A stretch of 64,000 nucleotides of DNA from an uncultured Candidatus Saccharibacteria bacterium (GTDB lineage: Bacteria > Patescibacteriota > Dojkabacteria > J137). The stretch's first letter is position 1, and every line of letters begins with the position of its first letter. Below the pieces are notes generated by a model. That model saw only the letters and a program-made list of their open reading frames with translations, made no database searches and was not told where the DNA came from. The stretch spans positions 68,190 to 132,189 of the forward strand of contig CAZSKK010000001.1 of assembly GCA_964607415.1 (NCBI GenBank), given 5' to 3'. The translations under genes were made by a program, and so were the position numbers. Shown in pieces: positions 1-64,000 of the stretch.

Positions 1-29
1 TGGACTTTCGTTATAGTTAAATAAATTGC

Positions 30-617
30 TTAGTTTTTAAATGCTCTCTGGTGCATTATGATATTTGTAATACTTTTAGGTACTATATCTTCTTCTTGCA
101 CATCTATTGATTTCAAAAAAGTTTTAATCTTTTGCTTTACTTCTTCTGATTCTTCTTGTGTTGCCATAACCTCTACTTCAATACCTAAGCCAAAATCATT
201 AATATCTTCTAAACAAATTTCCATATCATCTAAAACAAACTTTTCTCTGTCCTTATCTAAATCAAAAAAGAATTTATAGCCACTATCTAACATCTCTTGT
301 TTAGCATTTTCAAAATCTTCTCTTGGTTCTTCCTCTTCTTTCCATGAGTTATGATCCCCTTCTGTTGTAATCGTTTTTTTGTTGTAAGAAATGGAAGTAA
401 CTCCATCTTTAATCTCTTTCCTGATTCTTACAGAATAAGAGCCTACTTTATTCATCTCAGCATCTTCAACTTTTTGGCAAGATTTATCACAATAATAAAC
501 ATCATGAATAGATCTAATACCTTTTGAAATAGCTCCAGATTTTATAATCTTCTCTCGAATTGAATTTTTACTTCCACCTTTTATTAAGGCTCTTATTTCT
601 ATTTCCTGATCTTTCAT
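30..617 (-). CDS. CYTH-domain protein (class IV adenylate cyclase / thiamine-triphosphatase-like), tentative
   Basis: N-terminal EIEIRALIK resembles the CYTH EIERKF start; acidic C-terminal half; 195 aa. Confidence 0.35.
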   Translation of the reverse strand: MKDQEIEIRALIKGGSKNSIREKIIKSGAISKGIRSIHDVYYCDKSCQKVEDAEMNKVGSYSVRIRKEIKDGVTSISYNKKTITTEGDHNSWKEEEEPREDFENAKQEMLDSGYKFFFDLDKDREKFVLDDMEICLEDINDFGLGIEVEVMATQEESEEVKQKIKTFLKSIDVQEEDIVPKSITNIIMHQRAFKN

Positions 618-634
618 AGTAACAATGATAATAA

Positions 635-1171
635 TTAAGACTCTTGGAATAGTGGTGATACTTCAATGCCAACTACTTTAGCTCTTAAAGATTCTCCACC
701 TGCTTCATATTTTACTGTCTCTCCACGTTTTGCACCAAGTATAGCTCCACCTAATGGTGTAGCAGTGCTTACTACAATATTTACATCTCTATCGAATCCA
801 TACTTATCAGCCAACAATACAGCATCATTTTGAGTTACCAATGTTACAGTAATCCCCTCACTTGGGGCATATTCATCATCTGGAAGCTTAACTTTTATCT
901 TATGACCTAATGTTACAAAATCAGTTTGTTCAGGTGTTTTCATTACCTCAGTACCATTGAAAGCATCTTTAGCCTCAGAAATTGATCTCATTAAAGTTTT
1001 TTCTTCTCTTTCTAGTTCATATAAAACTGGATCATCCCAAGGATCTCCATCATTTCCAAATTCTCCTTTTTTCATCCTTGTGGTTGCTAATCTTTCCTCT
1101 AACTCTGATATCCTTCTTTTCATTAATTCAAATGATTGAGGCATCATTACGTTTGGTGTCTCTTGAGCCAT
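635..1171 (-). CDS. greA: Transcription elongation factor GreA
   Basis: N-terminal coiled-coil region plus C-terminal FKBP-like domain with SPLGGAILGAKRGETVKYEAGGESLRAKVVGIE. Confidence 0.85.
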   Translation of the reverse strand: MAQETPNVMMPQSFELMKRRISELEERLATTRMKKGEFGNDGDPWDDPVLYELEREEKTLMRSISEAKDAFNGTEVMKTPEQTDFVTLGHKIKVKLPDDEYAPSEGITVTLVTQNDAVLLADKYGFDRDVNIVVSTATPLGGAILGAKRGETVKYEAGGESLRAKVVGIEVSPLFQES

Positions 1172-1199
1172 AAATACATTACATATAAAAAATAAATTG

Positions 1200-1817
1200 T
1201 TATTGAACTTTTTGCTTTAACTCCTGCACCATTTCCCCTTCGTGAACTTTCTCTACAAAGTCAATTAGTTGTGTGTATAGTTCGCTTAATTCACCATCAT
1301 TAACTATAGTAAAATCAGCCATAGCTAAACACTTCGCATTTTCTTGTTGATGTTCATTGCCTTCCTCTCCATTTTCCCTTTTATCACATTCTAAAAATTC
1401 CTCCCATGTTTTAGGATCTGATGGTCTTCCCCTTTGCAAAACTCTTTCAAATCTTTTTCTTTGATCGCTAGTGATTCCTAACACAAATGCAGGTATTTCG
1501 CATGATTTCAATATTTCAATTTCATTTGGATGTCGTACTCCATCAACTAACATCAATTCGTATGTATCATCATTTATTAATCCATCTACAACCATTTGTG
1601 CAAAAACGCCGTTACCCTTTTCATGTCTTAAATTATTCGCATGAATTTGTAAATCTGCTCTAGTCGGCGATTCAATTCCTAGTTGAGATACATATTCTCT
1701 AACTTTACTAGACAACGAGATGTATTTTACATTTTGAATGTCCGTTAGTAAATTAGCAACTGTACTCTTGCCTGCACCAGATGGGCCGACTAAGCAAATA
1801 ATCTTTCTATTACTCAT
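1200..1817 (-). CDS. P-loop nucleoside/nucleotide kinase-like protein
   Basis: Walker A ICLVGPSGAGKST near the N-terminus; 205 aa; start codon overlaps the stop of the upstream RNR gene (translational coupling). Confidence 0.5.
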   Translation of the reverse strand: MSNRKIICLVGPSGAGKSTVANLLTDIQNVKYISLSSKVREYVSQLGIESPTRADLQIHANNLRHEKGNGVFAQMVVDGLINDDTYELMLVDGVRHPNEIEILKSCEIPAFVLGITSDQRKRFERVLQRGRPSDPKTWEEFLECDKRENGEEGNEHQQENAKCLAMADFTIVNDGELSELYTQLIDFVEKVHEGEMVQELKQKVQ

Positions 1818-3562
1818 AATTCTTTAGGTTGATAAGATCTAGAATTGTCTCTGAAAACAGAAATACCTTTGAGACCAAGTTGATAAGCTCGAATCTGTAT
1901 CTCAACAATGTCATCAGGTGTTGAATCGGCAGGTAAATTAACAGTTTTTGAAATAGACTCATCTACAGCCTTTTGAACTTCGGCAACTGTTAATAAATGA
2001 TCCATTGGACTAATTTCTGTCGCCGTAACAAGTATTTTTCTAATATCCTCTGGAAGATCAGAAACATTTACAGCTTTTCCCTCTTTATATAACTGCTCGA
2101 CAACTCTTACATAATCAAGTGAATGTCTTTTCAAGATATCAATTACAACCGGATTAACGCCATATCTATCGGATAATTTAAACAATGGTTCTACACCTGT
2201 AGATGCTCCAATAACCATCCCACTTCTTCCCGTAGGAGGTAACGCTATTGTAGTAACATTTCTTAATTGTCCTGTTCTATAAATCTCATCATCTAAATCT
2301 AACCATTCTTGGGCATCAACACTCTGGGTACTTAGATTTCCGTATCTTTCAGATAGATATCCATTTTTCTGAGCATACTTGCTTCCAATAGATCTAACAG
2401 CAGGTGCTGCTCCTCTTGTTTTTGCAAGGTCAACAGATTCTCTTTTTGTATTAATATTAATGAAATTTACTAAATCTAATAACATTTCTCTAGCTTGTGG
2501 TGTATCGTAAGGTATTCCCATTTTAATTAACAAATCAGCATATCCACATATACCTACACCAACCTTCCTTTTCATAGTCATGATACTTTGACTTTCAAAT
2601 GTTGCGTAATTATCTATACTAATTTCTAAAGCATTATCTAAAGCCCTTAATAGAGTTGAAGATACATCACTAAGCTTTACATAATCTATATGTGCTGTTC
2701 CATCTTCATTGTATTGAATAAAGTTACCTAAATTTATATATCCAAACTGACAAGATTCACCAGGAGCAAGACCTACCTCTGCACACGGAGCTGTACTTAT
2801 ATATGCTCCAGTAAATGGAGTAGGATTATGTGCATTCATTCGATCAAGGAAAACTATACCTGGATCACCACAAGCATGACATGATTCAGCCATTTGCCTA
2901 AAAAGAGTAGGTGCATTGATAACAGTTCCATCTTCAAGTGTAAAATCATTACCATCAATAACTGCTTGCATAAAGTCATCAGAAACATTTACAGAAATAT
3001 TAAATTTCCATTTTTCGCCTCTACTATCTGCTCCTACTTTTACATTTACAAATTCTAAGATCTTAGGATGGGAAACGTGAAGAGTAGCCATGTTTCCTAC
3101 AGGTCTTTGTTCTCTTCCGCTTTCTGCACCATCTACAGCAACAGAATTTAAAAATCTTAAAACAGACACAGGATCAGACAGGTCAGAAAGATCGAAACCT
3201 GTTCCCATTCCATCTTGATGGTATTCGTCAACTATTTCTTTCACCTTTGATAAGTCACCTCTTAAATCCACAGGAGGAACTACACAAGCTGATAGAGGTC
3301 TATCATTAAATCTTCCTGCATTTGTAAGAACTGGTGTACTAAATATTATTGTCTGTTCATCAATATATGCTCCCAGTTTTTGTGCAAACTTTCTTATATC
3401 ATTTTCAGTTGCACCAAATTTGCTTTCTATTCCTGCTACAGTATTCACAACTCTGTCAACCATTTCGTGAGGCATTTCATTTACATCTATAATCAATCCA
3501 GATCTAAGAACGTCTTGCCCTACTTCTGGAGGATAAAATTTTGATTCGTATATATTGCTCAT
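1814..3562 (-). CDS. Ribonucleotide reductase catalytic subunit, likely class II (adenosylcobalamin-dependent)
   Basis: FSTPVLTNAG (cf. SPTLFNAG), LSACVV (cf. LSSCFL), GMGTGFDLS (cf. GGGVGF); active-site-like APCAEVGL and CQFGYINL (cf. NPCGE / CNLGSINL); no adjacent small-subunit gene. Confidence 0.6.
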   Translation of the reverse strand: MSNIYESKFYPPEVGQDVLRSGLIIDVNEMPHEMVDRVVNTVAGIESKFGATENDIRKFAQKLGAYIDEQTIIFSTPVLTNAGRFNDRPLSACVVPPVDLRGDLSKVKEIVDEYHQDGMGTGFDLSDLSDPVSVLRFLNSVAVDGAESGREQRPVGNMATLHVSHPKILEFVNVKVGADSRGEKWKFNISVNVSDDFMQAVIDGNDFTLEDGTVINAPTLFRQMAESCHACGDPGIVFLDRMNAHNPTPFTGAYISTAPCAEVGLAPGESCQFGYINLGNFIQYNEDGTAHIDYVKLSDVSSTLLRALDNALEISIDNYATFESQSIMTMKRKVGVGICGYADLLIKMGIPYDTPQAREMLLDLVNFININTKRESVDLAKTRGAAPAVRSIGSKYAQKNGYLSERYGNLSTQSVDAQEWLDLDDEIYRTGQLRNVTTIALPPTGRSGMVIGASTGVEPLFKLSDRYGVNPVVIDILKRHSLDYVRVVEQLYKEGKAVNVSDLPEDIRKILVTATEISPMDHLLTVAEVQKAVDESISKTVNLPADSTPDDIVEIQIRAYQLGLKGISVFRDNSRSYQPKEL

Positions 3563-3666
3563 TTCTTAAATAAATAAAATATAGTTACTAATTTTTAGCG
3601 TCGGTTCGTATTTATAACACTTATAGATACTTTACGCATTGTGTTGCAATACAAATTTCGCACTTT

Positions 3667-3903
3667 TTATTCAATTTCTATAATTTCTACGTATATCAGT
3701 TGGCCTATTGGATTTTTATAACTTACAATATCCCCTTTACTAAAATTCATCAGGGCTTTACCTAATGGAGATTCGTATGAAATAGCTCCAATTTCAGTAT
3801 TTACCTTTTGAGGTGTGACTATTGATAGTATTCTTATCTTTTCTCCCATTTTTATAGTTACTCTTGATCCAACTTCTACTATTTTCCGTTCTGGATCTGC
3901 CAT
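3667..3903 (-). CDS. Stand-alone GreA/GreB C-terminal (FKBP-like) domain protein
   Basis: 78 aa; SPLGKALMNFSKGDIV matches the GreA C-terminal motif SPLGxALLGkkvGD; no N-terminal coiled coil. Confidence 0.55.
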   Translation of the reverse strand: MADPERKIVEVGSRVTIKMGEKIRILSIVTPQKVNTEIGAISYESPLGKALMNFSKGDIVSYKNPIGQLIYVEIIEIE

Positions 3904-3962
3904 AAATTATTTATTAAAAGTTAAGTAACTATTTAGTATTTTCTTTTACACCGTATTACTAA

Positions 3963-4349
3963 TCAACTAAAGTTATCTTTACTTACCTTAGTAGAGTTAT
4001 CTACTTTTCGCCCTTTTATCTCTTTGTTCATTAGCTTCTTTTCAATGTCATTTCTCCATTTAAATGTTTGTCCGCTATTGTCATTTACATATACAACATA
4101 CTTATCTAGGTAGCTCCTAAGACTTTCAGGTGCATCCTGTGCCTTAAAAATATATGGTTTATATCCTTTAAGTTTAAACTCCCCTTCAGACACATGAACC
4201 AAGTCAGTCCTCCTTGCATTTACTAAGTCTATAAGCTCTGAAGGCATTTTCTTTATTATTGATCTCCAAAAATCAAAGATCACATTATTTCTATTGGTTT
4301 TATAAATATAATGATTTAATTCGTTTTCAGTTACTACTATATAGTTCAT
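3963..4349 (-). CDS. Small protein of unknown function; tandem paralog of 4346..4690 (possible RelE/ParE-like toxin fold, speculative)
   Basis: Aligns with the neighbour along its length (Y.Y..N..N.I..F...I...P.EL...LV.....I.G..FK....A...L...L..Y..V......W...I); EFKLKGYKPYIFKAQDAPESLR is RelE-like; ATGA overlap with the neighbour. Confidence 0.3.
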   Translation of the reverse strand: MNYIVVTENELNHYIYKTNRNNVIFDFWRSIIKKMPSELIDLVNARRTDLVHVSEGEFKLKGYKPYIFKAQDAPESLRSYLDKYVVYVNDNSGQTFKWRNDIEKKLMNKEIKGRKVDNSTKVSKDNFS

Positions 4350-4690
4350 TTTGCAAGACTATAACTATTGATTTGAACCTTAATTTTTGATTTCCAAGCA
4401 ATAATTTCTTCTGTATCTTTCTCAACAACTATTAAATATTGATTCAAAACTTGTAATAAATCCTGACTAGCACCTTTTGTTTTAAATAAAAATACTTCAC
4501 CACCTGTTATATTGATCTTTTCATCTGATTGCACTAGATTTGTAGGTAGCTGTTTAAGTTCTTTTTTTAATTCTATAGGCAGGTCTGAAATTAATTCATT
4601 AAAGAACCGTCTGATCTTATTATCTTTATTAGATCTATATAAATACTCTATATACTCATCTTCCTTTGCGAATATAATCCTTTTATTCAT
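4346..4690 (-). CDS. Small protein of unknown function; tandem paralog of 3963..4349
   Basis: 114 aa; shares conserved positions with the 3963..4349 product; translationally coupled. Confidence 0.3.
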   Translation of the reverse strand: MNKRIIFAKEDEYIEYLYRSNKDNKIRRFFNELISDLPIELKKELKQLPTNLVQSDEKINITGGEVFLFKTKGASQDLLQVLNQYLIVVEKDTEEIIAWKSKIKVQINSYSLAK

Positions 4691-4708
4691 ATTAAAAACT
4701 TATAATTT

Positions 4709-4993
4709 TTAAACTTTAATAACTGCTTTAGTTGCGAAAGCACCAGGATTATCATCAAAGGATATTTCTGGTGTAAATTCTTTATCAAAATTTAATTTGG
4801 ACATAACATGATCTATATAGCCATCTATTTTTAGTTCCCTGACTGTTTTTATAACTTCTTCAGTGTCGTCACCAGACCATACAATTATGAAATGTCCTGC
4901 ATTTTTCAAGATCTTAAGCAAATTCACCATTGTTTTTGTTTCGTCAGGGTTACTTCTAAGTAAAGTACCATTAACATCAAAAGCTATTTTCAT
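4709..4993 (-). CDS. Small HAD-like hydrolase-fold protein, tentative
   Basis: N-terminal AFDVNGTL resembles HAD motif I (DxDGTL); 94 aa, so truncated or minimal. Confidence 0.3.
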   Translation of the reverse strand: MKIAFDVNGTLLRSNPDETKTMVNLLKILKNAGHFIIVWSGDDTEEVIKTVRELKIDGYIDHVMSKLNFDKEFTPEISFDDNPGAFATKAVIKV

Positions 4994-5349
4994 TTTTTAC
5001 GAGTTAAGATATAAACCTCATTTTTAGAATATCCATCTAATTTAATTGAGTGACCAACGTCAAGTGATTTTAGTAAGTGACTTTCCAATAAGATTCCGAT
5101 AGCTGAAGCTAATTTTTCATAGTCTTCTAGAAATTTAATAGATTCCAAAAGCCTTTTTTGTGGATCTAAGCTCAAAATTTGCCTTACTAGACCACGCAAA
5201 TATCGGTTAGTGATTTGTTGCTCATTTGTGTTACCATCATCTATTGACATTTTGCCAGAATTTCTATAAAATAATATACATAAGAAAAGCCAAAGGTATG
5301 AAAATACCCCAAACTTACTTATAGCGAAACAGATTGGTTTAGTCCGCAA
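4990..5349 (-). CDS. Hypothetical membrane-anchored protein
   Basis: Hydrophobic N-terminal segment (FGVFSYLWLFLCILFY); ATGA overlap with the downstream gene. Confidence 0.3.
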   Translation of the reverse strand: MRTKPICFAISKFGVFSYLWLFLCILFYRNSGKMSIDDGNTNEQQITNRYLRGLVRQILSLDPQKRLLESIKFLEDYEKLASAIGILLESHLLKSLDVGHSIKLDGYSKNEVYILTRKK

Positions 5350-5457
5350 AACGATACCAGTCTGTTTTTTTATTTTAACCTATTTGTACGTACGTGTACA
5401 TACATGAAATATTATCATAATATCATATGTATGTCCAGTATTGTTGGCAAATTATCT

Positions 5458-6423
5458 TTAAACCCAGGTAGACTTTATTCGTGGATGCTTATAGCGTAAT
5501 GTAGTTAATGATTGAGAAGAAGTCCACAATAAGTTGCTAATCTCAATTTCGCTGACATTCCATTTCAATTTTCTTTTTAAATATTCAGAAATTTTATGAC
5601 AAATTAAGATTGTAGCCATTCTGATCTCAAGAGTTTCTTCATCAGAATCAAATAAAGTTACTTCATTCTCAATCTTTTCTTGTAAGTTTTTTGAGTATAT
5701 TAACAGTCCATAATGATTTAATACTTGCGGGAGTTTATAGTCAGAACTCGCAGTCAAATTCTGTGTATTTTTAATATTTCCTAACCCCTCGCCTTTAAAC
5801 TGCTCATAGATCAAGGTTATTGCTTCTTGAGATTTTTTAAAGAAATTTAACTCAGTATTTTTATAAAAGTGCACATCTTTAAATATATCAAAAGAGTCTA
5901 CAAGAATATCATTTATTCTCACGGCATCTCTATTTGCTTGTTTAAGGATCTCAAAAAAACTTCCATTAAATTTTATTTGAAGAGTCTCTCCGAATTTTCT
6001 TGCTATTTCATATCTTTCTTCCCAATTTGATATTAAGACGCCATTTTCTCCTTGTATAATTGTTTTAAAATCGGAAGTACTTATCTTAGAGAGATAGTTG
6101 GCTTTGTTAATGGCAAATCCTTTTTCTACTGCAAGTTTTAATGAGTAGAATAAAGCATAAGATCCCCAGAGTTTTTTACCTTTAAATACTCTATACCACT
6201 CAGGACTATCCCAATAGCAGAAGCTAATAGCACTAAACAATGATAGATATATTAATGAATCTTCAGTGGGCGAGTGGTAAATAAAATCTTGATTCCAATT
6301 ATTTTTTTGAGAAAAACTTATACTCTTAACAAAAGATTCAATATTATTCTCGTTTAATTGTACATTTTCAAATAAAGGGTAAAGAGCTTCAATTCTTCTA
6401 AGAAGATTTGTAATAGAACTCAT
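5458..6423 (-). CDS. Hypothetical protein (possibly DUF2419 / queuosine-salvage-like)
   Basis: 321 aa; FCYWDSPEWY segment; weak recollection only. Confidence 0.25.
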   Translation of the reverse strand: MSSITNLLRRIEALYPLFENVQLNENNIESFVKSISFSQKNNWNQDFIYHSPTEDSLIYLSLFSAISFCYWDSPEWYRVFKGKKLWGSYALFYSLKLAVEKGFAINKANYLSKISTSDFKTIIQGENGVLISNWEERYEIARKFGETLQIKFNGSFFEILKQANRDAVRINDILVDSFDIFKDVHFYKNTELNFFKKSQEAITLIYEQFKGEGLGNIKNTQNLTASSDYKLPQVLNHYGLLIYSKNLQEKIENEVTLFDSDEETLEIRMATILICHKISEYLKRKLKWNVSEIEISNLLWTSSQSLTTLRYKHPRIKSTWV

Positions 6424-7094
6424 TTCTCGACATATACTTTAATAACTATTTCTGATTGAGTCTCTTGTACCTCGTAAGTACAGTTTGTATTATCTAAATA
6501 TGAAGTTATCTCCTTTACTTGGAGATTCGGTAGATCTTGGTTATAAATTTTCCTCGAAGGATCATACATTCCTCTTTGTATAGAGCCGTTAACAATATAC
6601 CCATTTGGTAAAGAGTATATACAGACTCCTTTATTCTTTACAACTCTTATACTCTCACTTATTGCCTTTTCAAGATTTACTCCATAAGATTGAAAACTTC
6701 TTAAGCAGCAATATACATCAAAGCATGAATCAGAAAATTCTAGTGAGTTTATATTCATTACCTTAGTGTGAACAAAAGGATATTTTTCATTCAACTTCCG
6801 TAATGCTCTTTTGCTTAAATCTATAGCTGTTATTTCACAACCATGAAAGAATTGCACTTCATAACCATTATTAGCACCACCAATTAATATTCGTATATTT
6901 TGCTTAGGAGTTTCTATAGATTCTATGGTTTTAGCTAGTATTGTATGTAATTCATCATGCGATACAGCTCTTAAATCATCCGAATAATCGTAATCACCGT
7001 ACTTTATATCAAAAGCATTGATAAGCTTATCTTGCTTGGTATCTCCTGGAACAATTTTTATTAATTTCGCTATATCTAATTCCTGCCATTTCAT
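6420..7094 (-). CDS. Class I SAM-dependent methyltransferase-like protein
   Basis: IRILIGGANNGYE (motif I-like glycine-rich loop) followed by an acidic beta2 end, AIDLS. Confidence 0.4.
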   Translation of the reverse strand: MKWQELDIAKLIKIVPGDTKQDKLINAFDIKYGDYDYSDDLRAVSHDELHTILAKTIESIETPKQNIRILIGGANNGYEVQFFHGCEITAIDLSKRALRKLNEKYPFVHTKVMNINSLEFSDSCFDVYCCLRSFQSYGVNLEKAISESIRVVKNKGVCIYSLPNGYIVNGSIQRGMYDPSRKIYNQDLPNLQVKEITSYLDNTNCTYEVQETQSEIVIKVYVEK

Positions 7095-7675
7095 AAACTC
7101 AAAAGTTCTGAAATATTAGTATTATCAGTCATCTCTTTCTGTATTAAATCACGGATGATTTCAGAAGTAGTTTTATTTGTTTTTTGTCCCAGTAAATCAA
7201 GGAAATTCTTCTGAGCAGGACTCAATCTCATATTAAATCTGACTGAGTATTGTAGATTTTCAACAGATTTAAGAAATTCTTCAATATATTCTTCTATTTG
7301 TTTTTCAGTTTTATATTCTTTAGCGTAAAAAACAGGATGTCTTATTTTTCTAGAGTAATCCCATTTTTCAGATAAACAAAGTACTGGCTTATTGTATACT
7401 AAGGCTAACCCACTTTCATGTCCCAATTGAAAAGAATCTGAAGATGCTTCGATTATAACCGCATCAGCTTCTAGCGTTGCCTTTCTAACAAACATATAGT
7501 GTAACTCTTCAGGAGATTTTCCTTTCATTAATTTTTTATCAAGAAAATCACCATAGTCTTGAACTTCTCGACTAATGATATCTACCTTAGATTTCTTTAG
7601 AACTTCAATAATCTTATCGTATGTACTTTGCAATCTTGACTTCTCCCTATAGGAAGAGGTAAAAAATATTTTCAT
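7091..7675 (-). CDS. Hypothetical protein with Rossmann-like N-terminal region (nucleoside 2-deoxyribosyltransferase-like) and a possible C-terminal ribbon-helix-helix
   Basis: AVIIEASSDSFQLGHESGLALVYNKPVLCL pattern; C-terminal RLSPAQKNFLDLLGQ...IIRDLIQKEM. Confidence 0.25.
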   Translation of the reverse strand: MKIFFTSSYREKSRLQSTYDKIIEVLKKSKVDIISREVQDYGDFLDKKLMKGKSPEELHYMFVRKATLEADAVIIEASSDSFQLGHESGLALVYNKPVLCLSEKWDYSRKIRHPVFYAKEYKTEKQIEEYIEEFLKSVENLQYSVRFNMRLSPAQKNFLDLLGQKTNKTTSEIIRDLIQKEMTDNTNISELLSL

Positions 7676-7680
7676 GGAAA

Positions 7681-7717
7681 AAATATAATAAATTTACGCC
7701 TAATTTTACCATAGGCG
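7681..7717 (-). terminator. Rho-independent terminator downstream of the histidine kinase gene
   Basis: Hairpin cgccta-attttacca-taggcg followed (on the minus strand) by an A/T run. Confidence 0.5.
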
Positions 7718-7761
7718 CAGTACAATGCAAGACAAAAGAAGCGATTTGGTCGAATTTTACA

Positions 7762-9465
7762 TTAGCGTATTGGTATTACTGTTTTAGATATTTCATCTTC
7801 AGGTACTTTGTTTAAATTTATTGGTAACACAATAGTAAACGTAGATCCTTTGCCTATTCCTTCACTTTCTATTAGTAAATCTCCGCCATGAAGCTTCATA
7901 ATATTTCTAACAACATACAATCCTAGCCCTGTTCCTCCTGGGCTTGTTAAGTTGGTTGTTTTAGGTTTTAATCGAACAAATTTCTCACCTAATTTCGATA
8001 CGTCTTCTTTGTCAATACCACGTCCATTATCTTTTAGAGCAATGTAAACTTTTGAATTATCCTTATATAGTCTCAATTCAACTATTGACTGCTTTCCCTC
8101 AATGTTAACCCCGTATTTTAGAGCATTTGTAAGTAGTGCATCTATACTTTGCCTAATTCTCGTCTCGTCTGCTTTGATGTTAAAAGCCTTTAACTCGGAA
8201 TCATTAAACTTTAATTCAAAACGTTTTGCATCATCTACTTTTGACATAAACTCTAAACTTTTTCTCGCAAGATCAACCAAATCAAATTCAGATATATTTA
8301 ATTCTATTCTTTTCTTATCAATCCTTGCAGCTTCTAATACGTCATTAAGAACGGCAAATCCTTGAACTAGCAATTCATCAATACTAAAAATATCCGTAAA
8401 TAAGTCATCGACTTCTTTAGGTTCTGCTTTCCCAGCTTTCCAAACATCAATTCTTTTAGCTGCCGTCTCCTTAATATAATTTATAGTTTGCTTTATTATA
8501 GACAATGGAGTCTTAATTTCATGTCCTATTATATCTAGTTGATTTTCCTGTTCCTCAGCTTTCCTCTGTATAAACGCTTTACTTTCTTCCAATTCAGTAT
8601 TTGTCTTAGCTAATTCTTCACGTTGCTTGATTTCATTTAGTATGCTTCGCATTAATATTGTACATAAGCCTACAAAAAATATAAGCATGATGATTTTAAT
8701 TTCCTGAGGGACAATTGTAATAATATCAATGAGTAGTAGAATACTCATTGCACTTATCACGAACGCAGCTAAAGCTACCTTTACATTCAGAAATTGCCTC
8801 GATACCATTGCTATAGCTGTAAACATCAAAAATATTATTGCAGAATAATCTCCATAATGCTGGTACTCAGCAGTATTCAAGAAAGTGGTAGTCAAAATGT
8901 TAAAAATTACATTGAAGACAATAAATAGTATTGTACCTATGAGGAAAAGCTTAATTTTCCGTTTTTCGCTTTCTGATGAGGTTATATATCGCGAAATGAA
9001 ATAATATACGAAAATAATAGAAATTAATCCCGCAAATATGCTGAAAGCAGGATAAATATTCCCAAAATGTATTTCATTTCCCCATTCTCTTTTAATAGCA
9101 CTATCAATAATTGTATTCGTAAAAAGAGATAAAAGTACAAATATTGAACTCACAGTGAATAATCCCCATTTTAAAATAGGTTTTTTAATCTTTAAGAAAC
9201 TTTCAATATAAAAGACATAAGCAGCAAAGAAAAATGCTGCTACAAAAGCTAAATTTAATCTATAAGACAAAATAGATAAATTTAAATTTGATTCTGTATA
9301 ACCTAAGTATGCGAAATCTACCCAACCCATGAGTAGAATTGTCATTACAACGAACCATCTATATAGGTTTTCTTTGAAGGAGTTAGCAAGTACAACAATA
9401 ATTAGAAAAATACTTATTCCATTTATTACTGCTAGTATTAAAGTTTCAAGAGGTAAAACGTTCAT
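7762..9465 (-). CDS. Sensor histidine kinase (polytopic N-terminal sensor, HisKA + HATPase_c)
   Basis: Several N-terminal TM helices; H-box IIGHEIKTPLSII; N/G boxes LKDNGRGIDKEDV ... GGTGLGLYVVRNIMKLHGG. Confidence 0.85.
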   Translation of the reverse strand: MNVLPLETLILAVINGISIFLIIVVLANSFKENLYRWFVVMTILLMGWVDFAYLGYTESNLNLSILSYRLNLAFVAAFFFAAYVFYIESFLKIKKPILKWGLFTVSSIFVLLSLFTNTIIDSAIKREWGNEIHFGNIYPAFSIFAGLISIIFVYYFISRYITSSESEKRKIKLFLIGTILFIVFNVIFNILTTTFLNTAEYQHYGDYSAIIFLMFTAIAMVSRQFLNVKVALAAFVISAMSILLLIDIITIVPQEIKIIMLIFFVGLCTILMRSILNEIKQREELAKTNTELEESKAFIQRKAEEQENQLDIIGHEIKTPLSIIKQTINYIKETAAKRIDVWKAGKAEPKEVDDLFTDIFSIDELLVQGFAVLNDVLEAARIDKKRIELNISEFDLVDLARKSLEFMSKVDDAKRFELKFNDSELKAFNIKADETRIRQSIDALLTNALKYGVNIEGKQSIVELRLYKDNSKVYIALKDNGRGIDKEDVSKLGEKFVRLKPKTTNLTSPGGTGLGLYVVRNIMKLHGGDLLIESEGIGKGSTFTIVLPINLNKVPEDEISKTVIPIR

Positions 9466-9471
9466 GTGATA

Positions 9472-10353
9472 TCAATTCAAAAATATTAACTTACTTATAA
9501 ATACCAGTATCGGCCATAAAATATATTCTCCATCAGCTATTATATACGATAAGTTACGTAATTCCCTTCCTTTTAATTTTAGAGATTGTGTTAAATAGTA
9601 CAATCCATATAGAATAAAGAAAATATATACAAATGCAGATTTTGGTAAAGCATTCATATAAATCCCTAAAACTAATGGAATAAATGTAAATAACTTTAGG
9701 ATGTATAAAAAGTAAACTGTTCTCTTTAAACCCCATACAACAGGAAACGTTTTTAAATTCCTTTGTTTATCACTAACGATATCTTTTATATCAAAAAAAG
9801 TTGAATTAATAAACGCTGTCAGAAAGATAATAATAAAAAAGAAAAAATAAAACGCAGTAAGCTTGGATTGATAAAATAAAGGAACTAAGAAGATTTGTAA
9901 TGCCCAAAAGAAAGCAGAGTAGAAATTTTTTGATCCTGTGACAAATTTAGCAATCTTTGCTTTAAAGTAGTCTGTATAAAGTATTCCGCCTACAACTACA
10001 GAAACCACAAATGTTATTGTGGGGATATTAGTTGTTAAAAGTAAAATTATTAAAGAAATTGTATACACTGCAAGTAAGAATTCAGTAAGACGTTTTCTAT
10101 TATTTATATGTTTTGCCCGTTCTGGATTTGAATCTGCATCGAATCGTAATTCTTTGAAATGATTATAAGAATAAATTACTTGTGAACTTAAATATGGAAT
10201 CAACAGAACAACAATGTTGAAGGGTAGTTCCAAGAGCTGTACTATGGTTAGAATAACACCTAATGCTCCAAATGATAATAAATGCCCTCCATAAACAACC
10301 TCCATTAACAATATTGAGGATTTGTTTGATAAAAAGTTTAGTATTTTTTTCAT
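9472..10353 (-). CDS. UbiA-family prenyltransferase (polytopic membrane protein)
   Basis: Many TM segments; Asp-rich motif DIKDIVSDKQRNLKTFPVVWG (DxxDxxxD ... G); adjacent to a polyprenyl diphosphate synthase. Confidence 0.45.
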   Translation of the reverse strand: MKKILNFLSNKSSILLMEVVYGGHLLSFGALGVILTIVQLLELPFNIVVLLIPYLSSQVIYSYNHFKELRFDADSNPERAKHINNRKRLTEFLLAVYTISLIILLLTTNIPTITFVVSVVVGGILYTDYFKAKIAKFVTGSKNFYSAFFWALQIFLVPLFYQSKLTAFYFFFFIIIFLTAFINSTFFDIKDIVSDKQRNLKTFPVVWGLKRTVYFLYILKLFTFIPLVLGIYMNALPKSAFVYIFFILYGLYYLTQSLKLKGRELRNLSYIIADGEYILWPILVFISKLIFLN

Positions 10354-10371
10354 TATTATAAAGTTAAGTAA

Positions 10372-11448
10372 TTAAACATTGCGAATAATCATATAATCTG
10401 CAATGCTTTCCAAAAATTCGTAGGCAGATCTATCTTTATTAGAAAAGTGTTTTAAAGCTGTCTTTGCCTTTAAAACTTGATCTTCGCACTCTCTAATAGA
10501 ATAATCCAATGCTCCTGTATTTTTCATAATTAATCTTACTTCATCTGCCTCAAAATCTGTAAGATCTCTTTTTCCTAAATATTGTTCAAGCTTTAATTTA
10601 TCTTCTGACGTACCCTTCTTTAGTACTTCAAGGATTAAAAGAGTCTTTTTACCCTCTATTAAATCCCCTATATCTTCTTTTCCTGTTTCATCACTTTTCC
10701 CAAAAACACCTAGAATATCATCTCTTATTTGAAATGCAACACCACTTGGCATAGCATATTTGTTTAATGCCTTCAAATCTGTATCAGTTGCCCCTGCAAG
10801 AATTGCTCCAGCAAATAAGGGTAATCTATAAGTATAAGTTGCTGTTTTATAGTAATGAACTCTTAAAATATCTTCCTCTGTATAATTTAGTGGATAATTA
10901 TAGTTAAGGAGAATATCGTGAATTTGACCGAAACATACGGTAGCAATCTCTCTTGCTACAATTCTAATCAATTCATTTTTATTTTGAAGAGGGAAGTTTG
11001 AATTGCCTATTATCTCTAAGGCAAATTGATTAGCTAAATCACCAGATAAAATTCCCATTGTATTACCAATATGAAAATCATCTTCGAATTCATTTTTTAA
11101 CGAAAACTCTTCGTAAATTTTATGGATAGTTTTTCCGCCTCTTCGTAAAGAAGATCTATCCATAATATCATCATGTATTAGTAGGAAAGATTGAATAAGC
11201 TCAATAAATATTGAGAGTTTTATTATTTCATTATCATCTTTTCCACCAAATAATTTATAGGCGTAATAAATTAATGTAGCTCTAAATCTTTTACCACCTC
11301 TAAGTGTAAATTCACTAAGATGTTCTATAAATTCTTTAACAAAAGGGGAAATATTTTCAAATTCTCTACTCTTATCATCAAAATAGCTTTTCAAAATTGG
11401 CTCAATTTTTTCTTTATACCTATTGATTTCGTCTTCTGGACTAATCAT
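10372..11448 (-). CDS. Polyprenyl (geranylgeranyl/farnesyl) diphosphate synthase
   Basis: First DDxxD motif LLIHDDIMD with upstream RGGK; second motif FQIRDDILG. Confidence 0.85.
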   Translation of the reverse strand: MISPEDEINRYKEKIEPILKSYFDDKSREFENISPFVKEFIEHLSEFTLRGGKRFRATLIYYAYKLFGGKDDNEIIKLSIFIELIQSFLLIHDDIMDRSSLRRGGKTIHKIYEEFSLKNEFEDDFHIGNTMGILSGDLANQFALEIIGNSNFPLQNKNELIRIVAREIATVCFGQIHDILLNYNYPLNYTEEDILRVHYYKTATYTYRLPLFAGAILAGATDTDLKALNKYAMPSGVAFQIRDDILGVFGKSDETGKEDIGDLIEGKKTLLILEVLKKGTSEDKLKLEQYLGKRDLTDFEADEVRLIMKNTGALDYSIRECEDQVLKAKTALKHFSNKDRSAYEFLESIADYMIIRNV

Positions 11449-11486
11449 ATTTAGTTTTTAAAATTTTAATTTTTACAGATACAAAG

Positions 11487-11510
11487 AAAGGCTCGAATAA
11501 GCCTTTTCTA
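11487..11510. terminator. Hairpin terminator between the response-regulator and polyprenyl-synthase genes
   Basis: aaaggc-tcgaataa-gccttt with flanking T/A runs. Confidence 0.4.
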
Positions 11511-11604
11511 TTGAGCCAAATACTTTATTTCTCCAAGCCAAGAGCTAGGTAGTCTAACAGTATTTTTTATCTGTGTTGTATTGTTATATTCATTAAAGTG
11601 TTCA

Positions 11605-11991
11605 TTATGTATTACTATTCTCATTTCCCATTAATTGGTTGATTTTACTAATTAAAGTGTTTGGATCTATATCAGTTTTAATAATGTAATCAAAAACTCC
11701 TAAATCGCTAGTCACCTTTTTCTGTTCTTCGCTAACCAAGTTTGTTAAGATTATAACTTTTGGTTGATTAGGTAGCTGTTTCATTTCTTTTAAAACTTCG
11801 ATCCCATCTTTATCCTCCATCATTAAGTCTAACAATAGTATATCGTATTTATTTTGTGTCAATTTTTCAATTGCAGGAATACCTCCTAATGCTGTATCCA
11901 CTGAAAAGTGTCCTAAATTTACTAGTTGCTTAGTAAATATATCTAATATTTTCTGTTCATCATCTACTAATAAGATTTTTGTTTCATTCAT
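11605..11991 (-). CDS. Response regulator, receiver domain only (CheY-like)
   Basis: ILLVDDE ... DILLLDLMMEDKDG ... K; 128 aa with no output domain. Confidence 0.8.
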   Translation of the reverse strand: MNETKILLVDDEQKILDIFTKQLVNLGHFSVDTALGGIPAIEKLTQNKYDILLLDLMMEDKDGIEVLKEMKQLPNQPKVIILTNLVSEEQKKVTSDLGVFDYIIKTDIDPNTLISKINQLMGNENSNT

Positions 11992-12032
11992 GGTTAGATT
12001 ATATAATAATTACATTAATAGTGTAATAGTTC

Positions 12033-12527
12033 TTAAACTTTTGTTGGGTCTAATAAATTAGCCAGGTCAGACTTAGGAACACTGTAACCGCTAACCCTGA
12101 AATCATGAATAATTTCTCGTGTGTAGTCTTGCATATCCATCAGATTTTCAGCAAAAATAGTTCCTTCCGCAGAAATATCATTAATTATTTGCTCCCAAGC
12201 TTGCCTTTTCTTCTTAATCTTTGTTAGTCCAAACTGTAAATTTGCTAATCTGCCAGACATCAAGCTGATTTTGTTAATTATAGAAGCATCGGGCAATTGT
12301 AAGTTAGTATCGGCTTTACTCTCGAATACCAAGGCAGTAATATCAGAGTTAAGTGAGGACATTTTCTTTGTAACTTCATCAATCTTTAAAATTTTATTTG
12401 TATTTTCTTCTAATGCACTTTCGGTTACAGTAAAGACTTCTTCTCCAAGATAATATCTAAGATCAGTAATAGAACTTATAATTCCTTCATACTTGTCCTT
12501 ATTTGGCATTGGATTATCTGTATTCAT
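12033..12527 (-). CDS. Hypothetical protein
   Basis: ORF only; coiled-coil-like composition. Confidence 0.3.
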   Translation of the reverse strand: MNTDNPMPNKDKYEGIISSITDLRYYLGEEVFTVTESALEENTNKILKIDEVTKKMSSLNSDITALVFESKADTNLQLPDASIINKISLMSGRLANLQFGLTKIKKKRQAWEQIINDISAEGTIFAENLMDMQDYTREIIHDFRVSGYSVPKSDLANLLDPTKV

Positions 12528-12849
12528 AGGTTAGAAAATAAAATTATAAATAATGGTCAACATCAAACGTTATTATATTGCAAATTTTATGATATTGATA
12601 GACTATATAGCGTTTCCAGTGATCCTTGACAACCAATTTACTTCAATTATTTCACTTTGTGGGTAAAGTAAATTACAATTCAATTTTCTTAAAGTTACCC
12701 ATAAATTTCTTATTGCATTGTAATCAATTTGTAAGATTTTAGGTTAACGAGTTGTTTAAGTTTTATATAAAATGAAAAACTTTCAAGTTAATTCAAAATC
12801 TTCAGAGGCAAGGCTTGCGACTTTTTTACGCCGCATGAAGTTAAAGTTG

Positions 12850-12876
12850 CCCGATATATGAAAATATATCGGGCTT
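12850..12876 (-). terminator. Hairpin downstream of the 12880..13164 gene
   Basis: gcccgatatat-gaaa-atatatcgggc perfect 11-bp stem. Confidence 0.4.
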
Positions 12877-12879
12877 ACT

Positions 12880-13164
12880 CTAAAACATTGATAATTGTTC
12901 AATCTTGTTTTTAACAATCGGATTGCTAAGCATTAGAGAATCTTCCAATTGTTGAGCTAATAAAAATGATACTTTATTTGGTTCTCCAAAAAGTTCATCT
13001 CTAAACATAAAGTACGATTGATAACCTGTCTTTGAAATTGTTTTACCTTTAAACTCAAAATGATGTACTGAACGATCTTCAATATCTCCGAACATAAAAG
13101 GAGTAAAAACAATATTAACTGAATATCCAGATTTCAAAGTGTATTCAAATATTTCTTTTTTCAT
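12880..13164 (-). CDS. Hypothetical protein
   Basis: ORF only. Confidence 0.3.
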   Translation of the reverse strand: MKKEIFEYTLKSGYSVNIVFTPFMFGDIEDRSVHHFEFKGKTISKTGYQSYFMFRDELFGEPNKVSFLLAQQLEDSLMLSNPIVKNKIEQLSMF

Positions 13165-13174
13165 AGTAAAAAAA

Positions 13175-13435
13175 CTAATTAAAATAAAATTCTGTAATCT
13201 TCTTAGTACAACGATTAATGTTTTCGTTTATCAATCGCAAAGTATATTGTCTATCTGCATTAAATTGTTTTAATGGATAGCACTTTCTTTCAACTTCGAT
13301 ATAATCTTCCCCTATAAGATCGGTTACATTGAGATAGAATCTTGCTTCTTTTAAAAGTTCTTTAGCTAGATTTATCCATCTATACTTTTGCCTATAGACA
13401 AGATCTATAGCGATATAGTCATCTAAAGTTTTCAT
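13175..13435 (-). CDS. Hypothetical protein
   Basis: ORF only. Confidence 0.3.
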   Translation of the reverse strand: MKTLDDYIAIDLVYRQKYRWINLAKELLKEARFYLNVTDLIGEDYIEVERKCYPLKQFNADRQYTLRLINENINRCTKKITEFYFN

Positions 13436-13468
13436 AGAAAAATGTTAAAAGTAGAATAGTGTTTTTAA

Positions 13469-13486
13469 TGTGGTTATCGCTTCCAC
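13469..13486. repeat. 18-nt motif gtggttatcgcttccact (copy 1), immediately 3' of the 13494..14159 gene
   Basis: Identical 18-mer recurs at 14363..14380. Confidence 0.6.
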
Positions 13487-13493
13487 TGAAGAT

Positions 13494-14159
13494 TTACTCT
13501 TTGTTGTTTAGGTTTGACTTCTTAGCCAATTCAACAACATTATTGAATGCTTGGTCTCTATCTTTAGCAGTTTCAAAAGTAATTACACAACTACGATTTT
13601 TAAATAGCTGGATTATTAGATTTCCCAATTGAAATTTCCCAGACCAAAAGCGATTATAATTTTGGTCTCTACCCTCAAGTGGTTTTATCTTGTCTGAAAG
13701 TTCAAAAGAATTTGGTTTATTTCCTGTAAATAGGAAAATCATTTGTGATAATTTCTCAACTACATCAGAATCAAAGTTTGCGTAAATATCAAAACTTAAT
13801 GATTTATTATTTCGTTTTGTTAGACTAGATTTGTTTGTATACTCATTAACTCTCACAAGATAATAGGCTTCTCTAATTAAAGCTTCGTATTTATCTGCCT
13901 CTTCTTTTTCATCAGCTTTCTTTTTAAGTTCAAGTATCATTTCATCTGATATATCTTCACTTTTAAGACAATATTTTGTAATGTCCTGATATTTACCTGG
14001 TAGATATGAGTAACTAAAAAAATTGCACAAAATCTTTTCTACTCCTTTTTCAAGTAACTCATCTAATGATCTAAAGCTGTAATCCTCAAGCCCAATATTC
14101 ATAAATTCTTGTTTAAGAATTAGTGCTTGTGATTTAAGTATTTCTATTTCGTTTTCCAT
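13494..14159 (-). CDS. Hypothetical protein
   Basis: 221 aa ORF. Confidence 0.3.
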   Translation of the reverse strand: MENEIEILKSQALILKQEFMNIGLEDYSFRSLDELLEKGVEKILCNFFSYSYLPGKYQDITKYCLKSEDISDEMILELKKKADEKEEADKYEALIREAYYLVRVNEYTNKSSLTKRNNKSLSFDIYANFDSDVVEKLSQMIFLFTGNKPNSFELSDKIKPLEGRDQNYNRFWSGKFQLGNLIIQLFKNRSCVITFETAKDRDQAFNNVVELAKKSNLNNKE

Positions 14160-14362
14160 AGTGTTAAAATTAATTGTTAAGTAAGTAATTGCTTGATATA
14201 GGGTAGTTGTCTTTCAAGGGTGGCTATCCTATTATTATAAATCCTGCATCTGGGTCATTTACAATTGATAATCCTAATTCATTAAGTTTTAAGATTGTCT
14301 CTATTGTTATTGGTTTAGATTTCATAAATGTATTTAGTAATAAATAGAATTTGGTGTTTTGG

Positions 14363-14380
14363 AGTGGTTATCGCTTCCAC
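14363..14380. repeat. 18-nt motif gtggttatcgcttccact (copy 2), immediately 3' of the SSB gene
   Basis: Identical to 13469..13486; GTGG ... CCAC ends are self-complementary. Confidence 0.6.
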
Positions 14381-14387
14381 TTGATGA

Positions 14388-14750
14388 TTAATTAATCATT
14401 GATTCATCAATTACGATTTCATCAGGATTAATGCTTTCATCTGAACTTAGTTGAATTCTTAAAATTCTTCTAAGAACTACAGTTGAGTTAAACTTTTTCT
14501 CACCTGCTTTATTAGTGTATTCAGAAATTTCTAAATCACCATTGATTAAAACAAGTTCTCCTTTTTCAAAAGAAGTAAGAATATTTGTTAAGTTTCCAAA
14601 AGCAATAAGCGTATGGTAATTAACTTTATCTTTAGTAAGGTTGACAGCAACATTAACTCTAACGTAATCGGTCTTTCCGTCATTAGATTTTCTAATTTCA
14701 GGTTTAGCAGTAAGATTTCCGATAATTTCGACAGATTGTGTATTTCTCAT
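14388..14750 (-). CDS. ssb: Single-stranded DNA-binding protein (single OB fold)
   Basis: VEIIGNLTAKPEIRKSNDGKTDYVRVNVAVN ... YHTLIAFGNL ... typical SSB OB-fold pattern; 120 aa. Confidence 0.7.
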   Translation of the reverse strand: MRNTQSVEIIGNLTAKPEIRKSNDGKTDYVRVNVAVNLTKDKVNYHTLIAFGNLTNILTSFEKGELVLINGDLEISEYTNKAGEKKFNSTVVLRRILRIQLSSDESINPDEIVIDESMIN

Positions 14751-15379
14751 AATGTAAATAAAATAAAAATTAATAAATAAATTTAAGTATTAGTTAAGGT
14801 CTAACACTCACCACCTCATAATTAACCTTCTTACATCTCCCGCCCTTCTTGGTTAGGAAGTTATCTAGTATTCATGTTAATCACTATTAAATTGTTAATG
14901 TTCTAGTTAAGTAATAAAAATCATTCCCTTAACTAAAGGCCAATAGATAAACGGAGCGAAGCGAAGTGGTCATGTAAGAAAGAAAATTTGACAAGAAAAA
15001 TTCATAAATTATGTTCACCGAAGGGGAAGGATATTTTTTGAATTTAGCGAAGCAGTTCTTGCAAACCCGGAGGGCAGTGAACGAATGCGATAGCAGTAGT
15101 GAGCAATAAGTTTTCGCTTACATGATATGCTATGCCTGTTAAGGGAAGGGTTCTAAAAATCATCAAATAGTTGCGAAGCAATCCATAATCAAAGCCAAAC
15201 TTTTTGTTTCTTTTTCATCTTGGCAACTGAATAGTTGAAAAAGAAAACGAACAAGGAATATGAACAATATAATGTCCTGAGCATCATTTAGGCAGTTGTG
15301 TTAAAGCTTTTCAAGCATTATTCAATGGTATTTATAAGGTAAAAGATTTATAATTCAATGTAACTATAAGGCTTTAACC

Positions 15380-16213
15380 ATGAAGAAAGACTCTATTCTA
15401 AAAAAAATCCCCAATATCTCGCATATTCCTCGAAATGAAGAGGAATTGAACAGTATCTTGCTGTTTTTAAATAAACCTAAAGATATTGAAGATTTTTATG
15501 ACTTCATAAGCATTAGAGTTCTATCTAAGGATAAACTTCCTCTTTTTGGTAGCCAGAAAAAAGATTCGACTGAAAGAAAATGGCTAAATCATTTGATTAT
15601 GATTAATCTTATTAACAGAGACAAAAAGAATAACAAGGTTACATTAACTGCTCTGTCTAAGAAATACTTATTAAAAAATATTAATCTTTATGATCTTGTA
15701 TTAACTTCAAGCAGAGCTGCACCATTATTCAATCTTTTAATAGAAAATCTAATTACCGTTTCATACCTAACAAACTCATTCCCTTCTGTTTTTGAACTTT
15801 ATGAGTTATTACAAAAGAAATTTGGATATATAGATAGACCCGTCAGTGCAACTAGGAATCTCTCAGGAATGATTAACTATCTCAAAGTGGGAAATATTAT
15901 AAAAAAAACTTCAGGAATTCATTTAACTGGAAATATTTTCTTACAGCAAGAAGAATACAATTCTTATGAACAAATAATGATTAATTTTGTTAGTAATAAT
16001 TCTAAATATGGTGGTTATGCAAGTGTAAAGGATCTTATATCTTATCTGAAGGACACTTTGCAGAATTTAGATCTTACTAAAATAGACTTTCTTATTCAAC
16101 GTTTTATAGCCAATAATAAAAACATATCTTTTCAAGAAGCTAGTTCTAATAAAGAAACTGGTATTTTCTTAAATGGAAAGAACATCCTATTTGTTAGATT
16201 TAACAAGAAGTAG
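15380..16213 (+). CDS. Hypothetical protein, first gene of a three-gene cassette
   Basis: 277 aa; no motif recognised; 41-nt overlap with the downstream ATPase gene. Confidence 0.4.
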   Translation: MKKDSILKKIPNISHIPRNEEELNSILLFLNKPKDIEDFYDFISIRVLSKDKLPLFGSQKKDSTERKWLNHLIMINLINRDKKNNKVTLTALSKKYLLKNINLYDLVLTSSRAAPLFNLLIENLITVSYLTNSFPSVFELYELLQKKFGYIDRPVSATRNLSGMINYLKVGNIIKKTSGIHLTGNIFLQQEEYNSYEQIMINFVSNNSKYGGYASVKDLISYLKDTLQNLDLTKIDFLIQRFIANNKNISFQEASSNKETGIFLNGKNILFVRFNKK

Positions 16214-17597
16214 TATGACTAAAGCAGATTTATTAAAAATAACTTCACCTCAGCCAGAATTACATCCTAAATATATTGTTGGTGAACAAGAAAATTGGGG
16301 GAAATTCAGGAAACATTTGGAAACATTTAGCAATGTAGAAGAATCTTATGCAGGTACAATTCAAGGAATTACAGGAAATGGGAAAACACATTTTATTCGT
16401 TATGCTAAAGAACAATTGAAAGATGAATATAACGTATTCATTATAGAAGATATGTTTTCTCAAAGTAATTTTATTGACTCACTAAGGAATATTTACAAAA
16501 GATTAATTAGCAATGATAACGATAGCACGAATAGAATTGAGGAATTAGCAAAACATATAAAGAATTTAGACATAAAAAGAAAAGATCTTAATAAAAAACT
16601 TATTGAAGAAGATAAAAAAAGTGTTTTAGAACTATTTAATCCGGTTTTGGAAGAGCTGGCTAAACTAGAAGCAATTGAGAGATATCCAAGTAAAATCTTA
16701 CATCTTCTCAGAAAAAATATTGACCATGATAAAACTATTGAAGTTTTAATTAGGTTATTTTCTGGGGAAGTAATACAGAATAAAGAAGATTTAGAGCTAT
16801 TACAAAATCTTAATCTAAAACGAAATTATTTAATTGAAAAGGAAGATGATTTTGTAGATTATTTTGTAGATTATATAGAATTAGTTTATGCACTTACTGG
16901 CAAATATCCACTCATATTTATGGACGAAGCTGATAGAGCCATTGCATTAGAAAGTTCCACAATACTTCCTAAAACTGCCTTCCAAGTGCTTGATAGCTTA
17001 AGGGAAGTTTTCAATAAGTTAAGAACACCTACCTTTTTTACAATTGGCACAACAACTCAAGCCTGGAGGTTAATTGAAAATTCAATTTCAGCTTTTGCAC
17101 GAAGATTTAATCGGTTTGAAATTGTATTAAAAGAAGGTAAAAGTAGCGATGAAATAATTGAGTTTATTCAACAGAGATCAGTAGAAAAGGGATTAGATTA
17201 TTCAGAATTGGAGAGAGATGGGATCATTACTGACAAGTTAATAAACGAATTAAGTTATTTCTCCAACACTTGGAAAGATGTTATCAACAATATAAAAAAA
17301 TATGTTGAAGAAGGAGAATTAGTAAAAGCTGAACCTACTTCTTTGGAAGAGATTGAAAATGAAATTCTAAAGACACTTAATATTTTTAGAAATTTAGAGT
17401 TATCTGACATTATTGAGAATAATCAAGTATTGAAAAAGTTATATCCTACTAAAAGAAACTTACCAGTAAGTATTATGACCAACTTGTTTGCCAAGAAAAA
17501 ATTTGTAGATAGGTATAAAAGAACTAAAGGGACGCCTTATGTCTATACGATAACGGATACTGGTGAACAGTATTTAAAGTTGAAAGCAGATGTCTAA
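16173..17597 (+). CDS. P-loop NTPase with a C-terminal winged-helix-like tail (AAA+/Cdc6-like or divergent DEAD-like), second gene of the cassette
   Basis: Walker A QGITGNGKTHF; Walker B PLIFMDEADRA, about 180 aa downstream with a coiled-coil-like insert between; C-terminal KFVDRYKRTKGTPYVYTITDTGEQYLK resembles a wH; 8-nt overlap with the next gene. Confidence 0.55.
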   Translation: MERTSYLLDLTRSSMTKADLLKITSPQPELHPKYIVGEQENWGKFRKHLETFSNVEESYAGTIQGITGNGKTHFIRYAKEQLKDEYNVFIIEDMFSQSNFIDSLRNIYKRLISNDNDSTNRIEELAKHIKNLDIKRKDLNKKLIEEDKKSVLELFNPVLEELAKLEAIERYPSKILHLLRKNIDHDKTIEVLIRLFSGEVIQNKEDLELLQNLNLKRNYLIEKEDDFVDYFVDYIELVYALTGKYPLIFMDEADRAIALESSTILPKTAFQVLDSLREVFNKLRTPTFFTIGTTTQAWRLIENSISAFARRFNRFEIVLKEGKSSDEIIEFIQQRSVEKGLDYSELERDGIITDKLINELSYFSNTWKDVINNIKKYVEEGELVKAEPTSLEEIENEILKTLNIFRNLELSDIIENNQVLKKLYPTKRNLPVSIMTNLFAKKKFVDRYKRTKGTPYVYTITDTGEQYLKLKADV

Positions 17598-18213
17598 ATA
17601 TTCATATAACGAAAAAAAATATATCAAAAATCAATCAGAAATTACACAATTTCTAAAGGATTCAGGAATTGAGGCGGAACTTGCAGGGTGGGAGCAGGTT
17701 TTTTCTAAACAAGACCTAGATTATGAGACTTTTTGTGGACTAAAAGAGAGTTTCGACCATTTAAGAAATTGTAAAATGAGAACTGCTGTTTTTACATTAG
17801 GAAGAACTATTGAGGAACTGTTAGATAGCTATATGGATAATGCAATAAATAGCGGATACAAAATAGGAGTTACTGCTAAAGATATTGAAGAGTGCAGAAA
17901 TACTTTTGCATTCTCTTTAAAGATTGATTTTTTGAAAGGTGAAGAAATACAATTGGGGAGAATTTATAAACGAAAGGTAAATGGGAAAAAAAGAACTAGC
18001 AAAAAAGTAAAGCTAAAGATAGCCGCATTGATAAAGACTGCTACAGCAGATAGTCTACATGAAATCAGAGAATATGGAAGAAATATTGGAGCACATCGAG
18101 CCAATAAAAGTGATGTTAAAAAAGTTAAAGAAAAGATTATTCCGTGGTTTACATTAGCACTAAACTTCATCTATGATACACAAGGAGAAATTATTAAGAT
18201 GCGGAAGAAATAA
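17590..18213 (+). CDS. Small protein with an HEPN-type R-x4-H motif (candidate RNase effector), third gene of the cassette
   Basis: EYGRNIGAHRANK (R164 ... H169; nt 18079..18096) in the C-terminal third; basic K/R-rich linker; 3' end overlaps the convergent C5-MTase gene by 20 nt. Confidence 0.4.
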   Translation: MSKYSYNEKKYIKNQSEITQFLKDSGIEAELAGWEQVFSKQDLDYETFCGLKESFDHLRNCKMRTAVFTLGRTIEELLDSYMDNAINSGYKIGVTAKDIEECRNTFAFSLKIDFLKGEEIQLGRIYKRKVNGKKRTSKKVKLKIAALIKTATADSLHEIREYGRNIGAHRANKSDVKKVKEKIIPWFTLALNFIYDTQGEIIKMRKK

Positions 18214-19249
18214 CTTCTCCAATATACTCACCCAATAAAGGTGGTACTGCATTTCCAATCTGTCGATATATAGAACGTAAGTTTCCTTTAAAAATGAAAT
18301 TATCAGGAAAACTTTGAATTCGTGCCACTTCTCTTGCAGTCAAAGGACGATTTTCATAATGACTTACTGTTCTCATTGTATACCAGTTCGTTAAAACTGT
18401 TGGTGTTTGTGCCCTTCTTGATAATTTATAATATTTTTGCGTTTTACCTTCGCCTTCTTTAAGATATAGTTTACTTGAGGGGAAAATATTATTTTTCACA
18501 CCACCTATTCGATTATTTCGAAAATATCTACCTTCAGGAATATATTTGATTCTCTCAATATCAATATCTGTCGGCTTTATAAAGTCGTGATTATATACGG
18601 GTTCTTTAATAGTATTTAAATCACCTATTACATCTTCTAAAGTCAATGGATTTTCGTTAGGTAACTGCAAATCTAAAGATTTATTTAAAGAAGCAATGAA
18701 TATAACTCTTTCTCTCTTCTGACACATACCCAATTTACTACAATCAATAATTTTATGGGTTACATTATACCCAATTGATGAATATAGATCATAAATCTCT
18801 TCTACAATTTTTCCTGAATTAAAGGATAAGATTCCTTTTACATTTTCAAAAACTACATATTTTGGTTTAAATATTTTCGCATATTTAAAAATCTCTAAGA
18901 ATAACTTTCCACGAGGATCGTCAGGATTACGTAATCCTATTGTAGAGAAGGACTGGCAAGGACTTCCACCACATAATATGGTTATTTTCTTTTTGCCGAC
19001 TATTCTTTTAACTTTTCTTATCTCAAGATCAGTTATATCAGAACATAAAACTTCGGCATCAGGATGATTAATTTTGTATGTAGCACAGGCATCTGGATCG
19101 TTGTCTATCGCAAGCAATGGAATAAACCCTGCTTTCATGAGACCGTTACTTAATCCACCTGGACCTGAAAATAAATCGATAAAATACATATTGCATTGTA
19201 CGTAAATAGTATCCGTTAACAGTCTAATATGTTTCCGGTCCAATTGCAA
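18194..19249 (-). CDS. DNA (cytosine-5)-methyltransferase
   Basis: Motif I FIDLFSGPGGLSNGL; motif IV GGSPCQSFS; ENV motif FENVKG. Confidence 0.9.
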   Translation of the reverse strand: MQLDRKHIRLLTDTIYVQCNMYFIDLFSGPGGLSNGLMKAGFIPLLAIDNDPDACATYKINHPDAEVLCSDITDLEIRKVKRIVGKKKITILCGGSPCQSFSTIGLRNPDDPRGKLFLEIFKYAKIFKPKYVVFENVKGILSFNSGKIVEEIYDLYSSIGYNVTHKIIDCSKLGMCQKRERVIFIASLNKSLDLQLPNENPLTLEDVIGDLNTIKEPVYNHDFIKPTDIDIERIKYIPEGRYFRNNRIGGVKNNIFPSSKLYLKEGEGKTQKYYKLSRRAQTPTVLTNWYTMRTVSHYENRPLTAREVARIQSFPDNFIFKGNLRSIYRQIGNAVPPLLGEYIGEVISSAS

Positions 19250-19309
19250 GAATAAAATTAGACATGGAAGAATAAGTGTTATTAGTATGGATTATTCAGA
19301 AATGGAATT

Positions 19310-22300
19310 TTAAGCAATAATTTTTGAAATATCCTCGCTTGAAAGTTTATAAGAAGAAAATATAGAATTATCTATATCATCATTTAATTTGCGAATGTTA
19401 TTTTTTAAAGTTATGAATTCGTTTTGTTTTACACTAAACCAATTCATAAGCTCTTCCTTCTTAGTAAGAGATAAACTGACTTTATTTTTAATAAGTTCTT
19501 TATCAAGTGTATCCCAGGTTATTTCATTTTGAGTCCAGAAATCATTATTTAAGTTTAGTCGGTACTCACTTCTTAGCAAAGCATTAGATTTTTCTTTTAA
19601 CGCTTCTAATCGTTCAGTTTCTTTAATTAATTGTTTTACAAAAATATAAATCTCGGAAGTAAAGACTTTTTCTGAGATAGGCAAGCTTTCTAAGAACTTA
19701 GTTGAAAAGGTATAAAATCCACCTTGAAACAAGGAGCTTGTATTTTTTATATAGAACCATGTAACTTTTGAATTAAGTAATCCAAGTAAATTATAATATT
19801 GCTCTTCTGTCTTATCTTTTAAAACAATTGAATAGACCTTTGTATTATGCAAGAATCTTTTCTCATCAATAGTTGCAGATGGTCGACTTGCAATATAAGG
19901 AGTGATAATCTTTAATTGTTCAAATATACTTAATTCTCTAGGTCTATGAAGCGAATACCATTGTTCGATATTAGTTTTATATCTTTTCTTTTTTACGATC
20001 AATTCATCTTTAAAATTTAAAAAGTAGTTATAGATTAAGGGATATGTACTTTGCATCTCATTTTCTGAAATAAATACTGTTTTCCCATTAATCTCTTTAT
20101 GAGGATAGATAACATAATATTTTGACCTACTTTCTATGTATCTTGAAACATCTTTTCCCTTTAGAATTGGTCTTAATAATGAAGCTTCCAATTTAACATC
20201 CGATTTCAATGCTTCTGAATATCCTTCAAAATAATTACCAGTTATTTTTCCTTCAAGCATAAAAATATCATCTCCCACAGTAACAATTCCTTGATAGATT
20301 CCTTCTACAAGATCCTTTAATTTTTGATTATTAGAAGAAAGCTTATTTAAAATTTCAACATTTACGCCACTACTTACCTCCCACTTTTTATCTGTAAGTT
20401 CTCTTAATGTTTGCAGTTCAAAAATATAATCAGTCTTAGATTGTAATAATAGTGGATCAATATGAATATACTCAAATGATTCTTGTTGAGTTTTACTTAA
20501 AAACAAAAGACAGGTGTAGGTTGTAGCATCTTCAAACACAGAATATCCATCAAAATGAAATAATCTGTTCATTAATTTATTTTTTTGCAGAAACTTTCTA
20601 ACGCCTACGCCATATTCTGAATTCAGAAATTTATGAGGAAGAATAAATCCTACTTTACCTTTATTTTTTATTAAATTACTTGCTAATTCAATAAAAAGTA
20701 CATATATATCGAACTTACCAATTGCTGATTGAAAATTTTTAATATAGTATTCAGTTTCATTTGTATAATTTGTTCGTAATCCTTGTATCTTAACGTAAGG
20801 AGGATTACCAATAACAACATCGAATCCTCCACTATCAAATATCTCTTTAAATTCTTCTTTCCATTTAAATGCTTTCTCACCTGCAACTTGAACATCATCA
20901 ATTAAACTATTCCCACACTTAATATTTTCATCAAGTGTAGTTAGCTCCTTCGATTTATTTGCAGTTTTTAACCAAAGACTTAATTTGGTAATTTGCACAG
21001 ATTCTTCATTAAGATCAACTCCAAATATATTATTGTTAAGAATATGTTTATCTAAATCAAAAATTTCAGCTTGTCCCAATTTAAGTGAAGCAATAGCTTC
21101 ATTCACTACCTGTCCTTCTTTATAGAGATAATCAAATACTTGATTTAAGAATGCACCACTTCCGCAAGCTGGATCTAAAACTTTAATATTTCTAAGTTTT
21201 TCTTTATATGCTTCCCAGAACTTCCTATGCTTCTCAACAGAGTTATTACCTTTATATGTACCTTTCCTAGTTTTAATTGATTTGAAATCTTCATCGGTAA
21301 GTTCACTCAAAGAATCAAAACCTAATTCTTTCTTTCTATCCATTAACCAACCTCCAACTGCTTGATCTACAATGTACCTGGTTATGTATTCTGGCGTGTA
21401 GAATATTCCATCTTTTTTACGTTTACCATTTTTCTTTTCAGTTTGCTCCTCTGTTATTTCAGAACGCATTTCTTCAAGATCTGAAATTGATTGTTCAAAA
21501 ATATGCCCTAGAATATTTACATTTAAGTCAGAATCAAAATCATATTCAGATAATTTAAGAAGTTCTAAAATGATTTCATCTTTAATTACGAGGTTATCTA
21601 ATACTTGATCTTCTTTAAATAAACCTCCATTAAATTTATTAATATTAAGTGGAGGATTTCCTTTATCAATAGAGTGAAATAATCCTTTCGCTTGATCCCA
21701 TACCTTAGTTTCTGATGGAGCAAAGCTTAACTTTGCAGCTTCAAGTAGTTTTCTAAAAATTCCAGCAGGAATTAAGTCTAAATCTTCACAGAAACAAATA
21801 AATATTACTCTATCTAATATCTTTTGAGCTTTTTCAAGAAGAATATCAGCATCAATATTCGGATTATTTGAACTTAAATGATTGAACAAATGATTTCTTG
21901 TTTCCTTATATGTTTTATAGAAGGCTTTTGAGATATCTTGTTCTTTTACAAAACTATCCTTTAGAAGATCATCTATAACTGAATCCCTATCTTTATTAAT
22001 CAGATTTTCTTTAGAGAAAAGAAATAAGAATTTCTTTAAAACATCCTCATTCCCTATTTCAAGTAAATCTATAGATTCGTAGAATCCTTGACCTCTTTCT
22101 TTGCTATATAGTCTAATTTCCTTGAAATTTGAAACTATAGCCCATTTACAACCATCAAATTTGGAAAGGTAGTCAAATGCCTGTTCAACAGGAGATTGTT
22201 CGTTTTTTCTTCCTTTTTGCTTGGCATCAAGATTAGTTTTGGCATCTTTAAGTTCAATAACTACTCTTGTTTGATTGTAAGAAGTGGAGAAAAATCCCAA

Positions 22301-22579
22301 TCCTCCATCTGCCTCTCTTGAATCAACATCAGTTTTAGGCTCAGCAAACATATTCCATTCGCTTCCACCCTCTGACTGTGTTTTATATCCCAAAACTCCT
22401 TCAAATATTTTAATTAAGAATTGTCCTTGTACCCCAGTTTCTTTAGTTTTATCCAAATCGCTTTCCTTTAAAGCAGTTTGCCATTTCGTAAGCGTAGATT
22501 TAAGCAGATCTATATTAGAAATCTCTGAAAGATTTAGTTTATTAGTCTTTTGTTTTAGAAGTCTCTTATTAAATAACAT
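19310..22579 (-). CDS. Type IIG (fused endonuclease/N6-adenine methyltransferase) restriction-modification enzyme
   Basis: N-terminal PD-(D/E)xK-like EADGG ... VVIELKDAK; gamma-class MTase order with motif I LDPACGSGAFL before motif IV VVIGNPPYV; long C-terminal putative target-recognition region; 1089 aa. Confidence 0.8.
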   Translation of the reverse strand: MLFNKRLLKQKTNKLNLSEISNIDLLKSTLTKWQTALKESDLDKTKETGVQGQFLIKIFEGVLGYKTQSEGGSEWNMFAEPKTDVDSREADGGLGFFSTSYNQTRVVIELKDAKTNLDAKQKGRKNEQSPVEQAFDYLSKFDGCKWAIVSNFKEIRLYSKERGQGFYESIDLLEIGNEDVLKKFLFLFSKENLINKDRDSVIDDLLKDSFVKEQDISKAFYKTYKETRNHLFNHLSSNNPNIDADILLEKAQKILDRVIFICFCEDLDLIPAGIFRKLLEAAKLSFAPSETKVWDQAKGLFHSIDKGNPPLNINKFNGGLFKEDQVLDNLVIKDEIILELLKLSEYDFDSDLNVNILGHIFEQSISDLEEMRSEITEEQTEKKNGKRKKDGIFYTPEYITRYIVDQAVGGWLMDRKKELGFDSLSELTDEDFKSIKTRKGTYKGNNSVEKHRKFWEAYKEKLRNIKVLDPACGSGAFLNQVFDYLYKEGQVVNEAIASLKLGQAEIFDLDKHILNNNIFGVDLNEESVQITKLSLWLKTANKSKELTTLDENIKCGNSLIDDVQVAGEKAFKWKEEFKEIFDSGGFDVVIGNPPYVKIQGLRTNYTNETEYYIKNFQSAIGKFDIYVLFIELASNLIKNKGKVGFILPHKFLNSEYGVGVRKFLQKNKLMNRLFHFDGYSVFEDATTYTCLLFLSKTQQESFEYIHIDPLLLQSKTDYIFELQTLRELTDKKWEVSSGVNVEILNKLSSNNQKLKDLVEGIYQGIVTVGDDIFMLEGKITGNYFEGYSEALKSDVKLEASLLRPILKGKDVSRYIESRSKYYVIYPHKEINGKTVFISENEMQSTYPLIYNYFLNFKDELIVKKKRYKTNIEQWYSLHRPRELSIFEQLKIITPYIASRPSATIDEKRFLHNTKVYSIVLKDKTEEQYYNLLGLLNSKVTWFYIKNTSSLFQGGFYTFSTKFLESLPISEKVFTSEIYIFVKQLIKETERLEALKEKSNALLRSEYRLNLNNDFWTQNEITWDTLDKELIKNKVSLSLTKKEELMNWFSVKQNEFITLKNNIRKLNDDIDNSIFSSYKLSSEDISKIIA

Positions 22580-22739
22580 TTTATTAATTTTCCGTGGATA
22601 AAACTGAATTGATTATACGATAAATTATTTTACTCTTCTAAGGCAAATTTAAGAAAAAAGCAAAATTTGTATTGCATCACATTGTTTTGATGATCAAAAG
22701 GAGCTAAAAAGAAGTATTAATTATTATATTTTAATATTT

Positions 22740-23126
22740 ATGAATAAATTAGATGGGTGGAAAGATAAATTTGTAGATGAGGAAAACGACTTAATTGTCA
22801 TACTTGCTACTAATGGAGACGATCTAACAGCTTATTCAAGCCAACCAACCTTGTTATATAGCTATAAGAATAAGCTTAAACAATACGAAACCAATATCAA
22901 GGAAAAAGCAAAAGAGAAATGGAATGAGAATAAAGAGACATCAAGACGTTGGGATGAATTTGATGAGGTAATATTTGCTATGTGTGGAAAAGCCATTGAT
23001 TTTCTTACAGCAAGTGAACTTTTTCCATATTTAAGGGAAAAAAGATTTTGGATAGATGAATCATGGAAAACATATAATGGAGAGGACTATGCAGAAATTT
23101 TCAAAAAATACAAAGGAAGTATATAA
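22740..23126 (+). CDS. Hypothetical protein
   Basis: 128 aa ORF divergent from the RM gene. Confidence 0.3.
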   Translation: MNKLDGWKDKFVDEENDLIVILATNGDDLTAYSSQPTLLYSYKNKLKQYETNIKEKAKEKWNENKETSRRWDEFDEVIFAMCGKAIDFLTASELFPYLREKRFWIDESWKTYNGEDYAEIFKKYKGSI

Positions 23127-23163
23127 AAATTGTATAATTAGTTATTAATTTAGTTCTAATCAT

Positions 23164-23427
23164 ATGAGGACTTTAGGCACATCACCATACGAACAAGCAG
23201 AAGATGCTATGGGAATGAGTGCGTCTTGGTTTAATAGTTTTATAACTTTCTGTTTTAAAACTGCCTTCTGGATTCTCAAAATATTGATAATTCTTATGAT
23301 AGCAATTATTAAACTTCCTCATAAGTTCTATGTTTGGTATAAGAATAGAGAATTTAGAAGAAAACATCCTGAAATGTTTCAAGGATTTGAACCTGTAATT
23401 CCTGAAGTTCCACCATTAGAAGATTGA
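23164..23427 (+). CDS. Small hypothetical membrane protein
   Basis: One hydrophobic segment (FWILKILIILMIAIIKL); 87 aa. Confidence 0.25.
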   Translation: MRTLGTSPYEQAEDAMGMSASWFNSFITFCFKTAFWILKILIILMIAIIKLPHKFYVWYKNREFRRKHPEMFQGFEPVIPEVPPLED

Positions 23428-23975
23428 CCTTCAACCTTCTCCCAAACTGTAAATACTCGCTCAGGAGAATCCCAATATTCACATGTATAAAGTAAGATTT
23501 CTGAATCTTTTAGTGGCTTATTGTTATTTCCCATATAAATTTCCTTCACTTTATAAATATACTTTTGTCCCTCCCAATAAATTTCAGCTTCATCTCCAAT
23601 TTTTAGCTTATCTACATTAAACATTGTCTGATGGACATTGTAATCTTCTTGTAAGTAATCAACGCCAAATCTATGAGCTGCAATAACTAATGGGAAATCA
23701 TTTGTATTCAGATTTTGTACCCAACCACCAAAACGGAGATACCCTTCGTTTGTACTTAATTCAAGCTCAACTTCTATAGATGGAATAAGGATTCTATCTA
23801 TTTTAGAAACTTCTGTTTCTTTTACTTCTGTTGGAGCTTGAATAGTCTCATCTTCAAAATCTGGAATTGATGGTGGATTAAGCTTGTTATACAAGCCAAT
23901 TAGCAGCAATACTCCATGAAACATAATGATTATTGCAAAAGCGACTTTAATTTGTTTATCAGTGAATTCGTCCAT
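23379..23975 (-). CDS. Sortase-family transpeptidase (SrtA-like)
   Basis: N-terminal TM anchor; His motif LVIAAHRF (cf. IAGH); catalytic Cys in LLYTCEYW ... VFTVWEKV (cf. SrtA TLITCDDY ... VWEKRK). Confidence 0.6.
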   Translation of the reverse strand: MDEFTDKQIKVAFAIIIMFHGVLLLIGLYNKLNPPSIPDFEDETIQAPTEVKETEVSKIDRILIPSIEVELELSTNEGYLRFGGWVQNLNTNDFPLVIAAHRFGVDYLQEDYNVHQTMFNVDKLKIGDEAEIYWEGQKYIYKVKEIYMGNNNKPLKDSEILLYTCEYWDSPERVFTVWEKVEGQSSNGGTSGITGSNP

Positions 23976-24835
23976 AAGTTAGGATATGTAAAAATAAAAT
24001 GATGATTAATAAATTGCATAATTAAATCAGATCCAATGCTATACAAATTCTCATGCTGTCCTACAGCTCCATAAATGATGTTGCTTGTTCTGGTGAATTT
24101 ATCCCTACTGTAGATCAGATCATTCTCCTGAATATCTGGCTTTTCAATCATTCTCTCCATTGCACTTGAATTTCTTTCAGTAAGGAATAAAACAATTGGA
24201 AAACTTGAATAAACTTCCTGCCATTTCCCATAACTCATATATTCAAAGTACCTCATAAACTTTTCTGTAAGCTTTTTCTTGCCTTCTGTTCCAGTATCGT
24301 ACTCAATGAAAATTTCAAATACTTTGCCACTAATATCTAGTTTGCAATAAGAGTCGGGCTTTAATTCACGTCTTACCTTCTTACCAGTAGGGTAAGAGTA
24401 ATATTCATAAATATGCCTATTATTTTGCTCTCCCTTCCATTCAAGAATTTTAATATCTGGCAAATCTTTCAAACTTCTTACAAATTCAGCATAAAGATTT
24501 GCATTACTTAAAGTGTGTTCTAAGGCAAATAATTGAACTCGACCTTTCTTTTCTGGTATTGAAAGATGCTTAATACTAATATTAAATTCTCGGCTTAAAA
24601 CCTTTCCACCCAAATATTTGAGATAAAAAGCTTTAGAATTGTTCCCATATTGATAAAAGCCTATTAAATTTTCTTTTACACACTGTCTTAAAACTCTACT
24701 TACAGCTTCTCTTGATGTGTAAATTCCTTTTTCAATACACAACAAATTCAACACAGCTAAAGGTGTAAATTTAAAACTTTCAATTATCTTCAAAACTTCT
24801 ATTTTATTTTTTGTTATTTTGTATTTTTCCTTCAT
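23930..24835 (-). CDS. Replication-relaxation family protein (plasmid/ICE-type), tentative
   Basis: N-terminal wHTH-like region; central LKPDSYCKLDISGKVFEIFIEYDTGTEG, typical of the Replic_Relax fold; sits beside a structured putative origin locus. Confidence 0.4.
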   Translation of the reverse strand: MKEKYKITKNKIEVLKIIESFKFTPLAVLNLLCIEKGIYTSREAVSRVLRQCVKENLIGFYQYGNNSKAFYLKYLGGKVLSREFNISIKHLSIPEKKGRVQLFALEHTLSNANLYAEFVRSLKDLPDIKILEWKGEQNNRHIYEYYSYPTGKKVRRELKPDSYCKLDISGKVFEIFIEYDTGTEGKKKLTEKFMRYFEYMSYGKWQEVYSSFPIVLFLTERNSSAMERMIEKPDIQENDLIYSRDKFTRTSNIIYGAVGQHENLYSIGSDLIMQFINHHFIFTYPNLWTNSLINKLKSLLQ

Positions 24836-24859
24836 ATTTTTTTGTATTTAATCTACTTT

Positions 24860-25075
24860 TTTTGTTCTCTCTCCTCCTCATCTCTCTCCCTCCTCCCTCT
24901 CTCTTACTATCTATATATACTTTCCCTCCCCCTCCTTCCCGACCCTCTTGTCCACCACGTTAGTGGCACATGTATATATCTATATACATTGTCGAGGGAG
25001 AGATTGGGTTTGCTCCTGAAAGGAGGAAACCCAATCTGTCACCGATGGACAAGAGTGAGGAGGGAAGGACTCTTT
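24860..25075. promoter_or_regulatory. Structured non-coding locus: polypyrimidine tract plus nested inverted repeats (candidate oriT / replication origin)
   Basis: CT-only run 24866..24905; AT palindrome acatgtatata-tc-tatatacat; 17-bp imperfect inverted repeat gagattgggtttgctcc / ggaggaaacccaatctg around tgaaa; outer imperfect inverted repeat tccttcccgaccctcttgtcca ... tggacaagagtgaggagggaagga. Confidence 0.4.
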
Positions 25076-25114
25076 CGGAATAGTAGATCAAATTTTTAAA
25101 GATCATTTTTGATT

Positions 25115-27748
25115 CTATGGATGTAACTTCGATGTAACCTCTGAATTAATTGGTTTTGCTCCGTTGTTGTACCAATTCAAACGACTTTTTATCTCATTCA
25201 CAATCTCTAATTTTGACTTTCCTAAAGTTTGGTAAGCTTCGTCTATAAAATTTTCAACTGACTCATCATTGAAATTATCATCTCTTTCTTTAGGAACATT
25301 TATTGATAAAACGTCTTCTCCAACCCGAACATAAGAGTGAAATTCTGGGATCTCCATGACTTCATTTTTTAAAACTTTAGTTTGTAAATCATCAGCAATT
25401 TTCTGAGCATCATCTAAACCTGCTCGATAATAAATTCGAGTTTTTACATTACCCGTGACAGCCTCACTTACTTCATCCGGTAACTGTGCAAAAAACTGAT
25501 GAGCTAGTACAAGTTCTAATTTGAATTTTCTAGCTTCACTCAAAGCCACTGCAAAGTCCGAATTAGCAAAGTTTTGAAATTCATCTGCATAAATTACAAA
25601 AGGATGCCTTGCTTCCTGTTCAACACGTTTTGCCTCAAACCATAACTTCGACATTAGCAAAGATCCCAAAAGTTGCATTCCATCCATACCGATATTCTTT
25701 GATGAAAGATTTACTAAAAGTATTCTTGATCTTCTAATACAATCAGAAATCTCAATTGAGTTTTGAGATTGTGAAAATGTATAGAAAAGTGATCCTGTAA
25801 GAATTTGTGAAAGCTTATTATCAAAAGCCTGCCTGATATCAGGCCAAGCTTTGGAACTCTGATAATTCATCAAAGTGTTCTGCCAGAAACTTCTTAAGCT
25901 TTCATACTTAGATAAATCAATTGAAGATAAAATTGCATTCTTAACCTGTTCATTAAAGAACACCTCTTTAATTTCATTCAAAGTTGGAGCAAATTTTTTA
26001 ATTGTATCAATGTTTTGTTCAGTTCTTCCATGCTTATTTAACCATTCATTTTGAAAAACCATCAAAGTCTTCATTGAATTCTTTAACATTGGTTTAGCTG
26101 TTACTCCCATCCCTCCGTCAGGAGTTACACGCTTAATTAGCTTTGCAATAAATTCATAGTTTGAATCTACAAGTAAATCAATTTCTCGTTCACTTAGATC
26201 AACTGCAAAAAGTGGATTGTAACCTAAGAAGTAATCTTCGCTTCTGGTATCCCAAATTAGTACACTTTTGTTGTACGAAAAACTTTTATGAAGTTTATGC
26301 AATACATCCATAAAAAAGTCTTCGTGAGGATCGAGTAAAACTAAACCTCTCTTAATTCCTTTGAATATTCGATTGTCAATGTCTTGCAATACAAAGTTTT
26401 TAAGAATCGTTGATTTTCCTGTACCAGTTTGTCCAGTAACTACCATATGTCTTTTACGATTTTCAGTTATTAAGTAAACAGGTCTTTCTTTATCGTTTAC
26501 TGTATTAATTCCAAGTAAAAGATCATCTTTATTCACTTTTGTTCTGAACTTGTCTTTAGCTGGTACATTTACAAAAACGAATGATTCAATTGCAGGATTT
26601 AGTATTTCTGTTGGAAAGTGGTACATCATTGAAACTTCACGAGAACTTAATGTTGTTTGTGAAGTGAATAACTCTTTATAGAAAGGAAAAAGATCATCTT
26701 CTGGGTAAATGAATCTTTGTTTTAGATCATTTAGCTTATTATAGTTTTTCCTAATCAAGCTATTCAAAGATACACTTTTCATAGTTTCCAACGCTTGATC
26801 GAATTTAGTAATTAATTCCTGATTATCTTTCCCACTTACTGCTACTCGAATATAGGAATAAAAAGGAGTTTTAAATTTTTCGTTCAACTGCTTATTGAAA
26901 TCATCAACTTCCTCAGCTTGAGCTAATACTTTCCTTGGATCTGAGTCTGGAAGGCTTAGAATTGGGTCTAGCGATTGTTTTGAGCCAAATAATTTCATTA
27001 TCTCTCCCATTCCAACAAACAAAGCAATTGGAAGCATAGGTATTAAATACAAAAGATATGTTTCAAATCTTCTAAAGAACATTTGAGTCCATGTAATATC
27101 TGCTTTCTTAACTCTAAAATGTTCTTTAGCTTTTGCAATTGCATGTTTATCTCTTTTGGCAGGAGATAAAACAATTTGAAAGTACATCTTCTCATCTTCG
27201 GCTAACCCACTCATTGCATTAATAATTCCGTCAATTGGATCAACTGCGTCAAAGTCCTTTAAGTCCATTAAAAGATAAACTGGATGCTTTGAAGTCTTGT
27301 ATTCCGAAACTTTAGAATTATATTTAGAAAATGCAATAAGTGGATCATAAGCCAATTCTTCAAATTTGATTCTTTGTTTGTATGTTGTAAACAAACTTTG
27401 CTTAATCAAATTCTGCATCTTTTTTGTTGGAGTCCAAACAATAAACTTTATTCCCTTTTCATCAGAATAAATCTCAAAAGAAACTCTTTGTCTTTTAATT
27501 GCTGCTGTCAAATCATCAAAGAACCTTTGTAAAGCAAATCTCTCACCTCGAAAATTATCTGCATCTAGTGTTTGATATTTTGGTGGAATTATTTGTAACA
27601 AAAATCCGTTCTCCCTTGAAGCTTTATCACGAGCTAAAAATAAACGAATAAAGTATTGAAGGATATATCCAACTGTTATACATACTGATACTATCAGAAT
27701 TAATCTGATAGACGGATTTGTTTGTACAGCAACTAAAAGTTTATCCAT
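25115..27748 (-). CDS. Conjugative type IV secretion ATPase, coupling-protein-like (VirD4/TraG-like; a VirB4-like assignment is not excluded)
   Basis: N-terminal TM segments; Walker A VVTGQTGTGKST; Walker B FVIYADEFQNF followed by EARKFKLELVLAHQFFAQL (the RK ... Q motif of TraG/VirB4 ATPases); 877 aa. Confidence 0.5.
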   Translation of the reverse strand: MDKLLVAVQTNPSIRLILIVSVCITVGYILQYFIRLFLARDKASRENGFLLQIIPPKYQTLDADNFRGERFALQRFFDDLTAAIKRQRVSFEIYSDEKGIKFIVWTPTKKMQNLIKQSLFTTYKQRIKFEELAYDPLIAFSKYNSKVSEYKTSKHPVYLLMDLKDFDAVDPIDGIINAMSGLAEDEKMYFQIVLSPAKRDKHAIAKAKEHFRVKKADITWTQMFFRRFETYLLYLIPMLPIALFVGMGEIMKLFGSKQSLDPILSLPDSDPRKVLAQAEEVDDFNKQLNEKFKTPFYSYIRVAVSGKDNQELITKFDQALETMKSVSLNSLIRKNYNKLNDLKQRFIYPEDDLFPFYKELFTSQTTLSSREVSMMYHFPTEILNPAIESFVFVNVPAKDKFRTKVNKDDLLLGINTVNDKERPVYLITENRKRHMVVTGQTGTGKSTILKNFVLQDIDNRIFKGIKRGLVLLDPHEDFFMDVLHKLHKSFSYNKSVLIWDTRSEDYFLGYNPLFAVDLSEREIDLLVDSNYEFIAKLIKRVTPDGGMGVTAKPMLKNSMKTLMVFQNEWLNKHGRTEQNIDTIKKFAPTLNEIKEVFFNEQVKNAILSSIDLSKYESLRSFWQNTLMNYQSSKAWPDIRQAFDNKLSQILTGSLFYTFSQSQNSIEISDCIRRSRILLVNLSSKNIGMDGMQLLGSLLMSKLWFEAKRVEQEARHPFVIYADEFQNFANSDFAVALSEARKFKLELVLAHQFFAQLPDEVSEAVTGNVKTRIYYRAGLDDAQKIADDLQTKVLKNEVMEIPEFHSYVRVGEDVLSINVPKERDDNFNDESVENFIDEAYQTLGKSKLEIVNEIKSRLNWYNNGAKPINSEVTSKLHP

Positions 27749-27754
27749 AGAGAT

Positions 27755-28420
27755 TTAAGATTTAAAATTAATATCGTTTGGTTGTGTAAATTCTTCTTTT
27801 TCAATACTTTCAAAAGATTCAACAAAAATAGTATTATCAAAAGCATTCTTTCCTGTTTTAGTCTTGTAAGGTCTAATTTGAAGTTTTCCTAGAACTTTTA
27901 CAAAATCACCTTTCTTAACTTTTGAGTTTTTATCAGCTACATCGCCAATAAAAAGCAAATTGTAGAAAGTTGTATATTCTTGTTCTTTATCGTTCTTGTC
28001 TTTAAATTTATTATCGGAGGCAATAGCAATCTTAAAGTAAGAATTACCTTTTTGAGATTCTTTGACCTCAGGATTAGCAGTTAAATTTCCAACAACAGAA
28101 ATTGAAACTGCATCCTTAGTCTCTTCGTCAGCAATTGGTTTTATATCTTGAACAAAAACAATATGCTTTGCATCTTGTTGGCGGTAAATTCCTGTAGTTT
28201 CGATCAAAGATTTCTCCACCATTCCTTTGATACCATCGAAATTTTGTTCTTCTAAAAAAAGATGAAATGGAATATGTGTTTCTGATTCCACACCTTCTTG
28301 GTTTGTGAAGTGGTAAGTAAAATCAATATCCATTTCTGCATATTGTTTACCTTCAACTGACTCTACGAACACAGGAGCTTGTAACAATCTACCTTTGATT
28401 GTAATTATCTGATTGGACAT
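27755..28420 (-). CDS. SSB-like protein with two OB-fold repeats
   Basis: ITIKGRLLQAPVF ... and a second repeat SISVVGNLTANPEVKESQKGNSYFKIAIASD ... TTFYNLLFIGDVA ... FVKVLGKL. Confidence 0.55.
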   Translation of the reverse strand: MSNQIITIKGRLLQAPVFVESVEGKQYAEMDIDFTYHFTNQEGVESETHIPFHLFLEEQNFDGIKGMVEKSLIETTGIYRQQDAKHIVFVQDIKPIADEETKDAVSISVVGNLTANPEVKESQKGNSYFKIAIASDNKFKDKNDKEQEYTTFYNLLFIGDVADKNSKVKKGDFVKVLGKLQIRPYKTKTGKNAFDNTIFVESFESIEKEEFTQPNDINFKS

Positions 28421-28444
28421 AAATAAAAAAATATAAAAAATAAA

Positions 28445-29356
28445 TTAATCACCAACCATTGAAATACTTTTGAGTGCATTGTTTCTTAATTCATTGAAGT
28501 TGAGCTTTTCAGTTTCAACTTTCTTTGAATTAACTAGACTTGTAAGATCTACTTGGTTCTTTTTTGCCTGATCGGCTTTAACCAGTTCCTTAAGTCGTAA
28601 ATTAAACATTGCACCTGGTTTATCAAGTGGTTTGGTTTTATCGGCATTCGCAACACTTTGCATCTGTTTCACTTCTAAAAATGCTTTCTGGATTTGTACA
28701 TCAGTAATTTCTCCTTTGTTCTTTCGATTGATAACTTTTTGATAAAACTTAATGCTTTTCTCATCTGATAATTCTTTTGCTAAATATTTAGCTTCAACAT
28801 CGAATGAATCTTTACTAATCTTTGGAATCTCAAGCTGAGTAAATAAATTAGTCTTTTTACTCTCTAATCCTTTTTCTAAACGTAACGTTGTATATATCTT
28901 CTTAGTTGCTTCTACTTCCTTGTCTTCTACTTTGTCAGTTACTTTCACGGCTTCTTGAACATGAGATTCTTCGTACTCTTGAACTGGTATTTTTCCTACT
29001 TCTGGATGTGGCAAATTCTCCTCATCTGGAAAAAGCTTATATACCTCTTCCAATTCAATAATTTGATAAATATTTGGCTTATTTAAACCTGATTGTTTTA
29101 CAGTTATTAATCCAAACTCTTTTAATTCAGCCAGATCATCTCGGATCGTATCTATAGATACATTTAATTTCTCTGCTAATGTTTTTTGTGACGGATAGCA
29201 TTCCATATTTTCTCTAGCGTAATTTAATAAAAGAGCATAAAGGGTTTTCGCATTTCTCGACAATCCTTTAGCCATAAGAACAACTTTTGGTAACTTAACA
29301 AAGCCACCCTTAATAACTCTGTACTTTTTTTGGGTTTGTTCTTTTTCTTTAGCCAT
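28445..29356 (-). CDS. RepA_N-family replication initiator / replisome-organiser-like HTH protein
   Basis: FVKLPKVVLMAKGLSRNAKTLYALLLNYARE ... YPSQKTLAEKLNVSIDTIRDDLAELKEFGLI matches the RepA_N N-terminal signature (F.klPk ... ls..AK.lY.lLl). Confidence 0.55.
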   Translation of the reverse strand: MAKEKEQTQKKYRVIKGGFVKLPKVVLMAKGLSRNAKTLYALLLNYARENMECYPSQKTLAEKLNVSIDTIRDDLAELKEFGLITVKQSGLNKPNIYQIIELEEVYKLFPDEENLPHPEVGKIPVQEYEESHVQEAVKVTDKVEDKEVEATKKIYTTLRLEKGLESKKTNLFTQLEIPKISKDSFDVEAKYLAKELSDEKSIKFYQKVINRKNKGEITDVQIQKAFLEVKQMQSVANADKTKPLDKPGAMFNLRLKELVKADQAKKNQVDLTSLVNSKKVETEKLNFNELRNNALKSISMVGD

Positions 29357-29635
29357 TTAAAGTACATTGAAACAAACGTTTAATAAGTTATTTCTCGACT
29401 CAAACTCTATGTATCCTGCATGTTTCAAACTTTCAAAATTGATAAGCTCAAAGCATTTATCAAAGGCTTTTCTTAAATCAATTTGGCAATATCCACTCTC
29501 TGTAATTTGTTTAAGTAATTCAAAGTACAGACAACAGGCAGTACCATTAATTCTTGGATCACAAATAACATTTGTGATTGAATTAAGACACTTAGAATTT
29601 GCAATCTTGCGAAACTCAATATTTATTTGATTCAT
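29357..29635 (-). CDS. Small Cys-rich hypothetical protein
   Basis: 92 aa with 8 Cys. Confidence 0.25.
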   Translation of the reverse strand: MNQINIEFRKIANSKCLNSITNVICDPRINGTACCLYFELLKQITESGYCQIDLRKAFDKCFELINFESLKHAGYIEFESRNNLLNVCFNVL

Positions 29636-29653
29636 AAAGTTAAAAAGTAATAA

Positions 29654-30706
29654 TTAGTTATTTGGAAACAAGAAAGGCATTGGATCAACCCTGTCCCAAT
29701 TGCCTGATTGATTTTTGCTAAATATTTCTACATGGACATGTGTTCCTGTTGAAAAACCTGTACTTCCTATCTGGCACACTGGATCTCCATAAGCTAGAGT
29801 TGATCCATCTTCTGCTAAATGAGCAGAACAATGACAATACAAAGTTCTGTAATATGAATTAGCAACATATGAACATAAAGCTCCGTAAGAATCTTTGAAG
29901 TTTGTAACTGTACCTATAATGATTGATCTATTAATTGCTTCTTCGGTAGCCTTTCCTGGATTTTCTTGATACCAAGTATTTGATGGAACGATGTCTACAC
30001 CTAAATGGACATTTGTAACTCCATCAATTATTCGAGTTTCGTTATATCCAGAAGTAACAGTTCCTAAATCAGCTCTAGTTAAACCAATAGGATTACCATA
30101 AGGAATGAAAATTAAACCTGTAAGTAAGTTGTATACGACTTTGATTGATTCTTTCTTAGAGTGATTGTACTTATCAATTTTCTCTTCTGAACCTCCAGAT
30201 AAACTTGATAATTTATTAGCAAGAGTGAAGTAGTTATCACAAAGATCATTTTCAGTTATTGATCCATTATTATTTCCATCAGCTCCATGAGTAACCCAAT
30301 AGTCATCTGGGATTTCTAAGAATCCTTTACCAGAACCAATATGGTCAGCTTTAAATTCAGAAATTACTTGTGAGAATGCAGCTATCAATTCAAGTTCAAC
30401 TCCATACTTAGTCTTTGCAGATTCCATGCACTGTTTATGATCTTCTGGTATTTGTTCTAAAAATGTTCTTGCATCAACTGCCATTTGATAGGCTATAGAT
30501 TGAATGCCAAAACAACCGAAACAGAGAATCATAATAAAGAAGAGAAGAATCTTTTCTTTATGCTTCCATAAAATCTTTGTAATGATTGGGGCTACAACAG
30601 GTACAAGTTTATTTGATGCTAAAGCAAGCTTATTACCTATAAAATTATCAGCTTGTTTTAAAGCATTTTTACTTAAATCACTTTTGTTTTCTCCTGTATT
30701 ATTCAT
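29654..30706 (-). CDS. Cell-wall hydrolase with an M23 (LytM-type) peptidase domain (T4SS-associated)
   Basis: N-terminal TM; HLGVDIV (HxxxD) and GTHVHVEIF (HxH) M23 motifs. Confidence 0.65.
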   Translation of the reverse strand: MNNTGENKSDLSKNALKQADNFIGNKLALASNKLVPVVAPIITKILWKHKEKILLFFIMILCFGCFGIQSIAYQMAVDARTFLEQIPEDHKQCMESAKTKYGVELELIAAFSQVISEFKADHIGSGKGFLEIPDDYWVTHGADGNNNGSITENDLCDNYFTLANKLSSLSGGSEEKIDKYNHSKKESIKVVYNLLTGLIFIPYGNPIGLTRADLGTVTSGYNETRIIDGVTNVHLGVDIVPSNTWYQENPGKATEEAINRSIIIGTVTNFKDSYGALCSYVANSYYRTLYCHCSAHLAEDGSTLAYGDPVCQIGSTGFSTGTHVHVEIFSKNQSGNWDRVDPMPFLFPNN

Positions 30707-30708
30707 AG

Positions 30709-31581
30709 TTAATTAACTCTCAAAGTAAAATTTGAACTTACATTTAAACCACTTTTAGAAACTTGAACTGAACCATTAATATTTCCTGAATTACCTGCTG
30801 GTACAGTGAACGAAACTGCCATATTCCCACCTCCATCAGATTGAGATAAGGTGTAAACTCCTGTACCTGATTGCCAATTAACAGTCACATATCCGAAAGC
30901 ACCGCTTACAGGATTTCCATTTTGATCTTTAACACTACAATTCACTCCAACGCTTTGACCTACAAATGGATTAGTATTTGTTATTGAACAACTCATTCTT
31001 AAACCAGTCACAGGACTTGGTTGCGGTGGAGGTGGTTCAGGTGTTGGAGTTGGAGCAGGCGGATTCGGCTGCGGTTGTGGTGTAGGAGCTGGTTGTTGAC
31101 TAGGAGGATTTACAGCTTCTGGATCAGGCTTTCTCTCCACTTCCCGATTTACATTTATAGTTACCCTATTCTCAATGCCATTAGTGTTTTTAACCTTTAC
31201 TTCAATTGCATTTTTGCCTTCAACAAGCTCAATTTTATATTCAAAATTTCCATCGCCTGCTACAGTAATTTTATTACCATTAACCCAAGCTTCATTTCCT
31301 ATATCAGTAGATGCAACTAAAACAACTGATGTTTCTTTTGTATTAAACCCATCAGTTAAATTCTTAATTTCTAATTTAGGTTTTGTTTCATCTGTTGGTT
31401 CTGGCTCTGGATTTTCTACTGGATATGAAGCTGGTGTTTCCGTGCTTCCTTGTGTAAAGTTTAGTTGTCCTGTTGAATATAGTTCTATAAATAAAGCTAT
31501 AGAAAAAGGAATCAACAAAGTGATTACTAAAAATATGTATCCATGTTTTAAGTTTTTCTTAACCTCCTGCTTCTTGTTCAT
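30709..31581 (-). CDS. Membrane-anchored surface protein with an Ig-like domain and a proline-rich linker
   Basis: N-terminal TM; PPSQQPAPTPQPQPNPPAPTPTPEPPPPQPSP linker. Confidence 0.4.
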   Translation of the reverse strand: MNKKQEVKKNLKHGYIFLVITLLIPFSIALFIELYSTGQLNFTQGSTETPASYPVENPEPEPTDETKPKLEIKNLTDGFNTKETSVVLVASTDIGNEAWVNGNKITVAGDGNFEYKIELVEGKNAIEVKVKNTNGIENRVTINVNREVERKPDPEAVNPPSQQPAPTPQPQPNPPAPTPTPEPPPPQPSPVTGLRMSCSITNTNPFVGQSVGVNCSVKDQNGNPVSGAFGYVTVNWQSGTGVYTLSQSDGGGNMAVSFTVPAGNSGNINGSVQVSKSGLNVSSNFTLRVN

Positions 31582-33415
31582 ATTTTCTTTGGCTGTCTAA
31601 TTTAGATAAATCCTCAGCAGATGAAGAGAATATTGATTTCTCAATTTCTGTTGGGTACACGTAAATGTGTGAATGAATGTTCCCCTTAATAAATAAAGCC
31701 TGTCCTTTTGTAAGCCTTGTAATGTAATCTCGTTCTATGTCTGAAAGATCAAATGCTTTAACTAAATTTGGAATTGATTGTTTCTTTTGAGAAAGAATTA
31801 ATGCTGTATCTGCATTTTTAGCAATCACAGATCCTTGAGGATGTTCTAAAAAGTCATCAACATCTTGAGAAATGCAAATAACACCAAGATTGTATTTTCT
31901 TCCTCGTCTAACTAAGTTCTCAATAAAAGAAGCTGAAGATTCATCCTTTAGTAGCAAGTGAGCTTCATCAATTATTAGGACTTTCTTTTTCCTGTCAGAA
32001 AGCACTTTCTGCCAGATGAAATTTGAAAGATAATATATTGATGCTTGCTTTTCAGCTTCAGGGACTCGCTGAATGTTAAATACAATCATTGGAGCATTGA
32101 AATCGACATCAGAAGTTGTAGGATTATCATATAGATCTCCAAGCTCCCCCTTTTTAGAGTATTCTAAAAGTTCAACTGCAATTCTTTTTCCATCAGATCC
32201 TTGTTTCTCAAAACTTTTAATAAGGTCTGATACAGTTGGAGGCTCTTTTGAATAAGTTGAAGGATCTTCTAATATAATTCCTTTCTCGATGTAAGTTTCA
32301 TTTACAGCTTTACTGACAATTCCTCGATTGTAAGTTTTGTTAGATAACCAGATTCGGATAAGTCCTTTTACAACTCCGAGATGAGTTCTCATAGTTTCCT
32401 TTGAGTCGATATCATTGGAGAAAAATTGAAGTGGATTTACTTTAGTTTTTGATTCTGGATTAATATCTATGTTCGTTCCTCCAACATAATCACAAAGAGC
32501 TTTAAATTCTCCTTCAGGATCTATAACATAGACTGAAATACCTCTAAATAACGATCTGTAAGCTTCTAATTTAGCAGCGAAAGATTTTCCCGCACCAGAA
32601 GTCGCAAAGATGATTCCATTGTAATTTTTAGAAGTTTTTGAAAAACGATCGAAGCGAACTTTTGAGCCTCCATTTGTGATTCCATAAAAGATTCCATCGG
32701 GATCATTTAGAGCTGCTGTTGTAAAAGGTAATGATGAAGATACATTTGAACTTGTTAATGAAAACTCTTCACCTATTCTATTTATTCCTGATGGTAATAA
32801 GCTTTCAATTCCTTGTCTTTCTTTGAAAACAAGAGGATGTAATTTAATTTGCTTTGCATAAGCTAACTCTTTAAGTGATTTCTCTGATTTAGTAAGTTCC
32901 TTTAAATCATAATTCTCAAATTTTAAATACATACTCATTGAGTAGAGTTTTTCAACTCCTCTAACTATGGAGTCTTCAACTGCTCTTGCATCTTGAATTG
33001 CTTGCTCAATGTCTGTTGTATGAATCTTACCTTTTTCAACTTTTGAATAGTATTGAGCTGAAAGGTTTGTAATTCTATTTCTAAGTCCTGATAAAGCTTT
33101 TTGAGAATCAATTGGTCTAATAAATTGAGATATTACTAATGGCTCGCTGTAATTTGTTAAATCATAAAGCCAATTAGGGTAAATAATCTGAGGAAATTCA
33201 GATACCATAAGTGTACTTATATATTTATCTGATAACTCAATGTACTTTCCTTTATTTACAAATTCATAAAGCAAAGTATCATCAGAATCAAACTTGGATA
33301 TTTCTTTATTCCTTGAAAAATCTTTAACAAGTGTTCGACCTTTAGCTTCAATTTTGAGGTTAAAATCTAATAGAGCAAACCTTGTTTGTACAAAGTAGTA
33401 TTTGAATGGATTCAT
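31559..33415 (-). CDS. VirB4/TrsE-like conjugative ATPase
   Basis: Walker A GIIFATSGAGKSF; Walker B KKVLIIDEAHLLL; ARRGRKYNLGVICISQ (RK ... Q motif); 618 aa. Confidence 0.6.
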   Translation of the reverse strand: MNPFKYYFVQTRFALLDFNLKIEAKGRTLVKDFSRNKEISKFDSDDTLLYEFVNKGKYIELSDKYISTLMVSEFPQIIYPNWLYDLTNYSEPLVISQFIRPIDSQKALSGLRNRITNLSAQYYSKVEKGKIHTTDIEQAIQDARAVEDSIVRGVEKLYSMSMYLKFENYDLKELTKSEKSLKELAYAKQIKLHPLVFKERQGIESLLPSGINRIGEEFSLTSSNVSSSLPFTTAALNDPDGIFYGITNGGSKVRFDRFSKTSKNYNGIIFATSGAGKSFAAKLEAYRSLFRGISVYVIDPEGEFKALCDYVGGTNIDINPESKTKVNPLQFFSNDIDSKETMRTHLGVVKGLIRIWLSNKTYNRGIVSKAVNETYIEKGIILEDPSTYSKEPPTVSDLIKSFEKQGSDGKRIAVELLEYSKKGELGDLYDNPTTSDVDFNAPMIVFNIQRVPEAEKQASIYYLSNFIWQKVLSDRKKKVLIIDEAHLLLKDESSASFIENLVRRGRKYNLGVICISQDVDDFLEHPQGSVIAKNADTALILSQKKQSIPNLVKAFDLSDIERDYITRLTKGQALFIKGNIHSHIYVYPTEIEKSIFSSSAEDLSKLDSQRKYEQEAGG

Positions 33416-34170
33416 TAATGTTTTTCTAAAATGTATTGTGATAAATCCAAGATCTCGCTTGTATTAAGTTCGATTAACTTAACCTTTGTTGTTTCAAGAA
33501 GTCTTATAAATATTTCTTGATCTTCTAGTTTTCTCTTTGCTCCATCTAAAGTTTTTGATTGAGCAGTAATAATCAAGTAGAAAGTCCTTTCCATCGTTTG
33601 ATTAAGTTTTTTGTATTCATCTAAATATTCAGTAGCTCTTTTTCGTAAGATTCCCGTAAGATCTTTAATTCTTCTTTCTTCGGTTTCTAAGTTCTGATCG
33701 TTAAATGAATACCTTTGTAAGGTAATAATCTGAATAGGATTTTTTAAAGCAAATAGAGCTTGCTGAATGTAGCTTTTAAAAGCATTAACCTCTTCTTCAG
33801 AACTCATTGAAAGATTGATTGGCTCAATTCTATAGACTTTAGAATAAGAACCATCAGCATTTATTAAGATTCCGTCACTAATATCTTTTGCTAGAATAGT
33901 TCGCTGCTTTTTGGAATTAATAAAATGGGAAAAGGCATCAAGCACAAACTTATGAAAAGGTCTTCCATAAATATCAAACATTAAAGGAATCAAGACTGCT
34001 CCAATGACAATTTCAATAATGATCTTTTGATCTGATGAAAGATTCTTAGCTCCACTCCATAGAAATAGAGATAAAACGAAACCTATAGTTATTACTATAT
34101 TTCTTCGATTAACTAACAGACTTAATAAGCCTGTGTCTTTATTTAACTTTGGCGGAACTACTTCTTGCAT
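33415..34170 (-). CDS. Hypothetical membrane protein (T4SS component candidate)
   Basis: Two N-terminal TM segments; located between the VirB6-like and VirB4-like genes. Confidence 0.3.
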   Translation of the reverse strand: MQEVVPPKLNKDTGLLSLLVNRRNIVITIGFVLSLFLWSGAKNLSSDQKIIIEIVIGAVLIPLMFDIYGRPFHKFVLDAFSHFINSKKQRTILAKDISDGILINADGSYSKVYRIEPINLSMSSEEEVNAFKSYIQQALFALKNPIQIITLQRYSFNDQNLETEERRIKDLTGILRKRATEYLDEYKKLNQTMERTFYLIITAQSKTLDGAKRKLEDQEIFIRLLETTKVKLIELNTSEILDLSQYILEKH

Positions 34171-36184
34171 TTTGATTTGATTTAACTTGTGGTTTATTTA
34201 ATTGGTAATACTTGTTTATTGGCTCTCCGTTTTGTGTTTTATCAGTAACCTTTAATGTATTAATTCCTTGAGATCTAAAGTAACCTTCACTTTGTCCCTT
34301 CTGTAAAATCTCGTTTCTACTTTGAGGATTATTTATAAACTTCTGATAGCTTTGAACTGATTTACCTGAACTCATTGATTCATTCTTTGCATACCAGTTT
34401 GTTAAATGTCCCCAATGAGCTTGATTTGATGTATCGAAAGTTTTACCCATGCTTACATTCATTTGTTTATGAGAAATTGATGAATCAAGTAATGAATTTG
34501 TTTGTGTATTTGAAGGTGTAAAGCCACTCAAATTTGCGACACTATTAATATTTGATTGTTGTTCAGTCATTGGAAATCCAAAGCTTCCGCCTAAATTAGA
34601 AGCTGTGAAAGCAGAAGACAATCTGTTTGAATCCTTAACACTAACTTTTGAAATATCTCCAAAGTTAGGAGTATTAGTGAATAAACTTTTAGTAGGGGAA
34701 TCTGGCTTTAGAGAATTAGCATCTAATGGAGTCATGCCTAACTTTCCAAATGCTCCTGATGTTTTCTCTCCATTTTTCATTGCAGTTTTGAATACACCGC
34801 CCTTATCAGCAAAGTTTTTTCCTTGTTCAATTATTCCTTTACCATTACCTCCTAAACCTTGAAGTGGATTTTGACCTGTTATTGCTCGACCAATTCCTTT
34901 AGCACCAAACATTCTTAAAGATCCTGATTTCTCACCTGTTGCCCCTGCAACAATACCTTTTTTTAATAATGAAGCTTGACCAACAGTACCCATAGCAAAC
35001 ATTCCTGCTGCAATTCCACCTCCCATAGTCCAAAGAAATCCCGATATTCTATTTACAATTATTGGAACTGTATTTAAGAAAGAAACAGCACCGAGTCCTA
35101 AAACAATTTTGGCAACTGATCCATTCCCTCCTTTTATAATTTCAATTACAACAGCAAACCCTAACAAGAAAATTGGTTGAACAATTAAAGTTCTTACAAT
35201 TTCTTCAATCCAAGTTCTTAAAAACTGCCCGCCTCCTGGCATTAGTCCAATTACATAAATCACTGGATACAAAATCATATGAAGTAATAAGTGGAAAAAT
35301 CTAACAATGAATTGAAATAATAAAAGAACAAGGAAGCAAAGTAATGTTCCCCAAATGATTGCCTGAGCGAATGGATTAAATCCTCCCGAATCTGGAAAGC
35401 TTAACTTTGAACCATCACTTTGTACTCCCATTGCAGATAAAACTGCTTGAGATAAAAGTGAAGAGTTTCCGCTAATAAGATCTTGAATGATTAATTTATT
35501 AATCGCGTTCATTAGATCTATGGCTTGAACCAAAATATACCTTGTTGCTGCCATTGCTATCACAAAGATCAGAACTTTTTTACCAAGTTGCATCAAGAGT
35601 TCTCGACCTTTGAATGATCCTTCCATAATGATTGCAGCTCCATTCATTACTATGAATAATGGAAGTAGCAACCAAGCTAAGGCATTTGTAAGGTTATAGA
35701 ATTTATCAATTTGAATTGGAACTTCAGAACCGAAGCCATAAATTTCACCATCGTTTCTTCCGATGTTTGGAGTTGAGCCAACGAAGTTATCAAATAGATT
35801 TAAAACTTCTTGAACTAACTTATTTATAGCTTCAACTATGGGATCTAAAATGCTACCTAGTGGGTCAATACCAAATATACCAATGCTTCTTTCTTCTTTT
35901 ACTTTTTCAACATCAAGTTCAGGAACATCCATGTTGTACTTATCAAATACAACTGGAATGTTCGCTGAAGAAACTGTTACAGTTTCAATACTTTGTTCAG
36001 GTTTATTTGAGTTATGAATAATTCCCACGACCTGCGTTAAGAGAATCAAAACGAAAAGACTTGTTGAAAAGATTACTAAATGTTTTAGCTGTCTTTTTTG
36101 AACTTTGTCTGCGTTTTGAACTCTCTCCGCAAGATCGCTGGTTCGCGTACCTATGTTTTGGATTCTTTTAAGTAGCTTAAACAT
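34139..36184 (-). CDS. Polytopic membrane protein, VirB6/TrbL-like
   Basis: At least 6 TM helices in the central part; S/N/Q/G-rich C-terminal tail; 681 aa. Confidence 0.4.
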   Translation of the reverse strand: MFKLLKRIQNIGTRTSDLAERVQNADKVQKRQLKHLVIFSTSLFVLILLTQVVGIIHNSNKPEQSIETVTVSSANIPVVFDKYNMDVPELDVEKVKEERSIGIFGIDPLGSILDPIVEAINKLVQEVLNLFDNFVGSTPNIGRNDGEIYGFGSEVPIQIDKFYNLTNALAWLLLPLFIVMNGAAIIMEGSFKGRELLMQLGKKVLIFVIAMAATRYILVQAIDLMNAINKLIIQDLISGNSSLLSQAVLSAMGVQSDGSKLSFPDSGGFNPFAQAIIWGTLLCFLVLLLFQFIVRFFHLLLHMILYPVIYVIGLMPGGGQFLRTWIEEIVRTLIVQPIFLLGFAVVIEIIKGGNGSVAKIVLGLGAVSFLNTVPIIVNRISGFLWTMGGGIAAGMFAMGTVGQASLLKKGIVAGATGEKSGSLRMFGAKGIGRAITGQNPLQGLGGNGKGIIEQGKNFADKGGVFKTAMKNGEKTSGAFGKLGMTPLDANSLKPDSPTKSLFTNTPNFGDISKVSVKDSNRLSSAFTASNLGGSFGFPMTEQQSNINSVANLSGFTPSNTQTNSLLDSSISHKQMNVSMGKTFDTSNQAHWGHLTNWYAKNESMSSGKSVQSYQKFINNPQSRNEILQKGQSEGYFRSQGINTLKVTDKTQNGEPINKYYQLNKPQVKSNQNARSSSAKVK

Positions 36185-36545
36185 TTGCGATAAATCTTAT
36201 TGCGTCTAAAATTAAATTTGGGTTGAATAAGAAAATCGCTGCAACTACTAAAAGAAAGATATCTCTTATTAAAGTAGTTCTAACCATTGGATCATCCTTC
36301 CTTTCAAGTAAGGTGAAAGCATCTCTTACAATGAAAAGTAATAGAACTGCTGATCCAACTTGAGTCATAATTGAAATTACTCTTTCAACAATTAGATTAA
36401 TTTCGTCAGCAGGACTAACAGCAGCAGCAAATACCTTTCTTGTAAGCATCCAAGTTGTTGTGAAGGATGTAACAAAAAGTACCCACAATCTATTCAGCAA
36501 ATTTTTGTTTTTGAGAATTCTTTTTCTTAAAGTTAATTTATTCAT
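36177..36545 (-). CDS. Small two-TM protein, VirB2/TrbC pilin-like candidate
   Basis: Signal-like N-terminus then two hydrophobic segments; 122 aa; first in the VirB2-B6-B4-like gene order. Confidence 0.3.
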   Translation of the reverse strand: MNKLTLRKRILKNKNLLNRLWVLFVTSFTTTWMLTRKVFAAAVSPADEINLIVERVISIMTQVGSAVLLLFIVRDAFTLLERKDDPMVRTTLIRDIFLLVVAAIFLFNPNLILDAIRFIANV

Positions 36546-36663
36546 CTAGTAATTAATAAAAAATAAAATTATTTGTTTCTTTCTCGTCTTTCTTTCCAGA
36601 TCCCTCGAAGTATCAGGAATGAACAGTAAGAAATGACGAGTGTAAGAGTTATTGAAATCACAA

Positions 36664-39600
36664 TCATTTCTTTCGTTTCTTAAAATTTAAAATCAACATG
36701 GTTACTCCAACTCCGATAAGTGAGATTCCTAAACCAATTGGTATTAGGATTGAGTCTCCTGTGTCAGCAATTACAATGTCTCGGTAAATTCCTGCATTTA
36801 AGAAAGTGATGCATCCACTGGCAGTTACATATCTGATTCCGTCTTCAACATAATCTTCAGGAACTCCATCTTCTCTTGGAGGTAATAGTGCTAAGGTATA
36901 TTCATTTACAGTTGTGAATTCATCAAAGCCATTAGGCATCTCTACAGTTACATGAAGAGGAGTATAGAAAGGTAATCCAGTGTAAACATAATGACCGCTT
37001 TGATCTGTATATAATTCAACTTCATTTTCAGGAAGATATTCTGAAGCAGACCATCTAAGTCTGATTCTTGCATTTTCAATTCCAAATTCCTCTTCCTCAA
37101 AAATTCCGTTCTTATTATTGTCATCCCAAATAAAGCCACCCATACAACAAGCATTTGTTGTAACTGCTACAGCCTCACTTTCAACCGTTTCTACAACTGG
37201 TGAATAAATGATTGCTGAGTTTCTAATCTCTGTATCAGAAGGTGTTGGAATTTCAATTACAACTGTAAAACTCACAGATCCCTCACTTCCTGCTTGAATG
37301 TTTCCCAAATCCCATTGAACTTCATTGTTTTCAGCATCATAAGTTCCTAAAACTTCTGGATTACTTTCACCAAAGGAAACAAATAATGTATGTTCAGGAA
37401 TTGAATCAACTAGAGTAGTGCTTGGTGAAAATCCTGTACCAGTATTTCTGTAAGTCAATGTGTAAGTTATTGGCTGACCTGGTGCTACAACTTCTGGAAG
37501 ATCTTGCACTTTTGTTAGTTCAAGGGTTGGAGTTAGAACATCAGTAGAATCGGTTACAATTTCAGATTCAAATGTAGGAGTAGTTAAACCAACATTATTA
37601 ATTAGTGTTGTAGTTCCTCCTGGCATTATCAAAGGAATTTGCACTTGATAAGTGAAAGTTCTACTTTGACCTGCATTTAAAGTTAATCCTTCATCTACAT
37701 TTGTATCTTCCCAAATAATTGTTCTATTACCATCAAAGTTTCCTTCAGGATCTACACTGTCTTCGGAAAGCACAACGTGTTCTGGCAATAAATCCTCAAT
37801 TCTTAAATTGTATCCGTCCCCAGTCCCTAAGTTTTCAAGAGTAATAGTGTAGGTTAAAAATTCGCCTGGATTAGTTTCAGTAGTATTATCTGTTTTAGAT
37901 AATCTATATCTCGGAGTTAGAACATTTGTAGTTGTAGAGTCACTTAAAGGTGAAGTTTCCTCTGAATCAATGGTTGCAGTATTTACAATTGATCTATCTT
38001 GTTCGGCTGTCCGATTTAGAACTAAATCAAATGTAAAGTTTCCATCTTCACCTTCAGCAAGATCACCAATATTCCAAGTAATGATATTGGTATTAGAATC
38101 ATAACTACCTCCACCTGAAATGTTTTCAACACCTTGAATTTCATTTACTGATGCAAATTGAGTTAGATCATCTGTAAGAATTACATTTGTTGCATCTGTA
38201 TCTCCATTGTTTGCATAATCAATACTAAATGTAAGTCTTCGCTCTGAATCATTGTAATGATCTCCTTGAACTGTGTTTACTTCCACAGATGTTTCATCAC
38301 TATCAGTTACGACTTTTGAAATGTCTAAGACTGCTCTTGGATTTACATTTGTTGTGACAGTTGAAGTATTACTGCCTGGAATATTTGTAGTTACTGAATT
38401 AGGAAACAAGTAATCACCATGAGCTAAATCAAAGATTTGGGCTTGTACTGCAAAGGTTCTTGTTTCTCCGTGTTCTAAAGATGGAATATTCCAAGTTAAT
38501 GTATCTCCATTATCAGATCCACCATCTGCATAATTGATTGAAACAAAGTTTTGATCATAATTATCAGTTACTACAACATCATTTACTCTTCCTCCATTAT
38601 TAGTAACGGAAACATTGTAAGTAATGTTTTCTCTATTTAGAGCTGTGTTATTAGTTACATTTGTTTCATTAGAATCACTAACTGTTTTAGTAGTTTGAAC
38701 ACTAGGTGCTAAATTTACAGTTGCATTAGAAGAAGTGAAATTGTAAGGAATAATACTTACTGAGAATGTAGAAAAGTTTTGACTAGCCCAAGTTCCTTGA
38801 GGTGCAGCCCATCCAGCAGGTGCATTATGGTCATCTCTCCAAATAAAGCCTGGTTGAGCATCATGGCTTAAATCTTGTGAATGGCTTTTAGCTCTTGAAG
38901 TTGATTCAGTATAAGTATTGTTATCATAGATCTGAACATTATTAGTAATGTTTAGAGGATATGAAGTATTCCAATTGTCATAATATGTAATTGTTCTTGT
39001 TTCTCCTGCACTAAATGAGTGTGTTTGATCGTAAGTTGCTCCTGATGGAAGATTGTCTAAAACTCTGATATTCCCGACATTGTAAGTTGAGACATTTCGT
39101 AATGTTAGATCATATCTAATATTTAAGTTTGCTCCTGACCATTCGGGTGTAGCAGAGTATGAAACTTGTTGAATTGGTTGAATAGTGTTGAATGAATACA
39201 CAACTCTTCCACCTGCATTACCATTTGGATCTGCACCAAAGCCTCCTTGATTACCAATTACAACAAGATTACCGCTTCTACATCCTCCAACTGCATCACA
39301 AACAGTAGAATATCCACCACCTGCACCTAATCTTGTAATATCCCCTTCACTTGGATTTGATCGTGAAGTAAATAAATCTACTCTTGGTACATTTACATTA
39401 TGACCAGTTAAGTTCCAAACCCAGTAACCAACTTGTACAGTTGATCCGGGTGGAACTGCTACATGTCTCATATTATCGAATCTATCTCCATAGAATCCAT
39501 TAACAGCAGTAACACCATTTACTGGTGTACCCTGAATTGATCCTGCTCCCCATCCTTGAACTTGACCTCCGTTATATGAAACTCCATTTCCTAAATTAGA

Positions 39601-39798
39601 GTATTGAACTCCAAATGTTCCTCCGAAGGCACAGTAAAATGGATCTCCACCGCTTCCAAAGAAGAAATCGGCAAGAACTACCGATGGTGCAAAAAATGAA
39701 GTAAAGCTATACAATAGCAAGAAAGCCAACACTGGCTTCGGCTTAGGAATGATCTTACCAAGGAGCTTCCTAAGCCTTATTTTTTTGAGTATCCTCAT
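36664..39798 (-). CDS. Large repeat-rich surface adhesin with a C-terminal cell-wall sorting-like signal
   Basis: Signal peptide; many T/N/S-rich repeat (DUF11-like) modules; C-terminal IADTG + hydrophobic stretch + NFKKRKK tail; 1044 aa. Confidence 0.6.
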   Translation of the reverse strand: MRILKKIRLRKLLGKIIPKPKPVLAFLLLYSFTSFFAPSVVLADFFFGSGGDPFYCAFGGTFGVQYSNLGNGVSYNGGQVQGWGAGSIQGTPVNGVTAVNGFYGDRFDNMRHVAVPPGSTVQVGYWVWNLTGHNVNVPRVDLFTSRSNPSEGDITRLGAGGGYSTVCDAVGGCRSGNLVVIGNQGGFGADPNGNAGGRVVYSFNTIQPIQQVSYSATPEWSGANLNIRYDLTLRNVSTYNVGNIRVLDNLPSGATYDQTHSFSAGETRTITYYDNWNTSYPLNITNNVQIYDNNTYTESTSRAKSHSQDLSHDAQPGFIWRDDHNAPAGWAAPQGTWASQNFSTFSVSIIPYNFTSSNATVNLAPSVQTTKTVSDSNETNVTNNTALNRENITYNVSVTNNGGRVNDVVVTDNYDQNFVSINYADGGSDNGDTLTWNIPSLEHGETRTFAVQAQIFDLAHGDYLFPNSVTTNIPGSNTSTVTTNVNPRAVLDISKVVTDSDETSVEVNTVQGDHYNDSERRLTFSIDYANNGDTDATNVILTDDLTQFASVNEIQGVENISGGGSYDSNTNIITWNIGDLAEGEDGNFTFDLVLNRTAEQDRSIVNTATIDSEETSPLSDSTTTNVLTPRYRLSKTDNTTETNPGEFLTYTITLENLGTGDGYNLRIEDLLPEHVVLSEDSVDPEGNFDGNRTIIWEDTNVDEGLTLNAGQSRTFTYQVQIPLIMPGGTTTLINNVGLTTPTFESEIVTDSTDVLTPTLELTKVQDLPEVVAPGQPITYTLTYRNTGTGFSPSTTLVDSIPEHTLFVSFGESNPEVLGTYDAENNEVQWDLGNIQAGSEGSVSFTVVIEIPTPSDTEIRNSAIIYSPVVETVESEAVAVTTNACCMGGFIWDDNNKNGIFEEEEFGIENARIRLRWSASEYLPENEVELYTDQSGHYVYTGLPFYTPLHVTVEMPNGFDEFTTVNEYTLALLPPREDGVPEDYVEDGIRYVTASGCITFLNAGIYRDIVIADTGDSILIPIGLGISLIGVGVTMLILNFKKRKK

Positions 39799-39828
39799 AA
39801 AATAAGGTGATAAAAAATATAATAATTA

Positions 39829-40161
39829 TTAGGTTTTAACCTCTTCTTTTAATTTCACTTTTACTTGTTTAAGTTTTCTATCAATTTGAATATCAAATAT
39901 TCCATGCTTAACTAATTCCACTAATCCTTTTTCTATTTGATATTCAGTTAATCCAGTTGGAGAAATTAATGTTTTAATTCGGATCTCTTCTTCAATACAC
40001 CATCCGTATCTAAGTTCATCTAGTAAAACGATTACATCTGTTTTCAAATTCTTAATTAAAACTGTAAAAAGAAAACAACCAACTTTTAGTTCTTCTTCGG
40101 AAGTTTGATCTAAACATTCAGAAATAAATTGAATAAATCTCTTATATATTTCAGCTTTCAT
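39829..40161 (-). CDS. Hypothetical protein
   Basis: 110 aa ORF. Confidence 0.3.
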   Translation of the reverse strand: MKAEIYKRFIQFISECLDQTSEEELKVGCFLFTVLIKNLKTDVIVLLDELRYGWCIEEEIRIKTLISPTGLTEYQIEKGLVELVKHGIFDIQIDRKLKQVKVKLKEEVKT

Positions 40162-40561
40162 CTGATAAATTAATTAAAATTAAATTCTCAATATTGATAG
40201 TTGTAGACTTATCAATTATTTTCTTTTTATAATTTTTGACTTTCACTCCTTCAGATTGAGCATTTAGAATTAATTTTCTAATTCGTTCTGCAATCTTTTG
40301 TTCTCTACTTGAAAGGTTTTTGATAGCTTCTTGAAAGTCTTCATTGTCTGAAATGATGAAGAAACCATAAGGACCTTTAGTAGTTGAACCTATAGCGTAA
40401 CCTTCATCATTTACAAGCATTTGAACAGCTCTACGAATTTCTCTATCAGTTAAGCTAACCTTTTCAGCAATCTCATCCACTTGAATAGGATTAGATTTGC
40501 CTACATGTTTCTTTATTAACTTGACGATTCTTTGTAGTTGTTTATCACTTAACTTTTGCAT
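40151..40561 (-). CDS. Hypothetical protein
   Basis: 136 aa ORF overlapping its neighbours (operon). Confidence 0.3.
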   Translation of the reverse strand: MQKLSDKQLQRIVKLIKKHVGKSNPIQVDEIAEKVSLTDREIRRAVQMLVNDEGYAIGSTTKGPYGFFIISDNEDFQEAIKNLSSREQKIAERIRKLILNAQSEGVKVKNYKKKIIDKSTTINIENLILINLSDES

Positions 40562-40829
40562 TTCTGTATGTTTTGATTTTTAATTTTTTTCGATAATCAC
40601 CAATACTCTCCTTAGAAATAATGAAGAAAATCATGTCAGGCTTAGTCTTAAGTGCTCTAGCAATTCTTAAAAGAGTTAAACTAGTTGGCTCTGCCTGCCA
40701 ATTCTCAATTCTTCTATATGTCCAAAGAGTGATATCGGCTTTACGAGCAAGAGTCTCTTGTGATATCTTTCTATTCCTCCTTATTGTTTTGAGGTGATTG
40801 ATCACCACTTCATCGGGACTCTCTTTCAT
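40545..40829 (-). CDS. XRE-family helix-turn-helix transcriptional regulator
   Basis: RKISQETLARKADITLWTYRRIENWQAEPTSLTLLRIARAL, a Cro/C1-type HTH. Confidence 0.7.
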   Translation of the reverse strand: MKESPDEVVINHLKTIRRNRKISQETLARKADITLWTYRRIENWQAEPTSLTLLRIARALKTKPDMIFFIISKESIGDYRKKLKIKTYRNAKVK

Positions 40830-41118
40830 ACAGATATATTAAGTGCGTAAGAATTTATTAACGAAGATTTTATAAAAGTGTATTTGATAAATCCTTGTCA
40901 AAAAGTAAGTTGATTGGGCTTTTGCGAATTTTGTACTTTTTGTAAAGGTTAGGACATACTAAGATATACCTTCTCACTTTGTGGATTTATAGTAGGATAA
41001 CCTTACCCTTAGTGGTAAAGGATAGCAGCGTTGATACTTACAAAAACATTCCATTTAAAACTTTTCCAAATCTGCTTCAAATATCAAAATCACCTTATAA
41101 ATTTCTTAATTTATATCT

Positions 41119-41388
41119 ATGACAATATTAGAAGCACGTAAAATTCTTGAATTAAGTGAGGATGAATATTCAGATTCACAAATAGAAGAAATCATTGATG
41201 AAACATTTCGTCTTGCAAAGTTCTTTTTAGATAGATTTATGAAAGGGGATATTATCCCTGATGAAGCTATAAAAGAATTTGAAAAAACAGAGAAATCCAA
41301 ATTACCACTAAAACTTTTTACTGAAATTAGTTATAATTCGGATGAAGACAAATCTAAATTAACACAAGTGGAAAATTCCGACTCTTAA
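41119..41388 (+). CDS. Small acidic hypothetical protein upstream of the recombinase (candidate directionality factor, speculative)
   Basis: 89 aa; followed by a long-stem hairpin gggtacttgtgg ... ccacgagtaccc + T run at about 41406..41460. Confidence 0.25.
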   Translation: MTILEARKILELSEDEYSDSQIEEIIDETFRLAKFFLDRFMKGDIIPDEAIKEFEKTEKSKLPLKLFTEISYNSDEDKSKLTQVENSDS

Positions 41389-41491
41389 AAGTAGGGGTTA
41401 AAAACGGGTACTTGTGGACTACATTTCCACTTTTTGGATTTGTCTTCACCCACGAGTACCCTTTTTTATTTAACTTTGCTTTTTAAGAGAA

Positions 41492-43114
41492 ATGTTACCA
41501 GAGTTTGAGCCATCAACAGACAAAAACTTAAAGATTCCTAGATACTTGGAAAGGACGGTAGCTTTCTATATTCGTGTCAGTGATCCAAAGCAATTGGAGA
41601 AATTCAGCGTTCCTACACAAATCGCTCAATCAAGAGAATATGCTAAACGAGAAAAAATGCGTGAAGTCGGTATCTTCATAGAAAAGGGACAATCAGCTAA
41701 AACTTCAGATAGAACTGAGCTTCAAAACTTACTTCATTTCATCACAAAAAATAAGAATAAGGTTGATTATGTCTTAGTATATAAGATTGATAGATGGGCA
41801 AGAAATAGCATGGACTATTATGCTCTTAAAACTATACTTCTTAAAAATGGTACAAATTTAATCTCATTAATTGAATCACAAGTAGATGATTCACCTACAG
41901 GAAGGTTTCTTGAAAGCTTGTTTTCTGCTGTTGCTCAATTAGATAATGAAAATAAAGGGATTAGAGTTAGAGAATGTATGCGTAGCAAGGCGTTAGATGG
42001 TCATTACCCTGGTAAACCTTATTATGGATATAAAAATCATCCGAAATCAAAGATTCTAGTTAGAGATTTAGAGTATTACGAACACATAAAAAATGCACTT
42101 ATTGATTTTTCTTTAGGGACTACAATACCTGAATTAGTTGAAAGATTTAGAAGAGCTGGTTTGAGAACTAAAGGATGGAACAAGACACCAAGAAGAGAAT
42201 TTAATACAAAAGATATTTGGAAGATACTTACTAAAAGTAGGTTTTACGCTGGTTATTTTGACTGGGGAGAAGTTAAGGATCAATTCGGTAAACACGAGAC
42301 TATGATAACTTGGAAGCAACATACAAAGATACAATCTTTACTCTATCAGAAATCACAATGTGTTTCTCAAGAGCTTATCCAAGATGAACCTTATTTTATA
42401 TTTAATTTTAACCTTACTGGCAAGGAAGGATTTGTGCATTGCAATATCTGCAATAGTAGACTACGTTCTTGCTTCTCCAAAGGTAAAATGGGTACTAGAT
42501 ACCCTTATTATTATTGTTATAACAAAAATTGCACTATGGATAAAAAATCAATCAAAAAACATGAATTAGAACAATTATTCGAAGTATTATTGCAAAAAAT
42601 TACACCTTCAGAAAAGTTCGCTAACCTTTTTAAACATTCAGTAGTTGAACTATGGGAGAAAGAACATGCTATTTATGATGAAAGACATAAACATGCAGAG
42701 AAAAAGCTAGATGATCTAAAAGATAAGAAAGATTACATTAACAAGATGCACAGAACTGGCAGATATAGTGATGAAGAATACGATGAAGAAATAGCCCTAT
42801 GGAAAAATGAAATGGCAGTTGTTCGTCTGGAAATAAATGAAAACTTAATTGATCGAAATGAACTAGAAGTTTTATTGGTTCAAGCAGAACTATTTATAAC
42901 TAGGCTCGAACCCTTGTATCGTTCCTTCAGTACAGAGAATAAGAGACGTTTTTCAACATTAATCTTCCCAAAAGGTGTACGATACGAAAATGGCAAGATC
43001 GAACCCGTGGAAAAGTCCACGCTATTTGAATATCTGGGTGATTTACAGGCTAAAAATGTTGATGTAAATCAAATGGTGACCTCACGGGGAATCGAACCCC
43101 GATTGCCAGGATGA
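41492..43114 (+). CDS. Large serine recombinase (integrase)
   Basis: Catalytic region AFYIRVSDPKQ ... DRWARN; recombinase and Cys-rich zinc-ribbon (C...C ... C..C) domains, C-terminal coiled coil; 540 aa; last 41 nt overlap the tRNA-Glu gene. Confidence 0.85.
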   Translation: MLPEFEPSTDKNLKIPRYLERTVAFYIRVSDPKQLEKFSVPTQIAQSREYAKREKMREVGIFIEKGQSAKTSDRTELQNLLHFITKNKNKVDYVLVYKIDRWARNSMDYYALKTILLKNGTNLISLIESQVDDSPTGRFLESLFSAVAQLDNENKGIRVRECMRSKALDGHYPGKPYYGYKNHPKSKILVRDLEYYEHIKNALIDFSLGTTIPELVERFRRAGLRTKGWNKTPRREFNTKDIWKILTKSRFYAGYFDWGEVKDQFGKHETMITWKQHTKIQSLLYQKSQCVSQELIQDEPYFIFNFNLTGKEGFVHCNICNSRLRSCFSKGKMGTRYPYYYCYNKNCTMDKKSIKKHELEQLFEVLLQKITPSEKFANLFKHSVVELWEKEHAIYDERHKHAEKKLDDLKDKKDYINKMHRTGRYSDEEYDEEIALWKNEMAVVRLEINENLIDRNELEVLLVQAELFITRLEPLYRSFSTENKRRFSTLIFPKGVRYENGKIEPVEKSTLFEYLGDLQAKNVDVNQMVTSRGIEPRLPG

Positions 43115-43148
43115 AAACCTGGTGTCCTAACCGTTAGACGATAAGGCC
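43074..43148 (-). tRNA. tRNA-Glu (anticodon UUC)
   Basis: Folded by hand: acceptor GGCCTTA / TGAGGTC (two G-U pairs); D arm GTCT ... GGAC; anticodon stem CCAGG / CCTGG with loop TTTTCAT (UUC); 4-nt variable loop; T arm CGGGG-TTCGATT-CCCCG; discriminator A + CCA. Confidence 0.85.
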
Positions 43149-43539
43149 CAAAAACTTGCCTTGAATTGCAAGTTTTTGCAGTTACTTCAACAAAGTTGAA
43201 GTCATTTGCGATAACTTACCAATTTAGCAAATAATTAGTTTTAATTTAAAAGAACAGCTTATTCTGCTGTACCTGAAAATCATTTATAAAAGTACATGCT
43301 TTAAAGATTGTTAAAGCCTATATATAACAATGTTCAAGATATCTTTAAAGCACTGTAATTATAAACAATTTAATTTGTTTTGTGAATTAGATTTTTTTAT
43401 AAAATAGTTTCTGGATTTATCAAAACTTTGTAAACAAAAAATGAACTTGTTCCACTTCTTTTTTAATAACAGCAATCAACCCTCATCTGATATAATTTTT
43501 CAATAGAAAAGCCAGAGTACTCATTACACTATATTTACT

Positions 43540-44199
43540 ATGAGTGATTCATTTGATAAAAACCCACCGGAAAATAGATATTTGAGAGATCTAGGGGATT
43601 ATACCTCTATGTTGAAGCACTACCTAAAAGGATATGCTCCAGGTTTTACTTTAGTTGATAAAACTGGCACTTATCATAAAAAATATTTTGGATACAATCC
43701 CGATAAATATTACGATGAACCTAGTGATTCTGAAAATCAATTAGAATCTATATTCAAAAATGCAAAAACAATACTGGATTTAGGAAGCGGCCAAGGAGAT
43801 TCAGTTAAAAGTGTATTAAAATTTACGCCAAACGTTGCAAGTGTACATACAGTTGATAGTGGATTTACTTCCATACAAATACCTGCTCAACAACATTCCC
43901 ATTTCCAGTCTGACATAAGTGCATTTTTGCAAGATATGCCTACTCTAAATACAGTCTATGATATTGTAATAATGAGAGGAGTTCCTACCCATCATTTGGA
44001 TGCAGCGAATTACGAATCACTATTTCAAAATATTTCAGCCAAAGGTATAGTTTTGGAATTTGGCGATACTTTACTGAATGCTAATGAAATGATTAGAGTT
44101 GGATTTCGGGAACTAATGTCTGTAGAAACAATTGCACCTCGTGGTGATAGACTGTATGATAGAATTTGGCAAAAAACAGACAGCAATCTTACAAGCTGA
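43540..44199 (+). CDS. SAM-dependent methyltransferase-like protein
   Basis: KTILDLGSGQGDSVK (motif I-like). Confidence 0.4.
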   Translation: MSDSFDKNPPENRYLRDLGDYTSMLKHYLKGYAPGFTLVDKTGTYHKKYFGYNPDKYYDEPSDSENQLESIFKNAKTILDLGSGQGDSVKSVLKFTPNVASVHTVDSGFTSIQIPAQQHSHFQSDISAFLQDMPTLNTVYDIVIMRGVPTHHLDAANYESLFQNISAKGIVLEFGDTLLNANEMIRVGFRELMSVETIAPRGDRLYDRIWQKTDSNLTS

Positions 44200-44201
44200 A
44201 G

Positions 44202-44660
44202 CTACTCTCTTTCAATCTTCTTCGCCTCCCTATTCACATTTTCTGTAAATCTAGTTAAAAAATCCACAATAACTTCCAACTCTTTATCCGAATAACTATC
44301 AATTAAATCTTTGTGCGCTTTTTGAATTCCAGTAACTAAATTTTTAGAATCTTTTGCATACTGCTCGTTTATCTCAATCAAAGTTCCTCGCCTATCATTT
44401 GGATTTGATTTACGCTTTATAATATTCTTTTTTTCTAATCTATCTAACATTGTGGTTGTTGAACCAGATGTAAGTCCAGTAAATTTTGCAAGCTCAGTTG
44501 GTGTAGAAACTCCCTTTACCCCAAGCAAAGTTAAACAAACTGATTCAGTTAAATTTAAATCAAACTTTTTTGCCATTACATTTCTAAATAAAATGGAACT
44601 GATGCCATTATCACGCGCTGCCATTAACACTTTTGTTTTTAAATCTGGATTTTTATTCAT
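44202..44660 (-). CDS. MarR-family transcriptional regulator
   Basis: Winged-helix LTESVCLTLLGVKGVSTPTELAKFTGLTSGSTTTMLDRLEKKNIIKRKSNPNDRRGTLIEI. Confidence 0.75.
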   Translation of the reverse strand: MNKNPDLKTKVLMAARDNGISSILFRNVMAKKFDLNLTESVCLTLLGVKGVSTPTELAKFTGLTSGSTTTMLDRLEKKNIIKRKSNPNDRRGTLIEINEQYAKDSKNLVTGIQKAHKDLIDSYSDKELEVIVDFLTRFTENVNREAKKIERE

Positions 44661-44759
44661 AAAATTGTTGACACTAGCTTGGAAATAAAGTATCTTGATT
44701 ATAAAGCAATTTTAAACAGGAATCAATCTACTTCGTAATTTATTTTTTATTATATATAT

Positions 44760-45203
44760 ATGAATTCAGAAAAAAACACAACAGGCACTTTTTCCGATTT
44801 TGAAAAAGAAGCAATGAGAAATAGAGCCAAAGAACTTAAAGAAGAAGCAAAAGCCCTTAAAAATCGTGATGCTGGTTTAAAAATGATTATGACCGCAATT
44901 GATGCAATGACAGGAAATGATAAAGAAATGGCTAAAAAAATTCACGATATTGTAACTAAAGCTGCTCCAGAATTAATGCCAAAAACCTGGTACGGAATGC
45001 CAGCATATGCCGATAAAAATGGTAAAGCAGTAGTATTTTTTCAACCTGCAGATAAATTTAAAGCACGCTACTCTACACTAGGTTTTAATGATTCAGCAAA
45101 ATTGGACGAAGGAAATATGTGGCCTTCATCTTTTGCACTTATAAAGTTAACAAGTGAGGAAGAAATAAGAATTGCAGATTTGGTAAAAAAAGCTGTTGGA
45201 TAA
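44760..45203 (+). CDS. Hypothetical protein (DUF1801/YdhG-like, tentative)
   Basis: 147 aa; WYGMPAY segment. Confidence 0.3.
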   Translation: MNSEKNTTGTFSDFEKEAMRNRAKELKEEAKALKNRDAGLKMIMTAIDAMTGNDKEMAKKIHDIVTKAAPELMPKTWYGMPAYADKNGKAVVFFQPADKFKARYSTLGFNDSAKLDEGNMWPSSFALIKLTSEEEIRIADLVKKAVG

Positions 45204-45316
45204 TTTCAAATTTGTTTTGAAATTCACTTGAACTCCGTCATTCAAAATGCAATAATATCTGTACACATGAAAACGCTTACCCTGAACACAATTATTGGTT
45301 TCTGCTAAGGATTTAG

Positions 45317-45343
45317 CCCCGCATAATAGCGGGGTTTTTTTTT
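45317..45343 (+). terminator. Rho-independent terminator
   Basis: ccccgc-ataata-gcgggg followed by a T9 run. Confidence 0.75.
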
Positions 45344-45353
45344 ACTCTTTTTT

Positions 45354-46802
45354 ATGACACAAACAAACTCATCAAAAAATTATAGAAGAGTAAACTTGAA
45401 GCTAAGCCTTAGTACTTCAAAAAAGCTAGAGGAAGTAGCTATAAAAAATGGTGTTAGCAAATCTAAACTCATAAGACAATGGATTTTGAGTGCTAAACAT
45501 GATAGTTATCCTGCTTGGGGTAATACTTCAAAGATGTCCAAGACTTACAATTTAAGAATGTCTGTTACTGAAATTAAAAGAATTGAAGAAATTGCTATTT
45601 ATAATGATATTACTTTTAGTGAAGGTTTAAGACGTGTTATTGACTCTCAACTTTTCCTTTCTAAAAAACCAGTTGAAATAAAAAATTTTTATCACGAAAG
45701 TTCCGAAGACTCGCTTAAAGTTCTATGGATGAGGGGTAGGCTGAATGAGCTAAGTGAGCTTTTAGGTAATGATTTAAACAAACTTAGCATAGAAGAACTT
45801 GTACTTTTTGCAAGAAGTCATAAGGAACTTGGAAACTTAAACCAGGCAGAGAATGCAGCAAAATTGCTAAAACATCGCTCATCCAAAATCAATGATATGT
45901 CATACAGAATTAAATTATCAACCGCAGTAAAACTTATTGAAATTGATATTTATTTATACAAACGAGACATTTTAAAAGTTAAATTTTTATTAGAACAGCT
46001 AAGTGTATTAAGACCAGAAATTGTGGACAGAGGAATGGCCGGACTTTATTACTGTCAGCTAGGTGAAGCTTCTGCATTTTCGGAGGATTACTTGACAGCA
46101 ATAAATTATTACGAGAAAGGTTTAGACTACCTTGATGTTTGTAACCACCCTACGCTTATGATCAGAATTTATGTAAGACTAGCAAGGATTTATGAATATT
46201 TATTGGATTATAAATCTGCCCAGAAATACTTTAATAAGGTTTATTCAATCAACAAAACTATTGATAATCAATTGTATTGGGGATGGTTTTATAATGATAA
46301 GGCGATTTTTGATTTCTTAAAAGGTGATTTAAAAGAAGTTGAAGAATCTTTTAAAAAAAGTCTGAATTATTATTCAGAAATAGGCTGTTATAGAGGCGAG
46401 TGTTATGTACATGATCATTTTGCAAGAACAATGTTGTACCAGAACAAACCAGAAGAAGCTTATAGGCTGTTTATGAAAGCAATTGACTTGGAGAAGAACT
46501 TTAGAAATCCAGATGCATTTAGCTACATAAAACTATGTAAATGGTTTATAGAATCCAGAGACAAGTTTGAAGAATCTATTGATAATATTCAAAAAATGAG
46601 AGAGAAAACTACTTCAGGTTTTGAACCAAGCTTTGGCGATTATTTTTTTAATGCTACAAAATTTGTAAATGGAAAAAACGAAGAAACTATAAAAGAAGGT
46701 AAAGAAGGTTTAGAAAGACTTTCTGACATATCTGAAAATAAATTGGTTGCATTTGCTTCAAAAAACGTTATTTCTACAGGTCTACTTCAGGCGATAAGAT
46801 AG
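45354..46802 (+). CDS. Hypothetical regulator-like protein: two N-terminal ribbon-helix-helix-like repeats plus C-terminal TPR-like helical repeats
   Basis: Repeated VSKSKLIRQWIL / FSEGLRRVIDSQL modules; alpha-helical C-terminal repeats with Y/L/A periodicity. Confidence 0.3.
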   Translation: MTQTNSSKNYRRVNLKLSLSTSKKLEEVAIKNGVSKSKLIRQWILSAKHDSYPAWGNTSKMSKTYNLRMSVTEIKRIEEIAIYNDITFSEGLRRVIDSQLFLSKKPVEIKNFYHESSEDSLKVLWMRGRLNELSELLGNDLNKLSIEELVLFARSHKELGNLNQAENAAKLLKHRSSKINDMSYRIKLSTAVKLIEIDIYLYKRDILKVKFLLEQLSVLRPEIVDRGMAGLYYCQLGEASAFSEDYLTAINYYEKGLDYLDVCNHPTLMIRIYVRLARIYEYLLDYKSAQKYFNKVYSINKTIDNQLYWGWFYNDKAIFDFLKGDLKEVEESFKKSLNYYSEIGCYRGECYVHDHFARTMLYQNKPEEAYRLFMKAIDLEKNFRNPDAFSYIKLCKWFIESRDKFEESIDNIQKMREKTTSGFEPSFGDYFFNATKFVNGKNEETIKEGKEGLERLSDISENKLVAFASKNVISTGLLQAIR

Positions 46803-46849
46803 TTAGCAGTTAGCTGTTAGCACTTAGCGTTTAGCGTATAGCGAATAGC
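46801..46849. repeat. Seven tandem heptamer repeats (nnTTAGC x5, nnATAGC x2)
   Basis: agttagc agttagc tgttagc acttagc gtttagc gtatagc gaatagc, starting at the stop codon of the upstream gene. Confidence 0.7.
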
Positions 46850-46949
46850 TAATAAAAAATAGTAAAAGGTAACTAGTAAAAAGTGATTACCCTAGGTCGA
46901 AATAGAGAAATAGCAACATAGTATATTTTTATGTTAAAATTCACTCTAT

Positions 46950-47807
46950 ATGGATTATATATCTATAGATTCAAATAGCAGACATAATTTGTATGCAGAT
47001 CAAATAAATCTGTACAAACACCTAGAGGGTAACATAGCCAGACAAATTACACATATTAGTGGAGTTTTAGATCTCATTCAAATAACTGGTGATGTTTCGC
47101 CAACGTTTCAAACTTTTCCTGAGTGGTGGAGTGAACAAGTTGTAAATATGCTAAAAATTTTAATGAAGGTGGAGGAAGATGTGATTCACTTCATGGAATC
47201 AAATAAGACTGAACAAACTATTCTTGGTTTATCGATGATAAGTGCAAGAATTCTTAATAAGCTTACTCCTAGTGAGCTTTCCAGTATTAAAATTTGTACA
47301 AATCAAATTATTGCTATTGTTAAAAGTGAGCTGGAAATAGCAATGAGCGATGAAGATTTAGAAATCAAAGCTAAGCAAATTTCTAGCTTAAGAGGCGGTG
47401 GTCAGCCTATCGAAGACTATATGAAAGCTAACTTTCCTTTCCTAGTTTCAGCTCCAAAGGAAAGAGAAGCAATGATCCTTACAGGAATGACAAAAGAAGA
47501 GTTGGAAGATATTACAGGACTAGATGATGAACAAATAGAGGTCTTTATCCACGAGATAGAGGTATTGGAAGGGGTGACTAAAAACGAATATGAGGAAGCT
47601 ATGAAAACAAGATTGGATGATTTGCTTTATTTAACAGGTTTGTCCATTCAAGAGCTAGCTCTAGAAGCAAAATTAAAGTTAGAATCTTTGAGAATTCTGA
47701 TGGATCAGCCATTAGATTTATTTTCCAAGCTGTCAAGTTTAGTTCTTTCACTTCAACTTTCGTTAGTTGCGTTAAGTTTTGAAGAGAGATTAAAATCAAA
47801 AAATTAG
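46950..47807 (+). CDS. Hypothetical acidic protein
   Basis: 285 aa ORF. Confidence 0.3.
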   Translation: MDYISIDSNSRHNLYADQINLYKHLEGNIARQITHISGVLDLIQITGDVSPTFQTFPEWWSEQVVNMLKILMKVEEDVIHFMESNKTEQTILGLSMISARILNKLTPSELSSIKICTNQIIAIVKSELEIAMSDEDLEIKAKQISSLRGGGQPIEDYMKANFPFLVSAPKEREAMILTGMTKEELEDITGLDDEQIEVFIHEIEVLEGVTKNEYEEAMKTRLDDLLYLTGLSIQELALEAKLKLESLRILMDQPLDLFSKLSSLVLSLQLSLVALSFEERLKSKN

Positions 47808-47843
47808 ATATAATTTATTACCTAAACTTTTAAAAACTTCTAA

Positions 47844-48584
47844 ATGAATCTTCAAGACAAAGTTGTTTTAATCACCGGTTCTTCAAGCGGAATAGGTAAA
47901 GCTACTGCATTAAGATTTGCAAAAGAAGGCGCCAAAGTTGTTGTTAATTATAAAACTAATAAAGATGGAGGTGAGAAAGCCATTAAAGAAATCGAAGCTA
48001 TGGGTGCAACTGCTCTACTTGTTCAGGCAGACGTATCCAATCCTACTGAAGTAAAAAGATTATTTGAAGAAGTTGTTAAAAAATTTGGTACTGTTGATAT
48101 TCTTATAAATAATGCAGCAATTCCAAGTGATCAAGTTCCATATTTTGAAGCTTCACATGATGATATTATCCAGCTTGTAAATACGGATTTAGTTGGCCCA
48201 ATGATTTGTGCTCAAGAAGCAATAAAGTTAATGAAAAAACAAGGATATGGCAAGATTTTTAATACAAGTTCGATTAGAGGATGGGAACATGGAGGACGTT
48301 CAGTGGTTTACGCAGCTTCAAAGGCAGGTCTAAATAGCTTTACAAGGACTTTAGCAAAACATGTTGCACCAGAAATTCAAGTTAATGCAGTTGCTCCTGG
48401 TTTTGTAAAAACTAGAAATTATGATGCAATGTCTGAAGAGCAAATTAAAACTTTTATAGATCAGACAATTTTAAAAAGATGGGTAACTGAAGATGAAATT
48501 GCAGATGCTTTTTTATTCTTGGCAAAAAACGATGCAATGACAGGTCAGGTTTTGTATGTAGATGCTGGATTTACACTAAAATAA
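47844..48584 (+). CDS. Short-chain dehydrogenase/reductase (FabG-like)
   Basis: VVLITGSSSGIGKA (TGxxxGxG); NNAA; catalytic YAASKAGL. Confidence 0.85.
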   Translation: MNLQDKVVLITGSSSGIGKATALRFAKEGAKVVVNYKTNKDGGEKAIKEIEAMGATALLVQADVSNPTEVKRLFEEVVKKFGTVDILINNAAIPSDQVPYFEASHDDIIQLVNTDLVGPMICAQEAIKLMKKQGYGKIFNTSSIRGWEHGGRSVVYAASKAGLNSFTRTLAKHVAPEIQVNAVAPGFVKTRNYDAMSEEQIKTFIDQTILKRWVTEDEIADAFLFLAKNDAMTGQVLYVDAGFTLK

Positions 48585-48590
48585 TTTTAA

Positions 48591-49217
48591 TTGAGTATGA
48601 CAAACTTTCTAACGGAACAAGAACAAAATACAATTAATTTCTATAATGCTCAAAGTCAAAAATGGGCAGATGGGCATAACACTGAAAGGTTTTGGGGTGA
48701 AAGCGTTGATGCTTTTCAGGAGCTTTTAGCAGACGGGAAAGTTATAGAAATTGGTTGTGGTGGTGGACGTGATGCAAAAGAGCTTGTAGCTATGGGATAT
48801 GATTATACAGGAACAGATATTTCAGAAGGGTTTCTTGAGGTTGCAAGGCAAGCTTTGCCGGATCAAAATTTTTTCCAAGCTAGTGTTTATGATTTGAGTA
48901 ATCTTGTTGAAGACGCATTATTTGATGGGTTTTGGTGCTCTGCAGTTTTGCTTCATATTCCTAAAGATCGTATAGATGAAGCTTTAAATTCTATTAAAAA
49001 AGTTGTACGTGAAGGTGGAATAGGTTTTATCTCAATAAAAGAAGGAAGCGACGATGTTATAAAGAAAGAAGGTGATTTAGAAAGAAATTTCTATATGTAT
49101 CAAGATGACGAATTTAGAGAAGTATTGGCGCGCAATTCAATCGAAGTTATGAACTTTAGATATATGCCAATGAACGAACGCACAAAGTGGCTAATTTATG
49201 TTGTTAGGATAGCTTAA
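48591..49217 (+). CDS. Class I SAM-dependent methyltransferase
   Basis: VIEIGCGGGRDAKEL motif I; acidic GTDIS. Confidence 0.7.
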   Translation: MSMTNFLTEQEQNTINFYNAQSQKWADGHNTERFWGESVDAFQELLADGKVIEIGCGGGRDAKELVAMGYDYTGTDISEGFLEVARQALPDQNFFQASVYDLSNLVEDALFDGFWCSAVLLHIPKDRIDEALNSIKKVVREGGIGFISIKEGSDDVIKKEGDLERNFYMYQDDEFREVLARNSIEVMNFRYMPMNERTKWLIYVVRIA

Positions 49218-49219
49218 AT

Positions 49220-49714
49220 ATGTTCATTCAAGTTGTTCCAGAAAATTTTACTCCACCAAATCTTGTAAAAGATAATTACATTGCAAGAAAACTTATGGCA
49301 TCTGATGCTGAATTAGACTTTGCTGCTGTTATGTCTAGCATTGATATTATCAAGGAAACTCGAGGCGGAAGTTGGCCATCGGAAAACTTAACTTTGGAAG
49401 AAGACAGAATAGATTTAAGCTGGCATCAACGAGAGTTTGAAAACAATTCTTCATTTGCATACACAGTTTTAAATAAAGATGAAACTAAGTGTTTAGGATG
49501 TTTTTATTTATACCCAATGGGTTTTAGAACTGATCTAGGAAATAATAATTCCAAATATGATATTGATGTATCGTGGTGGGTAACTCAGGAAATGTATAAT
49601 CAGGGCTTTTACGACCAATTAGGTGGAGATATAAAAGAATGGTTGGAAAAAGAGTGGCCGTTTAAGAAAGTTTACTTTTCAAATAAAATCTTACCGGAAG
49701 GGATCTTCAACTGA
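49220..49714 (+). CDS. Hypothetical protein (possibly GNAT-like)
   Basis: 164 aa ORF; weak. Confidence 0.2.
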   Translation: MFIQVVPENFTPPNLVKDNYIARKLMASDAELDFAAVMSSIDIIKETRGGSWPSENLTLEEDRIDLSWHQREFENNSSFAYTVLNKDETKCLGCFYLYPMGFRTDLGNNNSKYDIDVSWWVTQEMYNQGFYDQLGGDIKEWLEKEWPFKKVYFSNKILPEGIFN

Positions 49715-49942
49715 TTTGTATTGCAGCACAATGTGATGCAAACTTTCAAATGTTACTATTAACTCACCTCACCCGTCTTTCCCCGATAAATCGGGATCAA
49801 GACTACCCTCTCCTTCTGGAGAGGGAACTAGCACAAAACCCTTCTCCAGAAGGATGAGAATACATATTATGTATTCGAATGCAGCTATTAGCTCCACTCG
49901 ACAGCACAATGTGCTGTCTCAGGATGAGGTGAAAAATTAGTA
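49715..49942. repeat. Highly structured intergenic element with at least 5 GC-rich hairpins and terminal repeats
   Basis: Hairpins cccgat-aa-atcggg, ccctctcc-ttct-ggagaggg, ccttctcc / agaagg, tacata-t-tatgta and gacagcac-aat-gtgctgtc; direct repeat cagcacaatgtg at 49724 and 49902; outer inverted repeat cacctcac / gatgaggtg. Confidence 0.45.
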
Positions 49943-50299
49943 ATGGAAAAATCATTATATATAAATAAAAAACTTAATGCTTACGCACGAAAATTTCGTA
50001 AAGATTCAACTTTAGGTGAAGCAATTCTCTGGTCTAAATTGAAAAGTAGAAGTTTCCTTGGTCTTAAATTTCGGCGCCAAGTTCCAGTTAGCAACTACAT
50101 CCTCGACTTCTACTGCCCTAAACTTAACCTTGCAATTGAAATCGATGGTTCTACGCACGATGAAAATAAATATGATTATGATGTTGAAAGACAAAAAGAA
50201 ATTGAATCATTAGGGATTACAGTTTTAAGGTTTACAGAACATGAGGTTAAAACTAAACTTGATGATGTTTTACAAACGATTGAGCAAATAATAAAATGA
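49943..50299 (+). CDS. DUF559 endonuclease-domain protein (restriction-endonuclease-like fold)
   Basis: YILDFYCPKLNLAIEIDGSTHD, the characteristic DUF559 core. Confidence 0.7.
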   Translation: MEKSLYINKKLNAYARKFRKDSTLGEAILWSKLKSRSFLGLKFRRQVPVSNYILDFYCPKLNLAIEIDGSTHDENKYDYDVERQKEIESLGITVLRFTEHEVKTKLDDVLQTIEQIIK

Positions 50300-50955
50300 A
50301 ATTACCTATTACTTATTACTTATTATTCTTTCTCATGAAGTTATTCCTAGCATCTGAAATAAAACACCCTGAAAGCATTAAAAAACTTATTGACTATACA
50401 GGAGGGTTGGAAGGTAAAAAGATTGCCTTTATTCCAACCGGCTCCAATGGTGAAATTGAATTTGGAAACTGGAAAGGTGGAAGCTGGGCTGCTGCAAATA
50501 ATTTAGGCGCAACTGTAAAAGCTGTTCAACTGGAAGATTACAAAAACTCGTCAGTTATTAAAGAACTTGAAGACCAAGATCTGATTTGGATGCATGGTGG
50601 AATGAGCGGATATTTACTCTATTGGATTAGACGATGCGAAATTGATAAACATTTGCCAAGGCTTCTTGAAAAATCTTTATATGTTGGCTCAAGTGCAGGT
50701 GCCATGATTTTAGCCAAAGATCAGGATATGTCCGAATGGTACATTGGAGAATCTGAACCAGGCGCAGCTTTAATTCCAGGCTTGGATCTTGTTGATTTCA
50801 ACTTCTATCCTCATTATGAAGATCACTTATACGATGAAATTAAAAAAAGATATAAAGGCAACAAAATGTATCTTGTTAAAAATGGAGAGGTTATAATAGT
50901 TGAAGATGGGAAAGTAACTGTTTTGGGAGAGGAAAGAATTATTCAGAACAAATAA
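50296..50955 (+). CDS. Peptidase S51 (dipeptidase E / cyanophycinase-like) family protein
   Basis: KIAFIPTGS ... HGGMSG ... VGSSAGAMI pattern. Confidence 0.6.
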   Translation: MKLPITYYLLFFLMKLFLASEIKHPESIKKLIDYTGGLEGKKIAFIPTGSNGEIEFGNWKGGSWAAANNLGATVKAVQLEDYKNSSVIKELEDQDLIWMHGGMSGYLLYWIRRCEIDKHLPRLLEKSLYVGSSAGAMILAKDQDMSEWYIGESEPGAALIPGLDLVDFNFYPHYEDHLYDEIKKRYKGNKMYLVKNGEVIIVEDGKVTVLGEERIIQNK

Positions 50956-51053
50956 GCAATTTTCAAGTCAAAGAATTTACAAAAAGCACACTGTACTTTT
51001 GAGTGTAGCTAATAAATTAAACTAAAGTGCATAATATGCATTCTCACCCTCAA

Positions 51054-51114
51054 AGGAGGAAATCCAATGATTTTCCCCTCTTGAGAGGGGAAGAAAAAGC
51101 ATGTTATGCTTTTT
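51054..51114 (+). promoter_or_regulatory. Leader-like arrangement: strong SD + 5-codon mini-ORF (MIFPS) + GC hairpin + terminator-like hairpin, upstream of the DUF2461 gene
   Basis: aggagg N7 ATG ATT TTC CCC TCT TGA; cccctc-ttga-gagggg overlapping the stop codon; aaaagcat-gtt-atgctttt then T. Confidence 0.3.
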
Positions 51115-51156
51115 CAGGGGAGTGACATTCAATCAGAATTTTAATCTAATTTCCTT

Positions 51157-51822
51157 ATGCCTAAAATTGAGCCTTCAACAATTGAATTTTTATGGAATCT
51201 TTCTTTAAATAACAATAAAGAATGGTTTCATGGCCATAAAACTGAATATGAATTTGCTAAAAAGAACTTTCAAAATTTCAGTAATGAGCTTTTAGACGAA
51301 GTTGTAAAAATAGATCCGCTTGTAGCCAAATCAAAAGAAAAAGCTTTAAAATTTTTTAGAATTAATAGAGACATTAGATTCTCTAAAGATAAATCTCCAT
51401 ATAAAAATAATTTAGGGTGTGTAATTACTCCATTTGGTGATGGATCAGGTTATGGGCTTTATTATATTCATGTTGAACCAGAAAATTCAGGAATTGCTGG
51501 TGGAATGTATGTGATTGAACCTGAACTTCTTCTTAAAGTTAGAAAGTTAATTTCAAGTAAATTTACGGATTTTAAAAAAATTATTAATGAGCCTGAATTT
51601 AAAGAATATTTTGGAGCAATGGAGCAAGAAGATAAATTAAAAACGGCTCCAAAAGGCTTTGCAAAAGATGACCCTGCTATTGAATATTTAAAATTTAAAC
51701 ATTTTACCGTGTGGAAAGGCTTTACAAATAAACAAGTAATTGGGGATGATTTTTTTGATTCAGCAGTTGATGGTTTTAAAAAGATCAAAAAACTTAATGA
51801 CTTTTTGAATAAAGCGATCTAG
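51157..51822 (+). CDS. DUF2461 (TIGR02453) family protein
   Basis: EWFHGHKTEYE ... FRINRDIRFSKDKSPYKNNLG signature. Confidence 0.7.
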   Translation: MPKIEPSTIEFLWNLSLNNNKEWFHGHKTEYEFAKKNFQNFSNELLDEVVKIDPLVAKSKEKALKFFRINRDIRFSKDKSPYKNNLGCVITPFGDGSGYGLYYIHVEPENSGIAGGMYVIEPELLLKVRKLISSKFTDFKKIINEPEFKEYFGAMEQEDKLKTAPKGFAKDDPAIEYLKFKHFTVWKGFTNKQVIGDDFFDSAVDGFKKIKKLNDFLNKAI

Positions 51823-51889
51823 CTATCGGTAATCAGTTTTCTGTAACCTGATTAACTCGCAAACCCACTAACACGCAAACTTTTTATAT

Positions 51890-52255
51890 ATGAAATATGT
51901 ACTAAAACTTGAACAACTTGCTATATTTTTATTTTCAGTATATTTGTATTCTCAGAGCAAATTTGATGGATGGCTCTATATTTTGTTGTTCTTTACTCCA
52001 GATTTAAGCATGCTTGGCTATTTAGGAGGTAATAAAATTGGTGCAATAACGTATAATTTTATTCACCACCAAGCAGTTGCAGTGACAATATTTATTTTAG
52101 GACAAACTTTAGATATAAAAGCTTTTGCAATTTATGGATTAGTAATGTTAGGACACTCATCGTTAGACAGGGTCTTAGGCTTTGGATTAAAGACATTTAA
52201 AGGATTTAAAGAAACGCATTTAGCACAAACCCCTCCTTTAATTCCTCCCCTTTGA
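51890..52255 (+). CDS. Small membrane protein (DUF4260-like)
   Basis: Three or four hydrophobic segments; 121 aa. Confidence 0.35.
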   Translation: MKYVLKLEQLAIFLFSVYLYSQSKFDGWLYILLFFTPDLSMLGYLGGNKIGAITYNFIHHQAVAVTIFILGQTLDIKAFAIYGLVMLGHSSLDRVLGFGLKTFKGFKETHLAQTPPLIPPL

Positions 52256-52260
52256 TTAAA
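52237..52260. repeat. 24-nt perfect palindrome cctccccttt-gatt-aaaggggagg (copy 1). The stop codon of the upstream gene lies in the loop, and the right arm supplies the SD of the downstream gene
   Basis: 10-bp stem; second copy at 53989..54012 with loop aatt. Confidence 0.7.
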
Positions 52261-52270
52261 GGGGAGGAAG

Positions 52271-52807
52271 ATGGCTAAGCCAGCTGGAGGGGTTGTACAG
52301 AAAATACGCAAACTCTTTAACAACTTAACTATGACGGAACTTAAGAATCAAATTTTAAAATTCATTTCTTCAAGAAAACTTGTTTCCATTGCAACTATTG
52401 ATGGCAAAAATAATCCGTGGATTTGCAATGTTTACTTTTCACAAGACGATGACTTGAACATTTACTTTATTTCTCCAAAAGATACAAACCATTCAAAGCA
52501 TATTAAAAATAATGCAAATGTGGCATTTACAATAAACTGGTATGAAGAAGCCAAATTAGATAATAGAAAGGCAATTCAAGCGATAGGCATTTGTAAGCAG
52601 GTTGGACTAAAAGATCTAAAGTACAGTATTAAATGTATGATTAAAAAATATCCAGACTGGAAGGATTTCTTAACTTTTGAAAAAGTAACTAAAGATTTAA
52701 TTAAATCGAAAGTTTATAAAATTACACCAAGTTATATTAAGTATTGGGACGATGAGCTGTTTGGGGAGGAGGGAGTAAGGGAAATGATAGTGGTAAATAG
52801 TAACTAG
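52271..52807 (+). CDS. Pyridoxamine 5'-phosphate oxidase-like (split-barrel, FMN-binding) family protein
   Basis: KLVSIATIDGKNNPWICNVYF ... NIYFISPKDTNHSKHIKNNANVAF. Confidence 0.45.
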   Translation: MAKPAGGVVQKIRKLFNNLTMTELKNQILKFISSRKLVSIATIDGKNNPWICNVYFSQDDDLNIYFISPKDTNHSKHIKNNANVAFTINWYEEAKLDNRKAIQAIGICKQVGLKDLKYSIKCMIKKYPDWKDFLTFEKVTKDLIKSKVYKITPSYIKYWDDELFGEEGVREMIVVNSN

Positions 52808-52862
52808 TAGCAAGTAATTGGAAATAGAAATTAGTAAATACTGAAAAGTAAGAAGAAATTAG

Positions 52863-53189
52863 CTACTGTTCAAGCTGATTTTCTATTGATTCAACTTTAT
52901 AAACCTGACCATTTATTGTGAAGGAGTTCTCTGTTATAGAACTTGTGGAAACAGTCAAACTTGGTAGTGAATGCTCCACGTGCGATAGCTTTATAATTTC
53001 ATCATTCCCTTCTACATAGACAGGACTAACAATAAATTCTCCAATAGATTCTCCACTTAAGCTTAATTCAACTTTTACAGGGCTCATTTTTATGTAAGAA
53101 GTAAGAATTTCAGATGTAGCTCTAGATTTACCAAGAGAACGAGTTTCAATTTTGGGTAGATTGTTTAAAGTTTTAGCAAATGAGTTCAT
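52863..53189 (-). CDS. Hypothetical protein
   Basis: 108 aa ORF. Confidence 0.3.
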   Translation of the reverse strand: MNSFAKTLNNLPKIETRSLGKSRATSEILTSYIKMSPVKVELSLSGESIGEFIVSPVYVEGNDEIIKLSHVEHSLPSLTVSTSSITENSFTINGQVYKVESIENQLEQ

Positions 53190-53266
53190 AACTTATTTTT
53201 TAACCGAAGAGATTTTACCAAATTTTGGCAGCGTGTAAAGAGTTTAGCAAAAATTTTGGATATGTA

Positions 53267-53899
53267 TTAAACAAAGTTAAGTAGCTCGGAGATTCTGGTT
53301 ATTTGAAAGTCGGGTTTCAATGAATCTAAAAAAGCCTTAGAGTAAATTTTTCTATTTGAGTCTGGAATATGAAGAACCGTTTTAATACCAGCGTTTTTGC
53401 CGGCATTTATGTCCTTATCTGAATCACCCACCATTACTGCCAATTTGGGATCACCGTTTAACTTTTCTAAAGCCATTAAAACAGATTCTGGATTTGGCTT
53501 TTGTTTTGTTACATCTTCTGCAGCAATTACTACGTCAATAAACTTATTTATCTTAGTTTTTTCAATCAAACTTTCAGCCAAAGGCTTAGTATTTGTTGTT
53601 ACAATTGCAAGTTTTCTTCCTGTTTTGTGAAGCTCTTCAAGAGTTTCGTAAACTGTTGGGAATAGCTGTATGTTGTCACTCGCATCACTTGCAAATCCAA
53701 CTAAAACTTTATTAAACTCATCAGCACTTTTAGCGCCAAATTTATCAAAAACATCCCACCTTCCAAAAAAGCTTGGAATTTTTTCATCTGGAAATTCAAC
53801 ATTGTAATACTTTGCTGTTGCTTTGTAAGCGTTGAACCAAAGTTCTAATGTATCAGCCAAGTTTCCATCCCAATCTAAAAGAATATATTTATATCGCAT
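53267..53899 (-). CDS. HAD-family hydrolase (phosphatase)
   Basis: Motif I LLDWDGNLADT; motif III VGDSDKDINAGKNAG. Confidence 0.8.
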   Translation of the reverse strand: MRYKYILLDWDGNLADTLELWFNAYKATAKYYNVEFPDEKIPSFFGRWDVFDKFGAKSADEFNKVLVGFASDASDNIQLFPTVYETLEELHKTGRKLAIVTTNTKPLAESLIEKTKINKFIDVVIAAEDVTKQKPNPESVLMALEKLNGDPKLAVMVGDSDKDINAGKNAGIKTVLHIPDSNRKIYSKAFLDSLKPDFQITRISELLNFV

Positions 53900-53965
53900 T
53901 CAGGCATTATACGGTATTAAGTAGCGTTTGAATATAGTAGTGGAAGAATGTAGAATGAGATGAAT

Positions 53966-54027
53966 AACCCCTCCGGCACCAAGGTGCCACCTCCCCTTTA
54001 ATTAAAGGGGAGGAATTAAAGGAGGGG
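53966..54027. repeat. Nested palindromic element containing copy 2 of the 24-nt palindrome
   Basis: Outer aacccctcc / ggaggggtt; inner ggcacc-aa-ggtgcc and cctccccttt-aatt-aaaggggagg (53989..54012). Confidence 0.65.
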
Positions 54028-54054
54028 TTCTATTCCTTAACTAAAATAAAACCC

Positions 54055-54978
54055 ATGACTCAAAACTCAAAACCTACAACTCCAGTCACAGTCTTTACAG
54101 GAAGCCTTGGATCCGGAAAAACAACAGTTATTTTAAATCTTGTAAAACAATTACCCAAAGATTACAAAGTTATGTGGCTTAAAAATGAATACGGTGACGT
54201 AAGTATCGATTCGGAACTTGCAAAAGTCAGTAATATTCAAACGACGGAAATTTTAAACGGTTGCCTTTGCTGCGTGTTAATTGGAAGGCTTGGCGACGCT
54301 CTGGATGAAATTGCTAAAAAATACAAGCTGGATCGGTTGATTGTTGAAACTGCAGGAACTGCATACCCATACCCAATAATTAATGAAGTAAATTCTAAAA
54401 GTCAATTTAAGCTTGATGGACTGGTTACTATCATTGATGCATTAAACTACAATTTTTTTAATGACAAAAGTATTCTTGCAAGAACGCAAGCAAAATATGT
54501 TGATCTTGTTGTTGTTAATAAAACAAACCTTGTAGAAAAAGAAATTCTAGAAAACGTTTTGGATGGGGTTTACGAAATGTATTCATCAAACGCAAAATTC
54601 CAAACAAAAGATGGATTTGTGCCTAAAGATTTAATTTTAGGTTTGGATGCAAGATTGTCAAAAGATTTTATAAACGAACTTCAGCGCGAACACCATTCAG
54701 ATCATGTTGATGAGGTTGAAACTTTTAGCTTTGAGTTTGAAAAATCTAAATCATTTAAAAAAGATAAAATACAAAAGATTCTGTCTGAACTTCCCGTATC
54801 TGAATTCTATAGAATCAAAGGAATTATGAAGCTTGGCAATGATTTCTATATGGTAAATTATGTTTTGGGGAAAACCACTTTGCAGAAGCTTGAAGACTAT
54901 AATGGTAATTCCAAAATTACGTTTATGGGGAAAGGAATTACTTCGCAGAAAGATATTTTAGTTAAAGAATTTTATTAA
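54055..54978 (+). CDS. COG0523 (CobW/YeiR-type) metal-chaperone GTPase
   Basis: P-loop FTGSLGSGKTT; GCLCCV (CxCC) metal-binding motif. Confidence 0.85.
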   Translation: MTQNSKPTTPVTVFTGSLGSGKTTVILNLVKQLPKDYKVMWLKNEYGDVSIDSELAKVSNIQTTEILNGCLCCVLIGRLGDALDEIAKKYKLDRLIVETAGTAYPYPIINEVNSKSQFKLDGLVTIIDALNYNFFNDKSILARTQAKYVDLVVVNKTNLVEKEILENVLDGVYEMYSSNAKFQTKDGFVPKDLILGLDARLSKDFINELQREHHSDHVDEVETFSFEFEKSKSFKKDKIQKILSELPVSEFYRIKGIMKLGNDFYMVNYVLGKTTLQKLEDYNGNSKITFMGKGITSQKDILVKEFY

Positions 54979-55223
54979 ACTCTGGACATGAGGTTCTGTG
55001 ATTACCCTTCCCTTTACCTTTTTTCACTTAGTTCAGTGTGAGAGGAATAAACATTTGCACAACTCAAACTTCTGATGATCTTTTGCTCGCTTACTCTAAT
55101 CACATGTTTAATTAAATGTACACTAACTACTACTAATATTGGGCATGGATGCTAATTTTTTAATTAGACCCAAGTTTTCAAAAATGATAGGATTAAGTAA
55201 CTTTAAAAAGCTCCAAAATTTTT

Positions 55224-55721
55224 ATGAGAAGCGAATACGATCTGGAGCTAATTTTTGAACTCCATTTTGATAAAATCTACAAATTTTTTTATTTCAAAAC
55301 GCTTTCAAAGGAAATAGCTGAGGATTTAACATCTGAAACTTTTTTAGCATTTGCAGATAAACTTAAAAAAATTGATATCGATGATGAAAAAAAATATCTT
55401 TACGGAATTGCGAAAAATATTTTTACTAAGTTCTTAAAAACTAAATATAAAGAAAATATAGTTCACTTTGAAGATATTCAACAATTTGAAAATCTAGTTG
55501 AGAGTGTAAATAGTGAAAAATCTTTACACATGGAGGAGATCGCTTTGAAGTTTATAGATATGTTACCTGCGAAACAGCAGCAGGTAATAAGGTTGAGACT
55601 AATTGAAAAAGCCAGTCTTTCAGAAATTACTGAGAAGCTAGGTAAAAATATGAATTATGTTAAGACAACTCAAAAACGAGGGCTAAAGAACTTAAAAAAA
55701 ATAATTGCTTGTACACCATAA
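55224..55721 (+). CDS. ECF-type sigma-70 family sigma factor
   Basis: Region 2-like N-terminus; region 4 HTH LSEITEKLGKNMNYVKTTQKRGLKNLKK. Confidence 0.7.
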   Translation: MRSEYDLELIFELHFDKIYKFFYFKTLSKEIAEDLTSETFLAFADKLKKIDIDDEKKYLYGIAKNIFTKFLKTKYKENIVHFEDIQQFENLVESVNSEKSLHMEEIALKFIDMLPAKQQQVIRLRLIEKASLSEITEKLGKNMNYVKTTQKRGLKNLKKIIACTP

Positions 55722-55736
55722 ATTACTATAAAGTAT

Positions 55737-57752
55737 ATGGAAAATAAAGAAGATAAAGAAATAACAGAATTTTTAGAATCTATAAAAAATAATTCTATTA
55801 ATCCTGATTTGAACTTCAAAGCTGAATTGAAGGAGAAATTTATAGACAAAAACAATACTTTTAATTTTTCTAATATGAATTTTGATAATTTTTTCTTTAG
55901 ATTAAAAGCTTTGAGCATGGAAGCTAAGGCTTTTACTATATTTGCATCATTTTCTATAATTGTTCTTTCTACTTATGGTATTTTTACTTTGACAAATATT
56001 TTAAACCAAAATTCGTCAGAACAAATTTCGGTGGAAGAACAAGAGGATATTTATAAGAAAATAATCGAAAACAATCCAAAAAGTATTCTTGAAGAGCAAG
56101 CAAAGGAAATAAAAAAAACAGAAGTAATTAATGATGTACTTAGTGATCCATTTGTAGCTACGCAAAATACTCAAACCTCTGTTCCTAATCCTGAAACTGC
56201 GGATACAATTTATAGTAGACTTGAGGAGGTTTCAAAGCAGCTTAACGAAATTACTAATCAGCCTCCTATTGGAAGCCCTTCAGATATTACTTTTAATCCA
56301 GAATTCAATTACTCCTATTCTAAACGTATTTATACACAAGGGCCAAAGGTTTGTAATGTAATGCAATATGGTGAACATGGAATTGGTGGTGAAGGTTTTA
56401 TATCTAATCAAAAAGATACAATAACTGAGTACTTCGATTATAGTGAGTATTACAATCGGTATTTTTACAAAATTAAAACAACAAACTCAAACTTAAATTT
56501 GATTAATTATCTATTATCAAAGAATGATAGAACGCAAAATAATACCCTTGTTTTTGCAGAGGGAGACTATGCAATTAGGAGCAACTATCCTGTATATAAC
56601 TATCTGCCTGTAAGTTATCCTACAAGCTACCCTAGTAGTTACCCTACTCAAACCACTTATCCCCAAAATATGAGCTTACAACAAGCTATGGATTACTACT
56701 TTGGCAGAGGAATTAAAATAGATAAAATTTATCAGGAAGATGGGAACGAATATGTTCAGTTGTCAAGAAGCTATACATCATTGTGTAATTGGGATCCAGA
56801 AAGTATTGAGCTGATTCAACCTAAATCTATATTTATATATGTTTATACAGTAAATAAAGCTAATTATAATATTGAGAACACTAAAATTTACCTTTCTGAA
56901 GAAAAACCTGAAAACCTTGTTACTGAAACATCATTTTCAAGAGAAACCAGAAAAGCCACATTTGAAGAAATCGACGATGTCTTCGACTACGAATATTCTA
57001 AACCAGTTAAAGATCTTTATTATTCTTCTTCGATGGCTTATGAGAGTTTAAGGGAAGATAGACTACAGCGTATATTAGATTATATAGCTCAAAATAATCT
57101 TAATTTATTAGTACCTTCAAGAGAGCATTACACATTATCCTATATCTTTACAGATTCTCCTTTATGTTATACAGATTGGTGCAATCTTTACTATAGTAGG
57201 GCTTTTTTCCCAATGAATGATTTTGGACAAGATCTTTACGACGAAAGAATTAGGTTTTTGAAATCTAATCCTGTTTTCGCTAAGCCAATAGTTTCAATGT
57301 TTTTCAAAAGTAAACATCATGGATATACACATGATATACAAGTAAATTTATACCCTTCCGATCAAAGCGAGACGAAAATTAGAAATACACAACTTTATTA
57401 CAATCAGTCTGAGAATTCTGAAATAGAAAATGGCGCCGTTAATTTATTAATCAATAATCAACTTAACGTAGGAAATTATTATGAAGTGCTTTCAAGGTAT
57501 GATTATGTTTCTTATCCTGTCTCATTTCCTGCATCATACCCCGTTTCATATCCTGACGGCAATGAATGCGTGCTGCAATCTTGTTTTTATAAAAATGGTA
57601 GGGTAACTTTAAGTTATAGAGACTCGAACTATTTAATAACATATAATGGTGATAGAAGAGATTATTTATCTGATATAAGTTACTCTACTTTAAACGTATC
57701 AGATCAAGCAGATGCGGATGTGTTTAGAGTTATGTTACAAACAGTCTACTAA
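55737..57752 (+). CDS. Membrane-anchored protein, putative anti-sigma factor with a large extracytoplasmic domain
   Basis: Cytoplasmic N-terminus, single TM (FTIFASFSIIVLSTYGIFTL), 590-aa outer domain with SYP repeats (YPVSYPTSYPSSYPTQTTYP; YPVSFPASYPVSYP); directly downstream of the ECF sigma. Confidence 0.35.
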   Translation: MENKEDKEITEFLESIKNNSINPDLNFKAELKEKFIDKNNTFNFSNMNFDNFFFRLKALSMEAKAFTIFASFSIIVLSTYGIFTLTNILNQNSSEQISVEEQEDIYKKIIENNPKSILEEQAKEIKKTEVINDVLSDPFVATQNTQTSVPNPETADTIYSRLEEVSKQLNEITNQPPIGSPSDITFNPEFNYSYSKRIYTQGPKVCNVMQYGEHGIGGEGFISNQKDTITEYFDYSEYYNRYFYKIKTTNSNLNLINYLLSKNDRTQNNTLVFAEGDYAIRSNYPVYNYLPVSYPTSYPSSYPTQTTYPQNMSLQQAMDYYFGRGIKIDKIYQEDGNEYVQLSRSYTSLCNWDPESIELIQPKSIFIYVYTVNKANYNIENTKIYLSEEKPENLVTETSFSRETRKATFEEIDDVFDYEYSKPVKDLYYSSSMAYESLREDRLQRILDYIAQNNLNLLVPSREHYTLSYIFTDSPLCYTDWCNLYYSRAFFPMNDFGQDLYDERIRFLKSNPVFAKPIVSMFFKSKHHGYTHDIQVNLYPSDQSETKIRNTQLYYNQSENSEIENGAVNLLINNQLNVGNYYEVLSRYDYVSYPVSFPASYPVSYPDGNECVLQSCFYKNGRVTLSYRDSNYLITYNGDRRDYLSDISYSTLNVSDQADADVFRVMLQTVY

Positions 57753-57778
57753 CTTTGCTTTAAAAATTATTAACAATA

Positions 57779-59056
57779 ATGAAACTAAAGAAGTTTATTA
57801 TTTATCTTTCTATAGCAATAAACATTATTTTTGTGTTTGTAGCATTTGTTGCGCTAATTTGGGTGAATAAAAATACGAGTATTTTAAATTTCAATATCGA
57901 TAAGCAGGAGATTAAAGAGAATAATGCCCCATCTGTGGACAATAACGATTATTCAACTTTGATATCACAACAAGTAAACGTTCCAGAAATTTACAAAAAA
58001 GGAACTTTTACACAAGAGAGAAGCTTAAACCTGCCCGACAGTTTCCAAATAGAAGTTTTTGCTAGTGGTGTAGAAACAGCCAGAGGGATGGATTTTGACG
58101 ATTTTGGCAATATATATGTAACAGGTCGCGAAGGCAAATTATATTTTCTTACAGATAAAGATAAAGTTAATGGTGCTGATGAGATAAAAATTATTGATTC
58201 ATCTTTAAATAGTCCTCACGGAATTGATTATTATAAAGGTGATTTATATATTGGCGAACAATCACAGATAGTAGTTTATAAAAATATTAATGAAAATGGT
58301 GAATTTTCGGAAAAAAGAGTTTTAATTCCAAATTTGCCAATAGGTGGACATAGTACCAGAACCGTAAAGATTGGTCCGGATAGTAAAATATATGTTTCTA
58401 TAGGATCTAGTTGCAATGTTTGTGAAGAATCAGATTCTAGAAGGGCTGCGATTGTAAGGTATAACCTGGATGGAAGTGGGGAAACAATATTTGCCTCAGG
58501 TTTAAGAAACACTGTGGATTTTGAATTTAAATTAGATGAAGAAAATCTGGAATACAAGATATTTGGAGTTGATAATGGCAGAGATAGGATAGGTGATGAT
58601 ATTCCACCGGAAGAAGTGAATTTAATTGAGAATGGTAGTAACTACGGGTGGCCTTTTTGTTATGGCAAAAAGATTGCAAATCCAGAATACAATGACAAAA
58701 ACCAGTTTTGTTTGGATCAAACTAAAGATTCTTATATAGATATGCAAGCACACGCCGCCCCACTAGGAATTGCTTTCCCAAATTTAGAGGCTGAAAACTT
58801 TCCAAATTCACTTTTGAATAATGCATTTATTGGTTTCCATGGATCCTGGAATAGAACCACTCCAACGGGATATAAAGTAGTAAGGGTAGACGTTAATGAT
58901 CCTTCCAAATCTCCAGTGAATTTTGTTACTGGTTGGCTTTTAGATTCAGGTGATTATTGGGGAAGACCTGTAGATACAGCTTTTGATTTTGAAAATAATT
59001 TATACATCTCTGACGATTATGCAGGGGCAATTTACAAGGTTATGTTTAAGCAATAA
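57779..59056 (+). CDS. PQQ-dependent sugar (glucose/sorbosone) dehydrogenase-like beta-propeller protein
   Basis: N-terminal TM; ARGMDFDDFGNIYVTGREGKLY, HGIDYYKGDLYIGE and NYGWPFCYG motifs. Confidence 0.55.
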   Translation: MKLKKFIIYLSIAINIIFVFVAFVALIWVNKNTSILNFNIDKQEIKENNAPSVDNNDYSTLISQQVNVPEIYKKGTFTQERSLNLPDSFQIEVFASGVETARGMDFDDFGNIYVTGREGKLYFLTDKDKVNGADEIKIIDSSLNSPHGIDYYKGDLYIGEQSQIVVYKNINENGEFSEKRVLIPNLPIGGHSTRTVKIGPDSKIYVSIGSSCNVCEESDSRRAAIVRYNLDGSGETIFASGLRNTVDFEFKLDEENLEYKIFGVDNGRDRIGDDIPPEEVNLIENGSNYGWPFCYGKKIANPEYNDKNQFCLDQTKDSYIDMQAHAAPLGIAFPNLEAENFPNSLLNNAFIGFHGSWNRTTPTGYKVVRVDVNDPSKSPVNFVTGWLLDSGDYWGRPVDTAFDFENNLYISDDYAGAIYKVMFKQ

Positions 59057-59095
59057 CAAAATAGATTTAAATTCTTTTTATGGTAAAATCCTTTT

Positions 59096-60178
59096 ATGAG
59101 TAAGATTAAATCGGATCCAAAGCGTTCAAGGGTATTTTTTTTAGTGCTTTTTGCAGCAATAACTTATGTTTCGTACTTAGTTTTGAAGCCATATCTTTCG
59201 CTAGTAGTTATAGCTTTTTTAACAGTTTTATTTTTTTATCCATTGTATGAAAAGATTCTTAAAATCTCAAAAGGAAAAACATCAATTGCTGTACCTATAA
59301 CAATTGTAAACATTCTTGCTATCATAATTATACCTCTTTTACTTTTTGCAAATTTGATAATAAATCAGGCAATAAAGTTTAACGATGATATATCAGAAGT
59401 GGTTGCAGGTGAAGATTTAACATACGATGAAGTTTTAAGTAAAACCAATGAAATTTTAGATAAAACACCATTGTCTGAGTATGAAATTAAAGATGAAAAT
59501 GTAAGAGATTTTGTAGCAAATACACTGAAACCTATTGGAAGTTTTCTTTTGGATAAAGTCATTAATGTGGGTACCTCTTCATTTAGCTTGATACCAAACA
59601 TAATAGTTTTTATTACAATTTTGGCTTCGTTATTTCCTGCTAAAGATAAAATTATTAATTTGGTTAGAAGCCTAAGTCCTTTGGATGACGATGTAGATGA
59701 TATCTATCTTAGAAGAGTAATTGCAATGTCTTTATCTATGATTAAAGGTACGTTTATTATTGCCATTGTGCAAGGTTTATTATCAGGTATTTTAATGTAT
59801 GGCCTGGGAGTACCCTATGCTGTATTTTGGGCAATTGTAATAATTTTTGCATCTATCATTCCTGTTGGTGCTGGAATAGTTTTAATTCCAATGGGAATTG
59901 TTTATATTATTTTAGGTGATGTTGCTCAAGGTATAGCATTAATACTTTTTTATATACTGTTTATAAGTAATATTGATAATTTCTTAAGACCCAGGCTTGT
60001 TTCAAAAGATGCAAGCTTACATCCCGCTTTAACTTTATTAGGAGTTCTTGGTGGAATACAATTTTTTGGTTTTTTTGGAATTGTTTATGGACCAGTGATT
60101 CTGATATTTCTGGTAACAACAATTGAAGTATACATGAAATATTACGCTAAGAACGAGGAAGTTATAGAACGTAAATAA
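59096..60178 (+). CDS. AI-2E (PerM/UPF0118) family transporter
   Basis: About 8 TM helices with the typical topology; 360 aa. Confidence 0.5.
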   Translation: MSKIKSDPKRSRVFFLVLFAAITYVSYLVLKPYLSLVVIAFLTVLFFYPLYEKILKISKGKTSIAVPITIVNILAIIIIPLLLFANLIINQAIKFNDDISEVVAGEDLTYDEVLSKTNEILDKTPLSEYEIKDENVRDFVANTLKPIGSFLLDKVINVGTSSFSLIPNIIVFITILASLFPAKDKIINLVRSLSPLDDDVDDIYLRRVIAMSLSMIKGTFIIAIVQGLLSGILMYGLGVPYAVFWAIVIIFASIIPVGAGIVLIPMGIVYIILGDVAQGIALILFYILFISNIDNFLRPRLVSKDASLHPALTLLGVLGGIQFFGFFGIVYGPVILIFLVTTIEVYMKYYAKNEEVIERK

Positions 60179-60241
60179 TTAATAATAAAAGATCTTCTGT
60201 GTGTTCACTCGTCCTGAATGCCATACGTTAAACATCCCATG

Positions 60242-62395
60242 TTAGAACAGTTCTTTTATTCTTCTTCCTCTTCTTTTTTCTTTAGTTAGCGATTTTATGT
60301 TTTCTTTCTCAAATTCTCTAATTGTTTCAAGAAATTCTTCGGAAGGTTCAGCTTTTAAAATGAAAGCATTTGGCTGAAATTCAAGGATTCGCTTTAGAAG
60401 ATCTGTGTCCTGATTACCAAGCTTAATAATAACTTCTAAACCTAATGGCTTTGTAGAATCAAAAATAGTTTTTAACATTTTGACGCCAATTTCTTGATCA
60501 ACTGGTCGTAGGTCTTCTCTATATGTTGTTAATCTTAATAGCAAATCATAATCAATAATGATTCCATCAAGGGTAGATTCGTCAAGCTCAAAAATTTGAA
60601 AGATAATAGAAGGAATAGAAACTTCACAGTAAAACTTTAAACTACTTGACCTTCTAAAGTTTTGAGAAGATAAAATCTTTTTTATATCTAAAAAATTTTG
60701 AGCATTTCTAACCGATGGAATAGAGATACGAATATTTTTATTTGAGTAAACATTTCTTGCTTTTAATACTGCCAAACTTTCTATTGCAAGAGTTTCTGGA
60801 GATTCTATAAATCTTTCATCTCCATTAAACTTATATTTAGCATCATTAACACCTAAAAGTTTTCGTTCAAATTCACCAATGTTAGAAAATTGGTATATTA
60901 AAGGGCTAGGATCACAGGTCTTTGCAGCCGTTGCTATATCAAGGCTAACTTTTTCAATTAAATTATTTAAGTCGCTCTGATTGTTTATGATTTTTTCAGG
61001 TAAAATGCTATTTCTTAGAATTGCTTCTGTTCCATTAAAAAAACCTCCATTAAATCTTTTCAAATTCTCAAGAGTCACGGAATTCATTTTGGAAACATCC
61101 AGATAAATTTCTGTAAGAAATGTAAGGTTTTCTGTAAACGGAGTCTCCGTTGCGTTTAAACTCTTTGTTAATTTATCCTTCGGCATTATTGATTTTTTGC
61201 TTACCTGTTCGACTATTTGAGAATCTGTTGGGCTTGGAAGTTTACCATCAACAATATCGATAATTTCTTTCGTAAGACTATCAAGGTTAACTTGTTTTAT
61301 TTCAGTTAAAGGTTTTTCTTCTTTCGTATCAATTTTTTCAAAGTAATCTTCTTCTTTTGTTAAACTATTAGTGTGCTTTTTTCCTTCTGTTAAGTCTAAA
61401 AGACTTATTGAATCATTAAATTTTGGCTTTTCAATTCGTTCAACAGAGTTGATGTAAACTTCTCCTGCGACTATTGACCATTTAGCCATAAATTCATGTT
61501 TATATTCATCGTTAATTTTTGTATAAGCATTATAAATTTTCTCAATAAATGTATCGTTAAGTTTTTGCTTTTTTTGCCAGTCCTCAGATATTTCGACTTT
61601 TATAAATAAATCGTCATTTTTGAGAGTTTTACCTTTTCTTACAAACATGTACTCTTGAGGAATAATTTGTTTTTCGTTTATCTGCCCCGTTTTCGAATCA
61701 AGTTTGTAAATGTCATAAAAATTTTCGTGTTCATTGGAATTTGTGCTATTACCGTATATTGCTTGAACTTCGATTGTATTTTCATCTCTTGTTATCGGTG
61801 GAAAACTATATAGATTTCCAGAAAGATCTGATGCTAAAGATTTTTGCACAATCAAGGCAGTACTAATGCCGCCTTTGAAATAATTATTGGTTCTTAACTC
61901 TATAGATTCTAAAGTGAATAGTGAGAAATAAGCTTTATGAATTGCATTATAAAGCTCGTCTAAACCTTTAAGATTTTCAAATCTAAAATTTCCATTTTCA
62001 GGAATAAATTTTTCATCAATTATATGAGAAGCATAAACGTTAACAATTGGACTTGTGCTATCTCCAAGATTCTTATAAGCATGTTCAATGGGTCTTAGTA
62101 TAATAGATGGGAGTTTTGTTTTTTTTAAGATATTTTTTATATTTTCAGTGGACTCCAATGCTGATGATTTTATAAAAGGTTGAACTTTTTTAAGCTCAAC
62201 CATAACAGGTTCTATAATATCATTAGCCGTTAAAAAATCATCGAAAGCAAGTGTGGTTATTACAAAGCTTTCAGGTATTTTTAAGCTGGTTTTATAAAGC
62301 TTTGCAAGATCCAGGGCTTGTTTTCCAGTTAGTTCAGCATCTTTATCTTTTATATTTTTAGGGTTTAGAACATAAATGCTATTCTTCCCAAACAT
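60242..62395 (-). CDS. PEP-utilising-enzyme-like protein (PPDK/PEP synthase N-terminal ATP-grasp-type domain), tentative
   Basis: N-terminal LTGKQALDLAKLYKTSLKIPESFVITTLAFDDF resembles the GGKxANL ... vPxGFxitt region; no recognisable phospho-His domain. Confidence 0.3.
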   Translation of the reverse strand: MFGKNSIYVLNPKNIKDKDAELTGKQALDLAKLYKTSLKIPESFVITTLAFDDFLTANDIIEPVMVELKKVQPFIKSSALESTENIKNILKKTKLPSIILRPIEHAYKNLGDSTSPIVNVYASHIIDEKFIPENGNFRFENLKGLDELYNAIHKAYFSLFTLESIELRTNNYFKGGISTALIVQKSLASDLSGNLYSFPPITRDENTIEVQAIYGNSTNSNEHENFYDIYKLDSKTGQINEKQIIPQEYMFVRKGKTLKNDDLFIKVEISEDWQKKQKLNDTFIEKIYNAYTKINDEYKHEFMAKWSIVAGEVYINSVERIEKPKFNDSISLLDLTEGKKHTNSLTKEEDYFEKIDTKEEKPLTEIKQVNLDSLTKEIIDIVDGKLPSPTDSQIVEQVSKKSIMPKDKLTKSLNATETPFTENLTFLTEIYLDVSKMNSVTLENLKRFNGGFFNGTEAILRNSILPEKIINNQSDLNNLIEKVSLDIATAAKTCDPSPLIYQFSNIGEFERKLLGVNDAKYKFNGDERFIESPETLAIESLAVLKARNVYSNKNIRISIPSVRNAQNFLDIKKILSSQNFRRSSSLKFYCEVSIPSIIFQIFELDESTLDGIIIDYDLLLRLTTYREDLRPVDQEIGVKMLKTIFDSTKPLGLEVIIKLGNQDTDLLKRILEFQPNAFILKAEPSEEFLETIREFEKENIKSLTKEKRRGRRIKELF

Positions 62396-62493
62396 TTAAT
62401 CTGTAATAACTTTAAGGTTTTTTAGCACAAATTGCTCTTTTCTGATAGAAATTAGTTATATTATGAATGGGAATAAAAAAGAAGTCAACGCCT

Positions 62494-62552
62494 CACCCGG
62501 CCTCTCGACAAGCTCGAGGCCACCCTCTCCTAATCAGGAGAGGGTCTACCGA
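62494..62552 (-). terminator. GC-rich hairpins downstream of htrA
   Basis: ggcctc ... gaggcc and ccctctcc-taatca-ggagaggg, with a T run on the minus strand. Confidence 0.45.
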
Positions 62553-62566
62553 AGGTAAGGGAGAGG

Positions 62567-63742
62567 TTAGAACTTTTCGAGCACAACTTCGATAGTTTTT
62601 TCTTTTCCTTTTGTAAGTATTTTTAGTGTTACTCTATCCCCAAATCTTCTCTCCTGTATGAGCATCTGAAGAGTATTTTCAGAATCAACTTTTACTCCAT
62701 CGACTTCTAAGATTATATCATTTTCTAACAAACCAGCTTTATCAGCAGGGCTTCCAGGAATTACCGCAATTTGAGTACTGCTTTGCCCTTTAGCAATAAG
62801 CGCTCCATAGCTAACATCTAAGTTATTTGCTTTTTGAATACTTTCATCTATTGGAATATATCTAACACCTAATACTGGTCTTTCTATTGTGCCTTCAGAA
62901 TTTAATCTTTCTAAAAGATCTTTTACTGTATCGATAGGAATGGCAAATCCAATGTTTTCAGCGTCTGTTGCAACTGCAACATTTACTCCTATAACGTTAC
63001 CTTTAATATCTAAAAGAGGTCCGCCAGAATTACCAGGATTTATTGAGGCATCTGTTTGAAGAACATTATTTAATAGTTCTTCATTAACACCAGTTGAATC
63101 ACTAGCAATAATATCTCTTTTTAACCCAGATATTATGCCTGAGCTAACAGTGTTGCTAAATTCTCCAAGAGAGTTTCCTATTGCAATTACACGCTGGCCA
63201 ACTTTAAGATCTGCAGAAGAGCCCAGGCTTAATGGTTGTAGGTTGGATGCATCAATTTTGATAAATGCAATATCTAAAAGAGTATCTCTTGCAAGAACTG
63301 ATGCTTCATACTTATCACCGTTGTTAAAAAAAACAGTATAAGAAGCATCTTCATCAGAAACTACATGTTTGTTTGTTATTATTAATCCGCTACTTGATAC
63401 TATAAATCCTGTTCCAGCACCTACTTTTTGTTCTTGGGTACCATTTTGTATTCTTTCAGGAAAAAAAGGATTTTCATTGAAGTATTCTTCGTAAACAGGA
63501 ACATCTTTAGTTATAACGATGCTTACAACTGAATCACTGGCATTTTGTGCAACATCTATAATTGCCGATTCTTCTTCTATAACCTCAACATCATTTACAA
63601 TTTTATCTATTGTGTTTTTACCTCTATTGTCAAAAATAAAATATCCTACTGCACTTCCTCCAAGCCCAGCAGAAAAAGAAACTATAGACACAAAAAGAAT
63701 TAGTATCGAAAACTTTGCTAGTTTTTTTAATGATAATCTCAT
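62567..63742 (-). CDS. htrA: HtrA/DegP-family serine protease with a PDZ domain
   Basis: N-terminal TM; catalytic His TNKHVV, Asp, and GNSGGPLLDIKGNVIGVN (Ser); C-terminal PDZ. Confidence 0.85.
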   Translation of the reverse strand: MRLSLKKLAKFSILILFVSIVSFSAGLGGSAVGYFIFDNRGKNTIDKIVNDVEVIEEESAIIDVAQNASDSVVSIVITKDVPVYEEYFNENPFFPERIQNGTQEQKVGAGTGFIVSSSGLIITNKHVVSDEDASYTVFFNNGDKYEASVLARDTLLDIAFIKIDASNLQPLSLGSSADLKVGQRVIAIGNSLGEFSNTVSSGIISGLKRDIIASDSTGVNEELLNNVLQTDASINPGNSGGPLLDIKGNVIGVNVAVATDAENIGFAIPIDTVKDLLERLNSEGTIERPVLGVRYIPIDESIQKANNLDVSYGALIAKGQSSTQIAVIPGSPADKAGLLENDIILEVDGVKVDSENTLQMLIQERRFGDRVTLKILTKGKEKTIEVVLEKF

Positions 63743-63803
63743 ATTGAATAATTTTAGAAATATATTTTTATTTTAAATTCAAATTATGAATAATTTGTGA
63801 ATT

Positions 63804-63995
63804 TTATTTTGTTGCAAGTGTTTTTTCAGACCAAGAAATTGATTTTGCATGTTTTTGTCCAAGCATCATACGAGTAGTTGCTTCAATAAAAGGTAAGAAG
63901 CTAAAAGTCATTAAAACTATAAAATTTAGTGGTAGTTCAAGAATTATTAAAAATACAAACTTTTTGATACTCATATTTCTGGGTTTGGGAGGCAT
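63804..63995 (-). CDS. Small hypothetical membrane protein
   Basis: 63 aa ORF with one hydrophobic segment; near the window edge. Confidence 0.2.
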   Translation of the reverse strand: MPPKPRNMSIKKFVFLIILELPLNFIVLMTFSFLPFIEATTRMMLGQKHAKSISWSEKTLATK

Positions 63996-64000
63996 TAGAA

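Follow-up and report, generated by a model that had tools for sequence, protein, structure and literature searches.

What kind of module is formed by three genes, here called A, B, and C, that lie together on the plus strand of an integrative conjugative element (ICE), and does the cytosine methyltransferase gene converging on their 3' end belong with them? These questions arise in the window, i.e., the whole stretch of 64,000 nucleotides of DNA that was analyzed, in which a sequence-only reading had placed an undescribed three-gene defense cassette inside a mobile element and beside a restriction–modification (RM) system. The setting was borne out, as the triad sits on an ICE with an MmeI-type RM enzyme next door. 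Here, we describe A-B-C as a very rare and previously undescribed candidate defense module in which an AAA+ ATPase is combined with a protein predicted to bind DNA and with a probable RNase of the HEPN type.

Gene organization of the locus

The list of open reading frames (ORFs) of the window places A, B, and C on the same strand in tight coupling (Table 1). The three genes had been described as overlapping. For B and C, an overlap of 8 nt was found, and the convergent methyltransferase ORF, which reaches back to a TTG at 19249 (ORF 18194–19249), overlaps the 3' end of C by 20 nt, as had been claimed. However, the 41-nt overlap between A and B is probably not real. It follows from taking the ORF of B from its opening (16173–17597, 474 aa), whereas a conserved MTK(A/T)(D/E)LLKI is the start in all B homologues and in most gene calls, and this corresponds to the ATG at 16215. 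We consider this the most likely start, giving a protein of 460 aa and leaving a 1-nt gap after the stop codon of A (TAG at 16211–16213). Across nine loci, the junctions were tight, ranging from an overlap of ~17 nt to a gap of 20 nt. Each of the three genes has homologues of 28–70% identity with the gene order kept, indicating that A, B, and C are real genes and not chance ORFs.

Table 1. Features of the A-B-C locus and the convergent methyltransferase gene; positions are those of the window.
Feature	Position	Strand	Length	Description
Gene A	15380..16213	+	277 aa	Three tandem winged-helix domains (predicted); putative nucleic-acid (DNA) recognition/sensor subunit
A motif DSTERKWLNHL	15563..15595	+		Third (recognition-position) helix of winged helix 1; RK..NH kept in both clades
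A motif SATRNLSGMINY	15845..15880	+		Third helix of winged helix 2; S..RN kept in both clades
Gene B	16215..17597	+	460 aa from conserved start	AAA+ ATPase with Walker A/B helical insert, lid region, and possible C-terminal winged helix
B Walker A GITGNGKT	16365..16388	+		G..G.GKTHF invariant in six sequences
B Walker B LIFMDEAD	16911..16934	+		DE.D invariant in six sequences
B sensor 1 (IGTTTQ) through arginine-finger segment AFARRF	17043..17108	+		Conserved in six sequences
Gene C	17590..18213	+	207 aa	Probable DUF4145-like HEPN domain with variable lysine-rich insert; putative RNase effector
C HEPN catalytic-type motif RNIGAH (R164-x4-H169)	18079..18096	+		Invariant in alignment
C5 cytosine DNA methyltransferase	18194..19189	-	331 aa from ATG at 19189	PF00145

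Gene B encodes an AAA+ ATPase

Judging from its sequence, B is an AAA+ ATPase resembling the classical AAA clade. A profile of six B sequences matched the Vps4-like AAA ATPase 4d81 in the PDB (E = 3e-6) over a region spanning Walker B, sensor 1, and RRF, and the counterpart of the IGTTTQ–AFARRF segment in a classical AAA ATPase was the second region of homology (...IGATNKPW...FLRRF). The motifs GxxGxGKT, DExD, IG(T/A)T, and AF.(R)RF were conserved in all six sequences. Pfam searches of the family returned AAA_22 in five of the six members (best E = 1.3e-8), PF00004 in four (best E = 9.2e-7), and AAA_16 in five, the window copy taken alone remaining under the cut-offs (AAA_22, 22.8 bits versus 27). 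Walker A and Walker B lie where the sequence-only reading had put them, ~180 aa apart, and its description of B as a non-ABC P-loop ATPase can be narrowed to AAA+ on the strength of the PDB profile and Pfam matches.

The insert between the two Walker motifs is as long as had been noted, but it was modeled as several short helices and not as one long coiled coil (pLDDT mostly 72–93, with one 10-residue block at 52); it is 30–45 aa shorter in distant relatives. The AlphaFold2 model of B as a whole was poor (pLDDT 57.4, pTM 0.50). A Foldseek search with this poor model gave a best E of 0.018 and no match at 0.001; the top matches were mostly AAA+ proteins, and Aeropyrum ORC2 and yeast ORC were among the non-significant ones. 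A winged helix had also been proposed for the C-terminal tail. The best match in its favor was Penicillinase_R on the tail of one homologue (E = 0.012), which points to such a domain only weakly; the tail of the window copy gave no family match and was modeled with a pLDDT of 30–45.

Several known kinds of system were considered and set aside. No member of the family matched AAA_5, McrB, or McrC (Pfam, PADLOC), which argues against a McrB/LlaJI.R1-type GTPase system. Membership in BREX or BREX-related systems was rejected since B did not match DUF499, BrxC_BrxD appeared in one of the six members at E = 0.025 only, PADLOC was negative, and the methylase is of the C5 type. The ABC-ATPase systems (PrrC/RloC, Septu, Gabija, PARIS, and Lamassu) were likewise rejected, since B is AAA+ and no PADLOC model matched A, B, or C. 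NCBIfam and PHROG models also gave no match to the three proteins, in agreement with the earlier statement that the cassette matches no system architecture that could be named.

Gene C encodes a probable HEPN RNase

The earlier claim of an Rx4H HEPN signature in C was upheld by the alignment, and family searches gave DUF4145/HEPN-like matches below the threshold. R164-N165-x3-H169 fits the HEPN Rx4-6H pattern with a polar residue after the arginine. In an alignment of seven sequences with identities as low as 20%, R164, N165, and H169 did not vary, and neither did E53, T65, L70, G71, R72, E75, and L115. The RNxxxH motif was lost only in a protease-fused variant at one homologous locus (L013; see below). 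DUF4145 was the top Pfam match in five of the eight C members searched, all under the cut-off of 23.1 bits: 21.3 bits in P0010 (the best, E = 2.9e-4), 19.8 in the window copy, 16.6 in L014, 15.2 in L001, and 13.2 in L004. The other three members (L003, L011, and L012) had no DUF4145 match in Pfam, and a profile search of C against the PDB detected no relative. The C families of the two clades into which the loci fall are homologous (hhalign probability 97.5%, E = 7.1e-12). C is probably a HEPN RNase, and RNase activity would be its expected function.

No DNase family (PD-(D/E)xK, HNH, PLD, or other) was found in A, B, or C by searches of Pfam, NCBIfam, PADLOC, PHROGs, and PDB profiles, so that the triad has no visible catalyst for a restriction-like outcome on DNA. 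Moreover, the cited HEPN enzymes, including RAZR, are all RNases (PMC3710099; PMC13017515), which makes RNA cleavage and not DNA cutting the likely output of C.

Gene A is predicted to carry three winged helices

The sequence-only reading had found no recognizable motif in A. This agrees with our sequence searches, in which A had no family match (Pfam, PADLOC, NCBIfam, PHROGs, and PDB profile searches), but the predicted structure was informative. The AlphaFold2 model (pLDDT 83.9, pTM 0.78) contains three tandem winged helices, and its best structural matches, top-ranked by two methods, were the DNA-recognition domains of the Type IIS enzymes N.BspD6I, BpuJI, and FokI. Foldseek placed FokI and BpuJI first with a probability of 0.98, but with E values of 0.007–0.03 and TM-scores of 0.3–0.4; such low scores indicate that the relative placement of the domains differs in A. 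Sequence identity to the three recognition domains is ~10%, at which homology is not established, and the cleavage domain fused to them in the Type IIS enzymes is absent from A.

Homologues of A were present at nine of nine loci, and hhalign detected homology between the A families of both clades (probability 97.5%, E = 4.8e-12). In the model, the conserved polar residues of A are located on the recognition-position helices (Table 1). We infer from the model that A may bind DNA.

Distribution of the triad and its link to a methyltransferase

The family is extremely rare: among billions of proteins, it is represented by about nine lineages. Synteny in these nine lineages, together with the hhalign links of A and C across the two clades, supports the earlier view that A, B, and C form one conserved unit. 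The distant clade comprises four loci at which the triad has no adjacent DNA methyltransferase, indicating that the methylase is dispensable for the core. In the close clade, by contrast, the same methylase lies beside A-B-C in five of five independent lineages (window, L001/L002, L003, L004, and L016). In the last four of these, its orthologues (57–64% identity) follow C in convergent orientation with 3' overlaps of 14–72 nt, and the linkage persists despite C identities of 28–43% and wholly unrelated flanks. The methylase is thus co-inherited with A-B-C, and the unit in this lineage has four genes and looks RM-like. The triad proposed earlier therefore stands as a conserved core, but not as a three-gene cassette wedged against an RM pair.

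The methyltransferase matched PF00145 over its full length (E = 3.3e-71), its closest solved structure was M.HaeIII (E = 1.5e-35), and the motifs FSGPGG, PCQ, ENV, QKRER, and GNAVPP were all present. Considered as an RM system, then, the locus has a linked methyltransferase with all catalytic motifs and lacks a recognizable DNA endonuclease domain. The most conserved block of the methylase, in which 70% of residues were invariant as opposed to 43–48% in the first 120 residues, falls within the motif VIII–IX segment. This segment is the putative target-recognition region, and its strong conservation fits a fixed specificity maintained together with a partner. Conversely, the trees of the methylase and of B disagree: L003 and the window are 69% identical in B and only 57% in the methylase, a discordance that counts against a coupled module. 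Taking both sides together, we consider it rather probable that the methyltransferase is functionally coupled to A-B-C.

Genomic context also bears on a defense role. In Fictibacillus sp. BK138, whose locus is one of the distant clade, genes for HsdR, a YgjP-like protein, and Mrr lie directly upstream of the triad. An effector swap was found in the distant clade as well, in a Lachnospiraceae homologue (L013), where a trypsin-like protease carrying a fused, degenerate HEPN takes the position of C. Effector replacement is a hallmark of defense systems. The HsdR and Mrr neighbors in Fictibacillus and the effector swap in Lachnospiraceae thus support a role in defense. Clear defense-gene neighbors were seen at only two of the nine loci; recombinase genes adjoin L011 and L012, L001 is chromosomal and has mobility genes nowhere within 10 kb, and other replication genes of mobile elements are absent from the chromosomal or defense-island settings of L001 and L014. 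Overall, it is likely that the locus is a conflict or defense system.

Proposed mechanism and alternative explanations

Since the core occurs in the sister clade without a methyltransferase, we regard the triad as an autonomous sensor–ATPase–effector unit that has been coupled to a methylase in the present clade. The reading that we prefer, with a probability of about 0.4–0.5 for the mechanism as a whole, is a four-gene, RM-like defense module carried as ICE cargo. The C5-methyltransferase would mark host DNA at one fixed target sequence, and A, with its three winged helices, would read nucleic acid, presumably the same site when unmethylated. B would form a complex with A and, as a switch or motor driven by ATP, would keep C under control. 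C, the putative HEPN effector with an intact RNxxxH, would then cleave RNA and bring about growth arrest or abortive infection without cutting DNA. Methylation sensing, complex formation, and the defense phenotype are all predicted parts of the scheme. Because the methyltransferase is always joined to the triad in this lineage, the locus may be an RM-like system whose response is to set off an RNase and not to cut DNA. Stated in full, this would be an RM system with an RNase restriction arm, in which a FokI-like reader and the AAA+ ATPase detect unmethylated DNA and the HEPN RNase arrests the cell; we put this forward tentatively, as possible and not as likely. If true, a minimal set of four genes would link epigenetic self/non-self discrimination directly with abortive infection.

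The triad could instead be a free-standing abortive-infection or toxin system (sensor, AAA+ regulator, and HEPN toxin) that answers to a trigger other than methylation, with the methylase as co-transferred cargo, e.g., an orphan anti-restriction methylase. The methylase-free sister clade and the incongruent methylase and B identities are in line with this. So are the recognition-helix residues of A, which are common to the clades with and without the methylase, unlike what is expected of a diversifying sequence-specificity subunit, and which thereby count against the preferred scheme. B is closest to classical AAA protein remodelers such as Vps4 and may therefore act on proteins and not on DNA, and the trigger of single-gene DUF4145 RNases, RAZR among them, is a phage protein and not the state of the DNA (PMC13017515). 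On the other hand, cargo status has to be set against the five-of-five methylase linkage, with the convergent 3' overlap kept across deep divergence and amid unrelated flanks, and against the chromosomal position of L001 away from mobility genes. The strongest constraint within the methylase lies in its putative target-recognition segment, and no other restriction gene is conserved beside it. We find this explanation unlikely, while granting it a substantial minority chance. The sequence-only reading had paired the methyltransferase, as modification partner, with the Type IIG enzyme next to it and had taken A-B-C as an unrelated neighbor; in the window, the two paired genes do lie side by side on one strand. 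However, the Type IIG enzyme is a complete, self-sufficient MmeI-family fusion (nuclease N-domain, helicase-spacer, N6-adenine methyltransferase, and TaqI_C specificity domain), and none of the four other methylase-carrying lineages has a Type IIG gene alongside. The comparative data contradict this pairing, which we find hardly credible.

Under another explanation, A-B-C would be a multi-subunit ATP-dependent endonuclease comparable to LlaJI or BsuMI, i.e., a true DNA-cutting RM system with an unrecognized nuclease fold or an atypical DNA-directed HEPN. The methylase linkage, the resemblance of A to Type IIS recognition domains, and the precedent of LlaJI, which has an AAA+ subunit and a nuclease subunit (PMC1459862), would suit such an enzyme. 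We consider it improbable, given that Pfam, PADLOC, NCBIfam, and PDB searches showed no DNase signature in A, B, or C and that the cited HEPN enzymes are RNases (PMC3710099; PMC13017515); furthermore, the protease swap at L013 is easier to reconcile with an effector directed at the cell than with a DNase. A non-defense module for replication, partition, or maintenance is more improbable still. In such a module, an ORC/Cdc6-like AAA+ protein bearing a winged helix would work with a tandem winged-helix partner of the Cdt1 type and a small accessory protein. This explanation draws on the AAA+ plus C-terminal winged-helix architecture that B may have, on the ORC proteins among the non-significant fold matches of B, and on the ICE location of the window copy. 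Yet the significant similarity of B is to the classical AAA clade and not to initiators, the HEPN-type catalytic motif of C is invariant, and the DNA methylase linkage is strict. In addition, the settings of L001 and L014 are free of other mobile-element replication genes, and the ICE in the window comes with a relaxase and HTH_36 replication-like genes of its own.

Comparison with known systems

The preferred four-gene module shares features with several characterized systems. BREX-related systems that contain a methylase carry HEPN fused to ORC-like ATPases; Type-1 BR/Hma combines a HEPN-DUF499 ATPase with an N6-methyltransferase and a helicase-nuclease, and BREX itself has BrxA, BrxC, and PglX (PMC12839542). 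The likeness is one of logic and lies in a self-marking DNA methyltransferase, an AAA+ ATPase with winged-helix domains, and a HEPN RNase as suicide or back-up effector. Unlike in those systems, the methylase here is C5-cytosine and not N6-adenine, the HEPN is a separate downstream gene, and B is nearest to classical AAA ATPases and not of the ORC or STAND type. There is also no helicase-nuclease, PglZ, or BrxL here, PglZ and helicase being absent from every locus examined, and PADLOC was negative for every family member.

RAZR (PD-T7-4) is a HEPN of the DUF4145 type for which ssRNA cleavage and abortive infection have been shown experimentally, with both R and H essential (PMC13017515). C gives the same subfamily signal, at a sub-threshold level. 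RAZR acts as a single protein, contains a zinc-finger domain, and is activated by phage ring proteins, whereas C works in a three- or four-gene context. DUF4145 is also known from operons with R-M and McrBC, and PrrC, an RM-linked HEPN RNase, accompanies EcoprrI (PMC3710099). PrrC resembles the present locus in being an NTPase-governed HEPN RNase in an RM context, with RNA cleavage as the predicted abortive outcome; however, its ATPase is of the ABC type and fused to HEPN, and it guards a complete Type I system, whereas the ATPase here is a separate AAA+ protein and there is no conventional endonuclease to guard.

The LlaJI/BsuMI type offers a further parallel, with its 5mC methyltransferase(s), a separate NTPase/AAA+ subunit, a function for DNA specificity, and restriction of unmethylated DNA by a nuclease subunit of its own (PMC1459862). 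Here, B is not a McrB-type GTPase, the effector is HEPN-like and not a PD-(D/E)xK McrC/R2 nuclease, and it would fall to a separate winged-helix protein to provide specificity. McrBC is a relative of LlaJI without a methylase (PMC1459862), and this pair parallels the two clades described here, one with the methylase and the other without it.

Results

We investigated the distribution of three plus-strand genes, A, B and C, found by ORF scan amid mostly minus-strand surroundings (see the table of coordinates). Each of the three is extremely rare. A word-indexed search of 5.8 billion clusters gave four matches for A, four for B and two for C, and exhaustive searching of 1.84 billion representatives with a B-profile HMM gave four at E ≤ 0.001. 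The first scan of GTDB genomes returned 0 loci, and a second with a broader profile added three; the sole return from JGI metagenomes was a duplicate of a known homologous locus (L004). No cassette homologue was found in IMG/VR, which was searched twice, or in phage and plasmid collections. All searches together yielded nine independent lineages, which fall into clade 1 (B at least 49% identical to that of the window) and clade 2 (B 23–29% identical).

The order A-like, B-like, C-like was kept in 9 of the 9 lineages, with overlapping or near-abutting junctions. In addition, profile–profile comparison established homology between the clades for both the A families (97.5% probability, E 4.8e-12, 233 columns) and the C families (97.5%, E 7.1e-12, 171 columns). 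A-B-C is thus a real, evolutionarily conserved three-gene unit. The apparent truncation of A in locus L001 is an assembly artefact at a 10-N gap, and the gene is intact in L002.

Lineages of the A-B-C unit
Lineage	Clade	Host or label	C/methylase 3' overlap	Genes outside the four
Window (identical to L005–L009)	1		20 nt	MmeI-type enzyme
L001/L002	1		14 nt (L001)	SmpB and Band_7 (L001)
L003	1		20 nt	RDD protein
L004 (identical to L010)	1		72 nt	Unknown genes
L016	1		17 nt
L011	2
L012 (identical to L015)	2	MAG labelled Proteobacteria (L015)
L013	2	Lachnospiraceae MAG
L014	2	Isolate Fictibacillus sp. BK138 (NZ_SGXL01000001.1)

Every B homologue, like most gene calls made for identical contigs, starts with a conserved MTK(A/T)(D/E)LLKI, which in the window begins at an ATG 1 nt past the TAG stop of A. 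The 41-nt A/B overlap reported by the sequence-only reading arose from taking the first ATG of the ORF and most likely gives way to this 1-nt spacing. Tight coupling of the three genes, which the same reading had also proposed, holds despite the new B start and is seen in all related loci, and the motifs that it quoted were found where it had placed them. B and C overlap by 8 nt. The non-coding gap upstream of A is unusually long (629 bp) and includes a locally GC-richer stretch. This region had no Rfam match and no motif common to the homologous loci, in which the gap is not conserved; promoter-like sites showed no enrichment there, and no terminator was detected.

The ORF convergent on the cassette encodes a complete C5 cytosine DNA methyltransferase (PF00145, E 3.3e-71) with motifs I, IV, VI, VIII and X all present; its closest solved structure is M.HaeIII, and its closest plasmid relatives share 37% identity. 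In every clade 1 lineage, an orthologous methylase (57–64% identity) comes after C, is encoded on the other strand and overlaps C at its own 3' end, and outside these four genes the neighbours vary locus by locus. The methylase had been paired with the adjoining Type IIG gene, a pairing that the data do not support: the Type IIG enzyme is self-contained, its complete set of domains including an adenine methyltransferase and a specificity domain, and the C5 methylase stays with A-B-C across clade 1. Its annotation should belong with the cassette, not with the neighbouring MmeI-type enzyme. The latter adjoins the cassette on the same element and is a second defence gene in its own right. The methylase block between motifs VIII and IX, which from general knowledge of C5 methyltransferases we take to be the target-recognition region, is the most conserved (70% invariant vs 43–48% in the first 120 residues), which argues for a target sequence unchanged across clade 1.

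Sequence/profile searches of A against Pfam, PADLOC, NCBIfam, PHROGs and PDB gave no family match, consistent with the earlier view that it carries no recognisable motif. A confident model from four sequences (pLDDT 83.9, pTM 0.78) predicts three consecutive winged-helix units, and the most conserved polar residues, RK..NH and S..RN, are on the third helices of winged helices 1 and 2. We read A as a putative nucleic-acid-binding subunit. Foldseek ranked FokI and BpuJI first (probability 0.98), yet with E of only 0.007–0.03 and TM of 0.3–0.4, and a relationship to Type IIS enzymes by homology is not established.

B is, judging from its motifs and profile matches, a predicted AAA+ ATPase. GxxGxGKTHF, DExD, the IG(T/A)T sensor-1 strand and AF.(R)RF are invariant in six sequences, and a profile of these six matched the Vps4-like AAA ATPase 4d81 in the PDB (E 3e-6), with an alignment spanning Walker B, sensor 1 and the RRF arginine-finger segment; the match of a four-sequence profile was weak, and significance was reached only with six. 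Pfam AAA_22, AAA_16 and PF00004 were matched in four to five of the six members (best 1.3e-8). The AlphaFold2 model of B was poor (pLDDT 57.4), and a fold search with it gave no significant match. Where a long coiled-coil-like insert had been proposed, the model suggests several short helices with fair confidence. A C-terminal winged helix is plausible, with marginal support.

In C, R164, N165 and H169 are invariant among seven sequences down to 20% identity, as is the LGR..E motif of an N-terminal helix. DUF4145 counts as a HEPN family, and HEPN domains bearing the R/H motif are RNases that do not depend on metal (PMC3710099); for RAZR, a DUF4145 protein, ssRNA cleavage has been shown, with the R and H residues essential (PMC13017515). 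C is a probable HEPN protein, as proposed earlier; of eight family members tested, five had DUF4145 as their top Pfam match, each time short of the threshold. PDB sequence/profile searches with C gave no match. The L013 gene at the C position encodes a C-homologous HEPN-like domain joined to a trypsin-like serine protease, and this domain no longer has the R and N of its RNxxxH motif. One effector has apparently been swapped for another inside the family. Defence systems typically exchange effectors in this way, and the case supports the C position being an effector slot.

The window copy is carried in an integrative conjugative element (ICE), whose gene set counts two SSBs. To place its left border, we looked for an att-type repeat matching the tRNA-Glu end; none turned up, as expected for a recombinase of the serine type, and the left border was not found. 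Recombinase genes also lie beside the triad in L011 and L012. Within the ICE small-gene block, a 25-nt repeat (two copies, 88% identical) contains the hairpin GTGG-TTATCGCTT-CCAC; its copies lie closely downstream of two minus-strand genes, an SSB gene among them, and it could be a terminator or regulatory element. Small ORFs flanked by a response-regulator-like gene and the SSB gene had no significant family match and may be further element cargo.

Coordinates of the cassette, its surroundings and selected homologous loci (window positions unless a locus is named)
Feature	Position	Strand	Description
Small ORFs	12033–14159	−	164, 94, 86 and 221 aa
25-nt repeat	13463–13487; 14357–14381
SSB gene	14388–14750	−
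Non-coding gap	14751–15379
GC-richer stretch	~15040–15110
A	15380–16213	+	277 aa; ORF scan
B ORF	16173–17597	+	474-aa ORF; conserved start ATG at 16215
C	17590–18213	+	207 aa; ORF scan
C5-methyltransferase ORF	18194–19249		Convergent on A-B-C; ORF scan
MmeI-family Type IIG fusion	19310–22579	−	1089 aa; MmeI_N, helicase spacer, Eco57I/N6_Mtase/MmeI_Mtase, TaqI_C
ICE backbone	~23379–43148		Sortase, Replic_Relax, SSB, HTH_36 protein, M23 peptidase, VirB4/TraG ATPase
ICE coupling-protein-like ATPase	within ~23379–43148		877 aa
ICE DUF11 adhesin	within ~23379–43148		1044 aa
Large serine recombinase	41492–43114		3' end overlaps tRNA-Glu
tRNA-Glu	43074–43148	−
A in L001	9290–9647 (209-kb scaffold)		Apparent truncation
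C-position gene in L013	9163–10395		HEPN-like/protease fusion
Triad region in L014	2184–14068		Triad between Type I HsdR/YgjP-like/Mrr block and three uncharacterised genes (640, 282, 378 aa)

Discussion

The best-supported model is a sensor, an ATP-driven switch and an RNase effector, roles that we infer for A, B and C, respectively. In clade 1, this core would be coupled to the C5 methyltransferase for self-marking, and the outcome would resemble restriction-modification in its logic, with an abortive and RNA-directed output. The methylation-sensing step is weakened because clade 2 has no methylase, because the A helix residues are conserved between the clades, because the identities seen for the methylase do not run parallel to those for B, and because the nearest relatives of B are protein remodellers. 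In the LlaJI/McrBC pair, one ATPase–nuclease core exists with and without methylases (PMC1459862). It is also conceivable, if rather unlikely, that A-B-C is an autonomous abortive-infection system with the methylase hitch-hiking.

Searches of Pfam, PADLOC, NCBIfam and PHROGs with A, B, C and their homologues gave only weak AAA/DUF4145 signals and no defence-system model, and no PADLOC model matched any family member. We regard a true DNA-cutting enzyme, its nuclease having escaped recognition, as improbable, and a replication or maintenance module as very improbable. The Fictibacillus sp. BK138 triad comes after genes for HsdR, a YgjP-like protein and the nuclease Mrr, a neighbourhood that is a defence island. 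The three uncharacterised genes on the other side of the triad may be another unknown defence system. The 640-aa product has a GHKL-ATPase-like ENIQNSLDG segment at its start and no Pfam match.

If the sensor–switch–effector model is true, methylation-based self-recognition would be coupled to an abortive response aimed at RNA, with no DNA endonuclease involved. A methylation-to-RNase link has been predicted from genomics for restriction-modification-associated HEPN domains and rarely isolated in so small a system, and the cassette may tie DNA methylation to an RNase effector in a minimal form that can be tested. It adds three uncharacterised protein families, none with curated annotation. The clades with and without the methylase form a natural comparison for its contribution, and the homologue in a cultured isolate, Fictibacillus sp. 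BK138, makes experiments feasible.

A literature search did not find the A-B-C plus methylase gene set described, and sequence tests did not place the cassette among the Type-1 BR/Hma, PrrC-type or CoCoNuT-type systems. These are the closest in known logic: BREX-related Type-1 BR/Hma systems combine a methyltransferase with a fusion of HEPN to an ORC-like ATPase that bears winged helices (PMC12839542), PrrC exemplifies the restriction-modification-linked HEPN RNases (PMC3710099), and CoCoNuT-type McrBC relatives are predicted to target RNA (PMC11090510).

What the first reader, a model, noticed from the sequence alone, without database searches (positions are those of the whole stretch)
24860..25075. 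Polypyrimidine tract with nested inverted repeats between the replication-relaxation gene and the coupling ATPase: candidate oriT or origin
- A 215-bp ORF-free stretch (the 85-aa plus-strand ORF here is a low-complexity artefact) contains a 40-nt run of only C/T on the top strand.
- It also holds an AT-rich palindrome (acatgtatata-tc-tatatacat), a 17-bp inverted repeat with a 5-nt loop (gagattgggtttgctcc-tgaaa-ggaggaaacccaatctg), and an outer imperfect inverted repeat of about 25 bp (tccttccc ... tcttgtcca / tggacaaga ... gggaagga).
- This strand-asymmetric, hairpin-rich organisation, placed between the putative relaxase-type gene and the T4SS coupling ATPase, is what conjugative nick sites and some rolling-circle or theta origins look like.
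Basis: seen in the sequence. Interest (0 to 1): 0.55.

Follow-up and report, generated by a model that had tools for sequence, protein, structure and literature searches.

The report
Probable transfer origin of a CPR conjugative element
The hairpin-rich, GC-rich gap between the coupling ATPase and the relaxase gene is very probably the transfer origin (oriT) of a conjugative element in a candidate-phyla-radiation bacterium; its core is conserved with compensating changes in distant relatives and also sits alone in small relaxase-less elements, while the eye-catching polypyrimidine tract is only a lineage-specific add-on.

Summary
It folds more stably than any other of 1,596 160-nt windows in the 64 kb.

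Both flanking genes are on the minus strand: an 877-aa VirD4-like coupling ATPase and a 301-aa Replic_Relax (PF13814, MOBC-type) relaxase. They lie in a ~30-kb integrated element with a Gram-positive-type T4SS and a serine recombinase next to tRNA-Glu. The host is probably Saccharibacteria/Patescibacteria.

In 15 distinct related elements the same gap holds the same architecture, down to 35% relaxase and 55% coupling-protein identity:
- long covarying outer stems;
- a conserved hairpin (H1);
- an invariant CTCCCTCGAC after it;
- variable inner hairpins.

Seven further loci carry the structure without relaxase or coupling protein nearby, mostly (5 of 7) beside a serine recombinase.

The tested MOBC plasmid pAM373 has the same layout (coupling gene, repeats, 142-bp compound inverted repeat, relaxase) but no sequence similarity.

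Best reading: a MOBC-type oriT (confidence about 0.7). The polypyrimidine tract is absent in most relatives and is not core. The nick site and nicked strand are inferred, not shown. This is a new member of a known kind, of moderate interest.

The parts
25115..27748 (-). Type IV coupling ATPase (877 aa, VirD4/TraD-like, DUF87/TrwB P-loop). Its stop codon abuts the element.
   Evidence: Pfam DUF87 and TrwB_AAD_bind. NCBIfam TraD-type partial hits. 315 homologues, mostly from Patescibacteria.
25093..25104 (-). Conserved box GATCTTTAAAAA (minus-strand reading) just after the coupling-gene stop. Role unknown.
   Evidence: Present in the window, L007, L009, L012 and L017.
25082..25092 (-). Outermost stem P0, 5' arm (minus-strand reading TTTGATCTACT).
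   Evidence: I2. The arms differ in sequence but still pair in L007, L009, L012, L014 and L017.
25046..25069 (-). Outer stem P1, 5' arm. It is pyrimidine-rich on the minus strand: TCCTTCCC, a bulge, then CTCTTGTCCA.
   Evidence: I7 and I17. There is a compensatory change in L007. Cognate arms pair far better than non-cognate arms across 22 sequences.
25001..25037 (-). Conserved hairpin H1: AGATTGGGTTTCCTCC, loop, GGAGCAAACCCAATCT. It is 16 bp with one C.C mismatch.
   Evidence: I1. In 15 sequences, 9 of 15 pairs show changes on both sides, and G.U occurs in 2 of about 225 cells.
24991..25000 (-). Invariant CTCCCTCGAC directly 3' of H1 on the minus strand. This is the candidate nick region.
   Evidence: Identical in all 22 distinct homologous sequences, although they were retrieved with a pattern that requires it. 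The ICE loci L001-L015 were found through proteins, not this pattern, and all carry it. It is single-copy in the window and 0 matches are expected by chance.
24970..24989 (-). Inner hairpin H2 (AT palindrome ATGTATATA / TATATACAT). Its sequence varies between lineages.
   Evidence: I14. L007 has TTTTTT/AAAAAA at the same place. Other clades have a different hairpin here, often with a GTGTGT loop.
24954..24967 (-). Inner hairpin H3 (G-CCAC-TAAC-GTGG-T). It is found only in the window's clade.
   Evidence: It is absent in L009-L037.
24933..24953 (-). Outer stem P1, 3' arm. It is purine-rich on the minus strand: GGACAAGAG, a GGTC bulge, then GGGAAGGA.
   Evidence: I7 and I17.
24865..24932 (-). 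Polypurine (minus strand) / polypyrimidine (plus strand) insertion between the P1 and P0 3' arms. It includes a 15-19-nt tandem duplication at 24866-24903 and a 24-nt mirror repeat at 24881-24904. It is lineage-specific.
   Evidence: (D1). It is absent or replaced in L009, L012, L015, L018, L021, L026, L035 and L037.
24847..24857 (-). Outermost stem P0, 3' arm (AGTAGATTAAA).
   Evidence: I2.
23930..24835 (-). Relaxase, 301 aa, Replic_Relax (PF13814) = MOBC superfamily. The predicted layout is an N-terminal winged helix plus a PD-(D/E)XK-like core.
   Evidence: Pfam 56.5 bits against a cut-off of 25.3. PF13814 is equated with MOBC in PMC5357655. Invariant H107, D161, E178, D180 and K192 across 37-100% identity.

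Best explanation
This is the origin of transfer (oriT) of a roughly 30-kb integrative conjugative element in a Patescibacteria (probably Saccharibacteria) genome.

What is shown. The gap between the coupling-ATPase gene and the MOBC-type relaxase gene holds a branched inverted-repeat structure. Outer stems P0 and P1 enclose a conserved hairpin H1, an invariant CTCCCTCGAC, and one or two variable hairpins. This structure is conserved at the same position in distant relatives and also occurs alone in relaxase-less elements.

What is inferred.
- The relaxase docks on the region through its N-terminal winged helix.
- It cuts one strand at or next to the invariant motif, within or just 3' of the H1 3' arm.
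- The coupling ATPase then hands the strand to the T4SS.
- The long covarying stems flank the cut. After a full round of transfer, the two ends of the linear strand can therefore re-pair across the nick. This would help termination and re-sealing. It would matter particularly for MOBC enzymes, for which no covalent DNA adduct has been detected (PMC12857230, PMC6736028).
- The relaxase-less elements would be mobilised in trans through the same site.

The polypurine/polypyrimidine tract is a lineage-specific insertion inside the outermost stem. At most it is an accessory site, either binding repeats for the relaxase or leader sequence for its gene. The same site may also prime rolling-circle replication of the excised element.
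For: - **Relaxase family.** The downstream gene is Replic_Relax at 56.5 bits against a cut-off of 25.3. PF13814 is equated with MOBC in PMC5357655.
- **Transfer machinery around it.** The upstream gene is a coupling ATPase. Also present are VirB4, an M23 peptidase, SSB, an adhesin and a sortase-like gene, and a serine recombinase next to tRNA-Glu.
- **Conserved synteny.** The order coupling gene, 130-330 nt gap, relaxase, sortase-like gene holds in L001-L015, at coupling-protein identity 55-98% and relaxase identity 37-93%.
- **Conserved architecture.** It is the same in 22 distinct sequences. The 19-nt hairpin-arm-plus-motif differs at 1 position between the window and L015.
- **Covariation.**
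  - H1 has 9 of 15 pairs with changes on both sides.
  - Cognate P1 arms give mostly -25 to -48 kcal/mol, against a non-cognate mean of about -19. The cognate arm is best in 13 of 22 sequences.
  - In the window's clade, 93% of cells are paired and 6 pairs are compensatory, a level reached by 0 of 500 shuffles.
- **Pair chemistry.** Pairs are almost all Watson-Crick on both strands, with G.T at 2-4%. This fits a DNA repeat better than an RNA.
- **Orphan copies.** Seven distinct loci carry the structure without a coupling gene or relaxase. Instead they have an XRE regulator, a small Phage_rep_O-like protein, a large serine recombinase and methylase cargo. L016 and L022 have an H1-plus-motif identical to that of conjugative loci L015 and L021.
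- **Known analogue.** pAM373 is typed MOBC and has the same layout: coupling gene, 5 repeats at 12-nt spacing, a 142-bp compound inverted repeat, then the replication-relaxation gene. TraX of pAD1 binds 5 direct repeats 70-120 bp from its nick (PMC12857230).
- **Uniqueness.** It is the most stable 160-nt window and the only GC-rich multi-repeat cluster in the element.
Against: - No nicking, binding or mobilisation data exist for this or any related element.
- There is no sequence similarity to any plasmid in PLSDB or to the pAM373 oriT.
- The relaxase links to the pAM373 relaxase only weakly: hhalign probability 45%, E 2e-4. tblastn against plasmids found nothing.
- The small elements also carry a Phage_rep_O-like protein, and the conjugative element carries an HTH_36/RepA_N-like protein. 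A replication-origin role is therefore not excluded.
- Absence of a relaxase in the small elements is limited by contig ends; five of the seven are contigs of 3-8 kb.
- The structure lies inside a long same-strand gene array and is probably transcribed, so an RNA-level role cannot be ruled out.
- The nicked strand is undetermined.
Confidence: 0.7

Rival explanations
1. It is a single-strand origin or single-strand promoter. On this reading the branched hairpin forms on the transferred strand in the recipient and recruits RNA polymerase or primase. That would start complementary-strand synthesis or early transcription, as with ssoA, ICEBs1 sso1 or F Frpo. It could act alone or in addition to oriT.
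For: The structure is a long imperfect hairpin of 140-230 nt with almost only Watson-Crick pairs. SSB genes lie nearby. Both element types would benefit from such a site. The loop of H3 reads TAACG(T) on the minus strand, one mismatch from my recollection of the ssoA CS-6 motif TAGCGT.
Against: H3 and its loop exist only in the window's clade. No promoter-like hexamer pair was found in the region. The invariant part is a hairpin followed by a fixed 10-mer, which is the pattern of a nuclease target rather than a primer start. The tight adjacency to the relaxase gene over deep divergence is not explained. A relaxase-less element still needs an oriT, and this is the only element these loci share with the conjugative elements.
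Confidence: 0.12
2. It is a vegetative replication origin of the excised element. It would be recognised by the winged-helix initiator-like proteins: HTH_36/RepA_N-like 28445..29356 in the conjugative element, and Phage_rep_O-like proteins in the small elements.
For: Four of the seven relaxase-less loci and the conjugative element encode a Rep-O/HTH_36-type protein. Replic_Relax proteins have been linked to plasmid replication as well as relaxation (PMC3424549).
Against: The initiator-like proteins of the two element types show no detectable similarity to each other. Yet the H1-plus-motif can be identical between the two types. There are no iterons or AT-rich unwinding element conserved across clades. 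In conjugative elements the structure always abuts the relaxase gene, not the HTH_36 gene 3.4 kb away.
Confidence: 0.07
3. It is a structured RNA: a leader, processing or stability element, or small RNA within the T4SS-relaxase transcript, regulating relaxase expression.
For: It lies between two same-strand genes with no terminator, so it is probably transcribed. In the L021 clade the purine-rich 3' arm of P1 ends about 10 nt before the relaxase ATG and could mask its ribosome-binding site. The fold z-score is about -5.
Against: There is no Rfam match. G.U pairs are very rare and there is no clear strand bias. In the small elements the structure sits between divergent or unrelated genes, not upstream of a relaxase.
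Confidence: 0.06
4. It is the recombination site (attP or res) of the large serine recombinase.
For: Five of the seven relaxase-less loci and the conjugative element encode large serine recombinases.
Against: The element is integrated in the window, with chromosomal genes on both sides and the recombinase gene at tRNA-Glu. The structure is nevertheless intact and lies 17 kb from the recombinase gene. An attP would be split on integration. Serine-recombinase sites are about 50 bp, not a 140-230 nt covarying hairpin.
Confidence: 0.02

Closest known systems
oriT2 of pAD1 and the oriT of pAM373 (Enterococcus faecalis; MOBC relaxase TraX/Orf8; Francia & Clewell 2002, Francia et al. 2013)
   Same: It lies between the coupling-protein gene and the Replic_Relax/MOBC relaxase gene, all on one strand. 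It has a compound inverted repeat of about 140 bp made of outer and inner arms, with short repeats next to it. An SSB gene lies further downstream of the relaxase in both. I verified this on the pAM373 record. Relaxase binding to 5 direct repeats at a distance from the nick is reported in PMC12857230.
   Different: There is no sequence similarity, and the relaxases are barely alignable. In the window's structure the repeat is branched, with H1, the invariant 10-mer and H2/H3 inside the outer stems. In pAM373 the repeats are 12-nt units on the coupling-gene side. Here the only repeat-like sequence is a purine tract on the relaxase side, and most relatives lack it.
Classical oriTs of HUH relaxases (R388, F, RP4, RSF1010): a recognition hairpin followed by a conserved single-stranded nick sequence
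   Same: A conserved inverted repeat is immediately followed on one strand by an invariant short sequence. The nick region is conserved across the family while the flanking repeats vary.
   Different: The enzyme here is a PD-(D/E)XK-type protein, not an HUH enzyme. MOBC relaxases have shown no covalent adduct (PMC12857230, PMC6736028). The rule that the hairpin lies 5' of the nick on the transferred strand may therefore not apply.
Relaxase-less mobilisable elements that carry only an oriT
   Same: Seven loci carry the structure without any relaxase or coupling gene in the sequence available; five of them also encode a serine recombinase. In two of them (L016, L022) the hairpin-plus-motif is identical to that of full conjugative elements.
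   Different: This has not been shown experimentally. Several of these contigs are short, so a distant relaxase cannot be excluded.
Single-strand origins and promoters (ssoA/ssoU of rolling-circle plasmids, sso1 of ICEBs1, Frpo of F)
   Same: A long imperfect hairpin on one strand of a transferred element.
   Different: The defining motifs are not conserved here, and no promoter-like hexamers were found.

Membership tests
MOBC-type oriT (pAD1 oriT2 / pAM373 type) | Lies next to a MOBC (Replic_Relax, PD-(D/E)XK) relaxase gene | tested here: met
   PF13814 at 56.5 bits against a cut-off of 25.3, E 4.9e-15. The same holds in L001-L015, L017, L018, L021, L026, L035 and L037.
MOBC-type oriT (pAD1 oriT2 / pAM373 type) | Located between the coupling-protein gene and the relaxase gene | tested here: met
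   pAM373 has the same order.
MOBC-type oriT (pAD1 oriT2 / pAM373 type) | Large inverted repeat of about 140 bp | tested here: met
   P1 spans 24933-25069 (137 nt), and P0 extends it to 24847-25092. pAM373 has a 142-bp compound repeat.
MOBC-type oriT (pAD1 oriT2 / pAM373 type) | Series of short direct repeats next to the inverted repeat that bind the relaxase | tested here: inconclusive
   The purine tract has a 15-19-nt tandem duplication, and L007 has a 21-nt one. Several clades have no such tract. Binding is untested.
MOBC-type oriT (pAD1 oriT2 / pAM373 type) | Sequence similarity to a characterised MOBC oriT | tested here: not met
   There is no blastn match in PLSDB and no shared motif with pAM373 13950-14660.
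MOBC-type oriT (pAD1 oriT2 / pAM373 type) | Site- and strand-specific nicking by the cognate relaxase, and cis-acting mobilisation | not testable with these tools
   This needs nick mapping and mating assays.
MOBC relaxase (for the 301-aa protein) | Conserved PD-(D/E)XK-like acidic and lysine residues, and an N-terminal winged helix | tested here: inconclusive
   H107, D161, E178, D180 and K192 are invariant across 37-100% identity. hhalign to the pAM373 relaxase covers residues 8-170 at only 45% probability. The AlphaFold model was unusable at pLDDT 34. No solved relative was found.
ssoA-type single-strand origin | Conserved RS-B and a CS-6 (TAGCGT) terminal loop | tested here: not met
   Only the H3 loop, TAACG(T), resembles CS-6, and H3 is absent outside the window's clade. 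The motif definitions are from memory.
Frpo-like single-strand promoter | -35 and -10 hexamers with proper spacing formed in the hairpin stem | tested here: not met
   No promoter-like site was found between 24836 and 25114 on either strand. This is a simple consensus scan only.
Any Rfam RNA family | Covariance-model match | tested here: not met
   There was no hit at gathering score. Only chance-level hits appeared at E up to 10.

The most novel reading that the evidence does not exclude
There are two linked readings.

(1) This conserved site, shared by full conjugative elements and by small relaxase-less elements (most encoding a serine recombinase), marks an active conjugation and mobilisation network inside Patescibacteria. 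The T4SSs of these bacteria are currently thought to be mostly co-opted for non-conjugative roles (bioRxiv 10.1101/2025.01.22.634366).

(2) The site works as a 'self-splinting' oriT. A restriction-enzyme-like relaxase leaves no covalent adduct. The long inverted repeat that flanks the nick re-pairs the two ends of the transferred strand, so that a host ligase can close it. In the window's lineage the mirror-repeat purine tract might add a triplex or melting aid.
Probability: 0.25. Interest if true: 0.7.

Novelty: new member of a known kind. Interest (0 to 1): 0.5.

Why it matters
Patescibacteria (CPR) are a huge, mostly uncultured branch of bacteria. Their widespread T4SS genes have been argued to serve functions other than conjugation, because relaxases are rare in them (bioRxiv 10.1101/2025.01.22.634366). 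No oriT is mentioned in that study (the term does not occur in its text).

This site is sharply defined and deeply conserved next to a MOBC relaxase. Copies on relaxase-less elements add to it. Together they give a concrete, clonable handle for two things: testing whether these bacteria conjugate, and building mobilisable vectors for them.

It would also add a second, very distant example to the poorly understood MOBC class. In that class, how a non-covalent, restriction-enzyme-like relaxase starts and finishes transfer remains an open question.

Tried and rejected
**Searches that found nothing or too little**
- Rfam at gathering score and at E up to 10 found nothing relevant.
- tblastn of the relaxase against PLSDB and blastn of the region against PLSDB gave no match.
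- The relaxase alignment scanned against metagenome contigs found nothing. Against genome contigs it found only one locus, which is the same as L006.
- The relaxase profile against solved structures found nothing.
- An HMM built from the CPR relaxases does not detect the pAM373 relaxase, and hhalign to it is weak.

**Analyses that failed or had to be replaced**
- AlphaFold on the 5-sequence alignment gave pLDDT 34 and was unusable, so no fold search was run.
- MAFFT plus RNAalifold on 15 divergent sequences recovered only H1. The outer arms are too divergent to align by sequence. I replaced this with an alignment-free cognate versus non-cognate arm test.
- Comparing the folds of the two strands did not settle which strand folds. 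G.T pairs were 31 against 20, and the complementary strand was slightly more stable.
- A search for direct repeats of the tRNA-Glu end, to locate the far boundary of the element, found none of 12 nt or more.
- The papers describing pAD1 oriT2 in detail are not in the held library. I therefore read the pAM373 sequence directly instead.

**Rejected readings and excluded hits**
- The 85-aa ORF as a gene: homologues have frame-breaking indels.
- attP: the structure is intact in the integrated element.
- H-DNA as a conserved feature: the mirror repeat is not kept in L007.
- Fifteen pattern-hit loci in GC-rich (0.47-0.65) contigs, inside long ORFs where I checked, are chance matches and were excluded.

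Full report
**The observation.** It lies between two minus-strand genes, 25115..27748 and 23930..24835.
- the hairpin at 24998-25017 / 25021-25040;
- the AT palindrome at 24970-24978 / 24981-24989;
- the two-part outer repeat at 24945-24954 / 25046-25055 and 24933-24940 / 25062-25069.

There is also a small third hairpin (24954-24967) and an outermost stem (24847-24857 / 25082-25092).

The 'pure' pyrimidine run is really 41 of 42 (24865-24906, with A at 24880). Only one other 30-nt purine stretch, an A-rich one near 60.25 kb, occurs in the 64 kb. The 85-aa ORF across the region is not conserved in frame in relatives.

The region folds far better than shuffles, with z about -5.3 and -5.8 on the two strands. 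It is the single most stable of 1,596 160-nt windows (-73.7 against -24.8, sd 7.2 kcal/mol). It is a 50% GC island in a 32% GC genome. No Rfam family matches.

**Context.**
- The downstream gene is a Replic_Relax protein (PF13814, 56.5 bits against a cut-off of 25.3). This family is equated with MOBC relaxases (PMC5357655) and assigned to the PD-(D/E)XK nuclease superfamily (PMC3424549).
- The upstream gene is a VirD4/TraD-like coupling ATPase.
- Further upstream lie SSB, an HTH_36/RepA_N-like protein, an M23 peptidase, a split VirB4, a DUF11 adhesin and regulators.
- A large serine recombinase ORF runs into tRNA-Glu.
- Downstream lie a sortase-like gene, methyltransferases and a second SSB.

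This is an integrated conjugative element of roughly 30 kb.

One close relative of the relaxase is in a MAG labelled Candidatus Saccharibacteria. The coupling-protein homologues are annotated as Patescibacteria lineages. The window's own proteins sit on a 585-kb NCBI contig.

**Comparative evidence.** Only four relaxase homologues were found by word-indexed search, but the coupling protein has hundreds. Contigs for these homologues all show the order coupling gene, 130-330 nt gap, Replic_Relax, sortase-like gene.

The gaps share one architecture:
- a long outer stem whose arms differ completely between lineages;
- a conserved hairpin H1 (GAGTGATTGGGTGG...CCACCCAATCACTC in most, AGATTGGGTTTCC...GGAAACCCAATCT in the window's clade);
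- the invariant CTCCCTCGAC directly after it;
- one or two variable hairpins;
- the closing arm.

The window and L015 share 55% coupling-protein identity and 37% relaxase identity. Yet 18 of the 19 bases of hairpin arm plus motif are identical.

A DNA pattern built from this core found 31 more loci. Sixteen of them (13 distinct sequences) carry the full structure. The rest are chance matches in GC-rich contigs, inside long ORFs where examined.

**Is the structure selected?**
- H1 has 9 of 15 pairs with changes on both sides in 15 sequences.
- The outer arms are too divergent to align, so I tested them without an alignment. Each 5' arm pairs with its own 3' region far better than with those of unrelated sequences. 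Cognate energies are mostly -25 to -48 kcal/mol against a mean of about -19, and the cognate arm ranks first in 13 of 22.
- Within the window's clade, 93% of cells are paired and 6 pairs are compensatory, a level reached by 0 of 500 shuffles.
- Almost all pairs are Watson-Crick on both strands. G.T is 2 of about 225 cells in H1 and 2-4% overall, with no clear strand bias. This fits a DNA inverted repeat better than an RNA.

**Copies without a relaxase.** Seven distinct loci (L016, L019, L022, L027, L028, L033, L042) carry the structure but no coupling gene or relaxase in the available sequence. This was checked by tblastn and by a family HMM. Between them, these loci carry an XRE regulator, a small Phage_rep_O-like protein, a large serine recombinase and methyltransferase cargo next to the structure; no single locus was shown to carry all four.

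L016 and L022 have an H1-plus-motif identical to that of full elements L015 and L021. This is what oriT-only mobilisable elements look like. The caveat is that several of these contigs are short.

**Comparison with a tested system.** pAM373 is typed MOBC and is the sister system of pAD1, whose oriT2 and relaxase TraX were characterised by Francia and Clewell. On one strand, its record shows in order:
- the coupling-type gene;
- five repeats at 12-nt spacing;
- a 142-bp compound inverted repeat (18-bp outer and 25-bp inner arms);
- small ORFs;
- the replication-relaxation gene;
- anti-defence genes and SSB.

A review states that TraX binds five direct repeats 70-120 bp from its nick and that no covalent intermediate was seen (PMC12857230; also PMC6736028). 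The window's layout is the same in kind.

There is no sequence similarity, and the relaxases are barely alignable. This is therefore an analogue within the MOBC class, not a copy of a known oriT.

**The polypyrimidine tract.** On the gene strand it is a purine tract. It is inserted between the 3' arms of P1 and P0. It holds a 15-19-nt tandem duplication and a perfect 24-nt mirror repeat.
- L007 has a different purine-rich 21-nt duplication at the same place.
- L014 and L017 have other purine-rich spacers.
- L009 and L012 have short AT-rich ones.
- In L018, L021, L026, L035 and L037 the relaxase ATG follows the outer stem by about 10 nt.

The tract is therefore not part of the conserved machinery. 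By analogy with the pAD1 repeats it could be a lineage-specific docking site for the relaxase's N-terminal domain. It could equally be slippage-prone leader sequence. I cannot tell which.

A weaker version of the same asymmetry is general in the family: the 5' arm of P1 is pyrimidine-rich and the 3' arm purine-rich.

**Mechanism.** I consider a MOBC-type oriT the best explanation (confidence about 0.7). The relaxase would recognise the region and cut one strand at or beside the invariant 10-mer, and the coupling ATPase would deliver the strand to the T4SS.

The long stems flank the cut. The two ends of the transferred strand can therefore re-pair, which would aid termination and re-sealing. 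Francia and Clewell suggested a similar role for the pAD1 repeat; that is my recollection of their abstract.

All of these steps are inferred. What is shown is the anatomy, its conservation and covariation, its position, and its presence in relaxase-less elements.

The nicked strand is open. The hairpin-then-nick rule of HUH systems points to the minus strand. My reading of the review's wording for pAD1, taken with the pAM373 layout, may point to the other strand.

**Rivals.**
- A single-strand origin or promoter (0.12): possible as an added role, but the defining motifs are not conserved and no promoter-like site was found.
- A replication origin for the winged-helix initiator-like proteins (0.07): these proteins are not detectably related between the two element types, while the site can be identical.
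- A structured RNA (0.06): there is no Rfam hit, almost no G.U, and the gene context in the small elements is inconsistent.
- attP (0.02): the structure is intact in the integrated element and lies 17 kb from the recombinase.

**Novelty.** A recent survey found only 109 relaxases in 103 CPR genomes. MOBC was the commonest, and only 15 lay near virB4. The term oriT does not occur in the paper's text (bioRxiv 10.1101/2025.01.22.634366). The present site is thus a new member of a known kind. It is ordinary in position and logic, but it is a first well-delimited oriT candidate for these bacteria. It has an unusually conserved core and apparent hitch-hiking elements. Interest is moderate (0.5).

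Noticed in passing
window 49760-49940: This is the second most stable 160-nt window of the 64 kb (-70.4 kcal/mol). It is an intergenic region with nested inverted repeats (CTCACCTCACCC...GGATGAGGTG; CCCTCTCCTTCTGGAGAGGG / CCCTTCTCCAGAAGGATGAG) just upstream of a DUF559/Vsr-like endonuclease gene (49943..50299). It has no Rfam match.
   Followed up: partly
window 52228-52283 and 53975-54029: Two copies of a GC-rich palindrome, about 56 nt by my reading of the overlapping repeat arms (AACCCCTCCTTTAATTCCTCCCCTTTRATTAAAGGGGAGGAATTAAAGGAGGGGTT), lie at gene ends in the chromosomal part. It looks like a REP-like repeated hairpin or a bidirectional terminator.
   Followed up: partly
L022, L028, L033, L042 (about 60-130 nt upstream of the structure): These relaxase-less loci share another small hairpin followed by CAGAAGAAACAA (for example TTGCCCACCTGTTTCATCTCCGAAACCAGAAGAAACAATC). 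This could be an element end, a recombinase site or a second protein-binding site.
   Followed up: no
window 41492-43148: The large serine recombinase ORF (41492..43114, plus strand) overlaps the 3' part of tRNA-Glu (43074..43148, minus strand). This marks one end of the element. No direct repeat of 12 nt or more was found for the other end, which probably lies left of the SSB gene 14388..14750.
   Followed up: partly
window 31559-34170: VirB4 is split into a 251-aa TraC-like N-terminal ORF (33415..34170) and a 618-aa ATPase ORF (31559..33415). The same split occurs in L001, L002 and L007, so it is not an assembly error.
   Followed up: no
window 25093-25104: The conserved box GATCTTTAAAAA (gene strand) lies directly after the coupling-gene stop. 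It is kept in the window, L007, L009, L012 and L017, although the flanking sequence differs.
   Followed up: no
window 27755-28420 and 14388-14750: There are two SSB genes in one element. One is a 221-aa form with a roughly 100-aa N-terminal extension, right next to the coupling gene. The other is an ordinary 120-aa form at the far end. pAM373 also has two.
   Followed up: no
window 23930-23975: The relaxase ORF overlaps the start of the 198-aa sortase-like ORF by 46 nt. This relaxase-sortase pairing is conserved in all related conjugative loci.
   Followed up: no

Follow-up and report, generated by a model that had tools for sequence, protein, structure and literature searches.

The window analysed here, 64,000 nucleotides of bacterial DNA, contains a large serine recombinase (LSR) gene whose 3' end overlaps a tRNA-Glu(UUC) gene on the opposite strand. 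The features of the locus are as follows (window coordinates, with strand where assigned).

1..14208, host-like genes inside the predicted att-bounded insert, which extends beyond the window (Pfam; contig walk with L105 and L094)
14209..41388, conjugative and restriction-modification (RM) module, left limit approximate (Pfam, NCBIfam, and a precomputed TraC-like annotation)
14388..14750, SSB
18194..19249, C5 methylase
19310..22579, MmeI-like enzyme
23930..24835, Replic_Relax protein (Pfam, 4.9e-15)
25115..27748, coupling-protein-like ATPase, a weak match (TrwB_AAD_bind, 20.5 bits; TraD, 35 bits)
27755..28420, second SSB
28445..29356, HTH_36 protein
29654..30706, M23 peptidase
31559..33415, VirB4-like ATPase (Pfam TraG P-loop, 1.7e-17; NCBIfam CD1110 family, 276 bits against a cut-off of 325)
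33415..34170, TraC-like protein (precomputed annotation)
36664..39798, DUF11 adhesin
40545..40829, HTH_3 protein
41119..41388, plus strand, small acidic 89-amino-acid (aa) open reading frame (ORF) directly upstream of the LSR gene, candidate accessory or directionality factor
41492..43114, plus strand, LSR gene, 540 aa when integrated (ORF, Pfam, AlphaFold model, and Foldseek)
43052..43076, plus strand, putative P arm of attP/attR inside the LSR coding sequence (..KNVDVNQMV), with GTTGAT at 43058..43063
43074..43076, minus strand, CCA end encoded in the tRNA gene (plus-strand TGG), from the P arm of the element; AAA in the empty site
43074..43148, minus strand, tRNA-Glu(UUC), host gene, intact after integration (ARAGORN and Rfam; body identical in empty-site contigs L082 and L086)
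43077..43081, common core TGACC, the sole block of identity in attB, attL, attR, and inferred attP
43082..43114, plus strand, host-derived end of the LSR ORF and putative B' arm, 10 codons (SRGIEPRLPG) and the stop, identical in the empty site
43149..64000, host chromosome right of the insertion, contiguous with the tRNA in L082 (99.97% identity)

By its domains and modelled fold, the product of 41492..43114 is a large serine recombinase, in agreement with the first-pass annotation, which had placed such an ORF beside the tRNA. It carries the motifs FYIRVSDPKQ and KIDRWARNS, with catalytic Ser30 in YIRVS, and ends in ...NQMVTSRGIEPRLPG. Pfam reported Resolvase (PF00239; 8.6e-28; residues 23 to 171) and, slightly under its cut-off, Zn_ribbon_recom (PF13408; E, 1e-4; 23 bits, cut-off 25.3); the Recombinase domain (PF07508) was unreported in this protein and present in 19 of 21 close relatives, all of which had Resolvase and 18 of which had the zinc ribbon. 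Across an 82-sequence alignment, S30, R101, and R104 were invariant, and R28 and the zinc-ribbon residues C317, C320, C342, and C347 were nearly so. The AlphaFold (AF2) model (mean pLDDT, 91.7) comprised resolvase and recombinase domains and a zinc ribbon with coiled coil, with long helices at residues 374 to 448, and its best Foldseek matches, full length, were the LSR-DNA complexes 9dxd, 9iu2, and 4kis (top E, 7.6e-18). The best NCBIfam match was CcrB at 84 bits against a cut-off of 900 (CcrC, 29 bits against 900), which puts the protein outside the CcrB family. Searches of phage and plasmid collections returned no full-length relative, no characterised relative was found, and the window ORFs scanned held no tyrosine recombinase or phage-integrase domain. 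The 89-aa ORF had no match in Pfam or NCBIfam; L001, a related element, has a counterpart in that position (49% identity; tblastn, L001 9639..9872).

The tRNA-Glu(ttc) at 43074..43148 (minus strand) was the single tRNA found by ARAGORN in the whole window. Rfam RF00005 matched it over its full length (43077..43148) at 60.9 bits (gathering score, 29). On covariance-model grounds this rules out a pseudogene, one of the refuting conditions named earlier, and the tRNA-Glu(UUC) with encoded CCA proposed earlier thus stands. The LSR ORF and the tRNA share 41 nucleotides (nt) (43074..43114). The stop codon TGA (43112..43114) is the antisense of tRNA nt 35 to 37, that is, the last two anticodon bases and A37, and positions 43082..43114 as a whole are antisense to the acceptor strand, T arm, variable region, and anticodon stem, with the T-loop antisense ATCGAAC at 43091..43097. 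Antisense tRNA-Glu therefore supplies the final 10 codons and the stop of the LSR, as had been read from the ORF translation; the resulting tail (SRGIEPRLPG) is predicted as coil (AF2 pLDDT, 53 to 65).

The comparison with related DNA lacking the element, recommended earlier, was run with contigs of the same species. Contig L082 is 99.97% identical to the window from 43071 rightwards and carries other host genes leftwards; in both L082 and L086, identity with the window starts at 43077 and continues to the right, and the sequence to the left differs, the break falling exactly at 43076/43077. The empty site in L082 proves that an integrated element ends, on its right side, at tRNA-Glu, which had been the central claim of the first-pass annotation. 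ARAGORN sized the tRNA at 75 nt in the window and 72 nt in L082 and L086. On the other side, contigs L094, L194, and L098 show the L082-type left flank, then TGACC, then non-tRNA sequence. The site states in this species are thus attB (L082 and L086), attL (L094 and L194), and attR (the window, L081, and L084), and the element shows presence/absence polymorphism across SRA runs, SRR7051045 being a sample with the empty site only. The junctions compare as follows.

attB, ..GAGAAGAAGAAATTT|TGACC|TCACGGGGAATCGAACCCC..
attR (within the window), ..GTTGATGTAAATCAAATGG|TGACC|TCACGGGG..
attL, ..GAAGAAATTT|TGACC|CTACAGGTCTCAGCATCGAACTC..
attB site sequence, GAAGAAATTTTGACCTCACGGGGAATC
inferred attP, GTAAATCAAATGGTGACCCTACAGGTCTCAGC

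TGACC is the antisense of the discriminator and the last four acceptor-stem bases. Because it is the sole block common to all four sites, strand exchange must have taken place inside this 5-bp core; from best symmetry, our guess for the crossover dinucleotide is GA (43078..43079). Because attB, attL, and attR have only TGACC in common, the tRNA body is, on the junction comparison, wholly host DNA; the encoded CCA (43074..43076) is the sole contribution of the element, and a duplication would not be expected. The failure to locate a duplicated tRNA 3' fragment, reported earlier, holds across the window: the 64 kb contained no second copy of the 3' part of tRNA-Glu. A chimeric tRNA with an element-borne 3' half, an idea prompted by two G-U pairs in the acceptor stem, was rejected on the identical tRNA of the empty site.

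Within the arms, CATCGAAC lies 16 to 23 bp from the centre in P' and ATCGAAC 12 to 18 bp from it in B'; the fit is weak in the P and B arms, the B arm showing no clear motif. The P'/B' offset agrees with that of LI integrase, in which the zinc-ribbon motif is shifted 5 bp between attP and attB (PMC3783163). An attP-like end in the distant relative L060 reads TGG TGACC CTAC-N12-CGAACTC, where the 7-mer has an identical offset. When attP and attB were tested for ungapped dyad symmetry, the values were no higher than in shuffled sequence, and the symmetry centre, at 37.5, is not significant by itself. Public contigs yielded no attP junction or circular form. No second attB/attL/attR triad was obtained for L001 or L003, whose flanking proteins lay on one contig each.

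The left end was traced by contig walking. L105 and L094 join the left end of the window at 100% identity, one 61-kb contig covers the whole left part, and the window and the left-flank genes lie together on one contig of 584,792 bp. From these joins, attL maps about 10.66 kb left of window position 1, outside the window, and the att-bounded insert would be about 53.7 kb. The two non-coding stretches previously put forward as candidate left junctions, 12541..12880 and 14751..15379, do not hold up, having no TGACC, P'-like arm, Rfam family, or stable fold; for 14780..15260 the folding z-scores were -0.03 and +0.15, a repeat search in 14700..15400 returned short repeats only, and no P'-like arm was found anywhere in the window. 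A 14/15 match to the anticodon stem-loop at 15212..15226 was rejected as an att remnant and taken as chance, given its inverted orientation, its E value of 0.79, and the lack of a nearby TGACC.

The insert so delimited would consist of an LSR-proximal conjugative/RM module of about 29 kb and about 25 kb of distal host-like genes. The module backbone is common to L001 at 58 to 85% identity. The gene content reported earlier for the left side was upheld for conjugation, SSB, and restriction-modification genes, and RepA_N was not detected. The distal 25 kb contains ordinary-looking host genes, a CCA-transferase-like gene among them, with no counterpart in related elements; those in 1..14208 include CYTH, GreA, a kinase, a class II ribonucleotide reductase, queuosine salvage, a histidine kinase with response regulator, UbiA, and polyprenyl synthase, all missing from the L082 site. 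To the right, genes in 43149..64000 include a methyltransferase, MarR, DUF1801, and TPR proteins.

Overlap between LSR and tRNA is a trait of a clade. Of 80 related loci, drawn from several phyla, 63 have an LSR whose 3' end runs into a tRNA on the opposite strand, most often tRNA-Glu, and in 38 loci the overlap is exactly 41 nt; targeting of tRNA 3' ends, described in the first-pass annotation as uncommon for large serine recombinases, is the rule in this sizeable group. CCA is encoded in 55/63 LSR-adjacent tRNAs versus 28/61 other tRNAs of the same loci (p = 1e-6). Where the other tRNAs of a locus all lack CCA (13 loci), the adjacent tRNA has it in 12, and L012 has a tRNA-Glu paralogue, 98.6% identical, without CCA. 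In some clade members the frame across the tRNA is a different one or the ORF ends sooner. In the distant relatives L039, L068, L027, and L021, attL and attR share 15 to 20 nt up to the T loop, and crossover in their subclades could take place there; for the L039 and L068 subclades, mimicry by P' would be the alternative source of the repeats. A scan of the 63 family loci for a P' motif (core + N12-16 + [AT][TC]CGAA) upstream of the recombinase found no enrichment (two matches upstream versus one downstream). Among viral contigs, L109 was the sole clade member and sat at the end of its contig; the remaining 79 loci are generic recombinases.

We consider it probable (roughly 0.8), from the natural site states, that the LSR integrated an element of about 53.7 kb at the very 3' end of the tRNA-Glu(UUC) gene of the host. 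Strand exchange within TGACC would leave the tRNA body host-encoded and intact and swap only the tRNA 3' trailer, the replacement starting with an encoded CCA, with no duplication. The B' half-site would be the acceptor strand and T arm of the tRNA, with the T-loop motif ATCGAAC as the presumed distal motif for the zinc-ribbon domain, placed 5 bp further out in P', an arrangement known from the attB and attP sites of serine integrases. The P half-site would be the last ~25 bp of the LSR coding sequence, so the LSR ORF would span the crossover point. On the excised circle the protein would then be 563 aa, against 540 aa when integrated, the last 10 residues and the stop of the integrated form coming from antisense tRNA; an exact look-up of the predicted 563-aa isoform in a protein collection found no entry. 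Since half of attB would be a near-universal tRNA feature, the clade could shift between tRNA species and phyla.

Three other accounts of the insertion were weighed against this reading. The layout implied by the first-pass annotation follows tyrosine integrases, with the element bringing the tRNA 3' half, crossover in the anticodon or T loop, and the displaced half at the other end. The LSR stop falls within the anticodon loop, and the four distant clade members have tRNA 3'-end direct repeats ending in the T loop, as that layout would have it; at this locus, however, the empty site has the identical tRNA body, attL departs from the tRNA right after TGACC, and the window holds no second tRNA fragment. 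The attB, attL, and attR sequences, with TGACC alone in common, contradict this layout here, and we regard it as very improbable. That the tRNA is cargo of the element is refuted by the empty site: mobile elements often carry tRNAs, and this one abuts the integrase gene, but contigs without the element have this tRNA too, followed by an unchanged right flank. A better case, though an unlikely one, can be made for a mobile unit consisting of the ~29-kb module only (about 14.2 to 43.1 kb), in which case the far TGACC and P'-like sequence by a 211-aa gene would be a pseudo-site or the scar of an earlier event, the distal 25 kb native chromosome or an old, decayed island, and L082 a scar-attR deletion. 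The left 25 kb is host-like, related elements have counterparts of the conjugation backbone but not of this part, and several public contigs end between 14162 and 15184. Against it, the region from 11 to 16 kb contains no TGACC, P'-like arm, or partial tRNA-Glu; the offset motif of the L060 type is present in the P' arm at -10.66 kb; every contig that carries the boundary gene CYTH180 shows it in the same context, no alternative having been found; and the L082 deletion endpoints are exactly the two TGACC cores.

Under integration at the tRNA 3' end, the overlap itself may or may not have a function. A change of C-terminus (563 versus 540 aa), or convergent tRNA transcription, might report the integration state and so control LSR stability, expression, or directionality. 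The ORF spans the predicted crossover, the frame across the tRNA is kept in most of the clade, and no minus-strand terminator-like site was found from the tRNA end to 42504; yet the tail is predicted to be disordered, the tails of the attP-like forms L060, L016, L053, and L070 vary in length and sequence, and members with another frame or an earlier stop exist. We find such a function doubtful; the tail from antisense tRNA is most likely a tolerated by-product and not a functional peptide. Similarly low odds apply to the broadest proposal, an undescribed clade of serine integrases that use the acceptor/T-arm end of a tRNA as half of attB and cross over in their own ORF, the two isoforms (episomal and integrated) and possibly convergent tRNA transcription acting as an integration-state sensor. 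Such a clade would be widespread in Patescibacteria, Verrucomicrobiota, Acidobacteriota, Melainabacteria, and others, with the window as its first dissected member.

Among known systems, the phage-type LSRs LI/A118 Int, Bxb1, PhiC31, and TP901-1 have the same domain order and fold as the window LSR, and the likeness extends to short att sites, a tiny common core, and a target that is not duplicated. Identity to them is at most 28% and over the N-terminal two-thirds only, they target protein-coding genes whereas the target here is the 3' end of a tRNA gene, and crossover here would fall within the LSR's own ORF. The SCCmec recombinases CcrAB and CcrC are LSRs that insert at the very 3' end of the conserved rlmH and keep that gene active; the window differs in its RNA-gene target and in a terminal LSR gene that overlaps the att site. 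P4-like and Islander tyrosine-integrase islands and prophages likewise land at tRNA 3' ends, leave the tRNA functional, and have the integrase next to it, but their enzyme family is unrelated, and their 15- to 70-bp tRNA direct repeat is missing at this locus. Integration alters an encoded protein, through an attP inside an ORF, in two tyrosine-recombinase systems: SSV viruses, in which int is split, and mycobacteriophages with integration-dependent immunity, in which the repressor loses a degradation tag. Here, by contrast, a short and probably disordered tail of a serine recombinase would be exchanged. With integrative and conjugative elements (ICEs) of Firmicutes and Mollicutes (CD1110 and Mbov_0397 VirB4 families), the module has in common the VirB4-like protein, Replic_Relax, coupling-protein-like ATPase, M23, SSB, and adhesin, with VirB4-family scores below the NCBIfam cut-offs (276 versus 325 and 298 versus 590); the window differs in its uncultured, small-genome host and in integrase type and target.

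Serine integrases are workhorses of site-specific genome engineering. To our knowledge, their natural targets have been catalogued almost wholly as protein-coding genes. A large survey of serine integrases leaves tRNA unmentioned (PMC10083194), and full-text searches, together with several papers, turned up no published account of a serine integrase with a tRNA 3' end as its target or with a gene overlapping a tRNA. A clade that docks on tRNA 3' ends without damage would be a new target class for these enzymes, with attB and, by deduction, attP set to the base from natural polymorphism. It suggests a possible route by which elements change tRNA species and host phylum, and it may provide existing landing pads in small-genome, uncultured bacteria, which are very hard to manipulate. 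In the present genome, the predicted recombination sites bound about 54 kb of the 585-kb contig, including the ribonucleotide reductase and housekeeping-like genes.

The 64-kb window holds a single tRNA gene (ARAGORN), a tRNA-Glu that scored 60.9 bits over its full length against the Rfam tRNA model (gathering score, 29); the gene proposed by the first-pass annotation is thus confirmed, and the objection that it might be a pseudogene fails. The large serine recombinase (LSR) ORF said to read through it does so by 41 nt (43074..43114), with its stop TGA (43112..43114) antisense of tRNA nt 35-37 and its C terminus reading ...VNQMVTSRGIEPRLPG.

41492..43114, plus strand, LSR of 540 aa, containing FYIRVSDPKQ and KIDRWARNS
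43074..43148, minus strand, tRNA-Glu(ttc)

The 540-aa protein is a bona fide LSR by domains and fold. Pfam matched Resolvase (8.6e-28) and a near-threshold zinc ribbon, and 21 close relatives carried Resolvase (21/21), Recombinase (19/21), and zinc ribbon (18/21). The AlphaFold model (mean pLDDT, 91.7) had the expected domain order and a long coiled coil, and its best PDB matches were full-length LSR-DNA complexes (9dxd, E 7.6e-18; also Bxb1 9iu2, PhiC31 9rah, and LI integrase 4kis).

The right-flank methyltransferase (43540..44199) is present on several public contigs, three of which (L081, L083, and L084) have the same arrangement as the window. Two others, L082 (33 kb, from SRR7051045) and the shorter L086, are 99.97 to 100% identical to the window from 43071 rightwards and carry other host genes left of the tRNA (211-aa protein, NUDIX, APH, PemK, and HemN); their tRNA body is identical to that of the window, without encoded CCA (72 nt, ARAGORN). 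The 211-aa/APH/HemN genes also occur on the recombinase's own 584,792-bp contig, and contigs L094, L194, and L098 join them to other sequence, with a CYTH-domain gene 85 nt on. Comparison of these contigs with the window defined the empty site attB (GAGAAGAAGAAATTT-TGACC-TCACGGGGAATCGAACCCC) and the junctions attR (window; GTTGATGTAAATCAAATGG-TGACC-TCACGGGG) and attL (GAAGAAATTT-TGACC-CTACAGGTCTCAGCATCGAACTC), which have only TGACC (43077..43081) in common. Such minimal sharing is the hallmark of a serine recombinase rather than a tyrosine integrase. It follows that the tRNA is host DNA throughout, that the element gives only the trailer, starting with CCA (43074..43076), and that the last 10 LSR codons and stop (43082..43114) are host tRNA antisense. 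A chimeric tRNA, considered from two acceptor-stem G-U pairs, was ruled out, the tRNA being wholly host DNA. On the excised circle, the LSR ORF would run into the P' arm of attP and encode 563 aa.

Walking leftward from the window through contig L105, joined to L094 via 8,053 identical bases, put the core of attL at about −10,661 in window-equivalent coordinates, so the att-bounded insert is about 53.7 kb long; the 61-kb public contig SRR29850206_3285 (window ~24257 to ~−36887) covers the attL position by coordinates. The ~29 kb of the insert nearest the LSR form a probable conjugative plus restriction-modification module encoding a Replic_Relax protein, a coupling-protein-like ATPase, a VirB4-like ATPase, a TraC-like protein, two SSB, an M23 peptidase, a DUF11 adhesin, and HTH regulators, together with two element-carried genes.

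18194..19249, C5 cytosine methylase, a separate gene
19310..22579, MmeI-like single-chain restriction-modification enzyme of 1089 aa

Domain matches thus bore out the conjugation, SSB, and restriction-modification cargo described earlier for the left side; RepA_N was not detected in the module. The same backbone (58 to 85% identity), with the small ORF that immediately precedes the recombinase, lies upstream of a 54%-identical recombinase in L001, a MAG labelled Saccharibacteria. The VirB4-like ATPases (window 31559..33415, L001 180..2018) are 85% identical, against 54% for the recombinases, a gap suggesting that elements have exchanged modules or that a transfer between lineages took place recently. 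The DUF11/SdrD_B surface protein (36664..39798; 1044 aa) has 66% identity in L001, and the host chromosome just right of the window (L100 123..2390) encodes a sortase and another DUF11-type protein. The distal ~25 kb is housekeeping-like (class II RNR, GreA, CCA-transferase-like protein, ROK kinase, NUDIX proteins, two-component systems, polyprenyl synthase, and UbiA), with no counterpart in the related elements compared. A 474-aa protein inside the insert (L105 11606..13030, ~1 to 2.4 kb left of window position 1) is weakly similar to CCA-adding enzyme/poly(A) polymerase (56 bits; cut-off, 290); the host tRNA-Glu of the empty site is without encoded CCA.

Mobility of the 29-kb module only is an unlikely alternative to mobility of the whole 53.7-kb insert. 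Public contigs of several runs do end at its boundary with the host-like block (14162, 14179, 14208, 15008, and 15184), which hints at structural variation there, but 11 to 16 kb of the window contains neither TGACC nor a P'-like arm, which also leaves the left junctions once suggested at 12541..12880 and 14751..15379 unsupported, and every contig with CYTH180, the boundary gene next to attL, shows the same context. GCGAAGC-type motifs recur by eye in 14950..15180; no Rfam hit or stable RNA fold was found there.

A distance of exactly 30 nt separates several contig ends from the TGACC branch point: L086 and L194 end at GGGGATTGTC...TGACC, L096 begins at the core, and L092 ends 30 nt into the tRNA. 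If the assemblies are k=31 unitigs (Logan), as we take them to be, these ends imply that several runs contain both the occupied and the empty form; SRR7051045 showed the empty form only and SRR29850206 the occupied form only. No attP junction was seen in the public contigs compared, and the predicted 563-aa isoform was absent from the protein collection. Contig comparison indicates recent mobility of the element.

In LI integrase, the zinc-ribbon motif lies at bp 16 to 24 of the attP half-site and 11 to 19 of the attB half-site (PMC3783163). Counted from the middle of TGACC, the P' arm here has CATCGAAC at 16 to 23 and the B' arm has ATCGAAC (tRNA T-loop antisense) at 12 to 18. A distant relative with no tRNA adjoining its recombinase (L060) ends in TGG TGACC CTAC-N12-CGAACTC, where the 7-mer has the offset seen in P', and we read this end as attP. 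From these offsets and L060, we infer that the enzyme would read the tRNA acceptor strand and T arm as the B' half-site and cut within TGACC. The best symmetry centre is GA at 43078..43079; overall dyad symmetry of the att sites was no better than in shuffles, no motif stood out clearly in the B arm, and scanning the family for the P' motif gave a negative result.

The tRNA-encoded tail (residues 528 to 540) is predicted as coil (AlphaFold pLDDT, 53 to 65), and the tails of attP-like recombinase forms differ in both length and sequence, so we regard it as a probable tolerated by-product of an attP placed across the stop region. A regulatory role, whether by switching isoforms or through antisense transcripts coming from the convergent tRNA, would fit the lack of a minus-strand terminator-like site before 42504, but the predicted disorder and the variable attP-like tails make it quite improbable.

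The first-pass annotation held tRNA targeting to be uncommon for LSRs; LSR/tRNA overlap is instead a clade trait. Of the ~20 closest database homologues (40 to 54% identity), nearly all have a C-terminal peptide of this kind (e.g., MVTSRGIEPRLPG, LVTLRGIEPRFTD, MVTPRRIELRLQN, and VTPRGIEPRLSG). Of the 120 best hits, 47 matched a strict T-arm peptide pattern; visual inspection showed that most of the top ~80 read the T arm, substituted or in another frame, which the weaker, generic LSR hits did not. Scanning a single genome per species gave 80 loci, drawn from Patescibacteria (Dojkabacteria, Saccharibacteria, Paceibacteria, and others), Verrucomicrobiota, Acidobacteriota, Gastranaerophilales, a Planctomycetia MAG, and others. 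In 63 of them the recombinase ORF ended within a minus-strand tRNA, and the overlap measured exactly 41 nt at 38 loci and 39 nt at another 6; targets were mainly Glu(ttc) (29), Glu(ctc) (16), Lys(ctt) (4), and Arg(cct) (3), with a few Leu, Met, Ser, Ala, Val, and Asn. CCA was encoded in 55/63 LSR-adjacent tRNAs versus 28/61 other tRNAs of the same loci (Fisher p = 1e-6), and in 12 of the 13 adjacent tRNAs at loci where all others lacked it. At locus L012, a 98.6%-identical tRNA-Glu paralogue is without CCA, identity beginning at the discriminator; this and the CCA enrichment support crossover at the discriminator. Annotated phage and plasmid collections contained no full-length relative, and IMG/VR contained only one.

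The system would work like canonical serine integrases, which it matches in domains, fold, and core size. The LSR is not a Ccr recombinase (CcrB, 84 bits; cut-off, 900). Tyrosine-integrase islands have the tRNA target class in common with it, but neither a tRNA-adjacent tyrosine recombinase nor a tRNA 3' direct repeat occurs here. A full-text search of incomplete coverage found no literature on serine integrases targeting tRNA 3' ends or overlapping tRNA genes, and the text of a large LSR survey does not contain the word tRNA (PMC10083194).

Distant members L039, L068, L027, and L021 have attL/attR repeats of 15 to 20 nt ending in the T loop, which may reflect either a P' arm that mimics the tRNA or crossover at a different place. 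The L068 attL-like sequence is in tandem duplicate (12..27 and 189..208, ~177 nt apart), and T-arm sequence of the tRNA resumes (GAATCGCTGT) ~53 nt past the repeat, as if the T loop had an insertion. In a Gastranaerophilales subclade (L061, L063, L064, L068, L077, and L079), a hairpin, AAGACACCTTTAAGGTGTCTT, lies within the last recombinase codons ~30 nt upstream of the tRNA 3' end (e.g., L068 10342..10381); its sequence differs among loci with self-complementarity kept, and its tRNA-strand reading resembles a terminator that the element supplies to the tRNA. At L016 (~11450..11542), the end of a Verrucomicrobiae recombinase consists of a 30-nt piece of tRNA 3' sequence that covers CCA, the acceptor strand, and the whole T arm but lacks a tRNA 5' half; decay of an attR, or a site of another type, could explain it. 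In Dojkabacteria locus L002 (6420..8081), a VirB4 homologue (31% identity) lies across the tRNA from the recombinase, a layout that may mean another element is present or that this tRNA carries a tandem arrangement.
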